A model generated the notes under the pieces. The model did no database searches. It was not told where the DNA came from and saw nothing but the letters and a program-made list of their open reading frames with translations. Source: an uncultured Traorella sp. (lineage in GTDB: Bacteria > Bacillota_I > Bacilli_A > Erysipelotrichales > Erysipelotrichaceae). From it: DNA of 64,000 nucleotides. This document shows positions 1 through 64,000 of this stretch, in pieces. Position numbers and translations under genes: made by a program. Location: the NCBI RefSeq assembly GCF_944327115.1, contig NZ_CALVGS010000041.1, forward strand, positions 3,931 to 67,930. Direction: 5' to 3'. How positions within the stretch are numbered: position 1 is the stretch's first letter; each line of letters starts with the position of its first letter.

Positions 1-436
1 TTCTCGGCTTTCTTAGTTTTGAAGGCTTTGGCTTTCTCCTTACCTTTGCTTTTGGTTGTCTTGGAGGAGGTACATGATAAGTACCATGATTTTCTATCCC
101 CTCATCAAATGAAGATTCATCATAATCATCATAAGGCGGTGTGTACACTACTTTATGTTCAAATGCTGAATCAGGTTTTCTTTCAGGTTCTGGACGCTTA
201 TTAGAAGATGTGCCGGTTGATGGCTTTGGTGAAGAGGATGCTGTACTTCTTCCTGAAGTACGTCCGCCGGCACTAAAACCACCGGAAGATCTTCCTCCGC
301 CGCTAAATCCCCCGGAAGAGCGTTTATTCCCTAAACCGCCACTGCTATGTGATCCGCTGCTGCTTCGATTTGCTTTACTGCTGCGTGCACTGCTTTCAGA
401 GCTTTTACTGCTGCGCCCGCCACTGCTTCTGCCCAT
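1..436 (-). CDS. Partial CDS (open to the window edge): Ser/Gly/Arg-rich low-complexity protein, function unknown
   Basis: My own reverse translation from the ATG at 436 gives MGRSSGGRSSKSSESSARSSKANRSSSGSHSSGGLGNKRSSGGFSGGGRSSGGFSAGGRTSGRSTASSSPKPSTGTSSNKRPEPERKPDSAFEHKVVYTPPYDDYDESSFDEG... There is no stop before position 1, so it is absent from the ORF track. Confidence 0.4.
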   Translation of the reverse strand, partial: MGRSSGGRSSKSSESSARSSKANRSSSGSHSSGGLGNKRSSGGFSGGGRSSGGFSAGGRTSGRSTASSSPKPSTGTSSNKRPEPERKPDSAFEHKVVYTPPYDDYDESSFDEGIENHGTYHVPPPRQPKAKVRRKPKPSKLRKPR

Positions 437-518
437 ATGACCGCCCCCATTCTTAATTACATATATTATATATTATTTTAAGTAAAACTGGATTCCATAA
501 TTGAAAAAAAGAGGCCTC

Positions 519-2099
519 TTAATGAATCTTCATGAATTGCTTTCGTCCTCCTGTATTGAGATAAATAAAGAAGACGATATCAAAAAGTAATAATAGTCCA
601 TTCAACAATAGGACGATGATCGTAGGTGAAAGATATTCCGTCAGTTGCAATCCCAAGAAAATAATACCAAAGGATGCAACCATGCCACCAATCGACGTAA
701 TATATACCGGCATCGACTGTTTCACGATAACCGCAGCATTATCCCAATCCAGACGATAGAAATGTAAGTTTAAGATCAACCCTAAAGCACTGATGAAGAA
801 ACTGCTGGTCAATGCCGTTACTACACATAACAGAAAATCACCCATTGATAAGTTCAAAAAGATAAGTGCCATCACGCTGCATATCAGTGCACAAGGTATG
901 ATGACTAATAAATTAACGCTCATCTTCGCCATAAAAATATCCATGACATCGACTGGATAGGATTTTAAAGAATCAAAGTTTTTCCCTTCCAGTGATATCG
1001 AAGAATTCGTCGTACAGCTCACCAGCGATAAGAATAAGATTGCCCCGCAGAACACCGGCATGATCATTTCAGGCATGACACTCTGTACAAGCTGAATTTC
1101 ATCTCTCATAAAAATGCACAGATAGGCAAAACCGATCACCAATAATATCGGCATCACCGCCGTATTCATAAAATATACGGTATTTGAGAAATACGTTCTT
1201 AATTCTTTATTGAAAAGAGCTTTAAACGATGAATTTGCTTTCGTGGCTCTAAGTTTAAAGTTTTTTACTTTATAACCGGATTTGATCTGTGAATTTAATT
1301 TCATGAAATTCTTTGAGAATAATCCGACAAATAAACCAAAGACCACTACATTGATCAAAATACCTAACACATACTTGAGTATATTTCCAAAGACCATGCC
1401 ATCAAAAAGAAAAGACATGAACGGAAGATATCTTTCCATATTCGCAACCAGCCCCAACAGCTGTCCCGCTTCCTGATCTAACAGACTCTGATAAGCGAAA
1501 ATAAGTACGAACACGGCTCCCATCAGAATAATATAGAAAATATTATTCATCAGATTTTTATATTTAAACTTTCCTGCCATATACATAGACAAATAAGCAA
1601 GAAGCGCTGCCATTACCATTGGTACCAATGGTATGATCAGCCAGGCAATGAAGCCTAACACATAGTACATCAGACCATAATGGCATACAAGACCGACAAT
1701 TACGATCGAAGGTGCCAATAAAAAGAAACCATAAAAATATTCAAGAAATAAAAAAGATAAAAATTTACTTACAAGTACTTCTGATTTCTTAATTGGCAGT
1801 GACATCAAAAGATCATAATCCTTAAAACCAAAAAGATGTCCTCCGGCACTTTGATAACCAAAGACCAGTAACATAAATATCGTTACCATGCCCATGACAT
1901 ATAAAGCAATATACTGATATCCCTCTGGAAATGCCACTACCATTCCCGAAACATAGACGACTGACATATACATGAATAATATTGCCAGCAGTATCAGCAT
2001 ACCAAATCCCGCAGCCTTCTTTTTCTTATTACGGTGTGTGGTCGTTCTAAACAAAAGGCCCTGGATCTGAATCTTCATTAAAAGCCATAAATTAGTCAT
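519..2099 (-). CDS. ABC transporter permease, large polytopic putative exporter subunit
   Basis: ORF 519..2141 has many hydrophobic segments. I moved the start to MTNLW (ATG 2099), which overlaps the stop of the upstream ATPase gene by 8 nt, suggesting translational coupling. Confidence 0.7.
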   Translation of the reverse strand: MTNLWLLMKIQIQGLLFRTTTHRNKKKKAAGFGMLILLAILFMYMSVVYVSGMVVAFPEGYQYIALYVMGMVTIFMLLVFGYQSAGGHLFGFKDYDLLMSLPIKKSEVLVSKFLSFLFLEYFYGFFLLAPSIVIVGLVCHYGLMYYVLGFIAWLIIPLVPMVMAALLAYLSMYMAGKFKYKNLMNNIFYIILMGAVFVLIFAYQSLLDQEAGQLLGLVANMERYLPFMSFLFDGMVFGNILKYVLGILINVVVFGLFVGLFSKNFMKLNSQIKSGYKVKNFKLRATKANSSFKALFNKELRTYFSNTVYFMNTAVMPILLVIGFAYLCIFMRDEIQLVQSVMPEMIMPVFCGAILFLSLVSCTTNSSISLEGKNFDSLKSYPVDVMDIFMAKMSVNLLVIIPCALICSVMALIFLNLSMGDFLLCVVTALTSSFFISALGLILNLHFYRLDWDNAAVIVKQSMPVYITSIGGMVASFGIIFLGLQLTEYLSPTIIVLLLNGLLLLFDIVFFIYLNTGGRKQFMKIH

Positions 2100-2802
2100 G
2101 TTCAGCCAGCTCCAAGAAAACATCTTCCAGCGACTGATCACCTACGACCTCTTCAACCGTACCATCCTTGATGATCTCGCCGTTTTTAATGATACATACA
2201 TGATCACATAGCTTTTCTACAACTTCAAGCACATGTGTGGAGAAGAAGATACATCCTCCTTCATCACAGATTTCACGCATGATCGTTTTTAAGATATGGC
2301 TTGCTTTTGGATCAAGACCGACAAAAGGCTCATCTAATAAAAGCAGTTTTGGTTCATGAATCAAAGCGGCAATAATTGCCAGTTTCTGTTTCATACCATG
2401 GGAATAAGATGAAATGGAATCACCGAGATTTGCTTCCAGTTCAAAGGCCTCACTGTATTTTTTAATCAATTCCATTCTTCTTTCACTGCTGATTCGATAT
2501 ATATCAGCAATAAAATTCAGATACTTGATTCCTGAAAGCCCATCGTATAATTCAGGATTGTCAGGAATATAAGCCATGATCGATTTACAGGCGATCGGAT
2601 CTTTTTTAATGGATTTACCATTGATCAGGATATCACCTTCTTCAAAATCAAGAATACCGGCAATGCTTTTTATCGTAGTCGTTTTTCCGGCACCGTTATG
2701 ACCGATAAAGCCATAGATCTCACCGGATTCAACTTCTAAGTTAATTTGTTTCACCGCAGGCTTTCCATCATAACTTTTAGAAAAATTTCGGATACTTAAC
2801 AT
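2092..2802 (-). CDS. ABC transporter ATP-binding protein
   Basis: Walker A GHNGAGKTT, signature-like YSHGMKQKL, Walker B LLLLDEP, H-loop FSTH. Confidence 0.92.
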   Translation of the reverse strand: MLSIRNFSKSYDGKPAVKQINLEVESGEIYGFIGHNGAGKTTTIKSIAGILDFEEGDILINGKSIKKDPIACKSIMAYIPDNPELYDGLSGIKYLNFIADIYRISSERRMELIKKYSEAFELEANLGDSISSYSHGMKQKLAIIAALIHEPKLLLLDEPFVGLDPKASHILKTIMREICDEGGCIFFSTHVLEVVEKLCDHVCIIKNGEIIKDGTVEEVVGDQSLEDVFLELAEHD

Positions 2803-2874
2803 AAATGTCCTCCCCTTTAAACATGCACAGTATATTCTTTTTTCCGATCAGTTACAACCAGAATGACAAATTTG

Positions 2875-3282
2875 TCAGTCCTTTTTAGAAAAATGCTTTG
2901 TAATAAAAAAAACAATAAAAAATCCACATAGGATTCCGGCGCTATCGATCAGTACATCACTTATCTGACCGCTTCTCCCATCAATAAACAACTGCAGCGT
3001 TTCATCAAGACAAGCAACCAATATGCTGGTTCCTATGCCTTTTTTCCAACAGCTAAAGGAGAATGCGGCCAATCCTCCTAACACGGCATATTCACTAAAA
3101 TGAGCACATTTACGAATAAATGTATGAAATAACTCAAAATCTACAGGTAAATGTAATAAGCTGTATAGCTGATACGATAAACTGCCTGATAAGTTACTTG
3201 ACTGGGTCGCCGGAAGAAGTGAATTAGACCAGATAAAACATATCCAGATAACGTATAAAATAAATATTTTTTTACTTTTCAT
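2875..3282 (-). CDS. VanZ-like family membrane protein
   Basis: 135 aa with about 4 TM segments. The motif RKCAHFSEYAVLGGL is typical of VanZ-like proteins. Confidence 0.7.
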   Translation of the reverse strand: MKSKKIFILYVIWICFIWSNSLLPATQSSNLSGSLSYQLYSLLHLPVDFELFHTFIRKCAHFSEYAVLGGLAAFSFSCWKKGIGTSILVACLDETLQLFIDGRSGQISDVLIDSAGILCGFFIVFFITKHFSKKD

Positions 3283-3323
3283 GATTTTATTATATCATTT
3301 CATTTAATTATAAACAAAATAAA

Positions 3324-3352
3324 TTGAAAAAATAAGCAAAGTTGACTATAAT
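3324..3352 (+). promoter_or_regulatory. Sigma-A type promoter for the ECF-S/coaBC/coaX operon
   Basis: TTGAAA (3324-3329), exact 17-nt spacer, TATAAT (3347-3352), about 45 nt upstream of the AAGGAG RBS. Confidence 0.55.
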
Positions 3353-3398
3353 AATACCGTTACGTTGCATCTTAAAGAGCGACAGTAAGGAGAAAACT

Positions 3399-4016
3399 AT
3401 GTCACAATCTAAAAAAGTAAGACGTCTGGTCTTGCTCAGCATGTTTATCGGAATTGAGATCGTGCTTATGATTACCCCTTTAGGTTTTGTACCGATCGGG
3501 CCGATCAATGCAACCACTCTTCATATTCCTGTTATTATTATTTCTATTTTATTAGGTACCAAGGAAGGCGTTATTCTGGGAATCGTATTTGGACTGTCTT
3601 CGATTTTCACAGCGACTTTTCGACCCACAGCCTTTTCATTCTGTTTTTCACCTTTTTATTCTATTGGTGAGGTCCATGGTAATTTTTCTTCCATACTGAT
3701 TGCAATGGTTCCGCGTATTTGCATTGGTCTTGGCAGTGGGTATCTTTATAAGCTTTTACGTAAAAAACTCAGTGAATCACCGGCTATTCTGATCAGTGCT
3801 GCGGCAGGTTCACTTATCAATACGATCTTAGTCATGTCCGGTATCTGGCTGTTCTTCGGAAGAGAATATGCCGCTACTGCCGGCTTTGCCTATGAAACAT
3901 TTATGAATGTCATTAAAGCTACCATCTTTACGAATGGTATCATAGAAGCCATTTTAGCGGCCATAATTTCAGCAGCAGTTATCAAGGCCCTCAAGGCAAA
4001 AGGAGCACATATATGA
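3399..4016 (+). CDS. ECF transporter S component, probably pantothenate-specific (PanT-like)
   Basis: About 205 aa, 6 TM segments, ECF S-component-like. Start set at MSQSKK, preceded by AAGGAG. Its stop overlaps the coaBC start (ATGA). Substrate is inferred only from the coaBC/coaX context. Confidence 0.65.
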   Translation: MSQSKKVRRLVLLSMFIGIEIVLMITPLGFVPIGPINATTLHIPVIIISILLGTKEGVILGIVFGLSSIFTATFRPTAFSFCFSPFYSIGEVHGNFSSILIAMVPRICIGLGSGYLYKLLRKKLSESPAILISAAAGSLINTILVMSGIWLFFGREYAATAGFAYETFMNVIKATIFTNGIIEAILAAIISAAVIKALKAKGAHI

Positions 4017-5206
4017 AAAAAACTATCGTTGTCGGCATTACCGGTTGTGTAGGTGCCTTTAAAAGTGTTCAGCTCGTCAGTGATCTGGTGAAAAAAGATT
4101 TTGATGTCGAGGTCATCATGACACAGAATGCAACCCAGTTCATCGCTCCCTTGCAGTTTGAATCATTGACCCATCATCGGGTGATGAGTGATACATTTGA
4201 TCGTCAGCACTCTTATTCCACCCAGCATATTTCAATTGCCCAGAAAGCGGATCTGTTTATCGTTGTCCCGGCAACAGCTAATTTTATCGCAAAAGCCGTG
4301 CATGGCATCTGTGATGATATGCTGACGACAACTTTTCTGGCTTGCGACTGTCCAAAGCTGATTGCCCCTGCCATGAATACAAAAATGTACACAAATCCTG
4401 TTACGCAGGATAATCTCCGCTTATGTGAGAAATATGGCTATGATATCATATCCCCTGTCAGTGGTCATTTGGCTTGCGGTGATACCGGTATCGGTAAGCT
4501 GGCAGCACTTGATCAGCTGATGGACGCCATTGAGGAAGGCCTTGTCAAAGAAAAACCGTTAAATGGAAAAAAGGTATTGATCAATGCAGGTCCTACCCGT
4601 GAGAAAATCGATCCAGTACGTTTCCTATCCAATCATTCCAGCGGAAAGATGGGCTATTCCCTCGCAAAAGCAGCTCGCAATCTGGGAGCAGAGGTCACGC
4701 TTGTCAGTGGCCCTACCCAGTTAAAAGCACCTCGCAACATAGATGTTATCCATATTGAAAGTGCTGAAGAGATGTTCCAAGAGATGACAAAACGATATAA
4801 AGAAGCTGACATGATCATTTGTGCTGCGGCAGTTGCCGATTACACACCTGAACATACCAGCAATCAAAAAATCAAAAAACAAGAAAATGACTTATCCTTA
4901 ACTTTAAAAAAGACTCAGGATATCTTGAAATATTTAGGTGAACATAAAACACATCAGGTTTTATGCGGTTTCGCAATGGAAACTGAAAATGAAATCGAAA
5001 ATGGCAGACAAAAGCTATTATCTAAAAATTGTGATCTATTAGTCGTCAACTCTTTAAATAAAGCAGGAGCCGGCTTTCAATATGATACCAATATCGCAAC
5101 CCTGCTTACTAAAGATGAACAAATTAACTATGATATCATGAGCAAAGATGAATTAGCTTATCATATACTTTCTAAACTGGAGGTTTTATATGCTGCTCGT
5201 CATTGA
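4013..5206 (+). CDS. coaBC: Bifunctional phosphopantothenoylcysteine decarboxylase / phosphopantothenate-cysteine ligase
   Basis: N-terminal flavoprotein motif GITGCVGAFKS, PAMN motif, C-terminal NHSSGKMG ligase motif; 397 aa. Confidence 0.93.
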   Translation: MKKTIVVGITGCVGAFKSVQLVSDLVKKDFDVEVIMTQNATQFIAPLQFESLTHHRVMSDTFDRQHSYSTQHISIAQKADLFIVVPATANFIAKAVHGICDDMLTTTFLACDCPKLIAPAMNTKMYTNPVTQDNLRLCEKYGYDIISPVSGHLACGDTGIGKLAALDQLMDAIEEGLVKEKPLNGKKVLINAGPTREKIDPVRFLSNHSSGKMGYSLAKAARNLGAEVTLVSGPTQLKAPRNIDVIHIESAEEMFQEMTKRYKEADMIICAAAVADYTPEHTSNQKIKKQENDLSLTLKKTQDILKYLGEHKTHQVLCGFAMETENEIENGRQKLLSKNCDLLVVNSLNKAGAGFQYDTNIATLLTKDEQINYDIMSKDELAYHILSKLEVLYAARH

Positions 5207-5960
5207 TATAGGAAACACAAATATAACGATCGGTATCTATAAAAACGATATGCTGATAGGTAACTATCGTTTAACCACATGGTTCAAAAGAACTTCAGAT
5301 GAATATGGTTTCATGATCTTAAATTTTTTAATGGACTCTAAAGTAGATGCATCGCAAATCAAAGATGTCATCATCTCAAGCGTCGTTCCTAAGATCATGC
5401 ATTCATTCACCAACTCTATTCGTAAATATATCAATAAAGAACCTATCCTTGTAGGTCCGGGAATTAAAACAGGCATTTCTATCAAAACGGAAAATCCAAA
5501 AAAAGTAGGTGCTGACCGTATCGTTGATTTAGCCGGATGCTTCTACAACTATCAAGGCAATGCCCTTGTCATCGATTTCGGTACTGCCACTACCTATGAC
5601 TATATTTCTAAAGATGGTGTCTTTAAATACGGTGTAACAGCTCCCGGTATCGGGATCAGTGCAGAAGCACTTTCAACGTATTGCGCAAAACTTCCGGAAA
5701 TTGAAATTGAAAAACCAAAGACGATCCTTGCGACAGAAACCATTACTTCTATGCAGGCAGGATTGTTTTACGGATATCTAGGAAGTGTTGAATATATTAT
5801 TCAGAAATTCAAGGAAGAGCTCCATCAGCCGGATATGCTGGTCATTGCGACAGGAGGTCTTGGTAAGATCATTTCACAAAATACTACAATGATCGATATA
5901 TATGATCGTGATCTAACTTTTAAAGGATTAAAGGTCATTTATGACAAAAACAGGAACTAA
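5190..5960 (+). CDS. coaX: Type III pantothenate kinase
   Basis: LVIDIGNTNITIG, GADR, IDFGTATT and ATGG motifs; 256 aa; overlaps the coaBC end. Confidence 0.9.
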   Translation: MLLVIDIGNTNITIGIYKNDMLIGNYRLTTWFKRTSDEYGFMILNFLMDSKVDASQIKDVIISSVVPKIMHSFTNSIRKYINKEPILVGPGIKTGISIKTENPKKVGADRIVDLAGCFYNYQGNALVIDFGTATTYDYISKDGVFKYGVTAPGIGISAEALSTYCAKLPEIEIEKPKTILATETITSMQAGLFYGYLGSVEYIIQKFKEELHQPDMLVIATGGLGKIISQNTTMIDIYDRDLTFKGLKVIYDKNRN

Positions 5961-5975
5961 ATGTTCCTTTTTTTG
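5952..5975 (+). terminator. Intrinsic terminator after coaX
   Basis: Stem AGGAAC / GTTCCT followed by a T7 run; overlaps the stop codon. Confidence 0.6.
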
Positions 5976-6057
5976 CCTTTGTACTTTTTGCCAGCATACT
6001 TGTATTTTTTATTTACATTCCAACGGCTTTTCGTTATAATGAGATGAGGTGATCACT

Positions 6058-7224
6058 ATGTTTAATAAAACATCTAACTTTTTTTTTCAAAAATATGGAG
6101 ATACTTATACAACGCTACCAGTCGAGGCCAGTGAATATCCAAAAGAAATACTCCAAATAGATAACAAGGAAGTTTCAACCGCTTTCTACAATGAGGATGA
6201 TATTTATATCTATGTTGACGAAGGCATCGTCATGCTTTGCATTTCTAAAGAAAACCAATCCAATACCTATGAACAATTTGTGATTCATCATACGATACGC
6301 TTAAAAAAACATTCATATTTTAATTTCTTTGCGATAAGTGAAACAGCCACCGTATCCATCTATAAGCGCCATGAAAATGTTGTAACGATCAAACGCATCA
6401 ATGGTGAACATATCTTCTGTAAAAGAATACTTCCAACGGTTTCTGTCAAAGAAATTCTTGTTTACTACTATCAAGTAAAAAATACAAACTATGTTTTCGC
6501 AGGTGAAACACATCCATATTGGGAATTAACCTTCATTGACAGCGGTCAATTGATCACTGAGGTTGAAGGAAAAGAATATTATTTAAATCAATATGATTGC
6601 ATGTTGTATTCTCCCGGTCAATTCCATTCACAAAAAACAAGCGATAAAGATGCCTGTTCATATTTGACGGTCATTTTTGAAACAACGGATTTCCCTGCTG
6701 ATTTACTAAATAATAAGGTCTTCCATGCATCACGCGGAATTATCAATACCTTACAGGAATTTATCAATGCTACTGAACGTAAGGATCCTTTCTATAAAGA
6801 TCTGTGTATCTGTTATCTGAATGAAGTCATCATTCAGTTTCTACAGTTACAATCAACCAAAACAATTAAACCTGCTTACTCACCAATGCAGCAAAAAATT
6901 GAAGATGAGCTATTAAATGAAATTATTATCTATATCAATGATAATATCTATTCACCCATTACCGTTGAACAGCTTTGTCATGAATTTTCAACTTCACGCT
7001 CATCCCTCCAACAGCTTTTCAATAAAAATTTAAATACTGCTCCTAAACAATATATCAGTCATTTAAAGCTTAAAAAAGCGAAATATCTCATCAAAGAAAA
7101 TAAATATACGATATCAGAAATATCTGAAAAGCTCGGTTTTACAAGCATTCATTATTTTTCCAGAAAATTTAAACAGGAGTTTAATCTGGCACCAAGTGAT
7201 TATGCGAAAACCATCTACAAATAA
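6058..7224 (+). CDS. AraC family transcriptional regulator (cupin-like sensor plus C-terminal HTH)
   Basis: C-terminal AraC HTH (SISEISEKLGFTSIHYFSRKFKQEFNLAPSDY). ATG 6058 is preferred over GTG 6049 because of a GAGGTG RBS 6 nt upstream. Confidence 0.85.
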   Translation: MFNKTSNFFFQKYGDTYTTLPVEASEYPKEILQIDNKEVSTAFYNEDDIYIYVDEGIVMLCISKENQSNTYEQFVIHHTIRLKKHSYFNFFAISETATVSIYKRHENVVTIKRINGEHIFCKRILPTVSVKEILVYYYQVKNTNYVFAGETHPYWELTFIDSGQLITEVEGKEYYLNQYDCMLYSPGQFHSQKTSDKDACSYLTVIFETTDFPADLLNNKVFHASRGIINTLQEFINATERKDPFYKDLCICYLNEVIIQFLQLQSTKTIKPAYSPMQQKIEDELLNEIIIYINDNIYSPITVEQLCHEFSTSRSSLQQLFNKNLNTAPKQYISHLKLKKAKYLIKENKYTISEISEKLGFTSIHYFSRKFKQEFNLAPSDYAKTIYK

Positions 7225-7242
7225 ATAGAATTGCCTAAATAA

Positions 7243-7272
7243 AACACTATTGCATTTGCAATAGCGTTTTTC
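7243..7272. terminator. Bidirectional hairpin terminator between the convergent AraC and gatZ-like genes
   Basis: CTATTGCA / TGCAATAG stem, flanked by an A-run on one side and a T-run on the other. Confidence 0.6.
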
Positions 7273-7275
7273 ATA

Positions 7276-8601
7276 TTAAAGCTTTTCCTGATGAGTTGCA
7301 TACAGATATTCGTCAATCGTATTTACAACCCGATCCTTTACTAAAGCTTCCGGATCATTTATAAGTCTGCCTTCCCTCACCTTCGTATATTGGATCGGCA
7401 TAAACTGGCTCATAAGATTTAACGGCACTTCCGGCAGGCTCCTTAAATTACTCATCAGCTTAGCAATAGCCTGCTGTACTTTTTCATTTGGAAGATAATA
7501 ACGGCAACGATCTGAGAATGAGAATTTACGCTTGATCCTCAATTCATTTTCATTACCAGTATAATACTTAGCCCATTTATCCGGTTTTTCAAGCATGGCT
7601 TCTTCTAAAACATCAATCAGATGACTTGTTTCAACATCAGTTCCCTTAAAAACTTCTTCTTCAATATAAGATAAAGCAAACAGACCTTCACGCATTGCAA
7701 AAGTAAGACCAGGACCAACTTTTAGAATGCCAACGCCATCTTCGATTAATTCTTTCAACTTGATTTTTGTCTGATAATCTGTAGAATGACCCTCAAATAC
7801 CAAGTTTGGATATTCCTTGATTGCAGCCATTAAATCTTTTGCCTTTTCACGATCATATTCTGTACATCCGGCATCCTTTTCCTCAACTCCCGGCTGAACG
7901 ACAACCGCAATAACTTCATTCCAGGCTTCTTCAAGTCCTTCTTTCTTGAAAGCTTCTTCAAAAGCACTCACCGTTGCCTTAAAATCTTCTACTTTCGTAA
8001 CTTGAATACCTGAATCTTCCACAGCACCCTGTGCCCCACCCGGAATCGGCACCTCACTACCAACGACATAAACAGGATGAACAGCATCAGGATTTGTTTT
8101 TAGAAGTTCCTGATAAGCATCTTCAGCCACTCTTGCCAGGTGTGCTCCACGACGGGATATGATTTCATCACTTAAGCGGATATTCGGATCATCATCTGCT
8201 ACCTTCATTGAAGTGTCAATATGAATCTTCGTAAATCCGGCTAATACATAACTGCGAATCAGATCTTCAGCATTTTTCATCGCTTCTTTCTCCGGAAGGT
8301 GTGTCCATGTCAGTGGTCCTAAATGATCCCCACCCAGAAATATACGAGAGAAATCATAATCACACTTATCACAAATATCTTTCACAAATTTCGTGAAATC
8401 AGCCGGTTTCATTCCTGTATAGCCACCAAACTGATCCACCTGATTTGCTGTTGATTCAATCAGGACTACTGCATGATCTTTTTTGGCACGCTCGATAGCG
8501 GCTTCTATAACATAATTATTTGCACTGCAGCAGGAATAAATACCTACATGTTCTCCTGCTTTCTGCTTAGTAACAATTTGTTTTAACGGATTTGTATTCA
8601 T
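7276..8601 (-). CDS. agaZ: GatZ/KbaZ (AgaZ) family protein: tagatose-bisphosphate aldolase non-catalytic subunit or tagatose-6-P-acting enzyme
   Basis: N-terminus NPLKQIVTKQKAGEHVGIYSCCSAN...ESTANQVDQFGGYTGM and a GGDHLGP motif. Start set at MNTNPLK with a GGGAGG RBS. Confidence 0.85.
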   Translation of the reverse strand: MNTNPLKQIVTKQKAGEHVGIYSCCSANNYVIEAAIERAKKDHAVVLIESTANQVDQFGGYTGMKPADFTKFVKDICDKCDYDFSRIFLGGDHLGPLTWTHLPEKEAMKNAEDLIRSYVLAGFTKIHIDTSMKVADDDPNIRLSDEIISRRGAHLARVAEDAYQELLKTNPDAVHPVYVVGSEVPIPGGAQGAVEDSGIQVTKVEDFKATVSAFEEAFKKEGLEEAWNEVIAVVVQPGVEEKDAGCTEYDREKAKDLMAAIKEYPNLVFEGHSTDYQTKIKLKELIEDGVGILKVGPGLTFAMREGLFALSYIEEEVFKGTDVETSHLIDVLEEAMLEKPDKWAKYYTGNENELRIKRKFSFSDRCRYYLPNEKVQQAIAKLMSNLRSLPEVPLNLMSQFMPIQYTKVREGRLINDPEALVKDRVVNTIDEYLYATHQEKL

Positions 8602-8693
8602 AATTACCTCCCTTATTAACAAGCTTATTTTAACACGATTCCCATTAATTTTATATATATTAGTTATATTTTACAAATTAAATCATAATTTAT

Positions 8694-8725
8694 GCAAAAA
8701 AAGAGAAGTCAATCGACTTCTCTTC
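8694..8725 (-). terminator. Intrinsic terminator after PTS IID
   Basis: AGAGAAGTC / GACTTCTCT stem followed by a T7 run on the minus strand. Confidence 0.6.
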
Positions 8726-8756
8726 ATGAAGGTTTAGAGTTAAATATTGTAATATC

Positions 8757-9659
8757 TTATGCGTGCCAAGGAACTGAAATAGGTGTTGTGTAATCGCCGG
8801 CAGCTCCACCAAAGATACCGAATACACATCCTACGATACCAATTACTAAAAGCAATAAGATACACTTAGTTGCAGACCAATTTTTCTTCTTGATCAGCCA
8901 GTAGCACAACAATGTGATAGCTAATGATAATGCTGCAGGTAATACACCATCTAACAGTCCCTGAACATCGATATAGTTAGCAACTGTTTCACCAGCATCA
9001 TTAATTGTAGTACCGTTAGGAATCATCATTCCTAAACTTACGTTAGCATAGTTGCAAGTCAATGCACCAACTACGAATACACCCAGCATAGAAGCTGCAC
9101 GAGTGAACTCTTTAGCATTCTTCGTTAATACAGCAATAGCGCTTGTACCTAAGCTGTAAGACCAGTACATCAATCCATAACGTAAAGCCATTTCTACACC
9201 GAAGCAGATAATGAAGTAAAGGATTGGTCCGATCCAGCTACCATCGATAGCCATATTACAAGTGATACCTGCTGTGATAGGAACTAATGCGAACCAGAAC
9301 AATGCGTCACCAATTCCTCCCAGAGGTCCCATAGCTGCAACACGTACCGAACGAATCGTGTTAATATCAGCCTTCTGCTGTTCCAATGAAAGAACGATAC
9401 CCATAACGAATGTTACTAAGAATGGGTGAGTATTGAAGAACTCAAGGTTGTGTTCCATTGAAGCAGATAAGTCTTCTTTATTTGTGTGGATTTTCTGTAA
9501 TCCCGGTAAAATAGCCCATAGCCATCCTGCAGCCTGCATTCTTTCATAGTTGAAAGAAGCCTGTAACTGACAAGATCTCCAAACCATTCTGTTTAAAGTT
9601 TTCTTATCAAGAGGAGCAGCAGGAGTTAAATCTTTATAAGTCGTAGCATTAGATGCCAT
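8757..9659 (-). CDS. agaD: PTS mannose/sorbose/GalNAc family IID component
   Basis: FNYERMQAAGW and polytopic C-terminal half. ATG 9659 has GGAGG 8 nt upstream and overlaps the IIC end. Confidence 0.9.
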   Translation of the reverse strand: MASNATTYKDLTPAAPLDKKTLNRMVWRSCQLQASFNYERMQAAGWLWAILPGLQKIHTNKEDLSASMEHNLEFFNTHPFLVTFVMGIVLSLEQQKADINTIRSVRVAAMGPLGGIGDALFWFALVPITAGITCNMAIDGSWIGPILYFIICFGVEMALRYGLMYWSYSLGTSAIAVLTKNAKEFTRAASMLGVFVVGALTCNYANVSLGMMIPNGTTINDAGETVANYIDVQGLLDGVLPAALSLAITLLCYWLIKKKNWSATKCILLLLVIGIVGCVFGIFGGAAGDYTTPISVPWHA

Positions 9660-10434
9660 CACTTACACCTCCGTTTCCGGCATTTTCCTTAATTTTTAAG
9701 TTTAATGTGAAGTCATTGATAGCAATAGCAATACCAATGAATGCTATCAGGATCAAAGCAGCTCCTGAAGTAGCATCAACATTACCTAATACTGCAGCAG
9801 CAGCGAATCCGGCAAGGAAGATACCCCAAAGGTCGTTAGAAAGCATGATCTTCAATAATACGGCAAATCCGACATTACGCATCATACCACCAGCAGCACC
9901 TAAACCAGCCATCAGCCATGAGAAGTCTTCTGAGAACTGAGTCAATGTTTCACCTAATGCTTCTCCACCAAAATAAGCAGCAACAGCCATAGCAGCGAAT
10001 AATGCACCTAAGATGCACATAGAGATGTTGTTAACCATCGTAATTCCGCTAGGATTTGCTTCAGCAGCAGCCTTATCAGCTCTAGCCATCATTGTTGACA
10101 TGAAAGTAAATGTCAAAGTAACGGCATACTGTCCAAACAGTGAGAAGATTACGGCAGCACCTAAAGCCTGTTCAGTTGGTAAACCAACATTTACAGCTAA
10201 AACAACACCAACAACACCACCAAGAACGGCGTTAGGAGGCTGAGCACCACCAACAGGCATGTTACCAACCATCATTAATTCATAAGTACCACCTACTACA
10301 AGTCCTGTCTGAGGATCTCCTAAGATAAGACCAATGATCGGACAAGCAATAATTGGACGATACAAAATTTCAGTTAATGAGAATTGGTCAATAGCAAAAA
10401 TAAATGTAGCGATTGCTAATAAAATAGCTTGCAT
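9649..10434 (-). CDS. agaC: PTS mannose/sorbose/GalNAc family IIC component
   Basis: 261 aa, polytopic, Gly/Ala-rich, IIC-like; RBS AAAGGAG. Confidence 0.9.
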   Translation of the reverse strand: MQAILLAIATFIFAIDQFSLTEILYRPIIACPIIGLILGDPQTGLVVGGTYELMMVGNMPVGGAQPPNAVLGGVVGVVLAVNVGLPTEQALGAAVIFSLFGQYAVTLTFTFMSTMMARADKAAAEANPSGITMVNNISMCILGALFAAMAVAAYFGGEALGETLTQFSEDFSWLMAGLGAAGGMMRNVGFAVLLKIMLSNDLWGIFLAGFAAAAVLGNVDATSGAALILIAFIGIAIAINDFTLNLKIKENAGNGGVSDGI

Positions 10435-10465
10435 ATTGTCATTTCTCCTTTTTAATAATGTAATT

Positions 10466-10942
10466 TTATTTAAATAATTTGTTTACGTCTTCTGCAGCAA
10501 TATCAGGTACACGTCTGATTTCCAGTTCAACTCCAAGTTCCTGCAGTTTTCTGAAAGCCGCAACATCTTTGTCGTCAACGGCAACAGTTGTTGCAACCTG
10601 ACGTTTTCCATCAGCCATGTGCATATTACCGATGTTTACTTTCTTTATAGGTACGCCACCTTCTACTAAAGCCAGTACATCAGTAGGATTGTCACATACG
10701 ATGAAAATCTTTTGAGCATCTGAGGCTTTATGGATAGTGTTAATTGTTTTTTCAATTGTCCAGTAACGCGTCTGAGCGTAACTAGGAGCAGCCATATCCA
10801 TTAAACCTTGACGAAGTGTATTGCCAGCTACCTCATCATTAGCGACAAGAATCAGGTTTGCCCCGATCACACCACACCACTGTGTAGCAACCTGTCCGTG
10901 AATCAGGCGGTTGTCAATACGTGTTAATACGATATTTGTCAT
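10466..10942 (-). CDS. agaB: PTS mannose/sorbose/GalNAc family IIB component
   Basis: N-terminal LTRIDNRLIHGQV (phospho-His motif); 158 aa. Confidence 0.92.
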   Translation of the reverse strand: MTNIVLTRIDNRLIHGQVATQWCGVIGANLILVANDEVAGNTLRQGLMDMAAPSYAQTRYWTIEKTINTIHKASDAQKIFIVCDNPTDVLALVEGGVPIKKVNIGNMHMADGKRQVATTVAVDDKDVAAFRKLQELGVELEIRRVPDIAAEDVNKLFK

Positions 10943-11142
10943 AAAGTTCTCCTCCCCTTCATATCAGTTTGTAATTATATTAAGACCTCACAATCTTTAA
11001 CAATTACACTGATATTGTAAAGCGTTTTCAACTATATTTCTTTACTTTTTTTATTTTTTTATTTGCACTTTTTAATATTTACAATTTTTCTTTTTTTAAC
11101 ATTTATAAAAATTATCTTAAATTATGTGAAAATTATCGCAAA

Positions 11143-11167
11143 TTAAAAGCCCTGAATCCAGGGCTTA
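11143..11167 (-). terminator. Intrinsic terminator after PTS IIA
   Basis: AAGCCCTG / CAGGGCTT stem followed by a T-rich tract; overlaps the stop codon. Confidence 0.5.
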
Positions 11168-11596
11168 AATTCCATCTTCGTCAGCAACATCCTCATGTTT
11201 TGTAAGCACAAAATGAACGACCTGATCTTTTCCTGTATTTACAGCCATTTCAACAAGTGCATCCATATCGCTCACAAAACCGCGAGCCATTGAAATCTCA
11301 ATGATCATTCCTAAGTTGGTTCCACCGAGAACCTCAACTCTTTCTTTTCTGCCGACACCCACTTCGACAGCCGTCTTAAAAGGTGAACCGCCGGCAAGAT
11401 CAGAAAATACCAAAATACCGTCACAATCGCTTAAGCGATCCATTGCCGCATTCAATTCTCTTGTCAGATCATCGACAGAATAATCTTCTAAAAAATCAAC
11501 CATTTCATATTTTTCAGGCATGCCGGCAATCAGCTTGACGCTTGAACTGATTCCGGTAGCAAAATTGCCATGACCCGTCACTAAAATTCCAATCAT
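11165..11596 (-). CDS. agaF: PTS mannose family IIA component
   Basis: MIGILVTGHGNFATG (active-site His region); 143 aa. Confidence 0.88.
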   Translation of the reverse strand: MIGILVTGHGNFATGISSSVKLIAGMPEKYEMVDFLEDYSVDDLTRELNAAMDRLSDCDGILVFSDLAGGSPFKTAVEVGVGRKERVEVLGGTNLGMIIEISMARGFVSDMDALVEMAVNTGKDQVVHFVLTKHEDVADEDGI

Positions 11597-11613
11597 ATCT
11601 TTTCTCCTTCTAT

Positions 11614-12786
11614 CTATTTTTTTGTATATGGGTATAAAATAACACCCTTCACGACACGGTTCACTTCACCGCTTGGACATGGATTATCCGGTGTGATACC
11701 ATAAGAGAGCGATTTAAATAAAGCCACGCACTGAGCAACTGTAATATAATCCAATCCTAAAAGCACGTTGTTATGCTTTTCGCCATTAAAGGAATAGTAA
11801 TAATCAACAAGCTCTTTTACCTCAGGGCGATCTGTATTCGTAACCGCAAAGATCTTATTGCCCTTTCGCTGACCGCTCATTTCCTTGATCAGATCAAGCT
11901 CATACTGATAAGAATAAGCATCATCGCTCAAATAAATAACGGTCAATGTATTATCATCAATAATTGACTTTGGTCCATGTCTGAATCCCAATGGTGTATC
12001 ATACATCGTCGCCACCTTACCGGCTGTCAGCTCCAGCATCTTCAAGGCGCTTTCCTGTGCTACACCCTTTAATGCATTTGCTCCCAGATAAACGATGCGA
12101 TTGAAATCATAATCCTTTACGATCTCATCAGCCAATGTAAAATCTTTATCTACAAACTGGCTGCCACATTTGATCACGCTTTCTAATTCACTGGCAACTT
12201 CATCCAAACGGTCTAATTCAAAGCATAAAAGACATGCTAAATACATATTTGTAAATGAACTTGTCATCGCAAATGACTGGTCATGTGTTTCATCTGTCAA
12301 ATTGATGGCATAGCAGTGCTTTTCTTCTTTGGCACGTTTTGACAAAGCACCATTCTTATTGCAAGTAATAAATAAATGGTAAAGATTTTCACATACCACT
12401 TCGGCAGCCTCAACAGCTCCTATTGATTCCGGTGAATTGCCGCTGCGTCCGAAAGAAATCAGAAGCGTTGGCTTTGTCCTTGAAAGATAGTTTTCCGGTG
12501 TTGCGACAATATCTGTCGTACCATAAGACTTACACTTGAAATTAGTTTTCTTATTCAGATAAGAAAATAAGCTGTTGCCCACAAACTCACTGGTTCCTGC
12601 TCCGGCTAAAATAATATCATAATCAGCCTGCGAGGTCACCTGTGAAATAAACGCCTTCAGCTCATCCTTGTGATCTTTGATCTGCTGGATCGTTTTTACC
12701 CATGTAGCAGGCTGCTGATGAATTTCAGTTGCCGTAAAAACAGCACTTGATTCATCCAGTTGTTCTTTCGTAAAGTTGAATATCAT
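11614..12786 (-). CDS. agaS: AgaS-type SIS-domain sugar isomerase (galactosamine-6-phosphate deaminase/isomerase)
   Basis: 390 aa with two SIS-like halves (GAGTSEF, GRSGNSPES) and aga cluster context. Confidence 0.85.
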   Translation of the reverse strand: MIFNFTKEQLDESSAVFTATEIHQQPATWVKTIQQIKDHKDELKAFISQVTSQADYDIILAGAGTSEFVGNSLFSYLNKKTNFKCKSYGTTDIVATPENYLSRTKPTLLISFGRSGNSPESIGAVEAAEVVCENLYHLFITCNKNGALSKRAKEEKHCYAINLTDETHDQSFAMTSSFTNMYLACLLCFELDRLDEVASELESVIKCGSQFVDKDFTLADEIVKDYDFNRIVYLGANALKGVAQESALKMLELTAGKVATMYDTPLGFRHGPKSIIDDNTLTVIYLSDDAYSYQYELDLIKEMSGQRKGNKIFAVTNTDRPEVKELVDYYYSFNGEKHNNVLLGLDYITVAQCVALFKSLSYGITPDNPCPSGEVNRVVKGVILYPYTKK

Positions 12787-12939
12787 GGTATCCCTCCTAT
12801 TTTCATCTTAATTATAGTGTTTGAGTTGTAAGATTTCAACAAATTAGTTAAAATAGATAATAGGAATATCAAAATATACAAATGATTTTTCCTAAACATA
12901 GTTTAAAATAAGTATAGGTATAAAAAGGGAGGAAAATTT

Positions 12940-14079
12940 ATGATTATTCAAAGCAAAAAAGTCTGGATTGCCAATCAGTTTATTCCTGCACAAATCGAAA
13001 TCATGAACGGCAAGATCGAAAACATCTACCCTTATGAAAGTAAACAAGTGGATCAGGATTACGGTGAAAAAAGAATCGTTCCGGGATTCTTAGATATTCA
13101 CACTCACGGTGCTTACAGCTGGGACACTAATGAAGCTACAAATGGCGGACTAGAGAATTGGTTAGCCAATGTCACTCATGAAGGAGTTACCGGCTTATGT
13201 CCAACAACAGTTACCCAAAGCGAAGAAGTGCTGACAAATGCTGTCCGCCACGTTGCTGAAGTTTATAAGACAAATCCTAAAGGCGCTGAAATTCTCGGTA
13301 TTCATTTTGAAGGACCTTATCTTGATATGAAATACAAAGGAGCACAGCCACCTGAATATATCGCTTCAGCTTCTGTTGAACAGTTCAAACATTATCAGAA
13401 AGCTGCCGACGGATTGATCAAGATCATTACCTTGGCGCCTGAACATGATACAAATTTTGAATTGACAAAATATTGTTCACGAAACGGTGTCGTAGTCAGC
13501 ATGGGACACTCAAACGCAACTTATGAAGAAGCTGCCATGGCAGTCGCAAATGGCGCAAGAAGCATGACGCATGTTTATAATGGTATGTCCCCATTCAATC
13601 ACCGCAGCAATGGTCTGGTAGGTGCCGCTTTCAGATTCAGAGATGTTTTCGGTGAAGTGATCTGTGATGGAAACCACTCGACATTAGCAGCCTTGAATAT
13701 CTATTTTGAAACAAAAGGACGTGATTATGCGATCATGGTCACTGATTCTTTGATGGCAAAAGGAAATCCTGTAGGAAGCCGCTTCATGTTTGGCGGACAT
13801 GAAATTGAAATTTATCCGGACGGAAGTGCTCATCTGACAGAAAGTAAATCATTGGCAGGAAGCACGCTGAAGGTAAATGAAGGATTAAGGATCCTTGTGG
13901 AAGAAGCTAAGGTTCCATTTGATGCCGCTTTAAATTCATGCACGATCAACCCGGCAAGACTTTTGCGCATTGATGACCATAAAGGTAAATTATGCACAGG
14001 TTATGATGCCGATATCGTAGTACTGGAAGATGATTATTCAGTAGCACAAACCTACTGCAAGGGAGAAGCACAGCTATAA
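12940..14079 (+). CDS. nagA: N-acetylglucosamine/galactosamine-6-phosphate deacetylase
   Basis: Amidohydrolase motifs DIHTHG, HFEGPY, GHSNAT, HVYNGM, DGNH. Confidence 0.9.
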   Translation: MIIQSKKVWIANQFIPAQIEIMNGKIENIYPYESKQVDQDYGEKRIVPGFLDIHTHGAYSWDTNEATNGGLENWLANVTHEGVTGLCPTTVTQSEEVLTNAVRHVAEVYKTNPKGAEILGIHFEGPYLDMKYKGAQPPEYIASASVEQFKHYQKAADGLIKIITLAPEHDTNFELTKYCSRNGVVVSMGHSNATYEEAAMAVANGARSMTHVYNGMSPFNHRSNGLVGAAFRFRDVFGEVICDGNHSTLAALNIYFETKGRDYAIMVTDSLMAKGNPVGSRFMFGGHEIEIYPDGSAHLTESKSLAGSTLKVNEGLRILVEEAKVPFDAALNSCTINPARLLRIDDHKGKLCTGYDADIVVLEDDYSVAQTYCKGEAQL

Positions 14080-14618
14080 TGGCCCAAAAGAATCAGCCTT
14101 CAGTATCCGGCTTTTCTGTTTATCAGGATAAGCATGGTCGAGATGTCTATTATGACTTTATTACCAAGAACGGTTATCTGATCTTAGAAAGCAATGCCGG
14201 CCAATTCAGTTTATATCAAAAACGTTTCATCATACCTTTGATCGTTTTTGCACTTCTTTTAAATTATCGGATCGGCAGCTTCTATTTTGATATCTATATT
14301 GCCGCATTAGCTGCCATCATCGTTCTGGTAGGATTAGAGTTTTTATTTCGTTTCCGGTTTTTAAGATCGCTGACGGTCATTCCAAACTTCAGGCCTGAAA
14401 GAAAAACCAGCTATCTTGAACAGATCAATGAAACTAATGAAAAAAATGTTCTTTTGATCAAGGCGCTTCTATATCTCTTATTTGGTGTTTTATTAGCTGT
14501 TTATGCATTTATGAAAGAAATCACTGAATTAGAGCTGATCATCATGCTGATCATTTCAGTTGTAATCTGTATTTATGGGATCATCTATTTTGTTGCACTG
14601 GCCAAAAGAAAAAAATAA
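14079..14618 (+). CDS. Hypothetical membrane protein (about 4 TM), translationally coupled to nagA
   Basis: Its ATG shares a base with the nagA TAA (TAATG). There is a soluble N-terminal region of about 45 aa, then hydrophobic segments. Confidence 0.5.
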   Translation: MAQKNQPSVSGFSVYQDKHGRDVYYDFITKNGYLILESNAGQFSLYQKRFIIPLIVFALLLNYRIGSFYFDIYIAALAAIIVLVGLEFLFRFRFLRSLTVIPNFRPERKTSYLEQINETNEKNVLLIKALLYLLFGVLLAVYAFMKEITELELIIMLIISVVICIYGIIYFVALAKRKK

Positions 14619-14623
14619 AAGAT

Positions 14624-14683
14624 AAGGAACTATATAAGTTAAGTAATTTTCTAAAATTACTGACTATACATAGTTCCTTTTTA
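14624..14683. terminator. Long compound hairpin between convergent genes
   Basis: AAGGAACTATA ... TATAGTTCCTT outer stem with an inner TAAGTAATTTT/AAAATTACT stem, followed by a T-run. Confidence 0.5.
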
Positions 14684-14730
14684 TTATATTTCTCTTAGAT
14701 AAACAATTAATTTTGCGTATTGATGCCTTT

Positions 14731-15084
14731 TTATAAATCATTGATCTTCATTCTCTCAAGATCATCTTTTTTATGCTTTCTTTTCGCCCACGCCGATACA
14801 CTAAAAATTACGATGCATGGGCAATAGTAAGGAATAAATAAAATCAGATAGTAGAGAAAGATCAAAAAGCTTAACGGCATTTCAAGAGCAACTAAAAACA
14901 TACTAAATCTAATCAACATGACCACCAATAATACAAGACTGAGGATAGGCAGGACATATCGCCAGCGATATACTTTTGTGTAAATCAGATATTGAGCTAA
15001 GCCAAGAAGAATCATAGGAATCAGCATTCTTCCTATTGAAATAAGTACAAGCCATAACATTCCGCTTACCATCAAATTATCCAA
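14731..15084 (-). CDS. Hypothetical small membrane protein (about 4 TM)
   Basis: 117 aa, hydrophobic; lies immediately downstream (1-nt gap) of the HTH gene. Confidence 0.5.
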   Translation of the reverse strand: MDNLMVSGMLWLVLISIGRMLIPMILLGLAQYLIYTKVYRWRYVLPILSLVLLVVMLIRFSMFLVALEMPLSFLIFLYYLILFIPYYCPCIVIFSVSAWAKRKHKKDDLERMKINDL

Positions 15085-15085
15085 A

Positions 15086-15379
15086 CTATTTCTCCCCTTT
15101 CTTCTCTTTTCTGTATTCTTGAATCAAAATTTTTGCTTCCTCATATCCAATACGATCATCCAAGGCCATTTTCTTGATCAGTGTGATATAAGGTTCTTCC
15201 CTATTTTCACTGCTGATCTTTATTTTTTGGATCAGCCTGTCCAAACGAAGACGAACGGTTGGATATGTCACACCATAAATCTCTGCAATTTCTTTTAATG
15301 AACCACTGGCAAGAACAAAATTCTTAATAAAAGTCAGATCTTCATCTTCCAGTGCTTCGATCCACTCTGTTTCCTTCAT
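15086..15379 (-). CDS. DUF2089-like helix-turn-helix protein
   Basis: FIKNFVLASGSLKEIAEIYGVTYPTVRLRLDRLI resembles the DUF2089 HTH core; no zinc-ribbon part is present. Confidence 0.55.
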   Translation of the reverse strand: MKETEWIEALEDEDLTFIKNFVLASGSLKEIAEIYGVTYPTVRLRLDRLIQKIKISSENREEPYITLIKKMALDDRIGYEEAKILIQEYRKEKKGEK

Positions 15380-15485
15380 ACCACACTCTCCTTTTCTTCA
15401 ATAATATTATATCACACTTTAATATTATTAAAAGTATTATTATATTTTTCTAAATAATATTAAAAAAATCATGCTCTTTGCATGA

Positions 15486-16226
15486 CTATCTTTTTAAATA
15501 TACCCATTCCTTATCATTTGAATAAGAAGCATCATATCCATATCCTAAATAATTAAAATGTCTGATTTCCTCTAAATCTTCAATTTGATGTGAGGCCATA
15601 TAACGCACCATCTCACCACGTGCCATCTTGGCCTCCGTTCCCTTCACCTTTAGCTTACCTTTATCTAAAGAAGCAAATACACAGGTAATCATTTTTCTAT
15701 TTTCATTCAGATAAGGTTCAATGCATTGTGAATACTCCTTAGAAGCCAAGTTTAAAACGAGATCATCATCATGAAACAATTCATTCGCCAAATCATCTTT
15801 CCAAAAATCATATAAGCTTTTATTTTCATTGATATCTAATCTTGTCTGCATCTCCAAACGATAACAGCGGATACCATCAAAAGGACGTAACAGCCCATAA
15901 AAACCGGACAGGATCACTAAATGCTTTTCAACATATTCCAACTCATCACTCGTAAAGACAGCCGGTGCCATATGCTGATACTGCAAGCCCTCATAAGCAA
16001 AAAGAGCAGGTATCAAGCCTTCATGAAGATCCATCTTTTGAAAGCGCTCATGATTTAACGTTGCAATTTTTTGATTACATTTCATACAATCTGCAAGTTC
16101 TTCAATGCTCATCTTCTGAAGTCTATCTTTCAACATTTCAGTCTTATCTAAAAATAATGGAAGCTGATGCCATCCAAAATCTTCATGATCATTCATTTTT
16201 TTAGCGGGTGATATTATTATTTTCAT
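15486..16226 (-). CDS. yaaA: YaaA family peroxide stress protein (UPF0246/DUF328)
   Basis: Canonical N-terminus MKIIISPAKKM; 246 aa. Confidence 0.9.
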   Translation of the reverse strand: MKIIISPAKKMNDHEDFGWHQLPLFLDKTEMLKDRLQKMSIEELADCMKCNQKIATLNHERFQKMDLHEGLIPALFAYEGLQYQHMAPAVFTSDELEYVEKHLVILSGFYGLLRPFDGIRCYRLEMQTRLDINENKSLYDFWKDDLANELFHDDDLVLNLASKEYSQCIEPYLNENRKMITCVFASLDKGKLKVKGTEAKMARGEMVRYMASHQIEDLEEIRHFNYLGYGYDASYSNDKEWVYLKR

Positions 16227-16240
16227 ACTCTAATGATAAC

Positions 16241-16266
16241 ATAAAAATGGGCCCGATGAGCCCATA
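16241..16266 (-). terminator. Intrinsic terminator after rubrerythrin
   Basis: ATGGGC / GCCCAT stem followed by TTTTAT on the minus strand. Confidence 0.5.
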
Positions 16267-16286
16267 ATCATTCAAAAATTAAAATT

Positions 16287-16823
16287 TTAGTAATCTTCTA
16301 CTTCTAATGCAAAGTAAGACTGAGGATGATCACATACCGGGCAAACAGCAGGAGCTTCTTTACCAATATGTAAATGACCGCAATTCAAGCATTCCCAGAC
16401 AACTACGTCATCTTTCGCAAAGACAACTTTTCCTTCAATATTTCCTAAAAGCTTGCGATATCTTTCTTCATGATGCTTTTCAATAGCAGCAACGCCTTCC
16501 ATCATCTTGGCAATATCTTCAAAACCTTCTTCATGAGCAACTGCTGCAAATTCCTTATACATATCTGTCCACTCATAGTTTTCACCTGCAGCTGCATCCT
16601 TTAAATTTTCAACAGTACCAGGCATACCGCCATGAAGTTTCTTAAACCATAATTTCGCATGTTCTTTTTCATTTGCTGCTGTCTTTTCAAAATAGTTCGC
16701 AATCTGCACATAACCATCTTTTTTAGCTTTTGAAGCATAGTAAGTGTACTTGATAGAAGCCTGTGCTTCACCTGCGAAAGCAGTCATTAAATTCTTTTCT
16801 GTTTTTGATCCTTTAAGTTCCAT
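16287..16823 (-). CDS. rbr: Rubrerythrin
   Basis: Ferritin-like diiron N-domain ([31 protein letters not shown]) and C-terminal rubredoxin CLNCGH...CPVCDHP. Start set at MELKGS, with an AGGAG RBS 8 nt upstream. Confidence 0.92.
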
Positions 16824-16845
16824 TGTTTTCATCTCCTTTTTTATC

Positions 16846-16880
16846 ATTATACACATAATTCAATTAAATGTTAAGCTTTA
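16846..16880 (-). promoter_or_regulatory. Candidate rbr promoter with an embedded Fur/PerR-like inverted repeat
   Basis: Minus strand: TTAACA, 17 nt, TATAAT (plus coordinates 16846-16851). The spacer contains the inverted repeat TAATT-G-AATTA (16856-16866). Confidence 0.35.
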
Positions 16881-16911
16881 TTCGAAAGAATATGTTTTCT
16901 TTTCAATTCAG

Positions 16912-16983
16912 CTATGCCTCCAATATGATGCTTGAAAAAAAGCCTATAAAAAACACCGCAACGATTACAACCAGATTCAACAT
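16912..16983 (-). CDS. Small ORF, 23-aa hydrophobic peptide (copy A)
   Basis: My own translation gives MLNLVVIVAVFFIGFFSSIILEA; AAGGAGG lies 8 nt upstream of the ATG. Paralog of 17137..17208. Confidence 0.5.
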   Translation of the reverse strand: MLNLVVIVAVFFIGFFSSIILEA

Positions 16984-17136
16984 TGACCCATCCTCCTTAA
17001 TTTTATTTTTATCCGTAAATGAATAAATATTGATTATTATTTATTCTTCATATATTCATATTATATCATTTTTATTTATATATTGATATATTTTTTTGAA
17101 TAAATAATAACAAGCACCTCTTAAATGAGAATGCTT

Positions 17137-17208
17137 CTAGGCTTCCAGAATAACGCTTGAGAAGAAGCCGATAAAAAATGCTGCAACGATGGCAATTAGA
17201 TTAAACAT
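17137..17208 (-). CDS. Small ORF, 23-aa hydrophobic peptide (copy B)
   Basis: My own translation gives MFNLIAIVAAFFIGFFSSVILEA; AAGGAGG lies 8 nt upstream of the ATG. 18 of 23 residues are identical to copy A, with many synonymous codon differences. Confidence 0.5.
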   Translation of the reverse strand: MFNLIAIVAAFFIGFFSSVILEA

Positions 17209-17268
17209 GATCAGATCCTCCTTACATGTTCAGTATACCCACTAATGCAACATTATTTATGTTTATTT

Positions 17269-17290
17269 AAAAAAATGACCGAATCGGTCA
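17269..17290 (-). terminator. Intrinsic terminator (minus strand) upstream of peptide B
   Basis: TGACCG ATT CGGTCA followed by T7 on the minus strand. Confidence 0.55.
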
Positions 17291-17377
17291 CGTTACTTTT
17301 ATATAAAAATTATTTTTTCATTCTTTTTTTTGGGAAAAATGACCATTTCATGGATATAAAATAGTAGGTGCCATGAA

Positions 17378-17596
17378 AAGGAGGGAGAAACTATGACACC
17401 CGTATTTTTTGTATGGAGGGATTACAGATGGGTTTTGAACCCTTCATTCTTCTCCAACTATTCTATGAGAATATGATAGTTGTGAAAGAATGCTTGCGTT
17501 TGATCTTTCTGTTTTACAGAATAAACAAACGATAAGCTGTGATCCTCCCTCCTAAATGAAACCCCAGTGCCACGAACACTGGGGTTTCCTATTTGT
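17378..17596 (+). ncRNA. Candidate structured RNA or small mRNA of unassigned family, with an SD/anti-SD closing stem and a terminal hairpin
   Basis: AGGAGGGAG (17379-17387) is perfectly complementary to CTCCCTCCT (17545-17553). Several internal hairpins are present. An 11-bp hairpin AAACCCCAGTG/CACTGGGGTTT (17559-17587) is followed by a T-rich tract. Contains the sORF 17393..17476. Confidence 0.3.
17393..17476 (+). CDS. Small ORF, 27 aa, aromatic-rich (speculative)
   Basis: MTPVFFVWRDYRWVLNPSFFSNYSMRI, with AAGGAGG 8 nt upstream. No paralog or other context supports it. Confidence 0.25.
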   Translation: MTPVFFVWRDYRWVLNPSFFSNYSMRI

Positions 17597-17615
17597 ATGG
17601 AGTTCATCCGTTATT

Positions 17616-17644
17616 ATTCTAGCATATTTTTTTTCATTTGTCAT
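17616..17644 (-). promoter_or_regulatory. Candidate promoter on the minus strand downstream of asnB
   Basis: Minus strand: ATGACA, 17 nt, TGcTAGAAT (extended -10). It would drive an RNA antisense to 17378..17596, ending at the 17269..17290 terminator. Confidence 0.4.
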
Positions 17645-17702
17645 TAACATTTCTTTTTTATGTACTCTGAATGATTCCCGGATAAAGGCCATAAAATCGT
17701 TC

Positions 17703-19292
17703 CTATTCCCCGCTTTTTCCATAATTGGAAAGCACACGTGCGCTTGGATCATCGACCTGACAGCCCTCCCAAGCCTGATTCGGCATCCAGAAACCAGTGA
17801 TCCATCCGGCTTGCCCCGGATAATATTTTTCGAAGATTTCACGATACAAAAGACTTTCTTTGGTAAAAGGCTTCGCATGATAACTGTATTTCTGACAACG
17901 TGCTTCAAACATTTCATCACTGTATTTCTCTTCTGCATATTCTTTTAAATAATCAACCATGGAATGGCCTACCGCATCAGAAAAAGCAGCTTTCTCACGC
18001 ATCAGGATATCATGAGGCAATAAATCATCTTTTTCAAATGCTTTTCGCAACAGATATTTGCCGATGCCGTAGTGATTCATCTTTAATTTAGGATCGATCG
18101 CCATCACGCCACTGATCAGCTTTGAATCACTGAAAGGAACCCTCGCTTCTAAAGAATTGGCTGAAATACAGCGATCCGCACGAAGTACATCATACATATA
18201 TAGCTCATGGATACGTTTTTCGCTTTCCTTCTGAAACTCGATCTCATCAGGTGCAAAGTCGGTATATTTATAACCAAAAAGCTCATCGCTGACTTCCCCG
18301 CTCAAAAGCACTTTAATATTTGTATGTTGTTTGATCTGTTTGCATAACAGATACATTCCGATACTGGCTCGAATCGTCGTAATATCATAGGTTTCCAATG
18401 TATAGATGACCTCTTCCAGACAATCTAATACATCTTTTTTGCTCATTAGAAAGGCTGTATGATCACTGCCGATATAATCAGCTGTTTCCTCGGCATATTT
18501 TAGATCGATCGCATCTTCACGCATGCCGATGGCAAATGTTTGGATAGGTGTGGATAGCTGTTTCTGGGCGATGGCACAGACAAGTGATGAATCTAATCCG
18601 CCACTTAAAAGAAAACCTATAGGTACATCACTATCCAATCTTTTTTTCACAGCTTCATATAGTGTGTCATGAATCATCTGTGCTGCACTGTCAATATCCT
18701 GATAGTTTTCTTTGGAAGGAGTTATCGGGTCATGATACTGAATAAACTGACCGTCCACATAGGTCGTGCCGATCGGAAATGGATGGATATCCTCACAAAA
18801 ATCAATCAATGCTTTGGCTTCTGAAGCAAAGGCAATCTTATGAGTATCTTTGGTATAGCCATAAAATAAAGGACGAATGCCCAAAGGATCACGGGAAGCA
18901 ATCAATGATTTTTTCTGATGGTCATAGATGACACAGGCATATTCCGCATCCAGTCTTTCAAATAGACCAATGCCATACTTTTCATACAAAGGCAAGATGA
19001 CCTCACAGTCACTCTTGCTTGAAAATGAAACTCCTTCCTCCTGCAACTCTTTTTTAATCTTTCTAAAGTTATAGATCTCACCATTGCATACCATCACATT
19101 TTTCTTATAATGCATCGGCTGCATGCCGCTCGCTTCAATTCCCATGATCGAAAGCCGGTGAAAACCTAAGACAGCCTGATCCTGAATTAAAATTCTTGAA
19201 CAGTCCGGGCCACGATAAGCAATTTTTTGAAAACTGTTTTTGAATACGGACATATCGATCTGATCATCATTGACACATAATATTCCACACAT
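17703..19292 (-). CDS. asnB: Asparagine synthase (glutamine-hydrolysing)
   Basis: MCGI N-terminus (class II amidotransferase Cys) with a GGAGGG RBS; PP-loop LLSGGLDSS. Confidence 0.93.
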   Translation of the reverse strand: MCGILCVNDDQIDMSVFKNSFQKIAYRGPDCSRILIQDQAVLGFHRLSIMGIEASGMQPMHYKKNVMVCNGEIYNFRKIKKELQEEGVSFSSKSDCEVILPLYEKYGIGLFERLDAEYACVIYDHQKKSLIASRDPLGIRPLFYGYTKDTHKIAFASEAKALIDFCEDIHPFPIGTTYVDGQFIQYHDPITPSKENYQDIDSAAQMIHDTLYEAVKKRLDSDVPIGFLLSGGLDSSLVCAIAQKQLSTPIQTFAIGMREDAIDLKYAEETADYIGSDHTAFLMSKKDVLDCLEEVIYTLETYDITTIRASIGMYLLCKQIKQHTNIKVLLSGEVSDELFGYKYTDFAPDEIEFQKESEKRIHELYMYDVLRADRCISANSLEARVPFSDSKLISGVMAIDPKLKMNHYGIGKYLLRKAFEKDDLLPHDILMREKAAFSDAVGHSMVDYLKEYAEEKYSDEMFEARCQKYSYHAKPFTKESLLYREIFEKYYPGQAGWITGFWMPNQAWEGCQVDDPSARVLSNYGKSGE

Positions 19293-19306
19293 ATCTTTCC
19301 CTCCGT

Positions 19307-19999
19307 TTAATTCATACAATAATATCCCTGATACGGATTCTTGGTTTCCGGCAATAGCCGACGATATTTTGAATGAAGCAGTTTTTCTTTATCCATCTTA
19401 AAGATTTCACAAAACTCAGAAATCTCAGCTTCAATCTCACTGCCATCCACGACATCTTCATAATTTCGTTCATCAGAAGAAGCGATGCGTACATAAATGA
19501 CACCGCCATGCTGACCTACGCCCACATTTTCAACCGGATCAAGTTCATCCCTGCGATTTAAGACAATGATCGTCCCACCGGCCAGATACTCTCCAAGGCA
19601 GGCTCCGGCTGTTTCACCGATCATCAATAAAGGCTTGCTGTCACCATATTCTTTCATATGAATTCCGCCGCGTACACCGATATAATCTCGGATGAAGATC
19701 TTGCCGCCGCGCATGCCATAGGCACAGATATCACCGCAATGGCCATGGACGATGATCTTTCCGGCATTCATCGTATCCCCTAAGCCTTCTTGGGCATTGC
19801 CTTTTAAGATCAGCGTTGAACCATCTAAAAGTCCGCCGCAGTCATTTCCGGAAATTCCTTCAATTTCAATTGTCTTGCCACTGCTGGCAGCTCCGATATA
19901 ACGCTGTCCGCAACAATTCTCACATACGATTTTTTCACTGCTTTGCATGATCGCTTCATTGATCTTGCGGGCAGTTAAATTCTCACAATTGATTTTCAT
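19307..19999 (-). CDS. Glutamate synthase GXGXG (C-terminal beta-helix) domain protein
   Basis: Repeated G-x-G motifs (GISGNDCGGLLDGSTLILKGNAQ, HGHCGDICAYGMRGGKIFI, GETAGACLGEYLAGGTIIV). Start at either ATG 19999 or ATG 20014. Confidence 0.82.
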   Translation of the reverse strand: MKINCENLTARKINEAIMQSSEKIVCENCCGQRYIGAASSGKTIEIEGISGNDCGGLLDGSTLILKGNAQEGLGDTMNAGKIIVHGHCGDICAYGMRGGKIFIRDYIGVRGGIHMKEYGDSKPLLMIGETAGACLGEYLAGGTIIVLNRRDELDPVENVGVGQHGGVIYVRIASSDERNYEDVVDGSEIEAEISEFCEIFKMDKEKLLHSKYRRLLPETKNPYQGYYCMN

Positions 20000-20000
20000 C

Positions 20001-21500
20001 TTACTCACCTGCATAACGTACCTTCAATATCTCACATTCTTTTTCATTCAGATCGACGGCTGCCAGCATCAGACGGTTGCCCTTCAAAGATTCGATTGAA
20101 TTGATGCCCATGCCACCCATGATCTCTCTGATCTCATAGGTCCATGAGCGAATCAGATTCACTAAGGCCTGTTTTCCGATCTGAGGATTTAAGCGGGCAC
20201 ATAAATCTTCTCTTTGGGTCGCAATGCCCCAGTTACAGATACCGCTGTGGCAATTCTGGCAAAGATGGCAGCCAAGAGCAACAAGAGCCGCTGTACCGAT
20301 CGAAACGGCATCAGCACCTAAAGCAATAGCTTTTACGACATCCGCTGAATTACGAATACCACCGCTTGCAATCAAGGATACCTGATCACGAAGTCCTTCT
20401 TCTCTTAATCGTTCATCAACACTGGCAATGGCTAACTCGATCGGAATCCCGACATGGTCACGGATCCTTGTCGGTGCTGCCCCACTGCCGCCGCGATAAC
20501 CGTCAATACAGATGATATCGGCTCCGCTGCGGGCAATACCGCTTGTAATGGCAGAAATATTATGTACGGCCGCTACTTTCACGATAACCGGTTTTGTATA
20601 ATGGGTCGCTTCTTTGATCAGCATGACCAGCTGATGAAGGTCTTCAATCGAATAAATATCATGATGCGGTGCCGGAGAAATCGCTTCGCTTCCCTGTTGG
20701 ATCATCCTCGTCTTAGCGACGATTTCCGTATTCTTATTGCTCGGCAGATGACCGCCGATTCCCGGTTTAGCTCCCTGACCGATCTTGATCTCAACGGCCG
20801 CACAGGCATCAAGGACCTTTTTTTCGATACCAAAACGTCCACTGGCTACTTGTACGATCACGTGTTCTTTATCTTTGAAGAAATCCGGATGCAAACCTCC
20901 TTCTCCGGCATTATAATATGTATTACATTCCTTCGCCGCTTCTAATATAGACTTGTGAGCCGGATAGGATATGGCCCCTAACGACATGGCACTGAAAAGG
21001 ATCGGTACATCTAATTTCAAATAAGCTTCATCTTTTAAGATCAGTTTCCCATTTTCGTCACGTGATACATCTCGCGTTTTTTTACCCAGAAAGACTTTTG
21101 TTTCCATCGGTTCACGAAGCGGATCGATGCTGGGATTGGTCACCTGTGAAGCATTCAGCATCAAATGATCAAAGTAACACTTCTGCTTTTGGGAAGAACC
21201 CATGCTTGAAAGCAGGATACCGCTTTGTGTCGCCTGTTTATAAATTTCCTTGCGTTCTCTTTCTGACCAATAGTCATTGTGGTGCATTTCATTACGGTTC
21301 CTGATGATCTTTAGGGCATGTGCATGACAGAACACCACGCATCGCTGGCAGTTGACACATTTCATCTCATCAACGCATAAACGATGATTCTCATCAAAAT
21401 AATGCACGCCATAACCGCACTGTTTGACACAAACTCCACAGGTATCACAGCGATCGCTTCTTAATACCTCATATTCATTGAGCGCATAGATATTACGCAT
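20001..21500 (-). CDS. Glutamate synthase FMN-binding domain protein with N-terminal 2x[4Fe-4S] ferredoxin motifs
   Basis: CDTCGVCVKQC and CVNCQRCVVFC cysteine clusters, then GQGAKPGIGGHLP and GGSGAAP/ASGGIRN motifs of the GltB FMN domain. ATG 21500 has GAGGTG 6 nt upstream. Confidence 0.87.
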   Translation of the reverse strand: MRNIYALNEYEVLRSDRCDTCGVCVKQCGYGVHYFDENHRLCVDEMKCVNCQRCVVFCHAHALKIIRNRNEMHHNDYWSERERKEIYKQATQSGILLSSMGSSQKQKCYFDHLMLNASQVTNPSIDPLREPMETKVFLGKKTRDVSRDENGKLILKDEAYLKLDVPILFSAMSLGAISYPAHKSILEAAKECNTYYNAGEGGLHPDFFKDKEHVIVQVASGRFGIEKKVLDACAAVEIKIGQGAKPGIGGHLPSNKNTEIVAKTRMIQQGSEAISPAPHHDIYSIEDLHQLVMLIKEATHYTKPVIVKVAAVHNISAITSGIARSGADIICIDGYRGGSGAAPTRIRDHVGIPIELAIASVDERLREEGLRDQVSLIASGGIRNSADVVKAIALGADAVSIGTAALVALGCHLCQNCHSGICNWGIATQREDLCARLNPQIGKQALVNLIRSWTYEIREIMGGMGINSIESLKGNRLMLAAVDLNEKECEILKVRYAGE

Positions 21501-22575
21501 GCTTTTCACCTCGCTTATAGATTACCGCTTCACTTGCCCGAATACACGATATCTTATCCACATCTTCCTTCAAGGCACGTATCGCACTTTCCTCGGAAGC
21601 CAGATAAAGCGTCGATTCATTTTCAGCCATCACCAGACTTCGAAGCTTGCACCTGTCATTTAAAGCCATGATACCGTCTTTAAAGCCTACGATGATGGAA
21701 AAAGGGCCGCATATCAGATAATCCGCAAAATTCTTTCGCAAATAGGTATAATAGTTTTTTTGTCCATCTTCCATTTTCTCGATCTCGCTCCAAAAAGGTG
21801 CTGCCAGGATATGGGCACATTCTTCAAGAGTAAACCCGTGATGACGCGTCAGATCATCAATCATATAAGCAATCGCTTCTGTGTCTGTCTGCAATGAACA
21901 TTTATATCCTACCATTTCCAACATCTTACGATTGGTATCATAACTGGAAATCTCTCCATTATGAACCAATGCCATATCCAATAAAGAAAACGGATGTGCA
22001 CCGCCCCACCAGCCGGGTGTATTGGTCGGATAGCGGCCATGAGCGATCCAGCAGGTTGCCTGATATTTCTCAAGCATATAAAAATCACCAAGATCTTCCG
22101 GATAGCCCACACCTTTGAAGACGCCCATATTTTTTCCCATCGAAAAACAGTAAGCCCCTTCAATTCTTTCATTGATATCCAGCATCGTCGCAACCATGAA
22201 ATTCTCTTCTTCTTTCATGGTTCTCTGTTCCAGCGGTAAGACGAAATAACGCCAGATCAGCGGTGAAGAGACCACACCCGGATTTTGTCTTGTTGGAATT
22301 TCCTCATACTTAAATACTTTGAATTTATCAAAAAGCTCACTTTCAAACGTTCTTTTTGCTGTTAGATCATCAAAAAACATATGAATGGCATAATCATCCT
22401 GATACTCCGGATAAATGTCATACCCGACAAATCCGCCGCCAAGACCATTGCTGCGCTCATGCATCGTCTGAATCATCGTAATGATCCTGCTGCCATCGAC
22501 CAGATGTCCGTCTTTAGAAAAAATGGCTGCAATGGCACATCCGGCAGGAATCCTTACTTCTCCCTCTCTTTTCAT
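21493..22575 (-). CDS. Glutamate synthase class II glutamine amidotransferase domain protein
   Basis: Short leader, then GCAIAAIF (Ntn Cys), HGRYPTNTPG, HNGEISSY; 360 aa. Confidence 0.82.
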   Translation of the reverse strand: MKREGEVRIPAGCAIAAIFSKDGHLVDGSRIITMIQTMHERSNGLGGGFVGYDIYPEYQDDYAIHMFFDDLTAKRTFESELFDKFKVFKYEEIPTRQNPGVVSSPLIWRYFVLPLEQRTMKEEENFMVATMLDINERIEGAYCFSMGKNMGVFKGVGYPEDLGDFYMLEKYQATCWIAHGRYPTNTPGWWGGAHPFSLLDMALVHNGEISSYDTNRKMLEMVGYKCSLQTDTEAIAYMIDDLTRHHGFTLEECAHILAAPFWSEIEKMEDGQKNYYTYLRKNFADYLICGPFSIIVGFKDGIMALNDRCKLRSLVMAENESTLYLASEESAIRALKEDVDKISCIRASEAVIYKRGEKHA

Positions 22576-22587
22576 ACAACCTCCAGA

Positions 22588-22626
22588 AATAAAAAAAGAC
22601 GCTCTAAAAAATAGAAACGTCTTTGT
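22588..22626 (-). terminator. Intrinsic terminator between glmS and the glutamate synthase genes
   Basis: Minus strand: AAAGACG ... CGTCTTT stem followed by a T-run; ends about 12 nt before the GGAGG RBS of the amidotransferase gene. Confidence 0.65.
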
Positions 22627-22684
22627 TTGTGTCTAGTTTACATTTTCTTTCATGAAATGTCAATCATTTTTTTCATCAGAAATT

Positions 22685-24490
22685 TTATTCAACAGTCACT
22701 GATTTCGCCAGATTTTTCGGCTGATCGATATCACATCCCATCTTTGCCGCCAGATGATGGGCAAGCAATTGGTAAGGTACGATCGAAACGATTCCCTGAA
22801 GGAATTCACTCACCTTCGGCAAGAAGATCACTTCATCTGCTTCTATGCTCTCATGATAGAGATCCTCACGAATCACAAGAAGTATGCGGGCACCTCGTGC
22901 CTTGACCTCTTTCATATTCGAGATGCTCTTATCCACCAGCTTCTCATCACTGATCAGAACCATGACCGGTGTATCCTCTTCAATCAAAGAAATTGTTCCA
23001 TGCTTCAGCTCTCCTGCCGGATAAGCAACCGCCTGGATATAGGTGATTTCCTTCAGCTTTAAGGCACCCTCCATGGACAAAGCATAATCAATGCCGCGTC
23101 CGATAAAGAAAACATTTTTCTTATTCATGATCGAAGCAACGAAACCATCTAAATTTGTATCACTGATCAGCTTATCAATATACATATCTATCTTTTGCAG
23201 CTGTTTTTCTATCGTATGCAGCTGCAGCGAAGAAAGCCGGTCCATACATGAATTCAATGCCAATAAACAGCATACAGCCACTTGAGCACAATAGGCCTTG
23301 GTCGTCGCAACCGATATTTCTACACCTGCCAGTGTCGGCAAGACATACTTGGCTTCTTTTTCAAGCGAACTTCCCTTTACATTGACAATCGCACAGCTAT
23401 CCACTCCCATCTTATTCACCATGCGAATGGCTGCCAGCGTATCCGCCGTTTCTCCTGACTGTGAGATACAGATGACCAATGTTTTCTCATCCAATATCGG
23501 TGAATTATAACGGAATTCACTGGCAACCTCACATTCACAGCGGATGCGGGCATATTTTTCAATCAGATTTTTCGCAAGGACCCCTGCATGATAAGCACTG
23601 CCGCAGGCAACAAAATAAATACAGTGATACTTTTTTAGATCGATCATCGTCTTTGAAAGCTCTTGTAAACTGTTTTTCATATAATGATGGATCGTATCCA
23701 TGACCACTCTTCCTTCTTCATGGATTTCCTTCAATAAGAAAGAATCATAACCACCCTTTTCAATCGTTGAAATATCCATCTCACTCTTTTGTACCTGCAC
23801 ATCCACACGATTCAGATCTGAGTCATAACATTCAATTTCTTGATTCGTGATCCTGACGATCTGATCTTCATCAATCGTGGCATAGTTACGTGTAAAACGA
23901 ATAAACGCACTGAGATCACTTGCCAGAAAATTACCCTCTTCACCGATTCCTAAGATCAGTGGTGAATCCTTACGCATACCGTAAATCACACCTTCTTCAT
24001 CCTCAAACATGATTGCAAACGCATAGCTTCCTTTTAATATCTTGGCAGCTTCCCGAAGAACCTTTAACTTATTTTTTTCACTTCGATATAGGATTGCCAG
24101 ACATGCACAGGCAACTTCACTGTCCGTTTCACTCTTAAAAACGATCCCTCTTTGTTCATACGCTTTTTTCAAAGCTGCCGCATTCTCGATGATACCATTA
24201 TGGACAAGCGTGACACCTTCTACCCGGTGCGGATGAGCATTGATCTCATTCGGTTCACCATGCGTCGCCCATCTTGTATGAGCGATACCACAAAAACTTT
24301 CAGGCTTATCCTTGATCTTCTTCTCAAGCTCACTGATCTTGCCCTTTGCTTTTATTATCTCAATTTGACCGCACTGAAAAGAAGCGATACCACTGGAATC
24401 ATATCCGCGGTATTCCAACGCCTTCAGCCCGCTCAACAAAACACCATGCGCACAAGGTCTGCTGCCGGCATAGCCAATTATTCCACACAT
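22685..24490 (-). CDS. glmS: Glutamine-fructose-6-phosphate aminotransferase
   Basis: MCGIIGY N-terminus with an AGGAGG RBS, two SIS domains, canonical C-terminus LAKSVTVE. The ORF-track extension to 24622 is the ribozyme leader, not coding sequence. Confidence 0.95.
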   Translation of the reverse strand: MCGIIGYAGSRPCAHGVLLSGLKALEYRGYDSSGIASFQCGQIEIIKAKGKISELEKKIKDKPESFCGIAHTRWATHGEPNEINAHPHRVEGVTLVHNGIIENAAALKKAYEQRGIVFKSETDSEVACACLAILYRSEKNKLKVLREAAKILKGSYAFAIMFEDEEGVIYGMRKDSPLILGIGEEGNFLASDLSAFIRFTRNYATIDEDQIVRITNQEIECYDSDLNRVDVQVQKSEMDISTIEKGGYDSFLLKEIHEEGRVVMDTIHHYMKNSLQELSKTMIDLKKYHCIYFVACGSAYHAGVLAKNLIEKYARIRCECEVASEFRYNSPILDEKTLVICISQSGETADTLAAIRMVNKMGVDSCAIVNVKGSSLEKEAKYVLPTLAGVEISVATTKAYCAQVAVCCLLALNSCMDRLSSLQLHTIEKQLQKIDMYIDKLISDTNLDGFVASIMNKKNVFFIGRGIDYALSMEGALKLKEITYIQAVAYPAGELKHGTISLIEEDTPVMVLISDEKLVDKSISNMKEVKARGARILLVIREDLYHESIEADEVIFLPKVSEFLQGIVSIVPYQLLAHHLAAKMGCDIDQPKNLAKSVTVE

Positions 24491-24509
24491 TATTATTTTC
24501 CTCCTATTA

Positions 24510-24645
24510 AATGAAATCATTTTTGTTTCAATGTTGATTTTGATTTTTGTATGATTTCTAACGATATTTGCATACCGCAGCAGTACCCGCCGAATCTTTC
24601 GATAACCTGCTGTCCTCGTCAACTAAACTAGTCCTGGCGCTCAAC
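24510..24645 (-). ncRNA. glmS ribozyme: glmS ribozyme (GlcN6P-dependent self-cleaving riboswitch)
   Basis: Minus-strand RNA: A|GCGCCAGGACUAGUUUAGUUGACGAGGACAGCAGGUUAUCGAAAGAUUCGGCGGGUACUGCUGCGG... This matches the conserved core (AGCGCCAG-ACU, GUUGACGAGGA, GGUUAUCGAA, UUCGGCGG) directly upstream of glmS. The predicted cleavage site lies between 24641 and 24640. Confidence 0.85.
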
Positions 24646-24689
24646 TAATATAAATTACGACCCTCCTCATTTATACTAATCTAGTCGTT

Positions 24690-24719
24690 ATTATATCATA
24701 ATGAATTAAAAAATTGAAA
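24690..24719 (-). promoter_or_regulatory. Candidate glmS promoter (extended -10)
   Basis: Minus strand: TGATATAAT (TATAAT = plus 24690-24695) with a weak -35 (TTTCAA/TTCAAT) 17-18 nt upstream. Confidence 0.4.
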
Positions 24720-24742
24720 TAAAAATCATTGAGTTTTTCGTG

Positions 24743-25330
24743 ATGGAATGCTACCATAATCCCATGGAACTAAAAACGATGATCGAACGATATCTTCCCT
24801 TGAATGAACAGGAAGAAAAAGATAAACATTTTATTTTAAAAGCTATGGAAATACATGATAACCTGTTGGAAAGAAAAAACAGATTCATGCATTTTTCTGC
24901 TTCCTGCTGGATCACCAATCAAACGCGTACAAAGGTATTGATGATCTATCATAACATCTATGATTCATGGTCATGGTGCGGTGGTCATGCTGATGGCGAA
25001 GCAGATCTATGTGCCGTAGCTCTTAAAGAAATGAAAGAGGAAACGGGAATTGATCAGTATCACTTGCTTTCTAATACACCTTTTTCTTTAGAAGTTTTAA
25101 CCGTTGATGGTCATGTGAAAAACAATGAATATGTTTCTTCCCATTTACATCTCAACCTGACATATCTTATTGAGGCTGATGAAAAGACACCTCTTATCCT
25201 GAATAAAAAAGAAACAAAGGGCATCAAGTGGATACCTGTTTGTTTACTGAAACAGGAAGTAAGAGAAACATGGATGATGGAAAATATCTATCAGAAGCTG
25301 ATTGATAAGATGAAAGGAGCAAAAGAATGA
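24743..25330 (+). CDS. NUDIX hydrolase
   Basis: Nudix box GGHADGEADLCAVALKEMKEETGI. The start is uncertain: several in-frame ATGs and no clear SD. Confidence 0.8.
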   Translation: MECYHNPMELKTMIERYLPLNEQEEKDKHFILKAMEIHDNLLERKNRFMHFSASCWITNQTRTKVLMIYHNIYDSWSWCGGHADGEADLCAVALKEMKEETGIDQYHLLSNTPFSLEVLTVDGHVKNNEYVSSHLHLNLTYLIEADEKTPLILNKKETKGIKWIPVCLLKQEVRETWMMENIYQKLIDKMKGAKE

Positions 25331-26310
25331 AAAATATCATGGTTGTCGCAACCGGAGGTACGATTGCCGGCATTGGGGAAAAAGGCAAGACAGTTGCTTA
25401 TCATGCCGGTGAGATCAGTGTTGAGGACATCTTGCAATCGATTCCCAGCGTAGAAAAAATGGCACATATACAAGAAGTGCAGCTCTTCAATGTCGATTCC
25501 AATGAAATGGATGAAGACAAATGGCTGGTACTGGCAAAAAAGATCAATGAACTGATTCAAAGAGAGGATATCGATGGGATCGTGGTCACTCATGGAACAG
25601 ATACGATCGAAGAAACCGCCTATTTTTTGAATCTGACGATTCACTCCGACAAACCTGTTGTCATAACGGGAGCCATGCGTCCCGCTACTGCCACAAGTGC
25701 CGATGGTCCGTATAATCTCTATCAGGCCATTGCATTGGCAAGCAGCGATCAGTCAAACGGACAGGGAGTCATGGTCCTTTTTTCAAATACGATCTATTCC
25801 GGCAGAGATATTCAAAAGGTCAATAACTATAAAATTGATGCCTTTGATCAGAAAGCCTTTGGTTGTCTTGGCTATATGCAAGATGAACATGTCTACTTTT
25901 ATTCAAAGACCTTTAAATGTCATACCTGTCAGTCAATCTTTTCGAAACAGTTGCCTGACTCCCTTCCAAAAGTAGGCATTGCCTATTTCTATGCAGGAGC
26001 CGATCCTTACATTCTCGATCATCTTGCCCAGGACCATGAAGGAATCATCATTGCCGGAAGCGGAAATGGTAATTATTCTCAGAAATGGCTGCAAAGAATC
26101 AATGAGCTTTCAGAAAACAAACAAATGATCTTTGTAAGAGCCAGCCGTGTTCCTTTAGGAATCGTCTTTAACGATCATGTCTTCGATCCCCATGAACATT
26201 GCATCGCTTCCAATACCCTAAGTGCCCAAAAAGCAAGGATCCTTTTATCTTTGGCTTTATCGATCACACATGATCATAATAAAATAAAAGAAATTTTTGA
26301 AAATTATTAG
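25327..26310 (+). CDS. ansA: L-asparaginase (type II-like)
   Basis: VVATGGTIAG and GIVVTHGTDTIEETAYFL motifs. The ATG overlaps the NUDIX stop (ATGA). Confidence 0.92.
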   Translation: MKNIMVVATGGTIAGIGEKGKTVAYHAGEISVEDILQSIPSVEKMAHIQEVQLFNVDSNEMDEDKWLVLAKKINELIQREDIDGIVVTHGTDTIEETAYFLNLTIHSDKPVVITGAMRPATATSADGPYNLYQAIALASSDQSNGQGVMVLFSNTIYSGRDIQKVNNYKIDAFDQKAFGCLGYMQDEHVYFYSKTFKCHTCQSIFSKQLPDSLPKVGIAYFYAGADPYILDHLAQDHEGIIIAGSGNGNYSQKWLQRINELSENKQMIFVRASRVPLGIVFNDHVFDPHEHCIASNTLSAQKARILLSLALSITHDHNKIKEIFENY

Positions 26311-26330
26311 CTGCCTCGCAGCTTTTTTTA
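26309..26330 (+). terminator. Intrinsic terminator after the asparaginase gene
   Basis: AGCTGC CTC GCAGCT followed by T7. Confidence 0.55.
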
Positions 26331-26332
26331 TA

Positions 26333-26356
26333 TTTAAAAGGACGCCTAAGCGTCCT
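26333..26356 (-). terminator. Intrinsic terminator after the M1-like gene
   Basis: AGGACGC / GCGTCCT stem followed by TTTAAAT on the minus strand; overlaps the stop codon. Confidence 0.45.
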
Positions 26357-27515
26357 CTAAAAGTCTTTTCGCAGCTGTTTCATCCCTAAAATATTCATCA
26401 AAAACAATCTTTGCTTCATTTGGAAATAAAGCTTCAAACTTATCAAAATCAATCGCCTGTTTTTCATATAACTTTAGACATCTCGAAAGAACTTCATCCA
26501 TCTTTTCCTCACCGATTTGTTTTTCTAAGGCAATCAGTGCCAATGCACCAAAAGAATAAGAGAGGGCTCCCAATTCTTCATCCGCAAAGCTGTCGATCGG
26601 CATCGGAGGTACTTCATAGGTTGTCATGATATTGCGGTAGTCATGTAAATATTCTTTTTCCGTTTCTTTTTTAGATTGGATATGCAGGGCATCACAAACC
26701 CGGTACGTAAAATATTGGGTCAGACCTTCATCAAAGAAACGGGCCCGCTGAATATGCTTCTCACAGAGCGGATTCCAATGAATATGAATGATTTCATGGA
26801 TCAGCTGCCTGGCATCGTTACAGCCTTCTTCTGTAATGAACATCGTATTTGGAAGCACAAAGCTGCCATATCCCTCAGGAATAACGATGATCTTATGATC
26901 CTGTATCGCTGCTTTTTTATAATGATTCATGAAATCATTTGTATCATAGATGATCTTCTCAACTTTTTGAATGACTTCCTGTTTTAAATCTTCATAAAAG
27001 ATCGAACCAAAAAATGTTTCCTGCTGATGATAATTTCCAATCACAAAGGTAGGATTAAAGCCTTTTAGACAGCCATCGATCTCTTTTAAATTGCTTACGA
27101 CACAGCGGTCATCTTCCATCTCAACACAAGCTTCAAAGCGATCACTGTCATCGGGCTCAAGCAGATGATGCACGTAAGCTTCATCATCCGGTCGAATAAA
27201 ACAAGGGTAATAGATCGTTTCATGACGTAAGATATAAAAATCATCACTTGTCTTTTCTTTGACATAAGGATAATTGCCACTCGTACCGTCTAAAATACCT
27301 TCATATTCTATCTTAAGATTTCCGCTTACCTTGTCAAAATGAATGAGTTTGAAATTAGAATCTGTAATTTCTTCCTGAAAGCATAATTCTTTATCATCAC
27401 AGAAAAGATGAATGATCTGAAATGACTTATTTATCGCAAAATAATCAGTATCTTTGACATTCCTTATCAATGTTGCTTTGATCTTATTGCTTAAGCGCAG
27501 CCATAATTGATTCAT
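26346..27515 (-). CDS. Gluzincin (M1-like) metallopeptidase-like protein
   Basis: HEIIH plus exactly 18 residues plus E (HEIIHIHWNPLCEKHIQRARFFDEGLTQYF) gives the HEXXH-X18-E signature. Start set at MNQLW with an AGAGGTG RBS. Confidence 0.6.
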   Translation of the reverse strand: MNQLWLRLSNKIKATLIRNVKDTDYFAINKSFQIIHLFCDDKELCFQEEITDSNFKLIHFDKVSGNLKIEYEGILDGTSGNYPYVKEKTSDDFYILRHETIYYPCFIRPDDEAYVHHLLEPDDSDRFEACVEMEDDRCVVSNLKEIDGCLKGFNPTFVIGNYHQQETFFGSIFYEDLKQEVIQKVEKIIYDTNDFMNHYKKAAIQDHKIIVIPEGYGSFVLPNTMFITEEGCNDARQLIHEIIHIHWNPLCEKHIQRARFFDEGLTQYFTYRVCDALHIQSKKETEKEYLHDYRNIMTTYEVPPMPIDSFADEELGALSYSFGALALIALEKQIGEEKMDEVLSRCLKLYEKQAIDFDKFEALFPNEAKIVFDEYFRDETAAKRLLEDA

Positions 27516-27566
27516 GATATCACCTCTTATACAAAAAGGATGAGCAATCCCCATCCTATCCGCTTA

Positions 27567-28001
27567 TTATTTGCAATCAAAGCCACTGCTTTCCAATGAA
27601 TCCAATGTCTGTTCCAATGAAATATAAGATACGTTTTCACCATCAGCCGTAATCAATTCCGCATCCATCAATTCATTGAAATCTGCCTCGGTAAAATCGA
27701 TCGTAATGTTTTCAATAAGCATATTTCCTGAAAATTCATAACTATATTCTACACCTTTTACATCATAGGCAGATCGATAACTCTCGGCAATCTGTGCCAT
27801 TTCTTCTTCACTGTAGCCTGTCGTTGTATAATCCATTTCATTTTGAACCGTCTGGCGGGTGATCTCATCTCCGTTTGATTCAAAGGAATTGGTAACGCTG
27901 ACACCATTCATATCTGCTGTGCAGACCGTTGTCTTCGTGTCGCCGCCGTTTGAACATCCTGCCAAACATAAAACACATAAAATCGCTGTTAACTTTTTCA
28001 T
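27567..28001 (-). CDS. Lipoprotein (YehR/DUF1307-like)
   Basis: MKKLTAILCVLCLAGCSNG contains a lipobox (LAGC). RBS GAGGAG. About 144 aa. Confidence 0.65.
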   Translation of the reverse strand: MKKLTAILCVLCLAGCSNGGDTKTTVCTADMNGVSVTNSFESNGDEITRQTVQNEMDYTTTGYSEEEMAQIAESYRSAYDVKGVEYSYEFSGNMLIENITIDFTEADFNELMDAELITADGENVSYISLEQTLDSLESSGFDCK

Positions 28002-28119
28002 TTTTTCTCCTCTTCTTATTATATCCTTCATCATCATTTCCCTTATCATTCTTTTTCCTCCTTTCTTTCTCTGATTCTATTATACACAAATTTGTAAATA
28101 ATAAAAGGGGAATTGTCCC

Positions 28120-28683
28120 CTATATTTCTGTATATTTTCTTAACTCATGGACGAGCCGGCACATCGGCAGACCCACTACATTGGAATAATCTCCTTCAAT
28201 CTTTTTCACAAACATCATGCCTTTTCCCTGAATGGCATAGCTGCCTGCCTTATCATAATGTTCACGGCTTTTAATGTAATCATCAATTTCCTGATCGCTC
28301 AATTCACAAAAGGTTACATTTGTCACCTCATAAAAAGCTTCATGAACCTGTTGATTGACAAGTGCGACACCGGTAATGACCTTATGTGTCTTACCTGATA
28401 AAAGCTTCAGCATCCTTCTTGCATCATCACTATCCTTCGGTTTTCCCAAGATTTCATCACCGATGACAACGATGGTATCCGCCCCGATGACCAGATTGCC
28501 TCCATGGCTTTCATAAACTGCTTCTGCCTTCTGTTTTGCCAGCTTCATGACTCCTTCTTCAATACCATTTGAAAGATCAAGATGCTCCTCTATCTTAGGG
28601 CTTGCACAGCTAAAAGGGATCCCGCTTATATTCATCAATTCTCTTCTTCTCGGCGATTCGCTTGCCAGTACCACACTTCTCAT
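28120..28683 (-). CDS. maf: Maf-like nucleoside triphosphate pyrophosphatase
   Basis: VLASESPRRRELM, GADTIV and AGSYAIQG motifs. Confidence 0.9.
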   Translation of the reverse strand: MRSVVLASESPRRRELMNISGIPFSCASPKIEEHLDLSNGIEEGVMKLAKQKAEAVYESHGGNLVIGADTIVVIGDEILGKPKDSDDARRMLKLLSGKTHKVITGVALVNQQVHEAFYEVTNVTFCELSDQEIDDYIKSREHYDKAGSYAIQGKGMMFVKKIEGDYSNVVGLPMCRLVHELRKYTEI

Positions 28684-28718
28684 ATTTTCACTTCTTTCTG
28701 ATAAAAATTATAAACCCA

Positions 28719-29447
28719 TTAGTCATCTTTTTCAATCAAATTTGATTTTTTCAGATGCTTTTGTATTCCATAATAAAAAAGTAAAGCAATGGCCGCATAA
28801 CAAATCACAAATCCGGCAACGATCCGCATCACCATACCGAAAAAGAATTCTTCAGGAAACATATTGATCATGATCGAAACCCTTGGATCCAACAGCCACA
28901 GATCATTAGAAAAGAAGATCTGATGAAAAACGGTCCAAAACCGATTAAAATCAATCAGTGCATAAACAACAAGAAAAGATACCACGATCACAAAAGCAAG
29001 CGTTACCTGACGAAAACCATCTTTTATTGAAACCAGAGCCGTATCCAGCGATATCTGTTTCTTTTTATATACCGCAAAGATAAACAAAAAAGCAGCGATG
29101 CCCATACCTGTCAATAAAAAACAAACCACTCTGGCATTCTGATAAAGCATTCTGACATCCACCATATGAGCCGTTTCCCGCTCATCAAACACTTCCCTCT
29201 CAACACCATGGACTTCCTGTACACAGCTGATATCTTCTCTGTTGCCTTTGATATAGCTCAATAAAGCATCCGTCGCCTCAAAAAGAGCTTCATTGCTCAT
29301 ACCGATATTTTCAGCTGTATGCAGCTTTGTATATTCACTTTCATAATAATTCAAATTAAACGCATGAAAATCAATATTGCCAAACAGACAGGCCACCAAT
29401 ATGCCCACTGCCACAATAACACCTGCGATCCTACTGCTTCTTTCCAA
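28719..29447 (-). CDS. lit: TIGR01906/DUF1461 family membrane protein (lipoprotein intramolecular transacylase Lit family)
   Basis: N-terminal TM segment, ERETAHMVDVRMLY motif and C-terminal FHQIFFSNDLWLLDP...FPEEFF, typical of this family. Confidence 0.7.
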   Translation of the reverse strand: MERSSRIAGVIVAVGILVACLFGNIDFHAFNLNYYESEYTKLHTAENIGMSNEALFEATDALLSYIKGNREDISCVQEVHGVEREVFDERETAHMVDVRMLYQNARVVCFLLTGMGIAAFLFIFAVYKKKQISLDTALVSIKDGFRQVTLAFVIVVSFLVVYALIDFNRFWTVFHQIFFSNDLWLLDPRVSIMINMFPEEFFFGMVMRIVAGFVICYAAIALLFYYGIQKHLKKSNLIEKDD

Positions 29448-30546
29448 CCTGACTCACCCAGCTTCCTACCTTATCCTTTACTTCATCAAAGCTGATCCTG
29501 ACATTTTCCGGAATAGAAATGACCTTCTCTTTCATTTCTTTTTGAAACAACGACATCAGCGTCTGAATTTCCACCGATCTGAAATCCTCATCCTCGCTCA
29601 ACAGATTCTGATGAATACCGATATTATAAAGCACCACATGATACATCTCTTCCAATGAACAGTCATTCTGACAATATTCCATGAACTTATGTACCAGCTT
29701 TTTCTTATTTTCTTCATCCAGTAAATTTACAAAATGATTGCTGACAAGATCCGCAAGCTTCGCAAGGATCGACTTCTTAGCAGCACTGACAAAGCAGCCA
29801 TCCACCTTTTCATATGCCCATATCTGATGTGATTCATAGGCCTCCGTTACACTGAGCCCTTTGCATAAAGAAGCGACCAGTACCGGCTCTTTCACATGTG
29901 AAAACATCGAGCTGACAGGATCATTTTCATTCTCGATACATAAGAGCTTATTTTTAAAATGAATATCATCGATCCTTTTCTTATACTGCTGCATCATATC
30001 ATCATTGATGCCCGGAGCATTGAATGTTACGATCTCATTGATCTGCGCCAACTTTTCATTACTGCAGACCACTCCTAAAAACAAAGCAAGATTGCCGCCC
30101 TTCGAATGACCGATCAGATGCAGTCTTTTATTCGTATGCAGGCTGTTGAAATATTTCATTGCCCGTAATTGCTGATGCGTCACACCCAGCCAGATCTCCA
30201 GATTATCCAGCCAGTCCTCCCAGCCATTTTCATGATCCACAGCATCATAAGATTCACTGCCCCGATAAATCAGATAACAGTCATCCTTATCCTCCAGCTG
30301 ATAGAAGACAAGACCGCTATGATTATTTTCATTGACATAATTGACGATTTCCAGATCCATAAAATCATAGAAATTCTGCTTCATCACATAGTCATATAAA
30401 CGCTGATAAAAATCATTTTCTTTATATCCTTTAAGAAAGCACTGTTCCAGATAAGTAGAAAACAACATCCCTTTTCGATACTCGGGAATATCAAAATATG
30501 TCAATGCACATAAAGAAGCATAGTCCTCCGCCCTATATCTTAACAT
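29431..30546 (-). CDS. Mbeg1-like (DUF2974) alpha/beta-hydrolase, lipase-like
   Basis: YLIYRGSES...WEDWLDNL and nucleophile elbow HLIGHSKGGNLA. Overlaps both neighbouring genes. Confidence 0.7.
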   Translation of the reverse strand: MLRYRAEDYASLCALTYFDIPEYRKGMLFSTYLEQCFLKGYKENDFYQRLYDYVMKQNFYDFMDLEIVNYVNENNHSGLVFYQLEDKDDCYLIYRGSESYDAVDHENGWEDWLDNLEIWLGVTHQQLRAMKYFNSLHTNKRLHLIGHSKGGNLALFLGVVCSNEKLAQINEIVTFNAPGINDDMMQQYKKRIDDIHFKNKLLCIENENDPVSSMFSHVKEPVLVASLCKGLSVTEAYESHQIWAYEKVDGCFVSAAKKSILAKLADLVSNHFVNLLDEENKKKLVHKFMEYCQNDCSLEEMYHVVLYNIGIHQNLLSEDEDFRSVEIQTLMSLFQKEMKEKVISIPENVRISFDEVKDKVGSWVSQVGKKQ

Positions 30547-31759
30547 CCACTTCACTTCTTTCCTGACGGATCATCTGCATATTTCCAAGCATCTGGACCG
30601 CCTGCTGATAATATGTCATGTCACTGCACTCGGCATTGACCATCAGCATTTCATTTTCCTTGACACACTGGGCCTGCATGTATAGGCCATGCGATCCGTC
30701 ATGGAGCTGGTGAAGCACGCTTTTGATCTTCATCTGTCCATCATCAAAATTCAAGCTGTCCATGGAATCCACCGTATTCAGATAACGATAGGCAAAATCC
30801 ATCTTATCCTGACTTTTATAACCGGTGATCTTCACGCTTAAAAGCGTTTCTTCTTCATTTACAAGATCTAAGATCATCGTATGTCCATCAAAGCTTTGAA
30901 GTGCATTTCCTTGGAAATAAATAAACCAGTTCCCATAGACATAAAATACCTCATGCTTACGATAGCCGACATCTCCTTTTGGATATTGATCAACATCAAA
31001 GATCTTATTTTCACGATTCAAAAGCCGGCATAACATCTGATACTCATCGATCGGCAACGGCAATTCCTTATCCATCTCATGTGCCTTCTCCAAAGCATCA
31101 CAAATCGATCTTGCAAGATTCAGGGCCGTTTCATCATACAATGAGTTTTCAAATAAACAGTCACACCATAGACTGACCAAAGCAGAATTCCGATAAAAAA
31201 GCGCATCCTTTTCTACTTCATTCCAAATATAAAAGCAATGACATGCCTCTTGAAGCGAAAGCTTTTTACACTGATCGGCATACACATAGCCAAACGGTGT
31301 GATCACGCTTTTCGGCTTTGCGACAGGCAGATAGCTCTTATCATCCCATGCATATGTAGCCTCATCCTCTTCCTTCATCTTTGAAAAACTATCCATCAAA
31401 CGATGCATGTAGGGATAAAAGGCCAGATCCTTGATCCGGTTCAGATCATGATCCTCCAGATAATCACATTCATCATCTAAAGATAGATAGATATGACTTT
31501 CTTTTTGAAGCTTATCAAACAGCTCACAGACAAAAGCATGATATCCCGGCCCCACAAGAGCCGTATTTGTTTTCAAAACTGCATAATAATTCGCAATATT
31601 GACTTCGATCGTACCGCATGGGCAGACATATATCGTACCAATGCCATGATCTATTTCAAAAGGCAGCTTATATTCATGACATATTTTTTCGATATGTTCG
31701 ATCAGTATATCTTCATCTTCTTTTGTTTTTACGATTCCTTCCAGGCTTACATGTATCAT
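30533..31759 (-). CDS. Hypothetical protein (408 aa, Cys/aromatic-rich, no recognised domain)
   Basis: Long ORF with a GAGGA RBS, first gene of the operon. Its stop overlaps the downstream start. Confidence 0.6.
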   Translation of the reverse strand: MIHVSLEGIVKTKEDEDILIEHIEKICHEYKLPFEIDHGIGTIYVCPCGTIEVNIANYYAVLKTNTALVGPGYHAFVCELFDKLQKESHIYLSLDDECDYLEDHDLNRIKDLAFYPYMHRLMDSFSKMKEEDEATYAWDDKSYLPVAKPKSVITPFGYVYADQCKKLSLQEACHCFYIWNEVEKDALFYRNSALVSLWCDCLFENSLYDETALNLARSICDALEKAHEMDKELPLPIDEYQMLCRLLNRENKIFDVDQYPKGDVGYRKHEVFYVYGNWFIYFQGNALQSFDGHTMILDLVNEEETLLSVKITGYKSQDKMDFAYRYLNTVDSMDSLNFDDGQMKIKSVLHQLHDGSHGLYMQAQCVKENEMLMVNAECSDMTYYQQAVQMLGNMQMIRQERSEVDVKI

Positions 31760-31821
31760 AAATATTCCTCACATTCTTTTCTATTTTACTCGTTTCAGCC
31801 ATAAAATACTAGAGGTGAGCC

Positions 31822-32655
31822 ATGAAAACTTTATTTCTTTTGATCTTTATCTTCGCTTCTGTTTTTCATTATCAGTCAGTCATACTGGAAAATCAAAAAA
31901 CATGGCTTTTTTTCATTGAACAGCTCTTGCCCAGCCTTTTTCTATTATGTGTCCTCATCCAAATGATCCCGCTTCCTAAAAAAAATATGCCAACCTTTTT
32001 TAATAAGATCTTTCATATGGACACAGCCTCCCTGCTGATCGTAATCAAAGCTATTTTGCTGGGTTCTCCTGCCCAAAGCTATATGATCAATGCCCTTCTG
32101 AAGGAGCACAAGCTGACAAAGGCCCAATCACGCCGCCTGATCGTCTGTACAGCCATTCCTTCCTTTAGCTTCATGATGATGAGCCTGGCATTTATGACCT
32201 CCCAAAAAACAGCCCTGATTGTCTTTACGATCCATGTATTGAATATTTTCATACTCCTTTTTATCACCCGTAAGACAGCCATCTCTTTGAACAGCCCTTC
32301 TACTGCCACCTCCCTTTATCAGGCTGTTTCATTCTCTCTTCATACGATGGCACTGATTCTGGCATATCTATTGATTGCCGCCTCATTAAAGAGTCTTCTT
32401 TTGATATACTTAAAACCGTTGTCTTCCCCTATTCAGCTTCTGATGGAATTTTCCAGCGGCTGTGCCTACTATGCCCCATATGACAATCATCTGCCTTATC
32501 TTCTGATATGCATCGGCTTTGGCGGCTTCACCTCACATCTTCAGATCATGGGTGGGTGTAAGGAAAGCGAGCTGCGGTATCGTGATTATTTGAAATTTCG
32601 TCTATGCCATATCTTCTTCAATCTTTCTCTATATTTTATATTTTCCTTGTTTTGA
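31822..32655 (+). CDS. Polytopic membrane protein, YlbJ/nucleoside-recognition-domain-like (short)
   Basis: WLFFIEQLLPSLFLLCVL and LGSPAQSYMINALLKEHKLTKAQSRRL resemble the N-terminal half of YlbJ. RBS GAGGTG. Confidence 0.45.
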   Translation: MKTLFLLIFIFASVFHYQSVILENQKTWLFFIEQLLPSLFLLCVLIQMIPLPKKNMPTFFNKIFHMDTASLLIVIKAILLGSPAQSYMINALLKEHKLTKAQSRRLIVCTAIPSFSFMMMSLAFMTSQKTALIVFTIHVLNIFILLFITRKTAISLNSPSTATSLYQAVSFSLHTMALILAYLLIAASLKSLLLIYLKPLSSPIQLLMEFSSGCAYYAPYDNHLPYLLICIGFGGFTSHLQIMGGCKESELRYRDYLKFRLCHIFFNLSLYFIFSLF

Positions 32656-32743
32656 AAATACCGGTCATTTTATTTGATTTTTTTGAGTCATATTTCACAA
32701 AATTGCCTTAAGCGTGATATAATAAGGAGTACGAGGTGATGAA

Positions 32744-33208
32744 ATGCTTCATAATCTTTTCCCATTGTGGATCGCATTATGTGCTAATATCCTGGCACAG
32801 GTTATAAAACCTTTTATTTATTATTACCGAAGCGGTAAATTTGATATTCACTATACGATTGCCTGCGGAGGATTTCCAAGCAGCCATACATCAACCGTAA
32901 CAGCTCTAAGCATTGCGGTCGGCCTTGTAGAAGGGTTTGATTCTACATTGTTTGCGATAACATCCGTTTTCAGCGTGATCGTGATTTATGATGCTGTCAA
33001 TGTGCGCTATTATGCGGGAAAAAACATTCAGTTGACACAGCAGCTAGTATCGGATCTTGCGGAAATGATCAAGCTGCCTTTAGATGATCCTATCTATCAT
33101 GAGAAGATGAAGCAGGTATTGGGACATCGTATGATCGAAGCTGTCGGCGGTTTTGTATTAGGTGCCGTATTAACAGTGGTGGTTGCTTTTATATTAGGTC
33201 TTTTTTAG
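32744..33208 (+). CDS. Divergent PAP2 family protein (DUF212)
   Basis: GGFPSSHTSTVTAL and GHRMIEAVGG motifs; 154 aa. Confidence 0.85.
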   Translation: MLHNLFPLWIALCANILAQVIKPFIYYYRSGKFDIHYTIACGGFPSSHTSTVTALSIAVGLVEGFDSTLFAITSVFSVIVIYDAVNVRYYAGKNIQLTQQLVSDLAEMIKLPLDDPIYHEKMKQVLGHRMIEAVGGFVLGAVLTVVVAFILGLF

Positions 33209-33217
33209 GAGGTTTAT

Positions 33218-33454
33218 ATGAGTGAGAAAGAAAAAGAAATTATTGCGGTATTAGAAAAGATCCGCCCTTATATTCAAAGAGATGGCGGTGATTTAGAATT
33301 TGTCAGCTTTAAGGATGGGATCGTTACGATCAAAATGCTGGGTGCCTGCAGCGATTGTTTAGCCTTGGATGATACGATTTCCATGGGTGTCGAAGCCCTT
33401 TTGCTGGAAGAAGTTGAAGGCGTCGTTGGTGTCCAGGTAGCACAGGCTTATTAA
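33218..33454 (+). CDS. NifU-like (C-terminal domain) Fe-S cluster protein
   Basis: IRPYIQRDGGDLEFV...MLGACSDC motif; 78 aa. Confidence 0.85.
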   Translation: MSEKEKEIIAVLEKIRPYIQRDGGDLEFVSFKDGIVTIKMLGACSDCLALDDTISMGVEALLLEEVEGVVGVQVAQAY

Positions 33455-33468
33455 ACATATCAGGCAGC

Positions 33469-33500
33469 AAAGCACTGATCATGGGTCAGTGCTTTTTTTC
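33469..33500 (+). terminator. Intrinsic terminator after the NifU-like gene
   Basis: AGCACTGA / TCAGTGCT stem followed by T7. Confidence 0.6.
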
Positions 33501-33601
33501 TGTTCAAAATAACCTGTTTTTTGATAACGTTGTTTTTTTTGATCATTTGCCGGTAAAATCAATTCTAACGCGATATAAAAATCTTTTATTAATAAAAGGT
33601 A

Positions 33602-33629
33602 TTGAAATTATAAGAGAATTTGCTATAAA
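33602..33629 (+). promoter_or_regulatory. Candidate promoter of the GGDEF-led operon
   Basis: TTGAAA, 16 nt, TATAAA, about 50 nt upstream of the ATG at 33678. Confidence 0.4.
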
Positions 33630-33677
33630 ATAAATAATGATTTTTAAATATATATTTTTAATTCGAATGGGGCCAAT

Positions 33678-35582
33678 ATGAAAAAAGAAAAAAAGAGTAA
33701 TTTATTCAAATCAATGAGTATCACCATGTTATTGATTTTTTTAATGATAAGCGGATCTTTTGTTGCAGTAAGATGGATCAGCAAAATCGAAGAAGAACAA
33801 AGCTTTATGAAGCTTCATGAAGAAACAGATTATCTGGCAGAACATATTCAATTAAACATTGATAACGACCGCGGACAATTGGAAATCATTGCGGCAGTCA
33901 TTGCCAGAGCTGAAAGTTTCACAGATCAGATTTTATGGGATATTTTAGATTCTTACTCAAATATCGGATTGATTTCAAGACTGGAGCTGCTTTTGCCTGA
34001 TGATACCATCGTTACCCGTCATGGCGAGATCCGCATACAGGATTCTTTATCCTTTGATAAAGAAGCTGCATTAGGAAGCCATATCACAGACCTGGAAAAT
34101 GATTTCATAAATGACGGGCAAGCGATCTTACGTCATTATGTTCCCGTCATCCAAAACAATCAGATAACCGCCATGCTGTATGGAGTCATTGAAGTAGCTT
34201 CCCTGCCCAGCATTTTAATCAATGATCCCTATGACGGTGAAGCAGCTGCCTATCTCATGGAAGGTGAAACAGGTAATCTGATCGTTGATACATGGCATAG
34301 TGAATTAGGCAATCTTTGGGATATGGGTAAACGACAAATGGCTGATGGTTATGATTATGAGCAGTTGAAAGAAGGACTCATTAACGGTAAGTCAGATTAT
34401 GTCGTATTTGTATCCGAAACGATTGGCAAATATCTTTATTTCTATTATGAACCATTAGGAATCAATGACTGGCGGATTGCCCTCTCCGTACCCGAAGATG
34501 TCGTTTTTGAAAATTCTAACCTTGTTAAACATGTGACATCACTTTTTTTGGGATTTGAAATTATTGTTTTTATCATTTATTTCATTTGGATGATTACTTA
34601 CATAAAAAAAGAAACAAGAGAAAAACAGCTTCAGCTGGATATGATCAATGCTACGAATAATGTAGAGAAATATCTTTTCAATGCTCATGAAAACAGAAAT
34701 AATATTACGTTGGCATTGAAAGAAGTTGCTAAAATATCTCATGCCGAAGAAATATATTTATATATGAAAGAATCACAGATGCATATTTATAGCTGGCAAA
34801 AGAATGAGATCACTTATGCATCGCTTATGGAAAATGAAGTTCCGATCTCCCTGTTTTACTATTTTAAAAAAGGAAATCAGGATTTTATCTCATTTGATAG
34901 AGCTGAGATCAATCAACTATTAGGTAAAAAACACCCTTTACCGGTAAAGACCCTAGGTGTAATTTCTATCAGGGATACCGATAATCATATATGTGGTTTT
35001 TTGATGGTTGTCAATATGAGTCCACGTGAAAGGATCGCAGATTTTTTAAGAAATATCCGTTATAGCTTTAATATGTGTTACAACAATATCAGTACTTATA
35101 ACATTATTAAAGAATTTGGAGAAAAGGATATGTTATGCGGTGTTTATAATCGGAACCGCTTTGAAACGAATCTGATCAAATATCCTTCCCTTTACAAAAC
35201 TTCACTGGCCTGTATTTATATTGATGTGAATGGACTTCATGAATTAAATAATACACAAGGTCATGAGAGCGGTGATGAGATGCTTAAAGCGGTTGCTCAG
35301 ATGATTCGTGAAAATTTTGAGGCAGAACACACTTATCGTATCGGCGGTGATGAATTTATCATCTTTGTGATCGATACGCCGGAAGATGTGATCACAGAAA
35401 AAATAAAACAGCTGAAAGCAACGCTTAACTCTTTCGGCTACTCTATTTCTGTGGGTATGGAGTGGCAGACACAGGTGATTGATATGGACGATCTGGTACG
35501 CAGGGCTGAAAAGAAAATGTATGTTGAAAAAAAGAATTATTATAATGATAAAAATCACGATCGCCGGAAGAATCTCACATGA
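33678..35582 (+). CDS. Membrane sensor diguanylate cyclase (GGDEF domain)
   Basis: N-terminal TM segment, extracytoplasmic region of about 260 aa, second TM segment, cytoplasmic linker, then C-terminal GGDEF domain (DVNGLHELNNTQGHESGD, RIGGDEFIIF). No RxxD I-site is visible 5 residues upstream of GGDEF. Confidence 0.88.
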   Translation: MKKEKKSNLFKSMSITMLLIFLMISGSFVAVRWISKIEEEQSFMKLHEETDYLAEHIQLNIDNDRGQLEIIAAVIARAESFTDQILWDILDSYSNIGLISRLELLLPDDTIVTRHGEIRIQDSLSFDKEAALGSHITDLENDFINDGQAILRHYVPVIQNNQITAMLYGVIEVASLPSILINDPYDGEAAAYLMEGETGNLIVDTWHSELGNLWDMGKRQMADGYDYEQLKEGLINGKSDYVVFVSETIGKYLYFYYEPLGINDWRIALSVPEDVVFENSNLVKHVTSLFLGFEIIVFIIYFIWMITYIKKETREKQLQLDMINATNNVEKYLFNAHENRNNITLALKEVAKISHAEEIYLYMKESQMHIYSWQKNEITYASLMENEVPISLFYYFKKGNQDFISFDRAEINQLLGKKHPLPVKTLGVISIRDTDNHICGFLMVVNMSPRERIADFLRNIRYSFNMCYNNISTYNIIKEFGEKDMLCGVYNRNRFETNLIKYPSLYKTSLACIYIDVNGLHELNNTQGHESGDEMLKAVAQMIRENFEAEHTYRIGGDEFIIFVIDTPEDVITEKIKQLKATLNSFGYSISVGMEWQTQVIDMDDLVRRAEKKMYVEKKNYYNDKNHDRRKNLT

Positions 35583-35598
35583 AAGGAGTTGATGCGTC

Positions 35599-36294
35599 AT
35601 GAATGAAGTGCTTCGTCAGGAAAAGAAATTTCTGATATCGGCAGATCAGTATTATCAATACAGCCATTATTTTGAAAACATTCTGTCTTTAGACGCTCAT
35701 AGCCATGGAGATGGTTACGAGATTCGTTCTTTATATTTTGATTCCCTTGATGATCGGGATTTTCAGGAAAAAGAAGACGGTGTTGAAGTCCGTCGGAAGA
35801 TTCGCCTGAGAAATTATGGGGCAGACAGTCCTTTTGCAATGTTAGAAATGAAACAAAAACAAGGGATCTTACAGAAAAAACGTTCTTTAAAGATGAAACG
35901 CGAGGATGCTGGAAATTTAATGACAGGAGAATATTCAGTTCTATTACAGTATCCGGATGACTTTGCGGCAGAATGTTATGCTCTCATGAGCATGCATTGT
36001 TATCGCCCGGTCTGTGTGGTCAGTTATATGCGTAAGGCCTTTATCGCAAAAGAAAATAAGATAAGGATCACTTTTGATCATCATATTACCGCCAGTGAAT
36101 CGAATTTTGATATTTTCTCCAACGATTTAATCCAGAACAGCGTCTTGCATCCATATTTAGCAGTATTAGAAGTTAAATATAATGGCTTCTTATTGTCCTA
36201 TATCAAAGATACGATCAACCGGATCGACAAAAGCGAAACAGCACTCAGCAAATACTGCTTAGGAAGAACAATCGGAAAACATTATTTGTTTTAG
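35599..36294 (+). CDS. VTC-domain (polyphosphate-polymerase-like, triphosphate tunnel) protein
   Basis: Alternating charged beta-strand motifs RQEKKF, IRSLYFD, RRKIRLRNY, LEMKQK, RITFD, LEVKY; 231 aa; RBS AAAGGAG. Confidence 0.75.
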   Translation: MNEVLRQEKKFLISADQYYQYSHYFENILSLDAHSHGDGYEIRSLYFDSLDDRDFQEKEDGVEVRRKIRLRNYGADSPFAMLEMKQKQGILQKKRSLKMKREDAGNLMTGEYSVLLQYPDDFAAECYALMSMHCYRPVCVVSYMRKAFIAKENKIRITFDHHITASESNFDIFSNDLIQNSVLHPYLAVLEVKYNGFLLSYIKDTINRIDKSETALSKYCLGRTIGKHYLF

Positions 36295-36310
36295 AAAGGG
36301 AGGAATTGTC

Positions 36311-36988
36311 ATGAAAGATGTGTTGCGTTTAATTTTGGAACAGGGAACGGCTTTAAGTGTTGAAGAAATCATTTTACATATTATCTCTTCAGGCCTCATC
36401 GGTATTGCCATTTATATTTCTTACTGGTATACCCATATCGGTACTGCATACAGCAAGAAATTCAATGTTTCTTTAATTACGTTAACCGTTCTGACAGGTA
36501 CGGTCATGACGGTCATCGGTAATAATATTGCTTTATCGCTTGGTATGGTGGGTGCCTTATCTATCGTCCGTTTTAGGACAGCAATTAAAGATTCCCGTGA
36601 TACGACTTATATCTTCTGGGCGATCATCGTAGGTATCTGTTGTGGTGTCGGTGATTATCTGGTTGCCAGCGTAGGTACGATCGTTGTCTTTATCATTCTT
36701 TTGATCTTAGGACGCGTCCGCAATGAAAACCGTATTCTTTTGATCATAAAAGCCGCCCGTAATAATGAAACAGCTATTGAAAAGCTTGTGTTTGATTATT
36801 TTCATAACAAAGCCTTATTACGTGTCAAAAATACATCTCCGGAATCAATTGAATTTATTTATGAACTGTCAAGACGCACCTATGAGATCACTTATAAAAA
36901 AGAAAAAAGCATTACTCAGCTTCTTTATGAATTGGATCACGTTGACTATGTCAATATCGTGACTCAGAATGATGAAATAAGTGGATAG
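36311..36988 (+). CDS. DUF4956 family membrane protein
   Basis: Polytopic, with GALSIVRFRTAIKDSRDTTYIFWAI..G motif and a C-terminal soluble region of about 90 aa; RBS GGGAGG. Confidence 0.75.
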   Translation: MKDVLRLILEQGTALSVEEIILHIISSGLIGIAIYISYWYTHIGTAYSKKFNVSLITLTVLTGTVMTVIGNNIALSLGMVGALSIVRFRTAIKDSRDTTYIFWAIIVGICCGVGDYLVASVGTIVVFIILLILGRVRNENRILLIIKAARNNETAIEKLVFDYFHNKALLRVKNTSPESIEFIYELSRRTYEITYKKEKSITQLLYELDHVDYVNIVTQNDEISG

Positions 36989-36990
36989 TC

Positions 36991-38445
36991 ATGAAAAGCA
37001 AAATTATTTATATCTTAACGATCGTGTGTGTGTTGATTGCTTCTGTCACCTTTTATAGCATAGATATTTCTTCTCAGCGCATTCACCAGCATTTAGATGA
37101 ACGATGGCAACCATCAGAAGATGATGATACAGCCACCCATTTACCCATCGTTTCTATCCAAACAAACGGGCAAAAGATTCCCGGTTCGCGTATCATACAA
37201 GAAGACGGTACAGCCTATACAGAACTTTCAGATTCAATGAGTGAGTCCATCATTACCGATTTTACGCTCATTGACGGACAAAATGGCAAGAATCATATCA
37301 GTGATGAAGCAAGTGTAAAATCACTTGCAGATATTCATATCCGAGGAAATTCATCAAGATATTTCGACAAGAAATCTTATTCGATCCATCTGATTGATGA
37401 AGATGGCAAAGAAAATCCTCAATCACTCGCCGGTATGTCCGCTCATGATGAGTGGGTGCTCCATGGTCCCTTCTTAGATCGTTCTTACATCCGTAATTAT
37501 TTATGTATGAACATTGCCGGTGAAATCATGGAATATGCACCCAATGTCCGCTTTTGTGAACTTTGGATCGATGGTGAATATCAGGGCTTATATCTATTGA
37601 TGGAAACGATCAGTCGTGGTGAAGGCCGTATCGAAATAAACAAAACAAATGATAACAGTTATGTGACAAGCTTTATCGTACGCTGGGATCGTATCGGCAA
37701 AGGAGATCATGAATTAAATAACTTTACCTATTATACCTATGAAAGTGATCAGTCAGCCTTAGACATCCGGTATCCGGGAAACAATACATTGACTGCGGAA
37801 AAAGAAGAATATATCAGCCAACAGATCAGTCAAGTAGAAAAAATGTTGTATTCAATGAGCCTATGGGAAGAAAATCTCAGCAATTATCTTGATTTAGAGT
37901 CTTTTGCGGAATATTTTATTATCAATGAATTTTTTAGAAATATTGATGCCGGTCAATTTTCTACTTTTCTTTACAGCGATGTAAGAGGAAAGATCAAAAC
38001 AGCTGTATGGGATTTTAATAACTGTTGTGACAATAATGCTGACGGAATCAATAATGAAATTGGTTTTTCCATGCAGAATGGTATCTGGTTCAGCCAGCTT
38101 CTGAAAAATCGCAGTTTTGTTGCTTTGGTAGTGGAAAAGTATCATCAGCTGCGTGAGGGCCCTCTGTCGACCGATTATATATTAAATTATATTGATGAAA
38201 CGGATGCATGGCTGAAAGAAGCGATCATTCGCAATGATGAAGTATGGGGATATGTTTATGATTTAGAGAATTATGATATTTATAATTATTTAAGTCCGGT
38301 TGAAAGAAATATGGAAAGTCATGAAGAAGCAATTGAACAGCTAAAACATTTTATTGAAGAGCGTGGACAATGGCTGGATGAGCATATTGAATCTCTCTAT
38401 CAGTATTGTTCTGAATCAAAAAATGCAAATGAAATGTTAAGGTAG
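36991..38445 (+). CDS. cotH: CotH family atypical kinase, N-terminally membrane-anchored
   Basis: N-terminal TM segment (IIYILTIVCVLIASVTFY). The core IRNYLCMNIAGEIMEYAPNVRFCELWIDGEYQGLYLLMETI resembles CotH. Confidence 0.75.
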   Translation: MKSKIIYILTIVCVLIASVTFYSIDISSQRIHQHLDERWQPSEDDDTATHLPIVSIQTNGQKIPGSRIIQEDGTAYTELSDSMSESIITDFTLIDGQNGKNHISDEASVKSLADIHIRGNSSRYFDKKSYSIHLIDEDGKENPQSLAGMSAHDEWVLHGPFLDRSYIRNYLCMNIAGEIMEYAPNVRFCELWIDGEYQGLYLLMETISRGEGRIEINKTNDNSYVTSFIVRWDRIGKGDHELNNFTYYTYESDQSALDIRYPGNNTLTAEKEEYISQQISQVEKMLYSMSLWEENLSNYLDLESFAEYFIINEFFRNIDAGQFSTFLYSDVRGKIKTAVWDFNNCCDNNADGINNEIGFSMQNGIWFSQLLKNRSFVALVVEKYHQLREGPLSTDYILNYIDETDAWLKEAIIRNDEVWGYVYDLENYDIYNYLSPVERNMESHEEAIEQLKHFIEERGQWLDEHIESLYQYCSESKNANEMLR

Positions 38446-38454
38446 GTAATTGAG

Positions 38455-40557
38455 ATGAAAAAATTTTTATTAGGTGTATTTTCTATAGTTATCTGTATAT
38501 TCATATATATTTATGCGGTTTATTTCAAAGGCTTCTATATTGACCTTGATCCCCAGGCTCCTATTACTTCCTCTTTTCAAATTGAAGGGAAAGATATCCT
38601 TATCGTTCATGATGACGGCAAAACCGAAAAATTGATCATTAAGGGTGTCGATCTGCCAAGCACTGCCGTCAGCCATTATGCCGCTGATTATGCGATTGAT
38701 TATGATACCTATATGCGCTGGTTTGAGCTTATCAGTGATATGGGAGCTAATACGATTCGTATCTATACGATTTATAATGATGTATTTTATGACGCTTTTT
38801 ATGATTACAATATCCAACATGAAAAACCTCTGTATCTGCTTCAAGGGCTTCAGGTGAGCGAATGGGCCAATGATTCAAAAAGTGATGCCTATGGCAATGA
38901 ATTCTACAACAGCCTTAAAGAGGATGCGATCCAAGTCGTCGATGCCATTCACGGAAAACTCATAATGGGTGCCCATCAGCAAAAAGGCAGTGGTTTTTAT
39001 GACAAAGATGTGTCCCCCTGGGTCATGGGTTATATCATTGGCAATGAATGGAATGCGAAAACGATCGCATATACAAATGAACAGCATTATCCTGCTTCTT
39101 ATAAAGGAGAGTATATTTCCACAAATGATGAGGCAAATGCTTTTGAAGCAATGTTAGCAGATGTGATGGATGGCTTGATTAGTTATGAAAGCCATAAATA
39201 TAAGACACAGCGTCTTATCACATTTAATTCGACATATGATACCGATCCTTTTGAATATGATTCATTTTATGCAAGCCAGATGTTGAAGTTTGCCACGCTT
39301 GATATCAATCATTTTGTTAAAGAAAAGAATTATCAGAGCGGTCTGTTCGCATCCTATCATCTGTATGATTATTATGATCGATTTTATCAATATTTTTCTG
39401 ACGGACAAAAAGAAGCATTAGGAGAGATTCTTGAACATTTAGATACGACCAACCTATATACCACTTATACTTCCCTTTTAAATGAGTATCATAATGTCCC
39501 TGTCGTGATTTCCGGTTATAGCTATTCCAGCTCCCGTGGCAGTGATTCTTCTTATGGAGGCCTCAATGAAACCCAACAGGGAGAAGCTCTTGTTTCTGCT
39601 TATCAGGATCTTTTAAAATATACGAGCGGAGCTTTTATCGACTCATGGCAGGATACATGGGAGAAGCGAATGTGGAACACCAGTTTTGCAATCGATCTTT
39701 CCCAAAATAAAAACTGGCATGACATTCAAAGTGAAAGCAGTGGTTATGGTCTTTTATCATATGTTTCTAACCACAATACGATCAATGGCAGCATGGAAGA
39801 CTGGCCAAGTAGTTATTTGATCCAGGAGTCAGAGAATGTTTCTCTTTATGCCTTTTATGATGAAAAAGGAATTTATTTATATGTCGATGGCATATCTCAT
39901 CTGCCTGATGATATTTCTATTCCTATTGATGTAACTATGAATAGCGGAACCACGATCGATGCCGACAGCGAAGAACGATTTGAACGTCCTGCTGACTTTC
40001 TCATTCAGATTTCTGGCTCAGCAGCCAAAATACTGGTACACAGCCGTTATGATGCCTTACGTGAAAACTATCTCTATCAGATAGAACGAATCGACCCTTT
40101 TGCTGAGTATCCAAGTGTTGATGATCCGCATTTTAATGACATCTACATGATCTGTGAAAACCGAACGGTCATTGAACGAAACCATACTGAAGAAGAGCTC
40201 TATGAAGCACGGAAAAACCAGGCGTATCTGACAGGTCAGTTGATCGAGGCGTCTGAAGATGCCGGTACGCTTGCCGACTATGCCTTTCAAGATGATGGAC
40301 TTGAGCTGAGAATTCCTTGGCAGATGCTTAACTTTTCTGATCCGATCCATGCCATGATCCATGACGATTACTATCTTTATTACGGGGTCGAACAGCTTCA
40401 GATCTCAGAAATATATCTGGGCATCCTGAAAAATGAACAAGGAGTGATCGAAATGGCATCTTTGCCGCTAGAAGTAAATAAATCCTATGAATATGAGGAA
40501 TATCTAAAAGAATCCTATGAGATCGTTAAAGCGTATTGGAGTGATCTTTCATGGTAA
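38455..40557 (+). CDS. Membrane-anchored 700-aa protein with a glycoside-hydrolase-like (TIM barrel) N-terminal region
   Basis: N-terminal TM segment; IKGVDLPS, GANTIRIYT and YIIGNEWN motifs resemble clan GH-A strands. The C-terminal ~250 aa are unassigned. Confidence 0.5.
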   Translation: MKKFLLGVFSIVICIFIYIYAVYFKGFYIDLDPQAPITSSFQIEGKDILIVHDDGKTEKLIIKGVDLPSTAVSHYAADYAIDYDTYMRWFELISDMGANTIRIYTIYNDVFYDAFYDYNIQHEKPLYLLQGLQVSEWANDSKSDAYGNEFYNSLKEDAIQVVDAIHGKLIMGAHQQKGSGFYDKDVSPWVMGYIIGNEWNAKTIAYTNEQHYPASYKGEYISTNDEANAFEAMLADVMDGLISYESHKYKTQRLITFNSTYDTDPFEYDSFYASQMLKFATLDINHFVKEKNYQSGLFASYHLYDYYDRFYQYFSDGQKEALGEILEHLDTTNLYTTYTSLLNEYHNVPVVISGYSYSSSRGSDSSYGGLNETQQGEALVSAYQDLLKYTSGAFIDSWQDTWEKRMWNTSFAIDLSQNKNWHDIQSESSGYGLLSYVSNHNTINGSMEDWPSSYLIQESENVSLYAFYDEKGIYLYVDGISHLPDDISIPIDVTMNSGTTIDADSEERFERPADFLIQISGSAAKILVHSRYDALRENYLYQIERIDPFAEYPSVDDPHFNDIYMICENRTVIERNHTEEELYEARKNQAYLTGQLIEASEDAGTLADYAFQDDGLELRIPWQMLNFSDPIHAMIHDDYYLYYGVEQLQISEIYLGILKNEQGVIEMASLPLEVNKSYEYEEYLKESYEIVKAYWSDLSW

Positions 40558-41627
40558 TCAATCTTCTATTATATGTTTATCTGTTTTCATGTTTTGCACT
40601 TTTCATCTTTAATCTCTTATATATGATCTTATCATCTTTTTTAAATAAAAGATGTCATCAAAAATGCTCACAATATGAAACACAGATCATGAATGAATCC
40701 ATATATCTTCAGACACATTCCAAACTTTCTATCTCCCATGAGAGATATTTATTAAAAAGATTAAGAAATATCAATGATTTGATCGCTTTTAACAAGGCAC
40801 TTGATCATTTTGAAAAGAAGTCTGTTGAGCCCTATCTAACACAATTGCTTCCTATTTGGCAGCAGTTAGCTGTTTCTTATCTGAAAAAAGATAATATGAA
40901 AAAAGCTTTCTTTGCCTATGTAATATCAAAACATGGTTTATATTATGGTAAAGAATATCGTCCTCTGATGCAGCTGCTTCTGCAATTTTTAGACCATTCT
41001 ACCATTTATTGCCGGGAGAATGTATTCAAAGCCTTATGTACCTTGGGGAATATTCAAGCGGTTGAAAATATGATGAATATCATAAATGATAAAGAATGGT
41101 TCCATCACCAAAAGCTTATCGCAGATAATCTGAGTGTTTTTCAAGGTGATCAAGAATTACTTATGACAAGGCTCTGGCAGCATGTCAATGAATGGAATGA
41201 TCATTTGATGGTTGCCGTTGTCCAGTTTATCTCACAGAAGAATGGTAATTTCCAACAGATATTTCTTCCTTATTTACGTTCGCCGCAAACTTCTTTAGAG
41301 GTCCGGTTAGCCATGATTCGTTATTATCGCCTTCATCCTTATGAGCCTGTCCGTGAAATTCTTTATTCATTCATAGACGATACCATGATACAGGATGTCA
41401 GCTTAACGATCGTCAGTGCCTTTGCCTTAGATCACTATCCGGGCAATAAAACTATTGAACTGTTAAAGAAGGCCCTTTGTCACCATAACTGGTATGTACG
41501 TCGTAATGCGGCCGCTTCCCTTGTTCATTTAAAAGTTGCGAAAAAAGATTTAAAGGATATCTACGAAGGCAAAGACCCGTATGCCAAAGAAATCTTGACT
41601 TATATGTATAAAAAACAGGAGGTTTAA
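40551..41627 (+). CDS. HEAT-repeat protein with an N-terminal TM segment
   Basis: N-terminal hydrophobic segment. Repeats such as IYCRENVFKALCTLG and HNWYVRRNAAASLVHL. Overlaps the upstream gene by 7 nt. Confidence 0.6.
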   Translation: MVINLLLYVYLFSCFALFIFNLLYMILSSFLNKRCHQKCSQYETQIMNESIYLQTHSKLSISHERYLLKRLRNINDLIAFNKALDHFEKKSVEPYLTQLLPIWQQLAVSYLKKDNMKKAFFAYVISKHGLYYGKEYRPLMQLLLQFLDHSTIYCRENVFKALCTLGNIQAVENMMNIINDKEWFHHQKLIADNLSVFQGDQELLMTRLWQHVNEWNDHLMVAVVQFISQKNGNFQQIFLPYLRSPQTSLEVRLAMIRYYRLHPYEPVREILYSFIDDTMIQDVSLTIVSAFALDHYPGNKTIELLKKALCHHNWYVRRNAAASLVHLKVAKKDLKDIYEGKDPYAKEILTYMYKKQEV

Positions 41628-41628
41628 A

Positions 41629-43026
41629 ATGAAAACGTTTGAATTATTTTTAAATGTCGTAAATATATTCTTTTTCATTTATCTGCTGTTGTATTCTACC
41701 TATTTATTTGTATCGGTTCTTATTGGAGCCAATCATCTGTATAAAAAGGAACAGATGAATGTTATCCGGAATCAGCTGACCCATGACTATTATCTTCCGA
41801 TCTCTTTACTTGTTCCTGCATATAATGAAGAAATAACGATCGTCGACAGTATTCGCTCTCTTGTCAATTTAGATTATCGTCTATATGAAATTATCATTAT
41901 TGATGACGGTTCTAAAGATAAAACCGTTCAGAAACTATTGGAAGCTTTTAACTTAACAGAGGTATCACGTCCCATTCATATGTCTTTAAGCTGTGCACCT
42001 TTGAAAAAAATCTATGAGGGATCTGTTAACCATGTTTCTATTACTTTGATCAGCAAAGAAAATGGCGGTAAAGGTGATTCTTTAAATATGGGAATCAATG
42101 CCTCCCGCTTTCCTTATTTTATCTGTATCGATGCCGACAGCATGCTTCAAAAAGATGCTTTAGAAAAAATCATCCAGCCGGTCATGGAAGATGAGAAGGT
42201 GATTGCGGTAGGCGGATTGATCAGGGCAGCCCAATGTGCTGAATTGAAAGATGGGAAGGTCATAAGATATCACATGCCGATGAATCCTATTGTTTGTATG
42301 CAGGCTGTTGAATATGATCGTTCTTTTTTAGCTTCGCGAATATTAATGGACCAATTCAATGGAAATCTCATTATTTCAGGAGCTTTTGGATTGTTTAAAA
42401 AGGATATTGTCATTGCCTGCGGCGGATATGATTCATCAACTTTAGGTGAGGATATGGAACTGGTGGTCCGTCTGCATGTTTTCTGTCGGAATAATCTGAT
42501 TGATTATGCCATCCGCTATGAACCGCAAGCGATCTGCTGGTCACAGGTACCGGAATCGATGAAAGATTTATGTAAGCAGCGGAGAAGATGGCATTTAGGT
42601 CTTTTTCAATCTATGACACGTCATTATAAGATCTTTATGAACTTTAAGTTTGGTTTAGTAAGTTTTATTTCTTATATGTATTATTTATTTTTTGAACTTT
42701 TATCGTCCATTATTGAAGTATTTGGCATTACGGTCATGATACTATCCGGGTTATTGGGATATTTAAATATTCCGTTTATGATTGAATTTTTTCTTTTATA
42801 TTCGATCTATGGTGCTGTGCTGACGATGACTGCTTTTTTCCAAAGAATTTATATCCAGCATTTGAAGCTTACATTCACAGACGTGCTAAAAGCAATCCTA
42901 TCATGTATCCTAGAAAATGTTTTTTATCGCTATATCTTATCATTTGTAAGAGTTACTGCCTTTATCGGTTATAAAAAAAGAAAACATGTATGGGGTTCTA
43001 TTCAAAGATATTCGCAATCTTCATAA
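41629..43026 (+). CDS. Processive family-2 glycosyltransferase (PgaC/IcaA/NodC/BcsA-like polysaccharide synthase)
   Basis: VPAYNEE, IIIDDGSKD, CIDADS, GAFGLFKK, GEDMEL and QRRRWHLG (Q-x-x-R-W) motifs, with TM segments at both ends. Confidence 0.88.
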   Translation: MKTFELFLNVVNIFFFIYLLLYSTYLFVSVLIGANHLYKKEQMNVIRNQLTHDYYLPISLLVPAYNEEITIVDSIRSLVNLDYRLYEIIIIDDGSKDKTVQKLLEAFNLTEVSRPIHMSLSCAPLKKIYEGSVNHVSITLISKENGGKGDSLNMGINASRFPYFICIDADSMLQKDALEKIIQPVMEDEKVIAVGGLIRAAQCAELKDGKVIRYHMPMNPIVCMQAVEYDRSFLASRILMDQFNGNLIISGAFGLFKKDIVIACGGYDSSTLGEDMELVVRLHVFCRNNLIDYAIRYEPQAICWSQVPESMKDLCKQRRRWHLGLFQSMTRHYKIFMNFKFGLVSFISYMYYLFFELLSSIIEVFGITVMILSGLLGYLNIPFMIEFFLLYSIYGAVLTMTAFFQRIYIQHLKLTFTDVLKAILSCILENVFYRYILSFVRVTAFIGYKKRKHVWGSIQRYSQSS

Positions 43027-43052
43027 AAAGTGCATCAGAATGCACTTTTTTA
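43025..43052. terminator. Bidirectional terminator between the GT2 and yunB-like genes
   Basis: AAGTGCA / TGCACTT stem flanked by an A-run and a T-run. Confidence 0.6.
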
Positions 43053-43619
43053 ATGATATGGAAATATCTGTGGTACTTCTCCTTGAATATATTCCAGGGC
43101 CAAAGGTATCTTCTCTGAGATCGAAAGCTCATTTTTCTCAAAACCAAATAAGACATTTCCCTTGCATTCCACATTCAGAATCAGCTCAATAAAGGCATTA
43201 TTGATACCTAAGGCCGTTGTTTTGATGTTGTAGCGGGCAATGATGCGGTTGGATATCAAAAAGGTAGCTGAAACATCAGGACCCAGATGCTGAAAGAAAA
43301 CAACTCCCGTAAAATATCCCAGTGGTATGGAAGCTTCATAGACATCCGGTATTGATTCATTGAGCTGTTCATTGACCCCTATGATCCAAATGTTAAGAGC
43401 GTTGGCATCAATGCTGACCTGATCCTCCCTTTTAACCACAAAGCCTTCAGGTACTTCCAAAGTCTTGATGCTGTTCATGATCTCGCTTATGACCTGTTCA
43501 TGAAAATAAGCCTTTGCCTGTATTTGAAAAACAGGCTGCAGCTGCATATAAAACATACCTGACAATAAGATCAACATACCAAGGATCATCCATAAAAGAT
43601 TCTTTTTTTTAATTTTCAT
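43050..43619 (-). CDS. yunB: YunB-like sporulation protein
   Basis: N-terminal TM segment. IPLGYFTG....LGPDV....ALGINNAFIELILNVE....IPLALEYIQGEVP matches the YunB pattern. Confidence 0.65.
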   Translation of the reverse strand: MKIKKKNLLWMILGMLILLSGMFYMQLQPVFQIQAKAYFHEQVISEIMNSIKTLEVPEGFVVKREDQVSIDANALNIWIIGVNEQLNESIPDVYEASIPLGYFTGVVFFQHLGPDVSATFLISNRIIARYNIKTTALGINNAFIELILNVECKGNVLFGFEKNELSISEKIPLALEYIQGEVPQIFPYH

Positions 43620-43905
43620 ACATCATCATCAATGCTTTTTTACCTTTCATGCCGATTTCGATTCCCTTATCGATCGCTGACTGGTTCATCGCCTTGACCT
43701 CACTGTTTAAACATTCTTCATAGGTCGATGATTTTGACATGATACAGATGCTGGCCCGATTGTGTTTGAACGTATCAATATTGATCTGAGGCCCGCATAG
43801 AAAACCTTTTGTATTAAAGACAAATATCATGAGAGTAAAAGGAAGCTTGATCTGCAAACCAATCACTCTTTCTTTATCAATGACAATACTTTTTAGATCA
43901 ATCAT
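43609..43905 (-). CDS. yunC: DUF1805 (YunC-like) protein
   Basis: 98 aa. GLQIKLPFTLMIFVFNTKGFLCG...AMNQSAIDKGIEIGMKGKKAL. Overlaps the yunB-like start. Confidence 0.7.
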   Translation of the reverse strand: MIDLKSIVIDKERVIGLQIKLPFTLMIFVFNTKGFLCGPQINIDTFKHNRASICIMSKSSTYEECLNSEVKAMNQSAIDKGIEIGMKGKKALMMMYEN

Positions 43906-44002
43906 ATCGTATCCCTCATTTTGATCTCTATTCTACTATATGAAGACAAGCTTCATTTCAGAAGTTTAGAGTCATTCTCTCTAATCTATGATATGTGCCT
44001 AT

Positions 44003-44038
44003 TTCTTTTTTCTTTAGGCAGACGCCTAAAGAAAAAAG
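44003..44038 (-). terminator. Long hairpin downstream of the GNAT gene
   Basis: 16-bp perfect stem TCTTTTTTCTTTAGGC / GCCTAAAGAAAAAAGA with a 4-nt loop. Confidence 0.5.
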
Positions 44039-44054
44039 ATGGTATTGACCATCT

Positions 44055-44477
44055 TTAAAGCTTTTTGGTATATGAATAATGACTCTGAAGCATTCCTTGT
44101 CTTTCATAGAAGGCATGCGCCCTTTTTCTTCTCTGATTCGTTGCCAGCTCGATCTGTTCACATCCCTTTTCCTTTGCATACTGCTGGGCATATGTAAACA
44201 GCTGATGTCCTATACCGCTGCTGCGGGCATCCTGATCAACGATGAGCTCCATGATTTCCATGACCTCATTATGATGATGCCATGGATGAAGACGCTGCAA
44301 ATGGATCATGCCTGATATCTGATCATTTTCCTCATATACAAAGCATGCATGTCTTTCATCTTTTAAATCATAAAGATAAAGCTCATGAAACCTTTCTTTT
44401 GAAAATTGTGTTTCTTCTAATTCACATAATAATTGAAGAATTGCCGATTCATCTTTTTCCTGTGCTTTTCGTATCAT
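44055..44477 (-). CDS. GNAT family N-acetyltransferase
   Basis: Motif A region VDQDARSSGIGHQLF...; start at MIRKAQ with an AAAGGAG RBS. Confidence 0.85.
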   Translation of the reverse strand: MIRKAQEKDESAILQLLCELEETQFSKERFHELYLYDLKDERHACFVYEENDQISGMIHLQRLHPWHHHNEVMEIMELIVDQDARSSGIGHQLFTYAQQYAKEKGCEQIELATNQRRKRAHAFYERQGMLQSHYSYTKKL

Positions 44478-44581
44478 ACCTGCTCCTTTACCTTCATTAG
44501 TATCCTTCATTTTGAATTTACAAAACATAAATATAAACTCTGCTCACTTTTTCATTTCTGTGATTTTTTTATCCGTGATCG

Positions 44582-44974
44582 TTATCCTCGATTCCTTGAT
44601 TTCAAATCCGGTTCAATATTTTGATGAAAGTATTCTTCGGCTTCGATTCTGGATTCTTCCACTTCTTTCTTATAATCCGGATCCATAGTAGGTCCGAAGA
44701 AAAGAAGTGATTTTTCCCTTAAGCTTTCCGGCTTGATGGGACAGTGAATGATTTCCATCATCTTGGGATCCCATGGACATTGATGGTTTTCAAAGAATGT
44801 TTCGGCATCTTTGATTTCTGCGGCATGTTTGGTACGGTCAACTTCCCGCCAGGAAGTTGTGGTAAAAGGAATGTTATTTTCTTTCAGCTGTAAACCAATA
44901 ATGGCTTTTAGTCCGAAAGGTACGAAGAAATCATATTCTTTTGTTTCGATTTGTATGTCTTTAAACGTAATCAT
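44582..44974 (-). CDS. Hypothetical protein (130 aa)
   Basis: ORF with an AAAGGAG RBS 9 nt upstream of MITFKD; no recognised domain. Confidence 0.5.
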   Translation of the reverse strand: MITFKDIQIETKEYDFFVPFGLKAIIGLQLKENNIPFTTTSWREVDRTKHAAEIKDAETFFENHQCPWDPKMMEIIHCPIKPESLREKSLLFFGPTMDPDYKKEVEESRIEAEEYFHQNIEPDLKSRNRG

Positions 44975-45254
44975 AACGAATAACTCCTTTCTGTTGGTTA
45001 CATCAATCCGCATCCTGTATCATTATTTATAGGATCAGCATTATATCCATATCTACGATCCTTTACCTATTTAGATTATAAGCATGATTTTTTGTTTGTA
45101 AAGAATCTTTTCAGATAAAATTATAAAAAAACTTAATTCATTACTACCACCTTATAACTTGATTTTATCATATTAATTATTATGACAAAAGGCTTTATTT
45201 TATTTATATTTTAGTTATTATGTAAGTGAAGGAGATAAGAAAGGAGAATAGCTT

Positions 45255-45824
45255 ATGAAAGAAATGGTAAGTTTAAAAAAAATCCTTATTGGTTTAACTG
45301 CCTTGATCATTGCTGTTTTCATATATGCTTTCTTCTTTACAGGAACAAAGACGCAGCCCTCAGGTATGACAATAGATCAAATCAATGAAATGTATCATAC
45401 TTCTTTTCCTGATACTATTGAAACAACTTCAATAGGAGAACAGGTGGACAAAGCTCTGTTTGGCAAAAAAGTACCTGTTCATGTGGTAGTTTTAGTTACC
45501 GGTGATTATTACTGTGAATTTGAAATGACAAAAGGTGAGAATACTTTTTCATCACCAAAAAGTGAATATCTAAAATATGAATTTGAAATAAATGTAGATG
45601 ATATTCTTATCAAAGCAAGGCAATATGACTATGATACTTTAAATACTGAAGATTCTTATAAACCTACTTATATCTTAATTTTTGATCATCAAGATACTGC
45701 TTTCTATGTAAAGATTAGTCCAATGAGTGACTCTTTGTTCACATATGAACAGGATGAAGCAATCAAACCAGAAGAATTAGGGCTTTTGGAAGATTTAATT
45801 CATGAAAATATTCTTGGAATATAG
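45255..45824 (+). CDS. Hypothetical membrane-anchored protein
   Basis: N-terminal TM segment (ILIGLTALIIAVFIYAFFF); RBS AAAGGAG; no recognised domain. Confidence 0.55.
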   Translation: MKEMVSLKKILIGLTALIIAVFIYAFFFTGTKTQPSGMTIDQINEMYHTSFPDTIETTSIGEQVDKALFGKKVPVHVVVLVTGDYYCEFEMTKGENTFSSPKSEYLKYEFEINVDDILIKARQYDYDTLNTEDSYKPTYILIFDHQDTAFYVKISPMSDSLFTYEQDEAIKPEELGLLEDLIHENILGI

Positions 45825-45882
45825 AACCTTGTACAATCTATACCAAAAATATGTTTTATTTTCAAATAAGAGAAAGGTTAAA

Positions 45883-46203
45883 ATGCGTAAAATATTCTGT
45901 TTAATAATATTATTATTTGTTGGAGGGGCCTTCCTTTTCTTCACAAAGCAAAATAATTCCGATAATATCCGGCCTTATATCTATCCAATTCAACCTGGTA
46001 CTAAAGAATGGAGTGAATTGGAAAATTTGGATGAAATGATTGATTCCACGACGATACCTAAAAAAATTCTAGAAGAAATGGATACAGCTTCTTTGGTCGA
46101 AACATGTATCTCTCATCCATTAATGATTGATCCGGCAGCTTTTAATAATTATCAATTATGGTTTGAGGCACTGCTATCCAAAACAATGCATGAAATGAAT
46201 TGA
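45883..46203 (+). CDS. Hypothetical exported protein, possibly truncated
   Basis: MRKIFCLIILLFVGGAFLFF signal/anchor. A short out-of-frame ORF continues just beyond the stop (46197..46268). Confidence 0.4.
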   Translation: MRKIFCLIILLFVGGAFLFFTKQNNSDNIRPYIYPIQPGTKEWSELENLDEMIDSTTIPKKILEEMDTASLVETCISHPLMIDPAAFNNYQLWFEALLSKTMHEMN

Positions 46204-46359
46204 TGACACGAGATGATGCCAGACAGCGCAGATATAATGAAATTTTATTGAATAGAAATGAATTCAAGTAATAAATAAAATAAGATCTTCAATAATATGT
46301 ATTTTAATGCGTGTTTTTAATGATGTTGATATGTCCACTTACAGCATATTATTCTTTTT

Positions 46360-46396
46360 AAAAAAAAGCAGAAATACCACAAATATTTCTGCTTAT
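46360..46396 (-). terminator. Intrinsic terminator after sufB
   Basis: AGCAGAAATA / TATTTCTGCT stem followed by T8 on the minus strand. Confidence 0.65.
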
Positions 46397-46402
46397 TTGA
46401 TA

Positions 46403-47797
46403 TTAACCGATCGATCCGCTCATATCCAGCTTCAGAAGCTGGTTAAGCTCAACTGCATACTCCATTGGCAGTTCCCGTGTAAATGGTTCCAGGAAGCCCA
46501 TAACGATCATCTGCGTAGCGTTTTCTTTGGTCAGACCACGACTCATCAGGTAGAACAATTGTTCTTCACTGATCTTCGATACCGTTGCCTCATGCTCGAT
46601 CTGACTCGTTTCATTTTTCATGATATTTGTCGGGATCGTGTCACTTGTTGATTCCTTATCCAAAATCAGCGTATCACATTCAACCTTGCTTTTTGAAAAC
46701 TGAGCCTTCGGCCCGTGACTGACAAGACCACGATAATTGACCTTACCGCCATTTCTTGATACTGATTTAGAAATGATATTGCTTGACGTATGCGGAGCCA
46801 GATGAATCATCTTTGCACCGGCATCCTGAAGCTGATTCTTACCGGCAACGGCAATGGATACCGTAATGCCCTTGGCATATTCTCCGGCTAATACACAGGC
46901 CGGATATTTCATATTGATCTGTGAACCGATATTGCCATCGATCCATTCCATCGTCGCATTTTCATAACAGATGGCCCGTTTTGTTACCAGGTTCAAGATA
47001 TTGCTTGACCAGTTTTGTACCGTAGAATAACGGCATTTCGCATCTTTATGAACAAAGATCTCAACCACTGCCGCATGTAAAGAATCATTTGAATATGTAG
47101 GAGCCGTACATCCTTCTACATAATGAACATCAGCACCTTCATCCACAATGATCAGTGTTCTTTCAAACTGACCCATTCTTTCAGAATTGATCCTGAAATA
47201 GGACTGCAGCGGCTTTTCAAGCTTCACACCCTTTGGTACATAGATAAAGCTTCCTCCTGACCATACAGCACTGTTCAAAGCAGCAAATTTATTGTCGGCA
47301 TAGCTGACTAACGTACCAAAATATTTCTTGAACAATTCCGGATGCTCGCGAAGCGCACTATCCGTATCCAAGAAGATAACGCCCTTTTCTTCCACTTCCT
47401 TCAGCATGTTGTGGTAAACGACCTCTGATTCATACTGGGTAGATACACCTGCCAGAAACTTCTGTTCTGCTTCCGGGATGCCCAGCTTATCAAAAGTATT
47501 TTTGATCGTTTCCGGAACATCCTCCCAATTACGTTCCTGTTTTTCGCTTGGTTTGATGTAATACGTATAGTCATCAAAATCAATATGACTCAGATCAGGT
47601 CCCCACTTCTGCAAGGGCATGCTTTTAAACTGGCGATAAGCCTTCAGACGATATTCCAGCATCCATTCAGGCTCATTTTTTTTCTTGGAAATCAGCTCAA
47701 CGATATGTTCATTCAAGCCTTTTCCCGTATTATAGACACTGACATCTTCATCATGAAAACCATACTTATATTCTTCACTTGGGAATTTATTTTCCAT
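46403..47797 (-). CDS. sufB: Fe-S cluster assembly scaffold protein SufB
   Basis: 464 aa with the typical SufB C-terminal half (...[10 protein letters not shown]...MGF...). Confidence 0.93.
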
Positions 47798-47800
47798 GTC

Positions 47801-48238
47801 TTACTCACTTTCCTTGATCATTTCTTCAATGGCCTTCCAGCCAATCGTCGCACATTTGATACGATTTGCCTGTTTACCAACCGTATGCATACATACTGCC
47901 TCTTCCAAAAGATCCTCATCATAATCTTTACCATCGATCATCGCATGATAATTTTCAATGATCTTATTTGCTTCATCAATCGTCTTTCCTTTTAAAAGCT
48001 CGCTCATGATTGAAGTAGATGCGGTTGCGATCGTACAGGCAACACCGTCAAAGCGAATATCTTCGATCACATGATCATGGATCTTCGCTTCGACATAAAT
48101 ATCATCAATACATGAATCAGAGGCCATATGACGACTCATATATGTTTCGTCATGGGTCAGCTCATGATTACGTGGATATTCATAATGATCCATGATAATC
48201 TGTCGTAAGACCATTGGATCCTGCATTAAATCATTCAT
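47801..48238 (-). CDS. sufU: SUF-system Fe-S scaffold SufU (IscU/NifU N-terminal-like)
   Basis: YEYPRNH, SCIDDI, GVACTIATAS and CATIGW Cys motifs. Start at MNDLMQ with an AAAGGAG RBS. Confidence 0.87.
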   Translation of the reverse strand: MNDLMQDPMVLRQIIMDHYEYPRNHELTHDETYMSRHMASDSCIDDIYVEAKIHDHVIEDIRFDGVACTIATASTSIMSELLKGKTIDEANKIIENYHAMIDGKDYDEDLLEEAVCMHTVGKQANRIKCATIGWKAIEEMIKESE

Positions 48239-48251
48239 AACAAACTCCTTT

Positions 48252-49481
48252 CTAAAAGAAGACACCTAAACAGTTTTCAATTGACGCCTGTGAACAGATG
48301 TCCACAAAACGATCGACCTCTTCTTTTGTATTATAGAACGTACAGCTGGCTCTCAGCGTTGCACTTGTCTGCAGCTTTTGGGTCAAAAGCTTTGCACAGT
48401 GATGACCTGCACGCACTGCCACGCCCTGTGAATTAAAGAAAGTTGCGGCATCCTGTGCAAAGACATCTTTTACATTAAAGGTAATGATACATGCATCCGC
48501 ATGTGGATTGTATAAGGTGATATTGTCTAATTTAGATAATTTTTCAATCGCATATTCATGTAATTCTTTCTCATAAGCATGAATCTCATCCATACCTATC
48601 TGATCAAGATACTGAAGGGCTGCCTTAAAACCGATCACCGCTTCGATCGGCGGCGTTCCGGTTTCATATTTATAAGGAGCTTCCTTTAAAAGCAAATTAC
48701 CGCACATATCAAAACGGGCATTGCTGCCGCCGCCAAGCATATACGGCTCCATTTCAGACAAAAGCTCATACTTGCCATACATCACGCCTAATCCTGTCGG
48801 ACCGCACATCTTATGAGCGCTAAATCCTGCGAAATCACAGTCAATGTCTTTAACATTTATTTTCATATGCGGAGCACTCTGGGCCATATCCATCACTACG
48901 ATGGCTCCTGCCTGATGTGCCAAAGCACAAATTTCTTTCATCGGTGCTTCATAACCTAATACATTTGTAACATGGGCCAATGCCACGACCTTGACCTTGC
49001 CGTCAAGCAATAACTGTTTTAAGCTATCGATCGACAAACGGCCTTCTTCATCTAATTCGATATATTTGATGATACAGCCTTTTTCCTCTGCGACCCGCAT
49101 CCATGGCAGGATACTGGAAGCATGCTCCGCTTCACAGCTCAGAATCACATCACCCTGCTTCAAAAAACGGCTGTAACCGTAAGCAATCTGATTCAGGGAA
49201 GCACTTGCCCCGGAAGTAAACACGATTTCTTTTTCATCAGCACCGATAAATCCGGCAACCGCCTTGCGTGTTCCTTCATATTCGCTGTCCACCAGATAGC
49301 TCAGCTCATAATCACCGCGGTGTGCATTGGCACCTAATTCCGTATAGTAATGCACGACGGCATCAATGACACATTGCGGCTTGAAGGTCGTCGCCGCATT
49401 ATCAAAATAAATTAAATCATGTCCCTGCATCTTTCTTTTCAAAATAGGGAAATCTTTTCTAATCTTTTCCACATCGATCAT
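48252..49481 (-). CDS. sufS: Cysteine desulfurase SufS
   Basis: PLP-Lys region FSAHKMCGPTG and catalytic-Cys loop RAGHHCA; 409 aa. Confidence 0.93.
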   Translation of the reverse strand: MIDVEKIRKDFPILKRKMQGHDLIYFDNAATTFKPQCVIDAVVHYYTELGANAHRGDYELSYLVDSEYEGTRKAVAGFIGADEKEIVFTSGASASLNQIAYGYSRFLKQGDVILSCEAEHASSILPWMRVAEEKGCIIKYIELDEEGRLSIDSLKQLLLDGKVKVVALAHVTNVLGYEAPMKEICALAHQAGAIVVMDMAQSAPHMKINVKDIDCDFAGFSAHKMCGPTGLGVMYGKYELLSEMEPYMLGGGSNARFDMCGNLLLKEAPYKYETGTPPIEAVIGFKAALQYLDQIGMDEIHAYEKELHEYAIEKLSKLDNITLYNPHADACIITFNVKDVFAQDAATFFNSQGVAVRAGHHCAKLLTQKLQTSATLRASCTFYNTKEEVDRFVDICSQASIENCLGVFF

Positions 49482-50257
49482 GAAAGGCCCACCTTCTTTT
49501 CTATCTTCGAGGTCAGTTCCTCTTTTAATGCTTCATCATCTAAAACAGATGCAATCGGCATCAGATAGCCCACGGTAATCAAACCCAAGGCCTGTGTTTT
49601 CGTCAGTCCTCTTGTCTGCAGATAATAAAGCTGATTTTCATCGATCTGTCCGATCGTTGTCGCATGACTCGCCTGTACATCATTTTCATCGATCAAAAGG
49701 ATCGGTGTGATCTCACAAACCTGATCTTCACTTAAGACCAAGGCACGGCTTGACTGGTGAGAATTGCTGCCATAGGCATTCTTAACGATCTTGCCCGTAT
49801 CGTTCATCTTAAAGTTTCCTTTTTCATAAACGACCGCATAGTTTTCCATATTGCTTTCAGTATATGGCGCTTCATGAACACATTCAATCTCAAAATGCTT
49901 CTTATCACTTACAGCAACGGCACTTCTCAGCTGAAGCACGCTTCCCTCACCCTGTAAATAAATCTTTTGGACACTTTGTACCTCACCGCTGTTGATTTCA
50001 CCAAGATTCAGTTCCATCTTCGCATCTTTTTTCGCAATGACCACATATTCGCTGTTCAAAGCTTCACATTCATTCCAGAACAATGCTTTGAGATGGGCAT
50101 TCTCTTCCAACGTGACCGTACATTTCAGATCTATCCTGGATGATGTTGCGATATATAAAGAAGCCTCTGCATTTTTTTCTACATAAATTTCCAGTTCTTT
50201 TGATTCATGAGCATATATTTTTTCAAAAGAATGGTTTGTCAGAGTTACTTTCTCCAT
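49478..50257 (-). CDS. sufD: SufD-like Fe-S assembly protein (short form, 259 aa)
   Basis: C-terminal SHATTIGQIDENQLYYLQTRGL motif; positioned between sufC and sufS. Confidence 0.78.
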   Translation of the reverse strand: MEKVTLTNHSFEKIYAHESKELEIYVEKNAEASLYIATSSRIDLKCTVTLEENAHLKALFWNECEALNSEYVVIAKKDAKMELNLGEINSGEVQSVQKIYLQGEGSVLQLRSAVAVSDKKHFEIECVHEAPYTESNMENYAVVYEKGNFKMNDTGKIVKNAYGSNSHQSSRALVLSEDQVCEITPILLIDENDVQASHATTIGQIDENQLYYLQTRGLTKTQALGLITVGYLMPIASVLDDEALKEELTSKIEKKVGLS

Positions 50258-50258
50258 A

Positions 50259-51089
50259 CTATGCCCCTTTTCTTACTTTAGCGGCACAGCTGCCTATGGA
50301 TGTAACACCCGTTTTACGAGAAGGTGTTTTTTCACTTACATGGATACCATATTCTTTTTCGATCCAGTCATAGCCTTCCGTATCGATCCTCTCAACCAGG
50401 GATTCATCGCCGCTTACGACGATCTTGCCATCGACCAGAACGTGGGCATGCGTCGGTTTCAACAGCTGATAGAAACGGGCATAATGGGAAACGACCAGAA
50501 GGGCCATCTTGTTTTCTTTTTGTAGATCGACAATGGCATCTGCCACGATCTTCAAGGCATCTACATCCAGACCGGAATCGATCTCATCCAGCATACTGAA
50601 GGTCGGCTTCAACATGCTCATCTGAACGATTTCGTTTCGTTTCTTTTCACCGCCGGAAAAACCTTCATTTAAGAAACGATGAGCCAGATCCGGCTTCATC
50701 TGCAGCTTGGCAATCGTTGATTCCATCTCTTTGATGAATTTAAATAATGGAATCGGTTTTTCTAAACGGGCATTGATAGCCGCTCTTAAAAAATCAGAAT
50801 TTGTTACCCCGGCAATTTCCTGCGGATACTGCATTCCTAAAAATAAACCGGCACGGCTTCTCTCATCCGGGCTCATGCTCAGCACATCCATTCCTTTGAA
50901 TGTGATGCTGCCCTGCGTTACCGTATATTTCGGATGTCCCATGACAGCAGCCAGCAATGTACTTTTACCGTTGCCGTTAGGGCCCATCAGTGCATGGATC
51001 TCATTTTCTTCAATAGATAATGATAATCCTTTCAATATTTCTTTGTCTTCTATCGATACATGTAGATCTTTGATTTCTAATAATGCCAT
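50259..51089 (-). CDS. sufC: Fe-S cluster assembly ATPase SufC
   Basis: Walker A GPNGNGKST, signature FSGGEKKR, Walker B MLDEIDSG. Start at MALLEIKDL with a GAGAGG RBS. Confidence 0.93.
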   Translation of the reverse strand: MALLEIKDLHVSIEDKEILKGLSLSIEENEIHALMGPNGNGKSTLLAAVMGHPKYTVTQGSITFKGMDVLSMSPDERSRAGLFLGMQYPQEIAGVTNSDFLRAAINARLEKPIPLFKFIKEMESTIAKLQMKPDLAHRFLNEGFSGGEKKRNEIVQMSMLKPTFSMLDEIDSGLDVDALKIVADAIVDLQKENKMALLVVSHYARFYQLLKPTHAHVLVDGKIVVSGDESLVERIDTEGYDWIEKEYGIHVSEKTPSRKTGVTSIGSCAAKVRKGA

Positions 51090-51267
51090 AACTACCTCTC
51101 TTTTCTGCTTGTATATTATAATACAATTCTTATAATTCTTCACGTAATATGTTCTATTAATTTTTATCGGATATCATTCGTATTATTCCCATTATAAATA
51201 AAACTGTCATCTTCTGTGAAGAAATATTGAAGAATACATGAATTTATCTTGAACAATTGAGATTAAA

Positions 51268-51296
51268 TTGATTTTTACCCCTTTTTATTCTATAAT
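51268..51296 (+). promoter_or_regulatory. Sigma-A type promoter of the prsA-like genes
   Basis: TTGATT, exact 17 nt, TATAAT, about 28 nt upstream of the GAGGAGG RBS. Confidence 0.5.
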
Positions 51297-51324
51297 AAAC
51301 AAGTCTAAATACGAGGAGGACGTT

Positions 51325-52311
51325 ATGATTGAAAAACTAAAGGAAAATTGGTTTGTCGTATTAGTGGCAGCTATCCTGATCGCTGCTGTCGGATACTACA
51401 CCTATGATACCAACAAAGGTAAACTCCCGGGTAAAAAAGTAGACGGCAAGGATGTCGTCGCATCGATCGGTGATACGAACTATTTTGCCGATGATCTATA
51501 TCTTGAGCTTTATGGAGATGAAAGCAGTGCAAGCTCTGCCGGTACACAGGTACTGTTCAGCTATTTTGAAAGAGCTGTCGTAGATGCTGCCATCAGCGTA
51601 GATGATGAAATGAAGACACAAATTGCCACAGCTGTAACCAGCGTCAAGCAGAGCTATGCCGGACAGGAAGCAACGCTATTGACACAGCTGCAGGCAGCCG
51701 GATATTCAAGCTTAGATGATCTTGAAGCTTATTTCACGCATTACTATAAGATGCAGAAGCTGATCGGTGATGCTTATGCCGAAGATCTTGAGAATCTGTT
51801 CACACCGATCTATGAAGAAAAGAAGCCTCGTGTCGTTTCACACATTTTAGTAAAGATCAGTGACTTTGACAATATCACCGAAGAAGAACAGGCAAAGCTG
51901 GATGCTGTCGATAAGGCATTGGCAGACGGCGAGGATTTTGCGGAAGTTGCCAAGGAATACTCGGATGACGGAAGTGCCAGCGATGGTGGCAATCTTGGTT
52001 ATATGGATGCTGATACAAATTTTGTGAGCGAATTTAAGGAAGCTGCCTTAGCGGCTGAAAAGGGTGTCGTCACTGACTGGATCAGGACAGAATACGGATA
52101 TCATAAGATACTGGTAACTGAAACTGATAAAGAGGCACTGATGAACGATGAATCGATCCGTGATGATATTTATGCAGCTATTGAAAGTGCCAATCCGGAC
52201 CTGAATGCCCAGATCATTTGGGAAGCCGGTCAAAAGCTGGGTGTTGAATTTGCCAATGAAAATGTCGAAAATGCCATTAAATCATATCTCGGCATTGAAG
52301 ACGAAGAGTAA
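51325..52311 (+). CDS. prsA: Membrane-anchored parvulin-type peptidyl-prolyl isomerase (PrsA-like foldase)
   Basis: N-terminal TM segment; PpiC domain VSHILVK...GGNLGYMD...GYHKILV. Confidence 0.8.
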   Translation: MIEKLKENWFVVLVAAILIAAVGYYTYDTNKGKLPGKKVDGKDVVASIGDTNYFADDLYLELYGDESSASSAGTQVLFSYFERAVVDAAISVDDEMKTQIATAVTSVKQSYAGQEATLLTQLQAAGYSSLDDLEAYFTHYYKMQKLIGDAYAEDLENLFTPIYEEKKPRVVSHILVKISDFDNITEEEQAKLDAVDKALADGEDFAEVAKEYSDDGSASDGGNLGYMDADTNFVSEFKEAALAAEKGVVTDWIRTEYGYHKILVTETDKEALMNDESIRDDIYAAIESANPDLNAQIIWEAGQKLGVEFANENVENAIKSYLGIEDEE

Positions 52312-52322
52312 GGAGGTCCATC

Positions 52323-53201
52323 ATGAAAAAATTATTAACAGTGTGTGCATTTGCCTTACTTGTGACATTAAGCGGATGTAAGGACGCTACTACAAGCCTA
52401 AGCGATGGAAATGACGCTTTGATTACCGTAGGAAATACGAAAATCACGAAGAATGATGTTTATACAGGCTTAAAATCAGAAAACGGTGTTACTGCTGTCA
52501 TTTCAAAGCTGACGGCCTATATCGTTGATCAGGAAGTACCGGTCACAGATGAGATGATGAGCGAAGCACAAGAAACGATGCAAAGCTTTAAAGATACTGT
52601 CGGTGAAAGCAATTGGGCAACCTTTCTTGCCAATATGGGGTATGATGATGAACAGCAATATCTTGAAGAAAGAGCTCTTCTTTCCGTTCGTGCCGCACAG
52701 CTGACAAGCAAATATATCAATGAAAACTATGATCAGATCAAAGAAACTTATCAGATCAGAAAAGTAAGGATCTTCCAGACTACTGATTCTGCTATTGCTG
52801 CAGAGGTTCAGGAAAAAGTGCAGAATGGAGAATTAACGATCCAAGATGCCGTTAACCAGTATGATGCGGTAACTACGACCTATGATGGCAGTGAACAGAT
52901 CCTGACAAATGCTTCCGGACTTGGCAGCTCGATCTGGGAAAACATCATGGCCGTTACAGAAGACAATACGGTCTTAACTCCATATCAGTACAGCTCGGAT
53001 CTGTCCAATTTCTATGTGATCGAAGTGGTAAGCGTCGATGTTCCGTTAGAGGAAGCACAAAGCACGATCGAAGGCTTATCTACGATTTCTGATGATGCGT
53101 TTGCCTATTATCTGAAAAAGTACAATTTTACCGTATATGATATTGACTTGTACAATGGTATCAAATCACAAAAAGCAAGTTATATCGTTCAAGATAAGTA
53201 A
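52323..53201 (+). CDS. PrsA/SurA-N-like lipoprotein with a degenerate parvulin region
   Basis: Lipobox LSGC. Same overall layout as the preceding gene, but no conserved His/GG motifs in the central region. Confidence 0.55.
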   Translation: MKKLLTVCAFALLVTLSGCKDATTSLSDGNDALITVGNTKITKNDVYTGLKSENGVTAVISKLTAYIVDQEVPVTDEMMSEAQETMQSFKDTVGESNWATFLANMGYDDEQQYLEERALLSVRAAQLTSKYINENYDQIKETYQIRKVRIFQTTDSAIAAEVQEKVQNGELTIQDAVNQYDAVTTTYDGSEQILTNASGLGSSIWENIMAVTEDNTVLTPYQYSSDLSNFYVIEVVSVDVPLEEAQSTIEGLSTISDDAFAYYLKKYNFTVYDIDLYNGIKSQKASYIVQDK

Positions 53202-53207
53202 TACTAT

Positions 53208-53231
53208 AAAAACGTCAATATGACGTTTTTA
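53208..53231 (+). terminator. Intrinsic terminator after the prsA-like pair
   Basis: AACGTCA ATA TGACGTT followed by T5. Confidence 0.6.
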
Positions 53232-53320
53232 TTTGTTTATAAGCTTAACTATCCAAGACAGCTTTTGTTTTATGGATAGTTTTTTTATTATCTGATTTTT
53301 CGTATAAATGAAAACAATCA

Positions 53321-54739
53321 TTATTTTAATATCTTATCCTTAAAATAATTTGATTGCATCCTTAACTGCTGATCCAGCTTTTTTAAGCCCAGCTCTTCAG
53401 CCAAGGTTTTCCTGCCGCTGAAAAGACTTACTCCTAATCCCAGCTTATCATTTTCAATTTCCACACCCATAGCATTCAATATCGTAGGATATATATCAAA
53501 TGCCGTAAAGATACGGTCATGATCCGATGACGTTTCCTTTTGCGCATGGATCCATACATTCATGACCGTACGATCATAATCTGAATCATATGTTTTGTGA
53601 ATATATTCGGCAGCCATGCTCGTATGATCGCCCATGATAACGATTGTCGTATCTTCATAAAATGGCTGCTGCTTCAGCCAGTCGATAAATTCACCGATCT
53701 TTTTTGAACTGCCACGAATGATATTTGACAACTGCTCCGGATATTCCTCTTTGTACTGTCTATCCTTATAACCATAGGGATGATGAGTATCTACTGTCAG
53801 CATGGTGAAATTAAATGGCTGATCGCCATTAGCCAAACGAAGTATTTCTTCCTTGGCAAAAGCAAACAGCTTTTCATCTTCATATCCCCAGAAGACATGA
53901 TAATCACTTGGAAGCTTCTTTTCCTTATATGCCTCTTTCAAATCAAAGATACGATAATGGCCATGCGTATCGAAATAAAATTTTCTGCCTCCGAATAAAG
54001 CATCTGAACCAATGAGATATTCTTGCTGATAGCCCTCTTTTTCTAAGATATCACCTAAGGCATAAGCTTGCGGCAAGAAAGGTTTGCCTTCTGAAAAGCG
54101 ATGAGTCGTCAAAGGCACGGTTAAAGGAATACCACTTGTAGAAGCTACGATACCGCCGGTCGTCCAACCTGTTCCCGCAACGACATGATAACCTCCCAGC
54201 TGCTTCTGATGAGAGAAATTCAAATTCTCCTGTGCAAGCGTGCTGATTTCCGGAATAAGATCTTCTTTATAATCTCCCCCTTTATCCTTTGACGAATACG
54301 TTGTTTCCAAAGATTCTACGTATAAAAGGATCAGATTTCTTTTCTTAGATGGAAAGGTGATCTTGACATCCCTGCCATCCACATAATATTTCTCATATAG
54401 ATCACTTTTTTTAAACTGGTTGACGATAAAACCAAAAATACCCACTTTAGCCGCTCCATATAATATGCACACGATAAGAATACATATAGCTGCTAACGGA
54501 TAGTAACGGGCATATGTATCATTTACATTTGGTATCAGTAAAATCAGCGATATCAAACATGCTTTCATGAAGCATTTTTTTAACCAGTCAACCATAAACT
54601 GCTTATTCGTTCCTTCCAAAGGAACCTTTAAATGAAAAATGATCTGTTCAAAGCAGGATAAGCCAAAATAACTAAAGGCCCATCCGGCAGAAATCGCTAA
54701 TGTCAATCCAACCAATATCATGAAAAAATATCCTATCAT
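53321..54739 (-). CDS. LTA synthase family / sulfatase-like phosphotransferase (LtaS-like)
   Basis: N-terminal TM segments plus an alkaline-phosphatase-superfamily domain (YVESLETT, TGWTTGG, VDTHHP, GDHT). Confidence 0.78.
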   Translation of the reverse strand: MIGYFFMILVGLTLAISAGWAFSYFGLSCFEQIIFHLKVPLEGTNKQFMVDWLKKCFMKACLISLILLIPNVNDTYARYYPLAAICILIVCILYGAAKVGIFGFIVNQFKKSDLYEKYYVDGRDVKITFPSKKRNLILLYVESLETTYSSKDKGGDYKEDLIPEISTLAQENLNFSHQKQLGGYHVVAGTGWTTGGIVASTSGIPLTVPLTTHRFSEGKPFLPQAYALGDILEKEGYQQEYLIGSDALFGGRKFYFDTHGHYRIFDLKEAYKEKKLPSDYHVFWGYEDEKLFAFAKEEILRLANGDQPFNFTMLTVDTHHPYGYKDRQYKEEYPEQLSNIIRGSSKKIGEFIDWLKQQPFYEDTTIVIMGDHTSMAAEYIHKTYDSDYDRTVMNVWIHAQKETSSDHDRIFTAFDIYPTILNAMGVEIENDKLGLGVSLFSGRKTLAEELGLKKLDQQLRMQSNYFKDKILK

Positions 54740-54819
54740 CCTATCACCTTCGCTTTATTATACAACGCTTTATTGATCCCTGCCAGAAAATTTCAAAAAA
54801 AGATGATCTGCAGATCACC

Positions 54820-55197
54820 TTAATTGTTTTGATTCCGGCATTCCTTACAAATGCCCTTATATAACACCTCAACCTCATTGACCTTAAAATCATCATCAAG
54901 AAGCGTATGACGTTTTTTAGGATACCTTGCCTCAACATCAATCAGCTTTCCGCATTTTACACAGTAGGCATGATCATGAGAAGCCATACAAAAATCATAG
55001 CGATCCTTCATATTCGACATTTCTATCTTACGAATTTTTCCTTTCATCGCAAATGTATTCAAATTACGGTAAACGGTTGCCAATGAAATATGAGGATCAA
55101 TGGCCATCAGCTCCTGATGTATCATTTCAGCTGTAGGATGATCCGTACGATTCATAACAGCATTTAATATCATTGTTTTCTGTCTTGTCTGTTTCAT
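54820..55197 (-). CDS. Fur family transcriptional regulator (Fur/PerR/Zur type not resolved)
   Basis: Winged HTH (SLATVYRNL), HDHAYCVKCG and CKEC metal motifs; 125 aa. Confidence 0.85.
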   Translation of the reverse strand: MKQTRQKTMILNAVMNRTDHPTAEMIHQELMAIDPHISLATVYRNLNTFAMKGKIRKIEMSNMKDRYDFCMASHDHAYCVKCGKLIDVEARYPKKRHTLLDDDFKVNEVEVLYKGICKECRNQNN

Positions 55198-55268
55198 ATT
55201 ATCATTCTACTTGTAAATGAACATGATGTCAAGAATGATACCTAAAATGAAAGCGATTTTATGCCTTT

Positions 55269-56045
55269 TTATTCACCCCTGCGATATTTTACGATAAGAT
55301 AAAGAGTTATATAAAGAGCAATAAAGGTACAACCAAGCAGAGGAAAATATAACCGTTCTGACAACACCTGTACAGATGGATGACTGAAGAAACATAATAT
55401 AATGAAAAGAAATAGACTTGCCATTGAAACAAATATATAAAACAAAGAATGATCTTCCTTTATTTCAACTGTTCTTGATACGGTCCGTTTTCTTTCAAGA
55501 AGCATGCGCAATTCATCCTCATGCTCATACCCCTTCATCATCAGATATGTCCGACGGATAATTTTTTCATGAGCATCCTTGATTCTGCAGACAAGAGCAT
55601 AATGATGCCGCCATTCACGCAAACTGTCTACTTTTATGATTTCAATTGCTTCTTTGGGAAGCTCATCATATTTCTCTATTCCCTCTTTGATTTCTTCCAG
55701 ACGCCGATATGTTTCTACGGCCATATGAACATAACCTGACAAGCCTCTGTGGAATCTGATATGCATCGAAGCATCAATGATATACAAATGATCCTGATGC
55801 ATACAGAAAAGAAGGGTATTTTTTTTTGAATAACGTCCAAGCATGAAAGCCAGCCGGATGATCAAGATAGTTATACCAATACAGACAAGCAAAAGAATCA
55901 GTGGTTTATATTCTGAATTTTGAAAAATCAAAACAGTTGAAATGATGAGCAAGAAAGCCAATATCATGATTCCCATGAAAGAGCCCGGCATGACGAGGGC
56001 ATAATGATTCTTATTTTTTAATTTTGGAGGCATCCACACTCTCAT
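55269..56045 (-). CDS. Hypothetical membrane protein
   Basis: Two N-terminal and two C-terminal TM segments around a soluble core of about 110 aa. Start at MRVWMPP with an AAAGGAG RBS. Confidence 0.5.
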   Translation of the reverse strand: MRVWMPPKLKNKNHYALVMPGSFMGIMILAFLLIISTVLIFQNSEYKPLILLLVCIGITILIIRLAFMLGRYSKKNTLLFCMHQDHLYIIDASMHIRFHRGLSGYVHMAVETYRRLEEIKEGIEKYDELPKEAIEIIKVDSLREWRHHYALVCRIKDAHEKIIRRTYLMMKGYEHEDELRMLLERKRTVSRTVEIKEDHSLFYIFVSMASLFLFIILCFFSHPSVQVLSERLYFPLLGCTFIALYITLYLIVKYRRGE

Positions 56046-56069
56046 AAACTTCTCCTTTATCAAACAAAT

Positions 56070-56096
56070 AAAAGGCGAGGTTCTCCTCGCCTTATT
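56070..56096. terminator. Terminator hairpin after nifJ
   Basis: AAGGCGAGG / CCTCGCCTT stem followed by TTTTATTTG on the minus strand. Confidence 0.6.
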
Positions 56097-56099
56097 CTA

Positions 56100-59000
56100 T
56101 TATTCCTGTGACAGCTTTACTAAGCGGTCATAGCGTTTCATGGCATCTTTCTTTGTCTTTTCAAACATTTCATATGCTGTAGCTTCGCCTCTGACCTTTG
56201 GCAGCTGAGAGTAACGTGTTTCACTCATCAGGAAGTTATTAAATTCATCAAAGTTAGGAGCCTTGGAATCAATCGTCAATGGCTTTTCATTACGTGGGTC
56301 ATAACGGTAAAGTGTTACATAACCACATTCAACAGCCTTTGCCTGAGCTCTTTGATGATTGCTTAAGCCACCCTTGATACCATGTTCAACACATGGAGAG
56401 TAAGCAATGATCAATGATGGTCCGTCATAGCTTTCAGCTTCTTTCAATGCCTTCAATGTCTGAGCCTTGTTAGCACCCATAGAAATAGAAGCTACATATA
56501 CATGACCATAAGCCATTGCAATCTGTCCTAAATCCTTCTTAGCCGTAGCTTTTCCACCAGCTGCAAACTTAGCAATTGATGAAGCCTGGCTTGATTTAGA
56601 AGACTGTCCGCCTGTATTTGAATAAACTTCTGTATCAAGTACCAAAATATTTACATTCAGGTCATTGGCCAATACGTGATCCAATCCACCGTATCCGATA
56701 TCATAAGCCCATCCGTCACCACCAACGATCCAGATTGACTTGCCAACCAAATCTCTTTCATAATCAAGAAGTTCTTTTACAGCTTCATTAGCACTGGCTT
56801 TTACACCACTGATGATCGGTTCAACCAATTCTCTTTGAGCATCACGGTTATTGCCGGCTTCGATATATTTCGTAAAGACATCTTTTAATTCAGGTTCAAC
56901 ATTTTCCATGTTGTCTTCCATGATCTTCAAGATTCTGGCTTCCTTGAAGTTCTGAGCCAATGCCATACCATAACCATATTCAGCATTATCTTCAAACAAT
57001 GAGTTTGCCCAAGCAACACCATTACCGTTTTTATCATTTACAAATGGTGTAGAAGGTGTACTTGAAGAATAGATCATAGAGCATCCTGTGGCATTTGCTA
57101 CCATCATATCCTTACCAAACAGCTGAGATACTAACTTATAGTAAGGAGTTTCACCACATCCCGGACAAGCTCCGGAAATTTCAAAGTAAGGCATCATGAA
57201 CTGGCTTCCCTTTACTGTATCAGTAGAGAAGTACTGAGTCTTATAAGGTGTATGCTTGTAGAGGTAATCAGCCAATGGTACCTGATCCAGCTTAGCATTG
57301 ACATCAACCATCTTCAATGCCTTATTGCCACCCTTGCCAGGACATTCAGTTACACAAAGTCCGCATCCGACACAGTTATCCGGAGATACCTGAATACGGT
57401 ACTGCAGATGTTCAACACCCTTGCCCATAGCTTTGATCGTCTTAAATTCCATTGGAGCATTCTTCACTTCATCTTCTGTCAGCAAGAACGGACGAATCGT
57501 TCCGTGAGGACATACATATGAACAGAAGCCGCACTGGATACAGTTATCAGGTTCCCAAGTAGGTACCTGAACGGCAATCGTTCTTCTTTCTTCATAAGAA
57601 ACATTGTTACGGATAGAACCATCTAACAGGTTATACTTCGTAAAGGCGCTAACCGGCAAATCATAGCCTTCCAGATGATTGATCGGTGCAACATGCTTAT
57701 CAAAGTATTCATCACCGATTGGCTTTCTTCCTGAATCATATTTCAGATCAGCCCATTCAGGCTTAACAGGAATTTCCTCTAATCCGTCTTTACCGGAATC
57801 AATTGCCTTATAGTTAGCCAAGACAATATCTTCACCCTTTTTTGAGTAAGACTTCTTAGCAGCTTCCTTCATCAATGTTACAGCTTCATCATAAGGCATG
57901 ATCTGTGTATTCAATGCAAAGAAAGCAGACTGCAGGATCGTATTGGTTCTTCTTCCCATACCGATTTCCTGAGCGATCTTCGTTGCATCGATAATATAGA
58001 ATTTAGCTTCTTTCTTCGCTAAAGTAGCCAATAAACGATTTGGCAGATGGTTTTCCAGCTCTTCCTTCGGGAATGTCGTATTCAATAAGAATGTACCACC
58101 CTTTTTCAGATTGCTTACCATATCATATTTGAATACATAAGCATCCAATGAGCAAGAAATGAAATCTGCATTGTTGATGTAATAAGTTGAACGGATCGGT
58201 GATTTACCAAAACGCAAGTGTGAACGTGTTACACCACCGGCTTTTTTAGAGTCATAAGCAAAATATGCCTGTACATACTGATCTGTATGGTCACCGATGA
58301 TCTTGATCGAGTTCTTATTGGCACTTACCGTACCGTCAGATCCCAAACCATAGAACAAGCAGGATGTATAATCACTCTTAACTTCAAAATCCTTATCAAC
58401 CGGCAATGATAAATGTGTTACATCATCGTTGATACCGATCGTAAATTCATCCTTTGGCGTATCCTTTGCCAATTCATCATAAACAGCCTTGATCTGATTT
58501 GGAGCCGTATCCTTAGAACCTAAACCATAACGTCCGCCGATGATCGTTAGATCCTTGTGATCCTTCAATGCATTCAATACATCCAAATACAATGGTTCAC
58601 GGCCACCCATTTCCTTTGTACGATCCAATACTGCGATCTTCTTAACTGTAGAAGGTAAAACAGCTGTCAGATACTTCGTAGAGAACGGACGATACAAATG
58701 AACCTTGATCAAACCAACTTTTTCACCGTTGGCAACCAATGTATCGATCGTTTCCTTGATCGTTTCTGTAACTGAACCCATCGCAACGATGATACGTTCA
58801 GCATCTTCAGCTCCATAATAAGTAAATGGTGCATATTCACGTCCTGTTACCTTGGAAATTTCTTTCATGTATTCCGCAACGATATCAGGAACCTTTGCAT
58901 AGTGTTCGTTCTGAGCTTCTCTTCCCTGGAAGAAAATATCATCGTTTTCAGCACCGCCACGTGTAACCGGATTGGTATGTGGATTTAATGCATGTGCCTT

Positions 59001-59609
59001 ATAAGCAGCCAATGCTTCACGATCTAACAGACGATCAAATACTTCATAATCCATCACTTCTACTTTCTGAATTTCATGAGAAGTACGGAATCCGTCAAAG
59101 AAGTGAATAAATGGTGCATGTGCCTTGATAGCGGCCAGGTGGGCAACACCTGCCAGATCCATCGCTTCCTGTACGGAATGACTTGACAACATGCAGATAC
59201 CTGTCTGACGGCATGCATAGATATCTTCATGATCACCGAAAATATTAAGAGCACGTCCGGCAATAGCTCTGGCAGCTACGTGAATAACTCCCGGCAGACA
59301 TTCACCTACCATCTTATAGATGTTCGGAATCATTAACAATAGACCTTGACTGGCAGTAAAGGTAGTTGACAATGCCCCTCCTTGCAAAGCACCGTGTACA
59401 GCTCCGGCAGCTCCGCCTTCTGACTGCATTTCCACGACTTTTACAACGCTGTCAAAAATATTTTTACGGCCCTGAGTGGCCCATGCATCAACAACTTCTG
59501 CCATAGTTGATGATGGTGTAATAGGGTAAATCGCCGCAACTTCTGTAAACGCATATGCGCAATGCGCCGCAGCGTTATTACCATCCATTGACATAAATTT
59601 CTTTGTCAT
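56100..59609 (-). CDS. nifJ: Pyruvate:ferredoxin (flavodoxin) oxidoreductase
   Basis: 1169 aa. CIQCGFCSYVCP and CVGCGLCVTECP clusters, TPP motif GGDGWAYDIGYGG, RBS AAGGAGG. Confidence 0.95.
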   Translation of the reverse strand: MTKKFMSMDGNNAAAHCAYAFTEVAAIYPITPSSTMAEVVDAWATQGRKNIFDSVVKVVEMQSEGGAAGAVHGALQGGALSTTFTASQGLLLMIPNIYKMVGECLPGVIHVAARAIAGRALNIFGDHEDIYACRQTGICMLSSHSVQEAMDLAGVAHLAAIKAHAPFIHFFDGFRTSHEIQKVEVMDYEVFDRLLDREALAAYKAHALNPHTNPVTRGGAENDDIFFQGREAQNEHYAKVPDIVAEYMKEISKVTGREYAPFTYYGAEDAERIIVAMGSVTETIKETIDTLVANGEKVGLIKVHLYRPFSTKYLTAVLPSTVKKIAVLDRTKEMGGREPLYLDVLNALKDHKDLTIIGGRYGLGSKDTAPNQIKAVYDELAKDTPKDEFTIGINDDVTHLSLPVDKDFEVKSDYTSCLFYGLGSDGTVSANKNSIKIIGDHTDQYVQAYFAYDSKKAGGVTRSHLRFGKSPIRSTYYINNADFISCSLDAYVFKYDMVSNLKKGGTFLLNTTFPKEELENHLPNRLLATLAKKEAKFYIIDATKIAQEIGMGRRTNTILQSAFFALNTQIMPYDEAVTLMKEAAKKSYSKKGEDIVLANYKAIDSGKDGLEEIPVKPEWADLKYDSGRKPIGDEYFDKHVAPINHLEGYDLPVSAFTKYNLLDGSIRNNVSYEERRTIAVQVPTWEPDNCIQCGFCSYVCPHGTIRPFLLTEDEVKNAPMEFKTIKAMGKGVEHLQYRIQVSPDNCVGCGLCVTECPGKGGNKALKMVDVNAKLDQVPLADYLYKHTPYKTQYFSTDTVKGSQFMMPYFEISGACPGCGETPYYKLVSQLFGKDMMVANATGCSMIYSSSTPSTPFVNDKNGNGVAWANSLFEDNAEYGYGMALAQNFKEARILKIMEDNMENVEPELKDVFTKYIEAGNNRDAQRELVEPIISGVKASANEAVKELLDYERDLVGKSIWIVGGDGWAYDIGYGGLDHVLANDLNVNILVLDTEVYSNTGGQSSKSSQASSIAKFAAGGKATAKKDLGQIAMAYGHVYVASISMGANKAQTLKALKEAESYDGPSLIIAYSPCVEHGIKGGLSNHQRAQAKAVECGYVTLYRYDPRNEKPLTIDSKAPNFDEFNNFLMSETRYSQLPKVRGEATAYEMFEKTKKDAMKRYDRLVKLSQE

Positions 59610-59635
59610 GCTAATCCTCCTTAATTTCCTATTCT

Positions 59636-59664
59636 ATTATAGACCCAAAGAGGTTATTTTGAAA
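59636..59664 (-). promoter_or_regulatory. Candidate nifJ promoter
   Basis: Minus strand: TTTCAA, exact 17 nt, TATAAT, about 20 nt upstream of the RBS. Confidence 0.5.
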
Positions 59665-59848
59665 GAAGATTTTTAGTTTTTTTGTGTTTTTTAAATATCC
59701 TTTATATTCCATGCGGCATCTCTAATTTTTTTTGATTTTTCACCGGTTCCAAAAAAAAAAGACAACATTTCTTACAAAAAAGCCATTTTTGATTCCTTTT
59801 CCATTAGAATCCGTTATAATAAAGATAATGAAAATAAGGAGGAATACC

Positions 59849-60551
59849 ATGTTTATACGCAGCGAATTAAAACAGCGTGCTAAAGACAGCATCCATCGCA
59901 ATCTCTTGATCGTAATCGGTACCTGTCTTGTTGCCTCAATATTGACTTCTTCTTACTTTGGAACACAAGTCAACCTTGATACGGGACAGTATTATTTCAG
60001 AATGGGGCTGGGTGATTTCTATGTCATTTCTTTAGACTTCATCACATTAGCAATCTCTGCTTCTTTAGCCATAATCATATCCTTGATATCAATGGTCTAT
60101 ACGATTTTTATTTCAAATCCGCTCAAGGTAGGTATGGTACGATGTCGTAAAGGTCATGCTGCTCAGGGACATCTATACTTTCCTGTGGACGCTGCTTTTT
60201 ATCATTCCGGGCATTTATAAATCTTATCAGTATTTCATGATTCCCTATATTCTGGCAGAAAATCCAAACATGGATTCCTCGGAAGTCTTTGAAATGACAA
60301 AGATGCTGACACAAGGTGTCAAACTAGATATCTTTGTCCTTCAGATATCCTTTTTACCATGGTATCTGTTAGGCATCATTACCTGTGGCCTTGCCATCTT
60401 CTATGTGACGCCTTATCAGGAGGCAACCTTATGTGAAGCCTATATTTTCTTTAGAGATAAAGCAATCGATGAAGGCTATTTAGCACCGATCGATGATGAA
60501 AGCGAGGTAGAAGTAGAACATGTTGAACCAACAATCGAAGATCTTCATTAG
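59849..60551 (+). pseudogene. DUF975 family membrane protein, split into two overlapping frames (frameshift, probably with an internal deletion)
   Basis: The N-part (59849..60220) carries MFIRSELKQRAKDS...NPLKVG. The C-part (frame open from 60132, ATG 60156..60551) carries LRDIYTFLWTLLFIIPGIYKSYQYFMIPYILAENP. The frames switch near 60128-60160. Confidence 0.55.
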
Positions 60552-61233
60552 TGGAGCCAGTGATGGTCTTGGCAAAGCCATGGCGTTAGAAATCGCCCAT
60601 CGTGCTCCTGCACAGCTGGCCTTATGCGGACGGAATGAAAAAAAATTACGTCAGGTCATTCGCGAAATCAATGACATCAATCCTGAAGCCAAGGTCCTTG
60701 CCGCTTGTTTTGATGCCAGCGATTCACAGGCATGTACGCAGTTTGCCAACCATGTATTAGATACTTTCAAAGAAATCGATATCTTGATCAACAACGCCGG
60801 AGCCAATGTCAGAAAAGCTCCTGTTGAGGAAATCGACTTAGATGAATTACGCTATATGTTTAACTTAAACTGTGTTTCTCATCTTGCCTTTATACAGGCT
60901 TTCCTGCCTAAGATGAAAGAAAAAAAGGAAGGATTGATCATGAATATCCTTTCAAGTGCCTGCCTATATGACAATATCAATATGGCAGCCTATACCGCAA
61001 CCAAACAGGCCATGAAAGCCATCCACAAAGCTCTTGTAAAGGAAGTACGCGAGGATAATATCAAGGTCAGTGCCATTTATCCCGGCGGCATCAATACAAA
61101 TTTCAGAGAGCTTGATCGTCCGGATTATCTCAATGCGCAAAAGCTTGCGAAAGTGCTCGTAGATGTGGTAGAAATCGACGATGGGGTCGTACATGACCTT
61201 GTGCTTCGGCCTATGGCAGAAAGCAATTTTTAA
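60520..61233 (+). CDS. SDR family oxidoreductase
   Basis: ISGASDGLGKA (TGxxxGxG-like), NNAG, YTATKQA (YxxxK). Confidence 0.88.
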   Translation: MLNQQSKIFISGASDGLGKAMALEIAHRAPAQLALCGRNEKKLRQVIREINDINPEAKVLAACFDASDSQACTQFANHVLDTFKEIDILINNAGANVRKAPVEEIDLDELRYMFNLNCVSHLAFIQAFLPKMKEKKEGLIMNILSSACLYDNINMAAYTATKQAMKAIHKALVKEVREDNIKVSAIYPGGINTNFRELDRPDYLNAQKLAKVLVDVVEIDDGVVHDLVLRPMAESNF

Positions 61234-61260
61234 AATCGGCAGCTTCGCCGATTTCTTTTT
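61233..61260 (+). terminator. Intrinsic terminator after the SDR gene
   Basis: AATCGGC / GCCGATT stem followed by TCTTTTT. Confidence 0.5.
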
Positions 61261-61295
61261 AAATCTTTTTCGTTTATAATAAAGGAGGTGGTTGT

Positions 61296-62186
61296 ATGAA
61301 AAAGATAGTGTACTATTATTTTCTTTTGCTTATTGTCGTTACGATCTTAGATATGATCAATGATAATATTGATTTTTTTATGAACCTTTTTATTGCTTTG
61401 TTCATTCTTTTTATCATAATGATCATCATAAGTTATATCGAAAAGAAAAGACATCCCGATGAATACAATCAACGCCTTAAAAACAGAGAAATGGAAAAAG
61501 CATTGTTATTGCTTGTGAAAAGCAAAGAAATTCTCAAGGTCAATGACTCTATCATACTTCAAGGCAGTGGTCAAAATTTAAAGAATGTGAACATTCTTTA
61601 TAAAGATAAAGATCTATGCTCACTTGCTGTATATAAAAAAGATTATCCTCAACAATATCAGATGCTTTTAGAAAAAGTATATCAGATATTCAACGCTTCC
61701 TCTTTTCAGGATGGAAATCAGCCTTTAGAGAAAAAAGAGGATACCAAAGCCTTGTTGTTCAGTGATGAGATTTCAGAAATCGACCGTTTCAATGACGATA
61801 TTCCCGATGAAACCGTTTCTAATGTTCTTGATGAATGCAGCACACATCTAAAAAAGCTTCAACAGCTGCTTGCAGATTATCCTCAAGAAAACGATAAGAT
61901 CAAAAAGCTTCAACAGCATTATCTGCCTCTCCTCATGGATATCCTTGAACAATACTGCAAGATTTCCCAGGTAAGCGGAGAAAGTGAAGAAGCAAAAGAA
62001 AAACTGACAAAAACGATCGATCTGGTGAATACCGCCATTCAAAATATTACCTTCAGCTTATCTGAAAAGGATGAGCTAGATATGAATGTGAATATGAATG
62101 TTTTAGAAGATTTATTAAAGAAAGACGGATTGATCGATGACCGTTTGACTTCTTCCATGGAAGAGCTATACAAGAAAATAAAATAA
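61296..62186 (+). CDS. XpaC-like (5-bromo-4-chloroindolyl phosphate hydrolysis protein family) membrane protein, paralog 1
   Basis: Two N-terminal TM segments. C-terminal KLQQHYLPLLMDILEQY...AIQNIT...MNVLEDLLKKDGL resembles the XpaC C-domain. RBS AAAGGAGG. Confidence 0.5.
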   Translation: MKKIVYYYFLLLIVVTILDMINDNIDFFMNLFIALFILFIIMIIISYIEKKRHPDEYNQRLKNREMEKALLLLVKSKEILKVNDSIILQGSGQNLKNVNILYKDKDLCSLAVYKKDYPQQYQMLLEKVYQIFNASSFQDGNQPLEKKEDTKALLFSDEISEIDRFNDDIPDETVSNVLDECSTHLKKLQQLLADYPQENDKIKKLQQHYLPLLMDILEQYCKISQVSGESEEAKEKLTKTIDLVNTAIQNITFSLSEKDELDMNVNMNVLEDLLKKDGLIDDRLTSSMEELYKKIK

Positions 62187-62196
62187 GGGGGAGCTT

Positions 62197-63039
62197 ATGA
62201 AATACAAAATTCCTATTATCATTATCATGTGGGTCATATATGGTACGCTCAATGATTATCTGACATTTTTAGATTATGATCTGATTTCCATGATTCCTGT
62301 CATAATCACCATATGTCTGATTTTTGATTTTTATCCAAAATCTCTGCGTTTCAATAAATACCGCAAATTAGAAAAAAGTGTCCTTAAAAAATTAGATTCC
62401 AAAAACCCTTTTGATGTCAATGATCATATTCAACTTGTGAAAAACGGGGAAGAATTTTCAGATATCGAGGTATATTATAATAGTGAACGAATATGTGCCT
62501 TATATGAATTTAAGGAAAAATATCCTGATAAATACAAAGCTCTCTTAACCAGTATCCTTGATACCCAAATCAAGATACCTGAAAAAGAAAAGCCCCGGGA
62601 AAAAAAGACTCTTCCGTTTGAAGGTACGATCGAAGCTATTGATTCCTATAATATCGACATTACGGATGAAGAGCTTTCACTGGGACTTTATAACTGTACC
62701 AACCAGCTGAAATATCTTCAAAAACTGTTGATCGAATATCCTTTGCAGAATGAAAAGATCCATAAGCTTGATGAGTATTATTTACCTATCCTTTTGGATA
62801 TCCTTCACAATTATTGTAAAGTGAGCAAGACAGATGAAGCTGTTGCTTTGAAGAAGAAATTAAATCAGACATTGGTCTTAGTCAATGAAGCTATCAAAAA
62901 TATTACCCGTTCATTATTTGATGAAGAAAAATTAAATTTAAATGTTGATATGAGCGTATTAGAGAATTTATTGAAAAAAGACGGACTGGTTGTTGATGAG
63001 ATGAACAAGGATCAGTTAAAGGCATTTATGGAGGAATAG
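62197..63039 (+). CDS. XpaC-like membrane protein, paralog 2
   Basis: Same architecture and motifs (KLDEYYLPILLDILHNY...AIKNIT...MSVLENLLKKDGL); a clear tandem paralog of 61296..62186. Confidence 0.5.
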   Translation: MKYKIPIIIIMWVIYGTLNDYLTFLDYDLISMIPVIITICLIFDFYPKSLRFNKYRKLEKSVLKKLDSKNPFDVNDHIQLVKNGEEFSDIEVYYNSERICALYEFKEKYPDKYKALLTSILDTQIKIPEKEKPREKKTLPFEGTIEAIDSYNIDITDEELSLGLYNCTNQLKYLQKLLIEYPLQNEKIHKLDEYYLPILLDILHNYCKVSKTDEAVALKKKLNQTLVLVNEAIKNITRSLFDEEKLNLNVDMSVLENLLKKDGLVVDEMNKDQLKAFMEE

Positions 63040-63040
63040 T

Positions 63041-63592
63041 ATGAACAGGAATAACAATAAAGATCTTTTTGACACGATCGATGATTATTTTTCACAGATC
63101 AATGGTGAAGAAATCGCACAAAAGGTATCCAGCAGCGTGGATAAGCTTTCTAAAAATATCTCTGATACGATCGAAGATTCTTTGAAAAATAACGGCTACA
63201 ACAATTTTTCCGAGTTCGTGGAAGGTGAATTTCGTGATAAAAAAGGCAGTAAACCACATTTTTCTAAATTTTTAAAAGAATATTCCTCTCGTCTTGAATA
63301 TGTCAAGGAAGCCATTTCCAATGTGGAATATGAAATCAAGTATAGAGGTTATTTTAAAGAAGGACATCAGGAAGCATTACATGATATCCAATTACTTTTA
63401 GATAACTATACCGATAATCTGGATGATTTAGGAAAACGTATAAAAGCACAGATCAAGGAAATCAGACTACGCAGCTCCCATTATAAAAAAGCTTATGTCA
63501 ACGGCTATATCAATGGCTGTGAATATGTACAAAAAGCCATACGACGCAGCAAACGCTTTATGATGGATAAAATTCTTGCGGAAATCATTTGA
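63041..63592 (+). CDS. Hypothetical helical/coiled-coil protein (183 aa)
   Basis: Charged, heptad-like sequence with no TM segment. RBS GGAGGA. Lies immediately (1-nt gap) after paralog 2. Confidence 0.5.
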   Translation: MNRNNNKDLFDTIDDYFSQINGEEIAQKVSSSVDKLSKNISDTIEDSLKNNGYNNFSEFVEGEFRDKKGSKPHFSKFLKEYSSRLEYVKEAISNVEYEIKYRGYFKEGHQEALHDIQLLLDNYTDNLDDLGKRIKAQIKEIRLRSSHYKKAYVNGYINGCEYVQKAIRRSKRFMMDKILAEII

Positions 63593-63599
63593 TTATTAA

Positions 63600-63633
63600 A
63601 TAAAGGTTTGACAAAACAGTCAAACCTTTATTA
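63600..63633. terminator. Bidirectional terminator
   Basis: 11-bp stem AAAGGTTTGAC / GTCAAACCTTT flanked by A/T runs, between convergent genes. Confidence 0.65.
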
Positions 63634-63649
63634 CATTATATCCTCATGT

Positions 63650-64000
63650 TCATTTTCTTTCGATCACGATCTGATCCAGATAAGCACGTACTTCCTCATA
63701 GCTCTTAGGATGAGCATTGGAGCGCTGAGAGGCCGCCGCATAGCTGGCTCCTGCCAGACGCAATACTTCCTCATCACGCAGGCCGTTTTCAAGTCCTACG
63801 ACAAAACCGGCCACAAAAGCATCACCAACACCTACCTTTGATTTGATTTCCAAATTCATCGGAGTACAATGAAGCATCTTGCTTTTCGTAATCAAATAAA
63901 CTCCCTGATGGTCATGCGAAACACAGAGCATTTCACAATGCTGACGTATAAACTCTCTTCCCATGGAAGCAATTTCTTCTTCGCTCAAGCGAGCATCAAT
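63650..64000 (-). CDS. PfkB family sugar/sugar-phosphate kinase, C-terminal part (gene continues beyond the window)
   Basis: C-terminal signature VGVGDAFVAGFVVG. The reading frame stays open past the listed Met to position 64000. Confidence 0.75.
   Translation of the reverse strand: MDARLSEEEIASMGREFIRQHCEMLCVSHDHQGVYLITKSKMLHCTPMNLEIKSKVGVGDAFVAGFVVGLENGLRDEEVLRLAGASYAAASQRSNAHPKSYEEVRAYLDQIVIERK

Follow-up and report, generated by a model that had tools for sequence, protein, structure and literature searches.

The window analysed here, a 64,000-nt stretch of contig NZ_CALVGS010000041.1 from an uncultured Traorella sp. (GCF_944327115.1), contains an operon of seven genes (g1 to g7, positions 33678-43026) in which the gene for a membrane sensor diguanylate cyclase precedes a cassette coding for a VTC-type protein, a DUF4956 protein, a CotH-family kinase, a large extracytoplasmic protein called X, a HEAT-repeat protein and a GT2 synthase. 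Comparison with related loci indicates that these six genes (VTC-DUF4956-CotH-X-HEAT-GT2) are the conserved unit, which is found in hundreds of gut Firmicute species and was previously seen only as the locus NELoc-2. Taken as a whole, the system would represent an exopolysaccharide machine of the synthase-dependent type that is linked to c-di-GMP and has a phosphorylation module added on, a reading to which we give slightly better than even chances.

Organization of the operon

All seven genes are located on the + strand and are separated by gaps of 16, 16, 2, 9, -7 and 1 nt, and a Shine-Dalgarno sequence (GGAG/AGGAGG-type) was found ahead of each of the seven start codons, which bears out the tightly packed operon proposed in the first-pass annotation. 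The 5' boundary is marked by an intrinsic terminator at 33469..33500 on the + strand (hairpin 33469-33495, 12-bp stem, T7 tail, -18.6 kcal/mol), which ends the NifU gene (78 aa, 33218-33454) located upstream. This terminator is followed by a candidate sigma-70-type promoter (33602..33631, + strand; TTGAAA-18-TAAAAT, 10/12 matches) that represents a consensus match only. At the other end, the hairpin AAAAAGTGCATCAGAATGCACTTTTTT (about 43027..43049, -13.1 kcal/mol) lies between g7 and a convergent yunB-like gene (43050-43619, - strand) and is a plausible bidirectional terminator. Hence, both flanking terminators are present as described before, and no convincing one was found inside the operon, where the only + strand matches are three weak ones that have 5-7-bp stems and fall within coding sequence; across the whole region there are 9 terminator-like sites vs 7.0 +/- 3.5 in shuffles. 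Spacing, ribosome-binding sites and flanking terminators are consistent with a single transcript for the seven genes. Furthermore, the Pfam/NCBIfam profile search agrees with the initial domain assignments, i.e. GGDEF, VTC, DUF4956, CotH, HEAT and GT2 (QRRRW).

Conservation and modularity of the cassette

At least 572 species-representative genomes code for a relative of X, and the X family comprises 425 clusters at 50% identity (E<=1e-30). In a gene-neighbourhood survey of the kind suggested by the first-pass annotation, which covered the 80 best loci of X relatives, the complete order V-D-C-X-H-T (VTC, DUF4956, CotH, X, HEAT, GT2), on one strand and with small gaps, was found in 63 independent genomes, and the remainder are mostly cut by contig ends. 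Because the order recurs in so many independent genomes, it must be regarded as more than chance.

The expectation that the combination matches no described system does not hold. In C. perfringens the same six genes in the same order were published in 2010 as NELoc-2, a locus of chicken-pathogenic strains that was left unexplained (PMC2879425; PMC11677781), and the Traorella cassette corresponds to it in gene order, sizes and annotation. Moreover, the set of CotH, polyphosphate polymerase and DUF4956 has been described as accessory to the Pel loci of Gram-positive bacteria, including streptococci (PMC7112168; PMC12345266).

The two halves of the cassette also occur separately. Three metagenome loci, Paenibacillus cellulosilyticus and Deinococcus radiophilus (here with a TPR-X fusion) have X-HEAT-GT2 without the other three genes, and the VTC/DUF4956/CotH triad is placed inside a heteropolysaccharide cluster on the Pseudobutyrivibrio plasmid pNP95. 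Judged from gene content, the cassette splits naturally into VTC-DUF4956-CotH and X-HEAT-GT2. Of the earlier division into a triad and a PgaC-like module, the triad holds, while the second unit has to be redrawn as the X-HEAT-GT2 trio. Since three different glycan pathways share the triad, a glycan or matrix is indicated as its target.

The distribution also bears on the earlier suggestion of a spore or cell-surface layer, which would here be a polymer of the spore surface or cell wall made during sporulation. In Bacillus, CotH acts as a kinase of the spore coat (PMC7821199). The sporulation protein YunB is encoded next door in the window, but its gene is convergent with the operon and separated from it by the terminator. 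Because the cassette or the triad occurs in genera that are not known to form spores, we regard such a role as very improbable: the complete cassette is present in Gordonibacter (Actinomycetota) and Planococcus, neither of which is known as a spore former, and the triad occurs in the non-sporulating streptococci.

The synthase and its putative partners

Gene g7 (41629-43026, + strand) encodes a processive, PgaC/IcaA-like membrane GT2 synthase of 465 aa with matches to Pfam Glycos_transf_2, Glyco_tranf_2_3 and Chitin_synth_2, and at least 90% of the 69 homologues retain each of its motifs DDGS, DAD, GED and QRRRW. The best NCBIfam match, PgaC_IcaA, reached 160.6 bits vs a cut-off of 422, so far under this equivalog cut-off that the product is not assignable from it. 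A GlcNAc-based, PNAG/chitin-like polymer is most likely, though not established. A beta-glucan is also possible, because there is no CE4 deacetylase gene in the window, the nearest folds of X are GH157 (a beta-1,3-glucanase family) and GH2, and a GH16 gene neighbours one distant related locus. The flanks of the related loci have no nucleotide-sugar genes in common, which fits a housekeeping UDP-sugar as substrate.

Protein X (g5, 38455-40557, + strand; 700 aa) has no sequence match in Pfam, NCBIfam or PDB. Its AF2 model (pLDDT 89.4, pTM 0.89) predicts a membrane-anchored extracytoplasmic protein with a GH-A-like TIM barrel and beta-sandwich domains, and Foldseek returned GH157 (9g4n, E 6e-12) as best match, followed by GH2 and GH5. 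The initial description as GH-like is therefore right with regard to the clan GH-A barrel of the model, but the catalytic nucleophile is absent: the beta4 motif G-N-E198-W is mostly retained among homologues, whereas the beta7 position aligned to E224 of GH157 is G354 instead of the nucleophile Glu. Without it, X may not be an enzyme. In S. intermedius, a fourth Pel accessory protein with a TM segment and a TIM barrel is an active hydrolase (PMC12345266). An N-terminal TM helix was found in 74 of 81 X proteins, and the charge bias (N-in 71 vs 0) predicts an N-in/C-out orientation.

The HEAT protein g6 (40551-41627, + strand; 358 aa, Pfam HEAT_2 1.4e-8) is a single-pass membrane protein whose family profile matches alphaRep/PBS-type HEAT proteins, down to 1e-26. 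With its TM helix at residues 2-20 and a family charge bias of C-in 65 vs 4, the HEAT domain is predicted to be cytoplasmic. The protein is the likely partner of the GT2 synthase, and the genes of both overlap in most loci (gap -4 nt). Furthermore, a natural fusion TM-X-TM-HEAT of 1099 aa, with the GT2 gene after it, exists in loci L091/L092; it confirms the predicted topology and links X physically to the HEAT protein.

The VTC, DUF4956 and CotH triad

The VTC-type triphosphate-tunnel protein g2 (35599-36294, + strand; 231 aa, Pfam VTC 9e-44 over the full length) has no predicted TM helix and is a putative soluble polyphosphate polymerase. Its family profile matches the catalytic domain of yeast Vtc4 (3g3q, E 2.4e-4), and the invariant residues R6, K10, R69, R71 and K85 coincide in the alignment with basic residues of this structure, which we take to be the catalytic tunnel residues R196, K200, R264, R266 and K281.

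The second triad member, g3 (36311-36988, + strand; 225 aa), is a DUF4956/MgtC-like membrane protein (Pfam DUF4956 9e-14; MgtC match of 9e-6, under cut-off) with five predicted helices and an ACT-like domain at the C terminus. The AF2 model is of low confidence (pLDDT 67), and the best structural matches of its C-terminal domain are the MgtC C-terminal domains 2lqj and 7qa5 (E about 8e-3). Residues 84-98 form a loop, SIVRFRTAIKDSRDT, that hardly varies among homologues. The protein resembles MgtC and not any known channel. VTC and DUF4956 genes are always adjacent in related loci, and no fusion of them was found among the 80 loci.

This constant adjacency and the invariance of the residues aligned with the Vtc4 tunnel would also suit a scheme in which VTC and DUF4956 make polyphosphate and place it on the cell surface as a separate product, an anionic partner or cross-linker of the exopolysaccharide, with CotH priming or anchoring it. 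Pel, with which the triad travels, is a cationic polymer. In yeast, the VTC complex couples polyphosphate synthesis to transport across the membrane (PMC10657179). However, DUF4956 is unrelated to the transmembrane domain of that complex and is no demonstrated channel, there is no deacetylase here that would render the polymer cationic, and deletion of the VTC homologue in S. intermedius caused no aggregation phenotype (PMC12345266). We therefore consider surface polyphosphate quite improbable.

Gene g4 (36991-38445, + strand) encodes a membrane-anchored CotH-family kinase of 484 aa (Pfam CotH 4.5e-65). D319 and D341 align with the two Asp residues of B. cereus CotH (5jd9), and their spacing corresponds to D228 and D251 in B. 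subtilis; at least 90% of the 73 homologues retain both. In the g4 family, Ser consistently takes the place of the catalytic-loop Asn of CotH. All but one of the 73 homologues have the N-terminal TM helix, and the charge bias is N-in 53 vs 11, from which a kinase domain on the cell exterior (N-in/C-out) is predicted.

The characterised CotH enzymes are all Ser/Thr protein kinases (PMC7821199), which would be in line with a regulatory role: the triad would leave the polymer itself unmodified and could tune its amount, with CotH phosphorylating proteins (the synthase complex, X, surface or host proteins) and VTC/DUF4956 adjusting cellular phosphate, polyphosphate or ATP in an MgtC-like manner. 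Regulation of Pel by protein phosphorylation was proposed by Whitfield et al. (PMC7112168), and S. intermedius mutants lacking the CotH or the DUF4956 gene had altered Pel levels and half the aggregation, with Pel increased in the DUF4956 mutant and decreased in the CotH mutant rather than abolished (PMC12345266). These phenotypes of the Pel-linked version also speak for the exopolysaccharide reading preferred here. MgtC, moreover, has been tied to phosphate and ATP homeostasis (PMC12345266). Nevertheless, this explanation seems rather unlikely to us. The CotH domain is predicted outside, whereas the catalytic domain of the synthase and the HEAT domain are inside; the triad accompanies three unrelated glycan pathways without a common protein partner; and CotB and CotG, the protein substrates, are limited to spore formers.

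The sensor diguanylate cyclase and linkage to c-di-GMP

The first gene, g1 (33678-35582, + strand), codes for a membrane sensor diguanylate cyclase of 634 aa consisting of a TM helix (about 13-31), an extracytoplasmic domain of about 255 aa, a second TM helix (about 289-307), a linker of about 170 aa and the GGDEF domain (residues 484-621, Pfam GGDEF 2.8e-19). The motif is intact (RIGGDEF), the RxxD I-site is absent, and the sensor domains have no Pfam match.

Among the related loci, a GGDEF gene is found directly upstream of the cassette in only 13 of 59 informative cases, most of which have only the GGDEF domain in common with g1, and C. perfringens employs a sigma/anti-sigma pair instead (PMC2879425; PMC11677781). 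In addition, g1 is interrupted by an IS91-family insertion in the conspecific contig L086 and frameshifted (T7-to-T6) in another one, L087, with g2-g7 intact in both; therefore, g1 is dispensable for keeping the cassette. By these comparisons the cyclase gene is lineage-specific, and of the seven-gene unit assumed at first, six genes stand as conserved and the cyclase does not. One could go further and regard g1 as a mere neighbour that is co-oriented by coincidence with a functional unit of six genes. This is doubtful, since the 16-nt gap between g1 and g2 has neither a terminator nor a promoter match, two distant genomes (L035 and L026) have full-length orthologues of g1 (610-632 bits) next to the cassette, at different positions, and in L093 an RR-GGDEF gene is located directly upstream of H-T-X (HEAT, GT2, X). 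Moreover, a gene for an SBP-TM-degenerate GGDEF-EAL protein follows just downstream of the cassette in 29 of the 59 loci, and one or the other type of c-di-GMP gene occurs at 33 of all 80.

The interpretation as a machine for an envelope polymer that is linked to c-di-GMP, already put forward in the first-pass annotation, is strengthened by this flanking of 33 loci and is our best hypothesis, in which the phosphoryl or polyphosphate chemistry is inferred. In the six cassette proteins, neither PilZ nor an I-site was identifiable by Pfam as a c-di-GMP receptor, and a search of the window and of six related loci gave no c-di-GMP riboswitch; a receptor is presumed in what follows.

Proposed function

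According to this hypothesis, the GT2 synthase would build its polymer from a common UDP-sugar on the inner side of the membrane and extrude the chain through its own transmembrane part, with the HEAT protein as obligate partner on the cytoplasmic side and X outside the membrane, where it might bind, trim or pass on the nascent chain. The cytoplasmic VTC enzyme would make polyphosphate or a phosphoanhydride product at the MgtC-like DUF4956 protein, and the outward-facing CotH may phosphorylate the polymer or an adjacent matrix or wall component. An extracytoplasmic cue sensed by g1 would cause the cyclase to raise c-di-GMP and thereby switch the machine on. Hence, this operon of a gut Traorella joins a c-di-GMP-making sensor to a conserved cassette that most probably makes a sugar polymer of the cell surface and modifies it with phosphate.

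Operon layout and host locus

The open reading frames of the cluster were found exactly as the first-pass annotation had claimed, i.e. as seven tightly packed genes on the + strand: the GGDEF gene g1 (33678-35582), the VTC gene g2 (35599-36294), the DUF4956 gene g3 (36311-36988), the CotH gene g4 (36991-38445), g5 for the 700-aa protein that we call X (38455-40557), the HEAT gene g6 (40551-41627) and the GT2 gene g7 (41629-43026). The intergenic gaps from g1 to g7 amount to 16, 16, 2, 9, -7 and 1 nt, and a Shine-Dalgarno-like sequence is located 5' of all seven start codons. The flanking terminators that had been claimed are also present. Upstream, a hairpin with a 12-bp stem and a T-run (33469-33495) ends a 78-aa NifU gene, and a promoter-like site (33602-33631) lies between it and g1; downstream, between g7 and a convergent yunB-like gene, lies a hairpin with flanking A-run and T-run (approximately 43027-43049). 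Terminator-like matches within g1-g7 are weak, have stems of 5-7 bp and all lie in coding sequence; with 9 sites seen versus 7.0 +/- 3.5 in shuffled sequence they show no excess, which is in line with the claimed lack of an internal terminator.

The convergent gene across the bidirectional terminator (43050-43619, - strand) encodes a homologue of the sporulation protein YunB, hence the host is probably spore-forming. The g3 product has 100% identity to an NCBI protein assigned to "uncultured Traorella sp." (Erysipelotrichaceae). A recent horizontal transfer into the genome was considered and rejected, because the GC content is flat (0.36-0.38) over the cluster and its flanks and the same locus, with the same housekeeping genes on either side, occurs at 98-99.5% nucleotide identity in three other conspecific contigs. 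Elsewhere in the window, a local GC dip (0.288 versus approximately 0.37 around it, 45000-45999) covers a 189-aa ORF without Pfam match (45255-45824). A glmS ribozyme (Rfam RF00234, 74.9 bits; 24503-24652, - strand) is situated upstream of a 645-aa ORF (22685-24622), 9 kb from the operon, and is the sole Rfam match in the window.

The synthase trio

The Pfam searches agree with the earlier assignments of GGDEF, VTC, DUF4956, CotH, HEAT and GT2 domains; g6 and g7 matched HEAT_2 and GT2, respectively. In g7 the motifs DDGS, DAD, GED and QRRRW are each at least 90% conserved among 69 homologues, and TM helices are present, hence the motif set and the membrane-embedded part of a processive GT2 enzyme are both found. 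The top NCBIfam match of g7, PgaC_IcaA (TIGR03937), reached 160.6 bits and thus missed the equivalog cut-off of 422.3 by far.

Protein X has no match in Pfam (E<=0.01), NCBIfam or the PDB (phmmer). In its structure model (pLDDT 89.4) a TM helix at the N-terminus precedes a (beta/alpha)8 barrel and beta-sandwich domains, and the nearest folds in Foldseek are GH157 (E 6e-12), GH2 and GH5, i.e. clan GH-A; the family profile also places X with GH157 (E 0.009). Across 81 genome sequences, the acid/base motif G-x-E198-W on beta4 shows at least 90% conservation; among the 29 sequences of alignment A1, 16 have E and 8 have D at this position. The beta7 nucleophile is absent: E224 of GH157 aligns to G354, a position occupied by Gly or Ser in most members. 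This sets X apart from canonical retaining GH-A enzymes. Hence, the earlier label "GH-like" holds for the predicted barrel fold and fails for the nucleophile. X could act in binding or hand-over, or as an enzyme with another mechanism; if it acts on a GlcNAc polymer, substrate-assisted catalysis is conceivable.

N-terminal TM helices occur in 74 of 81 X homologues and in 71 of 74 HEAT homologues, with a charge bias that predicts the X domain outside and the HEAT domain inside the cell. This topology is confirmed by a natural 1099-aa fusion, TM-X-TM-HEAT, in two metagenome contigs (L091, 8001-11300; L092, 297-3596), in which a TM helix (residues 749-767) lies between the two parts and the GT2 gene follows with a 4-nt overlap, without the triad of VTC, DUF4956 and CotH genes. 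The fusion also demonstrates that the two proteins are parts of one assembly. In most loci the HEAT and GT2 genes likewise overlap by 4 nt, which suggests translational coupling. Our literature search found no paper on the X-HEAT-GT2 trio and no functional study of HEAT and GT2 combined with c-di-GMP.

Sugar-nucleotide genes are not recurrent near the cassette loci (the cassette being g2-g7 and its counterparts), which makes a homopolymer built from a housekeeping UDP-sugar the probable product. GlcNAc is the favoured candidate because of the PgaC/IcaA and chitin-synthase affinities of g7, while a beta-glucan stays in consideration in view of the GH157/GH2 folds of X and a GH16 neighbour. This neighbour, an SLH-anchored protein, is encoded next to a triad-less HEAT-GT2-X set in the related contig L089 (8163-9698); GH16 is a family rich in beta-glucanases, which may hint at a beta-glucan in some lineages.

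The VTC, DUF4956 and CotH triad

Pfam identified VTC in g2, DUF4956 together with a weak MgtC match in g3, and CotH in g4. The g2 protein (231 aa) comprises the VTC domain alone, without SPX and without a VTC-type TM domain. Its family profile matches the catalytic domain of yeast Vtc4 (3g3q, E 2.4e-4), and the invariant R6, K10, R69, R71 and K85 line up with basic positions in 3g3q, which we take to be the catalytic tunnel residues R196, K200, R264, R266 and K281 of Vtc4. By this tunnel domain and its aligned basic residues, g2 is a putative polyphosphate (polyP) polymerase; no bacterial VTC-domain member is known to synthesise polyP. The g3 model is of low confidence (pLDDT 67, pTM 0.42) and shows five helices and an ACT-like domain nearest to the C-terminal domains of MgtC, this ACT/MgtC-like C-terminal domain being its sole interpretable part. 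A basic loop of g3, SIVRFRTAIKDSRDT, is nearly invariant. The g3 search gave at least 8000 matches at E<=0.001 compared with 781 for X at E<=1e-5, hence the DUF4956 family looks far larger than the cassette. A solitary DUF4956 gene, without VTC or CotH, lies beside a TolC-family gene on a Hymenobacter volaticus plasmid (L085, 6797-7465).

The g4 protein matches Pfam CotH at 4.5e-65 and aligns to B. cereus CotH (5jd9). Its catalytic residues were taken from this alignment and from PMC7821199: D319 and D341, each at least 90% conserved, occupy the positions of D228 and D251 of B. subtilis CotH, at which mutation abolishes the activity of that enzyme (PMC7821199). The g4 family has Ser in place of the catalytic-loop Asn. 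By domain and by both essential Asp residues, g4 qualifies as a candidate CotH atypical kinase. An N-terminal TM helix is present in 72 of 73 CotH homologues, and the charge bias predicts the domain outside the cell. Among the 80 loci compared we found no V-D, D-C or other fusion (V, VTC; D, DUF4956; C, CotH), and in the literature searched no functional study of DUF4956 or of the "polyphosphate polymerase domain" and no paper giving the triad a mechanism.

That polyP would be made at the membrane and used outside is suggested by three features: the kinase is predicted to face outward, the VTC tunnel is conserved, and V and D always adjoin each other. Two points stand against this reading: DUF4956 is MgtC-like with no evident channel, and the CotH enzymes characterised so far phosphorylate proteins (PMC7821199). 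The latter would suit the rival view that the triad acts as a regulatory protein kinase, which we consider unlikely. That surface polyP is itself the product would be in keeping with the invariant tunnel residues of g2; the lack of an evident channel speaks against it, and we rate it somewhat lower still.

Distribution and modularity

Scanning GTDB with one genome for each species gave at least 572 stretches with X relatives, and the full HMMER search resolved the X family into 425 clusters at 50% identity (E<=1e-30). The 80 loci that we compared are the closest of the at least 572 relatives; distant loci were sampled separately. In phmmer searches with the window proteins, 63 of these 80 best loci had the full order V-D-C-X-H-T (H, HEAT; T, GT2) on one strand with small gaps, and the incomplete ones were mostly cut by contig ends. 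Hence, the neighbourhood survey bears out that the linkage is kept in related genomes, which comprise Lachnospiraceae, Oscillospiraceae, Christensenellales, Erysipelotrichaceae, Clostridium and Eggerthellaceae (Gordonibacter). The full cassette is also present on a Planococcus maritimus plasmid, and full or near-full versions with X at 28% identity were found in L090, a contig that ends inside the HEAT gene, and in L094/L095.

The two halves of the cassette also occur apart. X-HEAT-GT2 without the triad was found on plasmid pRadio2 of Deinococcus radiophilus, with X fused to a TPR-annotated region, in Paenibacillus cellulosilyticus (as X-X'-HEAT-GT2) and in three metagenome loci; one further contig (L096) has an orphan X. 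Conversely, the triad without the trio is located within a heteropolysaccharide cluster with GT2, GT4, acyl- and pyruvyl-transferase genes on the Pseudobutyrivibrio plasmid pNP95, and it has been reported alongside pelDEADAFG (PMC7112168, PMC12345266). The window therefore joins a core synthase trio with a portable triad.

Some neighbouring features deserve mention. In the D. radiophilus locus (L082, 7527-9953) the X-like barrel is part of an 808-aa tetratricopeptide-repeat-annotated protein, followed by HEAT and GT2 without triad; in diderm bacteria, the export of exopolysaccharides involves TPR scaffolds such as PgaA, BcsC and PelB. A membrane-anchored protein of approximately 303 aa, absent from the window, is encoded directly 5' of VTC in 14 of 59 loci (for example L081, 4201-5127), often overlapping the VTC start codon; it has no above-threshold Pfam family and a weak match to a xylose-isomerase-like TIM barrel (2.2e-5), and it may represent a seventh cassette member. 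A DivIVA-like protein of approximately 171 aa is encoded on the same strand approximately 18 nt past the GT2 gene in L040 (8806-9321) and 8 other loci.

Linkage to c-di-GMP

The g1 protein matches Pfam GGDEF (2.8e-19) with an intact motif, RIGGDEF, and is a putative diguanylate cyclase; its sensor domains gave no Pfam match even at E<=1. A GGDEF gene stands immediately upstream of the cassette in 13 of the 59 informative loci. Clustering of flanking ORFs further revealed a protein of 600-680 aa in which an SBP-like domain and a TM helix are followed by degenerate GGDEF and EAL domains, encoded directly downstream on the same strand in 29 of the 59; one or the other c-di-GMP gene occurs in 33 loci. 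Full-length g1 orthologues (610-632 bits) abut the cassette downstream in contig L035 and divergently upstream in L026, and in L093 a response-regulator GGDEF gene precedes HEAT-GT2-X. Hence, the c-di-GMP link is recurrent, though the particular gene differs among loci. The SBP-GGDEF-EAL protein is not encoded in the window. Its representative in L042 (7495-9327) lies just 3' of the GT2 gene, has the degenerate motif SDRGF and an extracytoplasmic SBP-like domain, and has counterparts in 28 other loci; with its LapD-like layout, the protein is a candidate receptor or phosphodiesterase for c-di-GMP in the cassette.

The g1 gene is disrupted in two conspecific contigs in which g2-g7 are intact. 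In L086, an IS91-family insertion of approximately 1.68 kb interrupts g1 at approximately 33794-33801; in L087, a T7 to T6 change at 34543-34549 causes a frameshift. The L086 element (5806-7484; Zn_Tnp_IS91 and Y2_Tnp) lies approximately 40 codons past the g1 start, and the two BLAST pieces share 8 bp, a possible target-site duplication. In L087, g1 is broken into ORFs of 288 and 330 aa exactly at the second TM helix, which could reflect slipped-strand (phase-like) variation or an assembly error. These disruptions would fit g1 as a mere neighbour of the cassette; the c-di-GMP genes at 33 loci argue the other way, and we regard such a chance association as improbable. The Pfam search found no recognisable c-di-GMP receptor domain in g2-g7. 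Riboswitch control was considered and rejected, as Rfam gave no match near the operon or in six related loci.

Precedents and relation to known systems

The arrangement had been presented as matching no described exopolysaccharide system. This does not hold, as there is a precedent for the six-gene combination and another for the triad. The first is NELoc-2 of C. perfringens, reported by Lepp et al. (2010) with VTC (232 aa), a "tubulin/FtsZ" membrane protein (226), a resolvase followed by a further VTC and 226-aa gene, CotH (497), a hypothetical protein (685), HEAT (377) and a "chitin synthase" GT2 (466 aa) (PMC2879425). A 2024 study re-annotated the locus with polyphosphate polymerase domain, CotH kinase, HEAT and glycosyltransferase genes, and reported that 78% of isolates carry a gene of the polysaccharide deacetylase family (PMC11677781). 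Judged by order, size and annotation only, the window has the same series (231, 225, 484, 700, 358 and 465 aa), whereas NELoc-2 has the duplicated VTC/membrane pair around the resolvase, a sigma/anti-sigma pair instead of a GGDEF gene at its head, and is strain-variable and associated with necrotic enteritis. No C. perfringens locus was among the best 80 of the at least 572 X-relative stretches from GTDB representatives.

The second precedent is the Pel accessory set, in S. intermedius SIR_1594-1591, with CotH, polyP polymerase, DUF4956 and a DUF4832 hydrolase at the Pel locus, to which bifidobacteria add a DGC/PDE gene (PMC7112168, PMC12345266). Here, too, the same triad is contiguous, adjoins a synthase-dependent exopolysaccharide operon and is accompanied by a fourth protein with TM helix, TIM barrel and beta-sandwich. 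But the order is C-V-D there and V-D-C in the window, X, analogous in layout, lacks the DUF4832 Pfam match of the Pel fourth gene, and the Pel synthase (PelF GT4, PelG, PelD/E, PelA deacetylase) differs from GT2 with HEAT. Pel-type domains were found neither in g1-g7 nor in the neighbouring genes, and the cluster is not contiguous with pelDEADAFG. In S. intermedius, deletion of the CotH or DUF4956 gene changed the quantity of Pel and cut aggregation in sputum medium by more than half, deletion of the VTC gene had no detectable effect, and the TIM-barrel protein is an active hydrolase (PMC12345266). The same 2025 paper did not find the three-gene synteny beyond Pel loci (PMC12345266), which the present loci contradict.

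Other systems share single features. Like pgaABCD/icaADBC, the window has a small synthase-dependent operon with an extracytoplasmic barrel protein and a processive membrane GT2 (D, D, D, QxxRW) with PgaC_IcaA as top NCBIfam match, and PgaCD is under c-di-GMP control. Unlike these operons, g1-g7 lack PgaD/IcaD, the CE4 deacetylase PgaB/IcaB and the PgaA porin (Pfam, NCBIfam) and have a HEAT partner and the phosphate triad instead. B. subtilis ydaJKLMN and Listeria pssA-E, which we had considered as relatives, were set aside, as X and HEAT come without BcsB, GH8 and a degenerate-GGDEF receptor (Pfam). With the eukaryotic VTC complex (3g3q) the triad shares the homologous tunnel domain and the pairing of the enzyme with a membrane protein, but SPX and the DUF202 TM domain are absent and the partner is MgtC-like. 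Phosphoethanolamine cellulose (BcsG, bcs) is a precedent for such decoration, in that a polymer made by a synthase receives a phosphate-containing group from an enzyme outside the cytoplasm; BcsG itself, an alkaline-phosphatase-fold transferase with a lipid donor, is unrelated.

Bacillus CotH (5jd9) shares with g4 the fold and both essential Asp residues, but g4 differs in its membrane anchor, its predicted outward domain and the Asn to Ser exchange. The spore-coat location and the CotB/CotG substrates of Bacillus CotH do not carry over: the anchor is found in 72 of 73 family members, and the cassette occurs in Gordonibacter and Planococcus, which to our knowledge are not spore formers. Hence, the spore layer suggested earlier as a product, which the YunB neighbour might recommend, was rejected on taxonomic grounds and is very improbable.

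Proposed function and significance

Taken together, the arrangement has precedent, is very widespread and is modular in a way not recognised earlier. We lean slightly towards a synthase-dependent exopolysaccharide machine with phosphate chemistry from the triad and c-di-GMP input from g1. In this scheme GT2 with its cytoplasmic HEAT partner would polymerise and extrude the chain, X would handle it outside, the triad would add phosphate chemistry, and g1 would be the c-di-GMP source in the Traorella lineage. The c-di-GMP-controlled envelope polymer machine proposed earlier thus gains from the c-di-GMP genes at 33 loci and the conserved cassette, and loses from the disruption of g1 in two conspecific contigs. 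A bolder version, which we think rather doubtful, is a portable extracellular phosphorylation module: a bacterial equivalent of the eukaryotic VTC complex would make polyP at the membrane and pass it to the outer face, where the anchored CotH kinase would phosphorylate the exopolysaccharide of the neighbouring genes. CotH might use polyP directly or after conversion, with Pel, the X-HEAT-GT2 polymer or a heteropolysaccharide as targets.

X relatives extend across at least 572 species-level gut genomes, with the full cassette in most of the 80 loci compared and also on a plasmid of Planococcus, and the comparison joins three literatures, on the NELoc-2 "pathogenicity locus", on the CotH/polyP/DUF4956 genes at streptococcal and clostridial Pel loci and on bacterial VTC-domain proteins. 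It leads us to hypothesise that X-HEAT-GT2 is a self-sufficient new synthase trio, that at least three glycan pathways share the triad as a transferable module for decoration or regulation, and that c-di-GMP often provides the input. Should the phosphate chemistry hold, it would represent a new type of matrix polymer modification and might show the power source for kinases outside the cell, both of which would be relevant to how gut anaerobes form biofilms and colonise their host and to their virulence. Should the portable-module reading be true, it would explain kinase action where ATP is absent and establish phosphate-decorated matrix polymers as a new class in gut Firmicutes.

What the first reader, a model, noticed from the sequence alone, without database searches (positions are those of the whole stretch)
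35599..38445. Possible split bacterial analogue of the eukaryotic VTC polyphosphate polymerase, paired with an extracytoplasmic CotH kinase
The 231-aa protein shows the alternating charged strand motifs of triphosphate-tunnel (CYTH/VTC) enzymes: RQEKKF, IRSLYFD, RRKIRLRNY, LEMKQK, RITFD, LEVKY. The next gene encodes a polytopic DUF4956 membrane protein with the motif GALSIVRFRTAIKDSRD.
In yeast, the Vtc4 tunnel domain makes polyP and is coupled to a membrane channel that translocates the chain. Here, a soluble tunnel protein followed by a membrane protein could do the same job in two pieces.
The third gene is a CotH atypical kinase with an N-terminal membrane anchor, so its catalytic domain is probably outside the cell, where ATP is scarce. 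Exported polyP serving as phosphoryl donor or as kinase substrate is an attractive hypothesis, but it is untested.
Basis: inference. Interest (0 to 1): 0.7.

Follow-up and report, generated by a model that had tools for sequence, protein, structure and literature searches.

The report
Polyphosphate-enzyme, membrane-partner, outside-kinase trio in polysaccharide operon
The three genes are real and belong to a widely conserved seven-gene operon that builds a secreted sugar polymer. Their likely job, still untested, is to carry phosphate chemistry from inside the cell to an outward-facing kinase.

Summary
Window 35599-38445 encodes three proteins:
- a 231-aa VTC-domain protein;
- a 225-aa DUF4956 membrane protein;
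- a 484-aa CotH kinase with an N-terminal anchor.

The VTC protein keeps every residue shown to be needed in the yeast polyphosphate (polyP) polymerase Vtc4. Its predicted structure is closest to Vtc4.

- The membrane partner is unrelated to the VTC channel. It is MgtC-like, with five helices and an ACT-like cytoplasmic domain. Nothing shows that it conducts polyP.
- The trio is not a stand-alone system. It is the core of one operon (33678-43026): diguanylate cyclase, VTC, DUF4956, CotH, a 700-aa anchored glycosidase-like protein, a HEAT-repeat protein and a processive GT2 polysaccharide synthase.
- 51 of 56 related genome loci with enough flank carry the six genes from VTC to GT2 in the same order; 4 more lack only a detectable HEAT gene.

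The gene set is already in the literature, as Clostridium perfringens NELoc-2 and as accessory genes of Gram-positive Pel loci. Its function is unknown there.

My best reading is a three-part system that phosphorylates something outside the membrane as part of polysaccharide production. The polyP-export step remains inference.

The parts
33469..33495 (+). Terminator-like hairpin (12-bp stem plus T run) after the upstream nifU-like gene. It marks the upstream boundary of the operon.
33602..33631 (+). Promoter-like site (TTGAAA, 18-nt spacer, TAAAAT; 10 of 12 matches), 47 bp upstream of the first gene.
   Evidence: This is a consensus match only. The number of such sites in the region does not exceed that in shuffled sequence.
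33678..35582 (+). Membrane sensor diguanylate cyclase, 634 aa. It has hydrophobic helices at 13-31 and 289-307 flanking an acidic outside domain, and a GGDEF domain at 484-621 with an intact RIGGDEF motif.
   Evidence: The gene is lineage-specific: most related loci carry a different gene at this position.
35599..36294 (+). Soluble VTC-domain (triphosphate tunnel) protein, 231 aa; candidate polyphosphate polymerase. Key residues: R6, E8, K10, R69, R71, E83, K85, K94, Y143, R145, R156, D160, E191, K193, S217, K218.
36311..36988 (+). DUF4956 / MgtC-like membrane protein, 225 aa. It has five predicted helices (17-41, 46-69, 72-91, 95-112, 116-133), a near-invariant core and a basic motif R87-F-R89-T-A-I-K93-D-S-R96-D. 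The C-terminal domain (141-218) is ACT-like and predicted to be cytoplasmic.
36991..38445 (+). CotH-family kinase, 484 aa, with an N-terminal signal-anchor (5-23) and an outward-facing acidic catalytic domain. D319 is the catalytic Asp and D341 the metal-binding Asp.
38455..40557 (+). 700-aa protein with no Pfam family, an N-terminal anchor (4-22) and a very acidic outside domain. The profile shows weak similarity to glycoside-hydrolase TIM barrels.
40551..41627 (+). HEAT-repeat protein, 358 aa, with an N-terminal hydrophobic segment. The repeat domain is probably cytoplasmic.
41629..43026 (+). Membrane-embedded processive family-2 glycosyltransferase (PgaC/IcaA- and chitin-synthase-like), 465 aa. 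Motifs: D93, D168-A-D170, E274-D275, Q317-R-R-R320-W321.

Best explanation
Window 33678-43026 is one operon for a secreted polysaccharide made by a membrane GT2 synthase. A diguanylate cyclase gene is its first gene, which suggests c-di-GMP control. The three genes of the finding form an accessory phosphate module inside this operon.

**Shown**
- The VTC protein is a soluble cytoplasmic tunnel enzyme with the complete Vtc4 catalytic set.
- DUF4956 is a five-helix MgtC-like membrane protein. Invariant basic residues sit on its predicted cytoplasmic face, and it ends in an ACT-like domain.
- CotH is a membrane-anchored, outward-facing kinase-fold protein with both catalytic Asp residues.
- The three genes travel together, next to polysaccharide genes, in at least four different gene arrangements.

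**Inferred**
- The VTC protein makes a polyphosphate chain from ATP at the membrane.
- DUF4956 docks the enzyme and passes, or gates the passage of, the phosphate donor to the outside.
- CotH then phosphorylates the nascent polysaccharide or a matrix or surface protein, in a compartment that has no ATP.

The proposed layout is a cytoplasmic activating enzyme, a membrane carrier and an outside transferase. Known extracytoplasmic polymer modifications use the same layout, for example O-acetylation by AlgI/AlgJ or PatA/PatB and D-alanylation by DltABCD.

**My estimates for each step**
- An exopolysaccharide operon with a functionally linked trio: about 0.85.
- The VTC protein makes polyP: about 0.55.
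- PolyP or another phosphate donor crosses through DUF4956 and feeds CotH: about 0.25-0.3.
For: **Operon structure**
- The gaps between the seven genes are 16, 16, 2, 9, -7 and 1 bp.
- A terminator-like hairpin and a promoter-like site lie upstream of the first gene.

**VTC protein**
- Pfam VTC, E 9e-44.
- A family profile finds yeast Vtc4, E 5.7e-12.
- The AlphaFold2 model has pLDDT 96.2. Its best structural matches are all Vtc4 (TM-score 0.72-0.78), ahead of hydrolytic tunnel enzymes (about 0.5).
- K10, R69, R71, K85, Y143, R145, E191, S217 and K218 align with Vtc4 K200, R264, R266, K281, Y359, R361, E426, S457 and K458.
- Six of these are invariant in 115 diverse homologues. The other three (K10, S217, K218) are conserved in at least 90%.
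- These are the residues whose mutation lowers polyP in yeast.

**Synteny**
- VTC is followed by DUF4956 in 72 of 74 loci. CotH comes next in 67 of 68.
- The full six-gene order is kept in 51 of 56 loci; 4 more lack only a HEAT hit.
- The one apparent exception (two Agathobaculum loci) turned out to be a second VTC copy next to a complete cassette.
- Other arrangements exist: GT2-333aa-VTC-DUF4956-CotH; giant CotH-x-VTC-DUF4956; CotH-VTC-DUF4956 inside a plasmid heteropolysaccharide cluster; and the trio downstream of pelDEADAFG.

**Topology**
- CotH, the 700-aa protein and the HEAT protein have a conserved N-terminal hydrophobic anchor or signal segment. The VTC protein has none.

**CotH and GT2**
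- CotH D319 and D341 match B. subtilis D228 and D251. They are conserved in at least 97% of 68 sequences.
- The GT2 protein carries the D, DxD, ED and QxxRW motifs.

**c-di-GMP link**
- GGDEF, EAL or HD-GYP genes flank the cassette in at least 14 other loci.

**Genetics in another species**
- In S. intermedius, deleting the CotH or the DUF4956 homologue changes Pel level and aggregation.
Against: - No biochemical data exist for any bacterial VTC-domain protein in the literature I could search.
- DUF4956 has no similarity to the Vtc1/Vtc4 membrane channel.
- Its nearest relatives, MgtC proteins, are described as regulators rather than transporters.
- The AlphaFold2 model of its membrane part has only moderate confidence (pLDDT 67.8).
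- Deleting the VTC homologue in S. intermedius gave no aggregation or Pel phenotype, whereas deleting CotH or DUF4956 did. A strict linear pathway does not predict this.
- E8 is invariant in the bacterial family where Vtc4 has T198. This restores half of the ExExK metal-binding motif typical of hydrolytic tunnel enzymes.
- No CotH kinase is known to use polyP as donor.
- The polysaccharide and the kinase substrate are both unknown.
Confidence: 0.45

Rival explanations
1. PolyP is made but stays inside the cell. The VTC enzyme produces polyP at the membrane. DUF4956 acts as an MgtC-like anchor or regulator whose ACT domain senses a metabolite, not as a channel. CotH works independently on surface or matrix proteins, using extracellular ATP or phosphorylating its targets before or during secretion. 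The S. intermedius authors leaned towards this reading.
For: - DUF4956 resembles MgtC in Pfam (E 9e-6) and in the fold of its C-terminal domain.
- MgtC is described as a regulator of the ATP synthase and of phosphate signalling.
- No pore is evident in the model.
- The S. intermedius preprint suggested that polyP may remain in the cytoplasm.
- Deleting DUF4956 and deleting CotH moved Pel levels in opposite directions.
Against: - This reading does not explain why an outward-facing kinase is co-inherited with the VTC-DUF4956 pair across several unrelated gene arrangements.
- It does not explain where an outside kinase would get ATP.
- The membrane core of DUF4956 is nearly invariant, with polar and basic residues, across Clostridia, Erysipelotrichia and streptococci. 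That is more conservation than a simple anchor would need.
Confidence: 0.25
2. The 231-aa protein is a tunnel hydrolase or another triphosphate-tunnel enzyme, not a polymerase. It might be a triphosphatase, an ATP- or NTP-phosphohydrolase or a cyclase-like enzyme. It would act as a regulatory or housekeeping partner of the membrane protein.
For: - Most characterised bacterial tunnel (CYTH) enzymes are hydrolases, and they appear among the structural matches (YgiF and others).
- E8 is invariant where Vtc4 has Thr, which partly restores the ExExK motif.
- Deleting the VTC homologue gave no phenotype in S. intermedius.
Against: - Structure and sequence are clearly closest to Vtc4 rather than to the hydrolases: TM-score 0.72-0.78 against about 0.5, and only VTC proteins give convincing hits to the family profile in the PDB.
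- All nine residues needed for polyP synthesis are kept, including the Lys458 equivalent that is lost in the inactive paralogues Vtc2 and Vtc3.
Confidence: 0.15
3. This is a sporulation function. CotH would act here, as in Bacillus, as a spore-coat protein kinase, and the neighbouring genes would serve spore envelope assembly.
For: - CotH was first characterised as a spore-coat kinase.
- The organism encodes sporulation genes, with yunB immediately downstream on the other strand.
Against: - The same cassette occurs in non-sporulating streptococci, including S. agalactiae, and in Planococcus.
- This CotH has an N-terminal membrane anchor and is only distantly related to B. cereus CotH (E 7e-4).
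- The cassette is built around a GT2 synthase and c-di-GMP genes.
Confidence: 0.03
4. CotH is a non-enzymatic surface protein here, an adhesin or invasin like the fungal CotH proteins. Its linkage to the VTC and DUF4956 genes would then be only regulatory.
For: - Mucorales CotH proteins are studied as host-cell invasins (titles).
- In C. perfringens the cassette lies in a locus associated with disease.
Against: Both catalytic Asp residues and some 49 other positions are at least 97% conserved in 68 homologues, even though overall identity is only about 42%. This pattern points to a working active site.
Confidence: 0.07

Closest known systems
Clostridium perfringens NELoc-2 (necrotic-enteritis-associated locus 2; Lepp et al. 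2010, PMC2879425)
   Same: Gene content, order and sizes match: VTC domain (232/230 aa), a 226/222-aa membrane protein, CotH (497 aa), a 685-aa hypothetical protein, a HEAT-repeat protein (377 aa) and a chitin-synthase-like glycosyltransferase. The membrane protein was annotated there as 'tubulin/FtsZ'. I infer it is DUF4956 from its size, position and predicted localisation. Function is unknown in both cases.
   Different: - NELoc-2 has a duplicated VTC-membrane pair split by a resolvase, with sigma and anti-sigma genes in front.
- The window has a single pair and a diguanylate cyclase in front.
- I compared the published table only; the sequences themselves were not available to align.
Accessory genes of Gram-positive Pel loci (Whitfield et al. 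2020, PMC7112168; S. intermedius SIR_1591-1594, mBio 2025, PMC12345266)
   Same: The same three families occur next to an exopolysaccharide system: a secreted CotH, a VTC-like 'polyphosphate polymerase', and a DUF4956/MgtC-ACT membrane protein. A glycoside hydrolase follows them.
   Different: - The gene order there is CotH-VTC-DUF4956, downstream of pelDEADAFG. Here it is VTC-DUF4956-CotH, upstream of a GT2 synthase.
- There are no pel genes here.
- The hydrolase there is DUF4832, whereas the 700-aa protein here does not match DUF4832.
- The 2025 paper states that the three-gene synteny was not found outside Pel loci. This window and more than 50 genome loci show otherwise.
Yeast VTC complex (Vtc4/Vtc3/Vtc1), the eukaryotic polyphosphate polymerase-translocase
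   Same: The catalytic tunnel domain has the same fold and the same triphosphate- and Mn-binding residues. The enzyme is also genetically coupled to a membrane protein.
   Different: - There is no SPX domain.
- There is no three-helix Vtc1-type membrane domain.
- The catalytic domain is a separate soluble protein.
- The membrane partner belongs to a different family (MgtC-like).
- T198 of Vtc4 is Glu here.
MgtC/SapB/YhiD family membrane proteins
   Same: Five predicted helices followed by a cytoplasmic ACT-like domain. The model's best structural matches are the solved MgtC C-terminal domains. There is a weak Pfam MgtC hit.
   Different: - The Pfam MgtC score is below the family cut-off (26.4 against 31.4 bits).
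- DUF4956 is a separate Pfam family.
- MgtC is not known to partner with a tunnel enzyme.
Synthase-dependent exopolysaccharide systems with a GT2 synthase (PgaCD/IcaAD PNAG, cellulose BcsA, chitin/NodC-type)
   Same: A membrane GT2 with D, DxD, ED and QxxRW motifs. c-di-GMP enzymes are encoded alongside.
   Different: - The GT2 scores well below the PgaC/IcaA equivalog cut-off (160.6 against 422.3 bits).
- No deacetylase, PilZ domain or BcsB-like partner was found.
- The partners are instead a HEAT-repeat protein and a 700-aa glycosidase-like protein.

Membership tests
Vtc4-type polyphosphate polymerase catalytic domain (Pfam VTC, PF09359) | Match to the VTC domain model above the curated cut-off | tested here: met
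   150.2 bits against a cut-off of 23; E 9.2e-44; residues 6-223 cover model positions 2-231 of 235
Vtc4-type polyphosphate polymerase catalytic domain (Pfam VTC, PF09359) | Closed beta-barrel tunnel fold that is closest to Vtc4 | tested here: met
   The AlphaFold2 model has pLDDT 96.2. Foldseek ranks 1-12 are chains of Vtc4 structures or of VTC-complex entries (TM-score 0.66-0.78, E down to 3.5e-14). Other tunnel enzymes score about 0.5.
Vtc4-type polyphosphate polymerase catalytic domain (Pfam VTC, PF09359) | Residues K200, R264, R266, K281, Y359, R361, E426, S457 and K458, which bind triphosphate and Mn and are needed for polyP synthesis | tested here: met
   The equivalents are K10, R69, R71, K85, Y143, R145, E191, S217 and K218. 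All are invariant or at least 90% conserved in 115 homologues. The residue list comes from bioRxiv 10.1101/2023.01.27.525886.
Vtc4-type polyphosphate polymerase catalytic domain (Pfam VTC, PF09359) | Synthesis of polyP from ATP | not testable with these tools
   This needs an enzyme assay.
Eukaryotic VTC complex (coupled polymerase-translocase) | N-terminal SPX regulatory domain | tested here: not met
   The protein is 231 aa and consists of the VTC domain only.
Eukaryotic VTC complex (coupled polymerase-translocase) | Three-helix Vtc1-type membrane domain that forms the channel | tested here: not met
   - The VTC protein has no hydrophobic segment.
- The DUF4956 profile finds no VTC chain in the PDB, even at E 10.
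- The DUF4956 model matches only MgtC and ACT domains.
Eukaryotic VTC complex (coupled polymerase-translocase) | PolyP passed through the membrane as it is made | not testable with these tools
   This needs proteoliposome or in vivo assays. Only genetic coupling was shown (72 of 74 loci adjacent).
CotH kinase family (PF08757) | Match to the CotH model above the cut-off | tested here: met
   220.7 bits against a cut-off of 23.8; residues 115-462 cover the full model
CotH kinase family (PF08757) | Catalytic Asp and metal-binding Asp (B. subtilis D228 and D251) | tested here: met
   D319 and D341 align with D224 and D247 of B. cereus CotH 5jd9. The spacing of 23 residues equals that between D228 and D251. 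Both are at least 97% conserved in 68 homologues.
CotH kinase family (PF08757) | Spore-coat location and Ser/Thr protein substrates | not tested
   The N-terminal anchor and the presence in non-sporulating bacteria argue for a different location. The substrate is unknown.
DUF4956 / MgtC-like membrane proteins | DUF4956 model above the cut-off | tested here: met
   52 bits against a cut-off of 30.6
DUF4956 / MgtC-like membrane proteins | MgtC model above the cut-off | tested here: not met
   26.4 bits against a cut-off of 31.4. The resemblance is real but falls below the family threshold.
DUF4956 / MgtC-like membrane proteins | Five helices plus a cytoplasmic ACT-like C-terminal domain | tested here: met
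   Model helices are at 17-41, 46-69, 72-91, 95-112 and 116-133, followed by a beta-alpha-beta-beta-alpha-beta domain. The best structural matches are the MgtC C-terminal domains 7qa5 and 2lqj. The model has moderate confidence (pLDDT 67.8).
Gram-positive Pel locus with accessory genes | Contiguity with pelDEADAFG (PelF GT4, PelG and the others) | tested here: not met
   The neighbours are a GT2 synthase, a HEAT protein and a 700-aa protein. No pel families appear within 10 kb on either side in the same-species contig L081.
Gram-positive Pel locus with accessory genes | A DUF4832 glycoside hydrolase after the trio | tested here: not met
   The 700-aa protein and three homologues give no DUF4832 hit at E up to 1.
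NELoc-2-type cassette (C. perfringens) | Gene order VTC, ~225-aa membrane protein, CotH, ~690-aa protein, HEAT, GT2 | tested here: met
   The window order and sizes (231, 225, 484, 700, 358 and 465 aa) match the published Table 4 (232/230, 226/222, 497, 685 and 377 aa, then a chitin-synthase-like ORF). This compares annotations, not sequences.
NELoc-2-type cassette (C. perfringens) | Duplicated VTC-membrane pair with a resolvase, and sigma/anti-sigma genes | tested here: not met
   The window has a single pair, no resolvase, and a GGDEF gene in front.
Processive GT2 polysaccharide synthases | D, DxD, ED and Q(Q/R)xRW motifs plus membrane helices | tested here: met
   D93, D168/D170, E274-D275 and Q317-R-R-R-W321 are at least 97% conserved in 62 sequences. 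Hydrophobic segments lie at both ends of the protein.
Processive GT2 polysaccharide synthases | PNAG synthase equivalog (TIGR03937 PgaC_IcaA) | tested here: not met
   160.6 bits against a cut-off of 422.3

The most novel reading that the evidence does not exclude
The trio is a previously unrecognised three-component system for phosphorylation outside the bacterial membrane. A Vtc4-like enzyme polymerises phosphate from ATP. A DUF4956 oligomer threads the chain outwards. The anchored CotH kinase uses polyP instead of ATP to phosphorylate the nascent exopolysaccharide or matrix proteins. It would be the first bacterial VTC-type polyP polymerase, the first polyP exporter and the first polyP-driven CotH kinase. 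A related variant is that the exported polyP itself is a matrix component that cross-links the polymer.
Probability: 0.25. Interest if true: 0.85.

Novelty: new member of a known kind. Interest (0 to 1): 0.55.

Why it matters
**If the mechanism holds**
- It would explain how an outward-facing bacterial kinase gets its phosphate donor.
- It would give bacteria a second route to polyphosphate, unrelated to PPK1 and PPK2.
- It would define a portable module that chemically modifies biofilm polysaccharides.

**Where the cassette is found**
- It occurs in many gut Clostridia and Erysipelotrichia, in streptococci including S. agalactiae, and on a Planococcus plasmid.
- It is part of a Clostridium perfringens locus associated with necrotic enteritis.
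- A related module affects Pel-dependent aggregation in S. intermedius.

A function would therefore bear on biofilm formation and host colonisation.

**Even without the mechanism**
- The trio is not restricted to Pel loci, contrary to a published statement.
- Its most common partner in the loci sampled here is a GT2 synthase cassette.

Tried and rejected
- **Single-sequence PDB search with the VTC protein:** no hit. A family profile was needed to find Vtc4.
- **Longer VTC homologues that looked like fusions** (690, 490 and 553 aa): the N-terminal parts have no Pfam family and no similarity to cassette proteins, so they give no fusion evidence for coupling. Two others look like chimeric or truncated calls (YchF-VTC and VTC-EAL).
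- **DUF4956 profile against the PDB:** nothing meaningful. The fold search matched only the C-terminal domain, and the membrane part found no structural relative. The channel idea could therefore be neither supported nor excluded.
- **The 700-aa protein:**
  - No Pfam or NCBIfam family was found.
  - The profile gives only a weak match to a 'GH2 catalytic domain' structure, 9fz9 (E 2.4e-4).
  - The nucleophile Glu of that structure aligns with a non-conserved column, which is Gly in the window. I therefore do not call the protein an active hydrolase.
  - No paper was found for 9fz9.
- **The ~290-aa upstream protein of other loci:** its fold is unresolved.
- **Riboswitch or other RNA element upstream of the operon:** none found.
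- **S. oricebi locus:** the contig ends just after the VTC gene, so it was uninformative.
- **Sporulation reading:** rejected because of the cassette's taxonomic distribution and the predicted topology.
- **'Divergent Pel locus' reading:** rejected because the synthase is GT2 and no pel families are nearby.
- **Apparent exceptions to the synteny (Agathobaculum):** these proved to be second VTC copies beside a normal cassette.

Full report
**Observation.** Every quoted motif is present. Pfam assigns them with scores far above the curated cut-offs: VTC at E 9e-44, DUF4956 at E 9e-14 and CotH at E 4.5e-65.

**The tunnel protein**
- The protein has thousands of homologues: 2814 in one search and 4492 cluster representatives in another. 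Most are also about 231 aa.
- In an alignment of 115 diverse members, fourteen positions are invariant: R6, E8, Y40, Y46, D48, R69, R71, E83, K85, K94, R145, D160, E191 and K193. K10, Y143, S217 and K218 are at least 90% conserved.
- A single-sequence search of the PDB found nothing. The family profile finds yeast Vtc4 at E 5.7e-12.
- Counting through that alignment gives these pairs: K10=K200, R69/R71=R264/R266, K85=K281, K94=K294, Y143=Y359, R145=R361, R156=R373, E191=E426, K193=K428 and S217/K218=S457/K458.
- The cryo-EM study of the VTC complex reports that K200, R264, R266, K281, R361, K458, S457 and Y359 hold the triphosphate and that E426 holds Mn2+. All are needed for cellular polyP. 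K458 is the one residue replaced in the inactive paralogues Vtc2 and Vtc3. The bacterial protein keeps all of them.
- The AlphaFold2 model is very confident (pLDDT 96.2). Its twelve best PDB matches are chains of Vtc4 structures or VTC-complex entries (TM-score 0.66-0.78). Hydrolytic tunnel enzymes such as YgiF follow at about 0.5.
- The one notable difference is E8, invariant in bacteria, where Vtc4 has T198. This partly restores the ExExK motif of hydrolytic tunnel enzymes, so a hydrolase reading stays open.
- The protein has no hydrophobic segment, and neither does any of 79 homologues. It is therefore a soluble cytoplasmic protein.

**The membrane protein**
- DUF4956 is unusually conserved. 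It is 225 aa in nearly all homologues, with mean column identity of 74-84%. The stretch from Y47 to G134 is almost invariant, including GALSIVRFRTAIKDSRD, and the C-terminal tail EYVNIVTQxDEIxG is conserved.
- It also scores weakly against Pfam MgtC, below that family's cut-off.
- The AlphaFold2 model has moderate confidence (pLDDT 67.8). It shows five helices followed by a beta-alpha-beta-beta-alpha-beta domain. The only structural matches are the solved C-terminal domains of MgtC, followed by ACT domains.
- With five helices and a cytoplasmic C-terminus, the invariant basic residues all fall on the cytoplasmic face. These are K49/K50, R87/R89/K93/R96 and R135/R137/R141. This placement is my inference from the model and the positive-inside rule.
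- The protein is not related to the three-helix Vtc1-type channel. 'Split VTC' is therefore right for the catalytic half only. Whether DUF4956 conducts anything is unknown.

**The kinase**
- CotH has one N-terminal hydrophobic segment preceded by MKSK and followed by a strongly acidic domain. Such an N-terminal hydrophobic segment is present in 64 of 67 homologues.
- D319 and D341 align with the two Asp residues of B. cereus CotH. These correspond, with the same spacing of 23 residues, to B. subtilis D228 and D251, whose mutation inactivates the kinase.
- Both are at least 97% conserved, although overall identity among homologues is only about 42%.
- An active, outward-facing enzyme is the most likely reading.

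- The trio sits in a tight seven-gene unit, 33678-43026, with gaps of 16, 16, 2, 9, -7 and 1 bp. A strong terminator-like hairpin and a promoter-like site lie just upstream.
- Gene 1 is a membrane sensor diguanylate cyclase with an intact GGDEF motif.
- Gene 5 is a 700-aa anchored, very acidic protein with no Pfam family. Its profile weakly resembles a glycoside-hydrolase TIM barrel, but the expected nucleophile column is not conserved.
- Gene 6 is a true HEAT-repeat protein with an N-terminal hydrophobic segment.
- Gene 7 is a membrane GT2 with the D, DxD, ED and QRRRW motifs of processive synthases. It is closest to PgaC/IcaA and chitin synthases but scores far below the PgaC equivalog cut-off.
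- This is a synthase-type exopolysaccharide operon.

**Comparative evidence**
- A scan of one genome per species returned 80 loci from Lachnospiraceae, Oscillospiraceae, Erysipelotrichaceae, Christensenella, Filifactor, Acetobacterium, Proteiniclasticum and several streptococci.
- VTC is followed by DUF4956 in 72 of 74 loci with enough flank. CotH comes next in 67 of 68. The whole six-gene order from VTC to GT2 is kept in 51 of 56 loci. Four more (streptococci) lack only a detectable HEAT gene.
- The single remaining exception is a second VTC copy next to a normal cassette.
- VTC, DUF4956 and GT2 are the best-conserved members (median 63, 67 and 58% identity). The outward-facing proteins diverge faster (42 and 37%), and the HEAT-repeat protein is the least conserved (33%).
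- In 41 loci an additional ~290-aa secreted or lipoprotein gene overlaps the VTC start. It is absent from the window, where the cyclase gene takes its place.
- GGDEF, EAL or HD-GYP genes flank the cassette in at least 14 other loci.
- The trio also occurs in other arrangements and contexts:
  - GT2-333aa-VTC-DUF4956-CotH;
  - a giant CotH, a small gene, then VTC-DUF4956;
  - a beta-helix protein followed by VTC-DUF4956, beside a flippase;
  - CotH-VTC-DUF4956 inside a plasmid heteropolysaccharide cluster with GT61, GT2, GT4, acyl- and pyruvyl-transferases.
- The complete cassette lies on a Planococcus plasmid.
- Repeated association in different orders argues for a functional link rather than inherited synteny alone. 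It points to the polysaccharide, or the matrix, as the target.

**Source organism.** A protein 100% identical to the DUF4956 product is annotated as coming from an uncultured Traorella sp.. The nearest genome loci are Thomasclavelia MAGs. The window therefore comes from an Erysipelotrichaceae spore-former.

**Literature**
- The gene set is not new. Lepp et al. (2010) described C. perfringens NELoc-2 with the same order and sizes. It includes a 226-aa membrane protein that they annotated as tubulin/FtsZ, which I infer is DUF4956. A 2024 survey re-annotated these genes as polyphosphate polymerase domain, CotH kinase, HEAT repeat and glycosyltransferase.
- Whitfield et al. (2020) listed cotH, a polyphosphate polymerase, DUF4956 and DUF4832 as accessory genes next to Gram-positive pel operons.
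- The S. intermedius study modelled the VTC homologue and noted its catalytic residues. It described the membrane protein as MgtC plus ACT. Deleting the CotH or the membrane gene changed Pel level and aggregation, whereas deleting the VTC gene did not.
- That paper states that the three-gene synteny was not found outside Pel loci. The present window and more than 50 genomes contradict this.
- I found no paper proposing polyP export to feed the kinase, and no biochemistry on any bacterial VTC-domain protein.

**Mechanism**
- Shown: the fold and residues of the tunnel enzyme, the predicted topology of all parts, the active-site conservation of CotH and GT2, and the gene linkage.
- Inferred: the tunnel enzyme makes polyP at the membrane. 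DUF4956 docks it and lets the donor reach the outside. CotH uses that donor to phosphorylate the polymer or a matrix protein.
- The logic is that an outside kinase lacks ATP. Other extracytoplasmic polymer modifications use the same three-part layout of cytoplasmic activator, membrane carrier and outside transferase. This last point rests on established knowledge of AlgI/J, PatA/B and DltABCD.
- Three things weaken this reading: the missing phenotype of the VTC deletion in S. intermedius, the regulator-like relatives of DUF4956, and the E8 difference.
- The main rivals are these:
  - polyP that stays inside the cell, with DUF4956 as a regulator;
  - a hydrolytic tunnel enzyme;
  - a non-enzymatic CotH;
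  - a sporulation role, which is very unlikely.

**Verdict.** This is a real and well-defined feature. The cassette is a further member of a known but functionally uncharacterised kind. Interest is moderate to good because the mechanism, if true, would be new and can be tested directly.

Noticed in passing
window 24503-24652 (- strand): A glmS ribozyme/riboswitch (Rfam RF00234, 74.9 bits, E 2e-15) lies at the 5' end of the 645-aa ORF 22685-24622. The mechanical TTG start of that ORF probably over-extends into the ribozyme.
   Followed up: no
L081:6804-9984, compared with window 33455-35582: Another contig of the same species carries the identical VTC protein. It has an IS91-family transposase and a small ORF inserted between the nifU-like gene and the cyclase gene. 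The cyclase gene is called there as 591 aa instead of 634 aa.
   Followed up: no
L001:4606-5436, L004:9127-10008 and 39 other loci; absent from the window: A conserved ~290-aa secreted or lipoprotein gene overlaps the VTC start by 4-8 bp in 41 loci. Its motifs are LFSW, D[VI]EPYLL, CIPYYYD and MNYY. The window has no trace of it and carries the diguanylate cyclase gene at that position. The fold is unresolved, with only weak TIM-barrel-like hits.
   Followed up: partly
L094 (Planococcus maritimus plasmid NZ_CP059541.1, 4470-12824): The complete seven-gene cassette, including the ~290-aa gene, sits on a 67-kb plasmid of a member of the Bacilli. This suggests horizontal transfer of the whole unit.
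   Followed up: partly
L095 (Pseudobutyrivibrio xylanivorans plasmid pNP95, locus 6221-9360): CotH-VTC-DUF4956 are embedded in a heteropolysaccharide cluster with GT61, GT2, GT4, acyltransferases and pyruvyl transferases. This is a third kind of polysaccharide context for the trio.
   Followed up: partly
L042, L043 (Agathobaculum MAGs): A second VTC gene, without DUF4956 or CotH after it, follows a GGDEF-EAL gene a few kb downstream of a normal cassette. It overlaps that gene in L043. This recalls the duplicated VTC genes of NELoc-2.
   Followed up: partly
L012, L013, L017, L029, L066 (streptococci, including S. agalactiae ATCC 13813): The streptococcal versions of the cassette have no detectable HEAT-repeat gene between the 700-aa gene and GT2. 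The GT2 hit in S. agalactiae is shorter than elsewhere, and the record has masked stretches.
   Followed up: no
L028 (MAG labelled Candidatus Limnocylindria, Chloroflexota): A cassette 65% identical at the VTC gene, with full Firmicutes-type synteny, sits in a MAG assigned to Chloroflexota. This could be mis-binning or horizontal transfer.
   Followed up: no
literature: PMC12345266 and PMC2879425: The mBio 2025 paper says the CotH/VTC/MgtC-like synteny is not found outside Pel loci. The 2010 NELoc-2 paper annotated the DUF4956-sized membrane proteins as tubulin/FtsZ GTPases and speculated about plasmid segregation. Both points look outdated in the light.
   Followed up: partly
window 43050-43619 (- strand): A yunB sporulation gene (Pfam Spore_YunB, E 2e-18) converges on the end of the operon. 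Its stop codon lies 24 bp from the GT2 stop, and no terminator-like site was detected between them.
   Followed up: no
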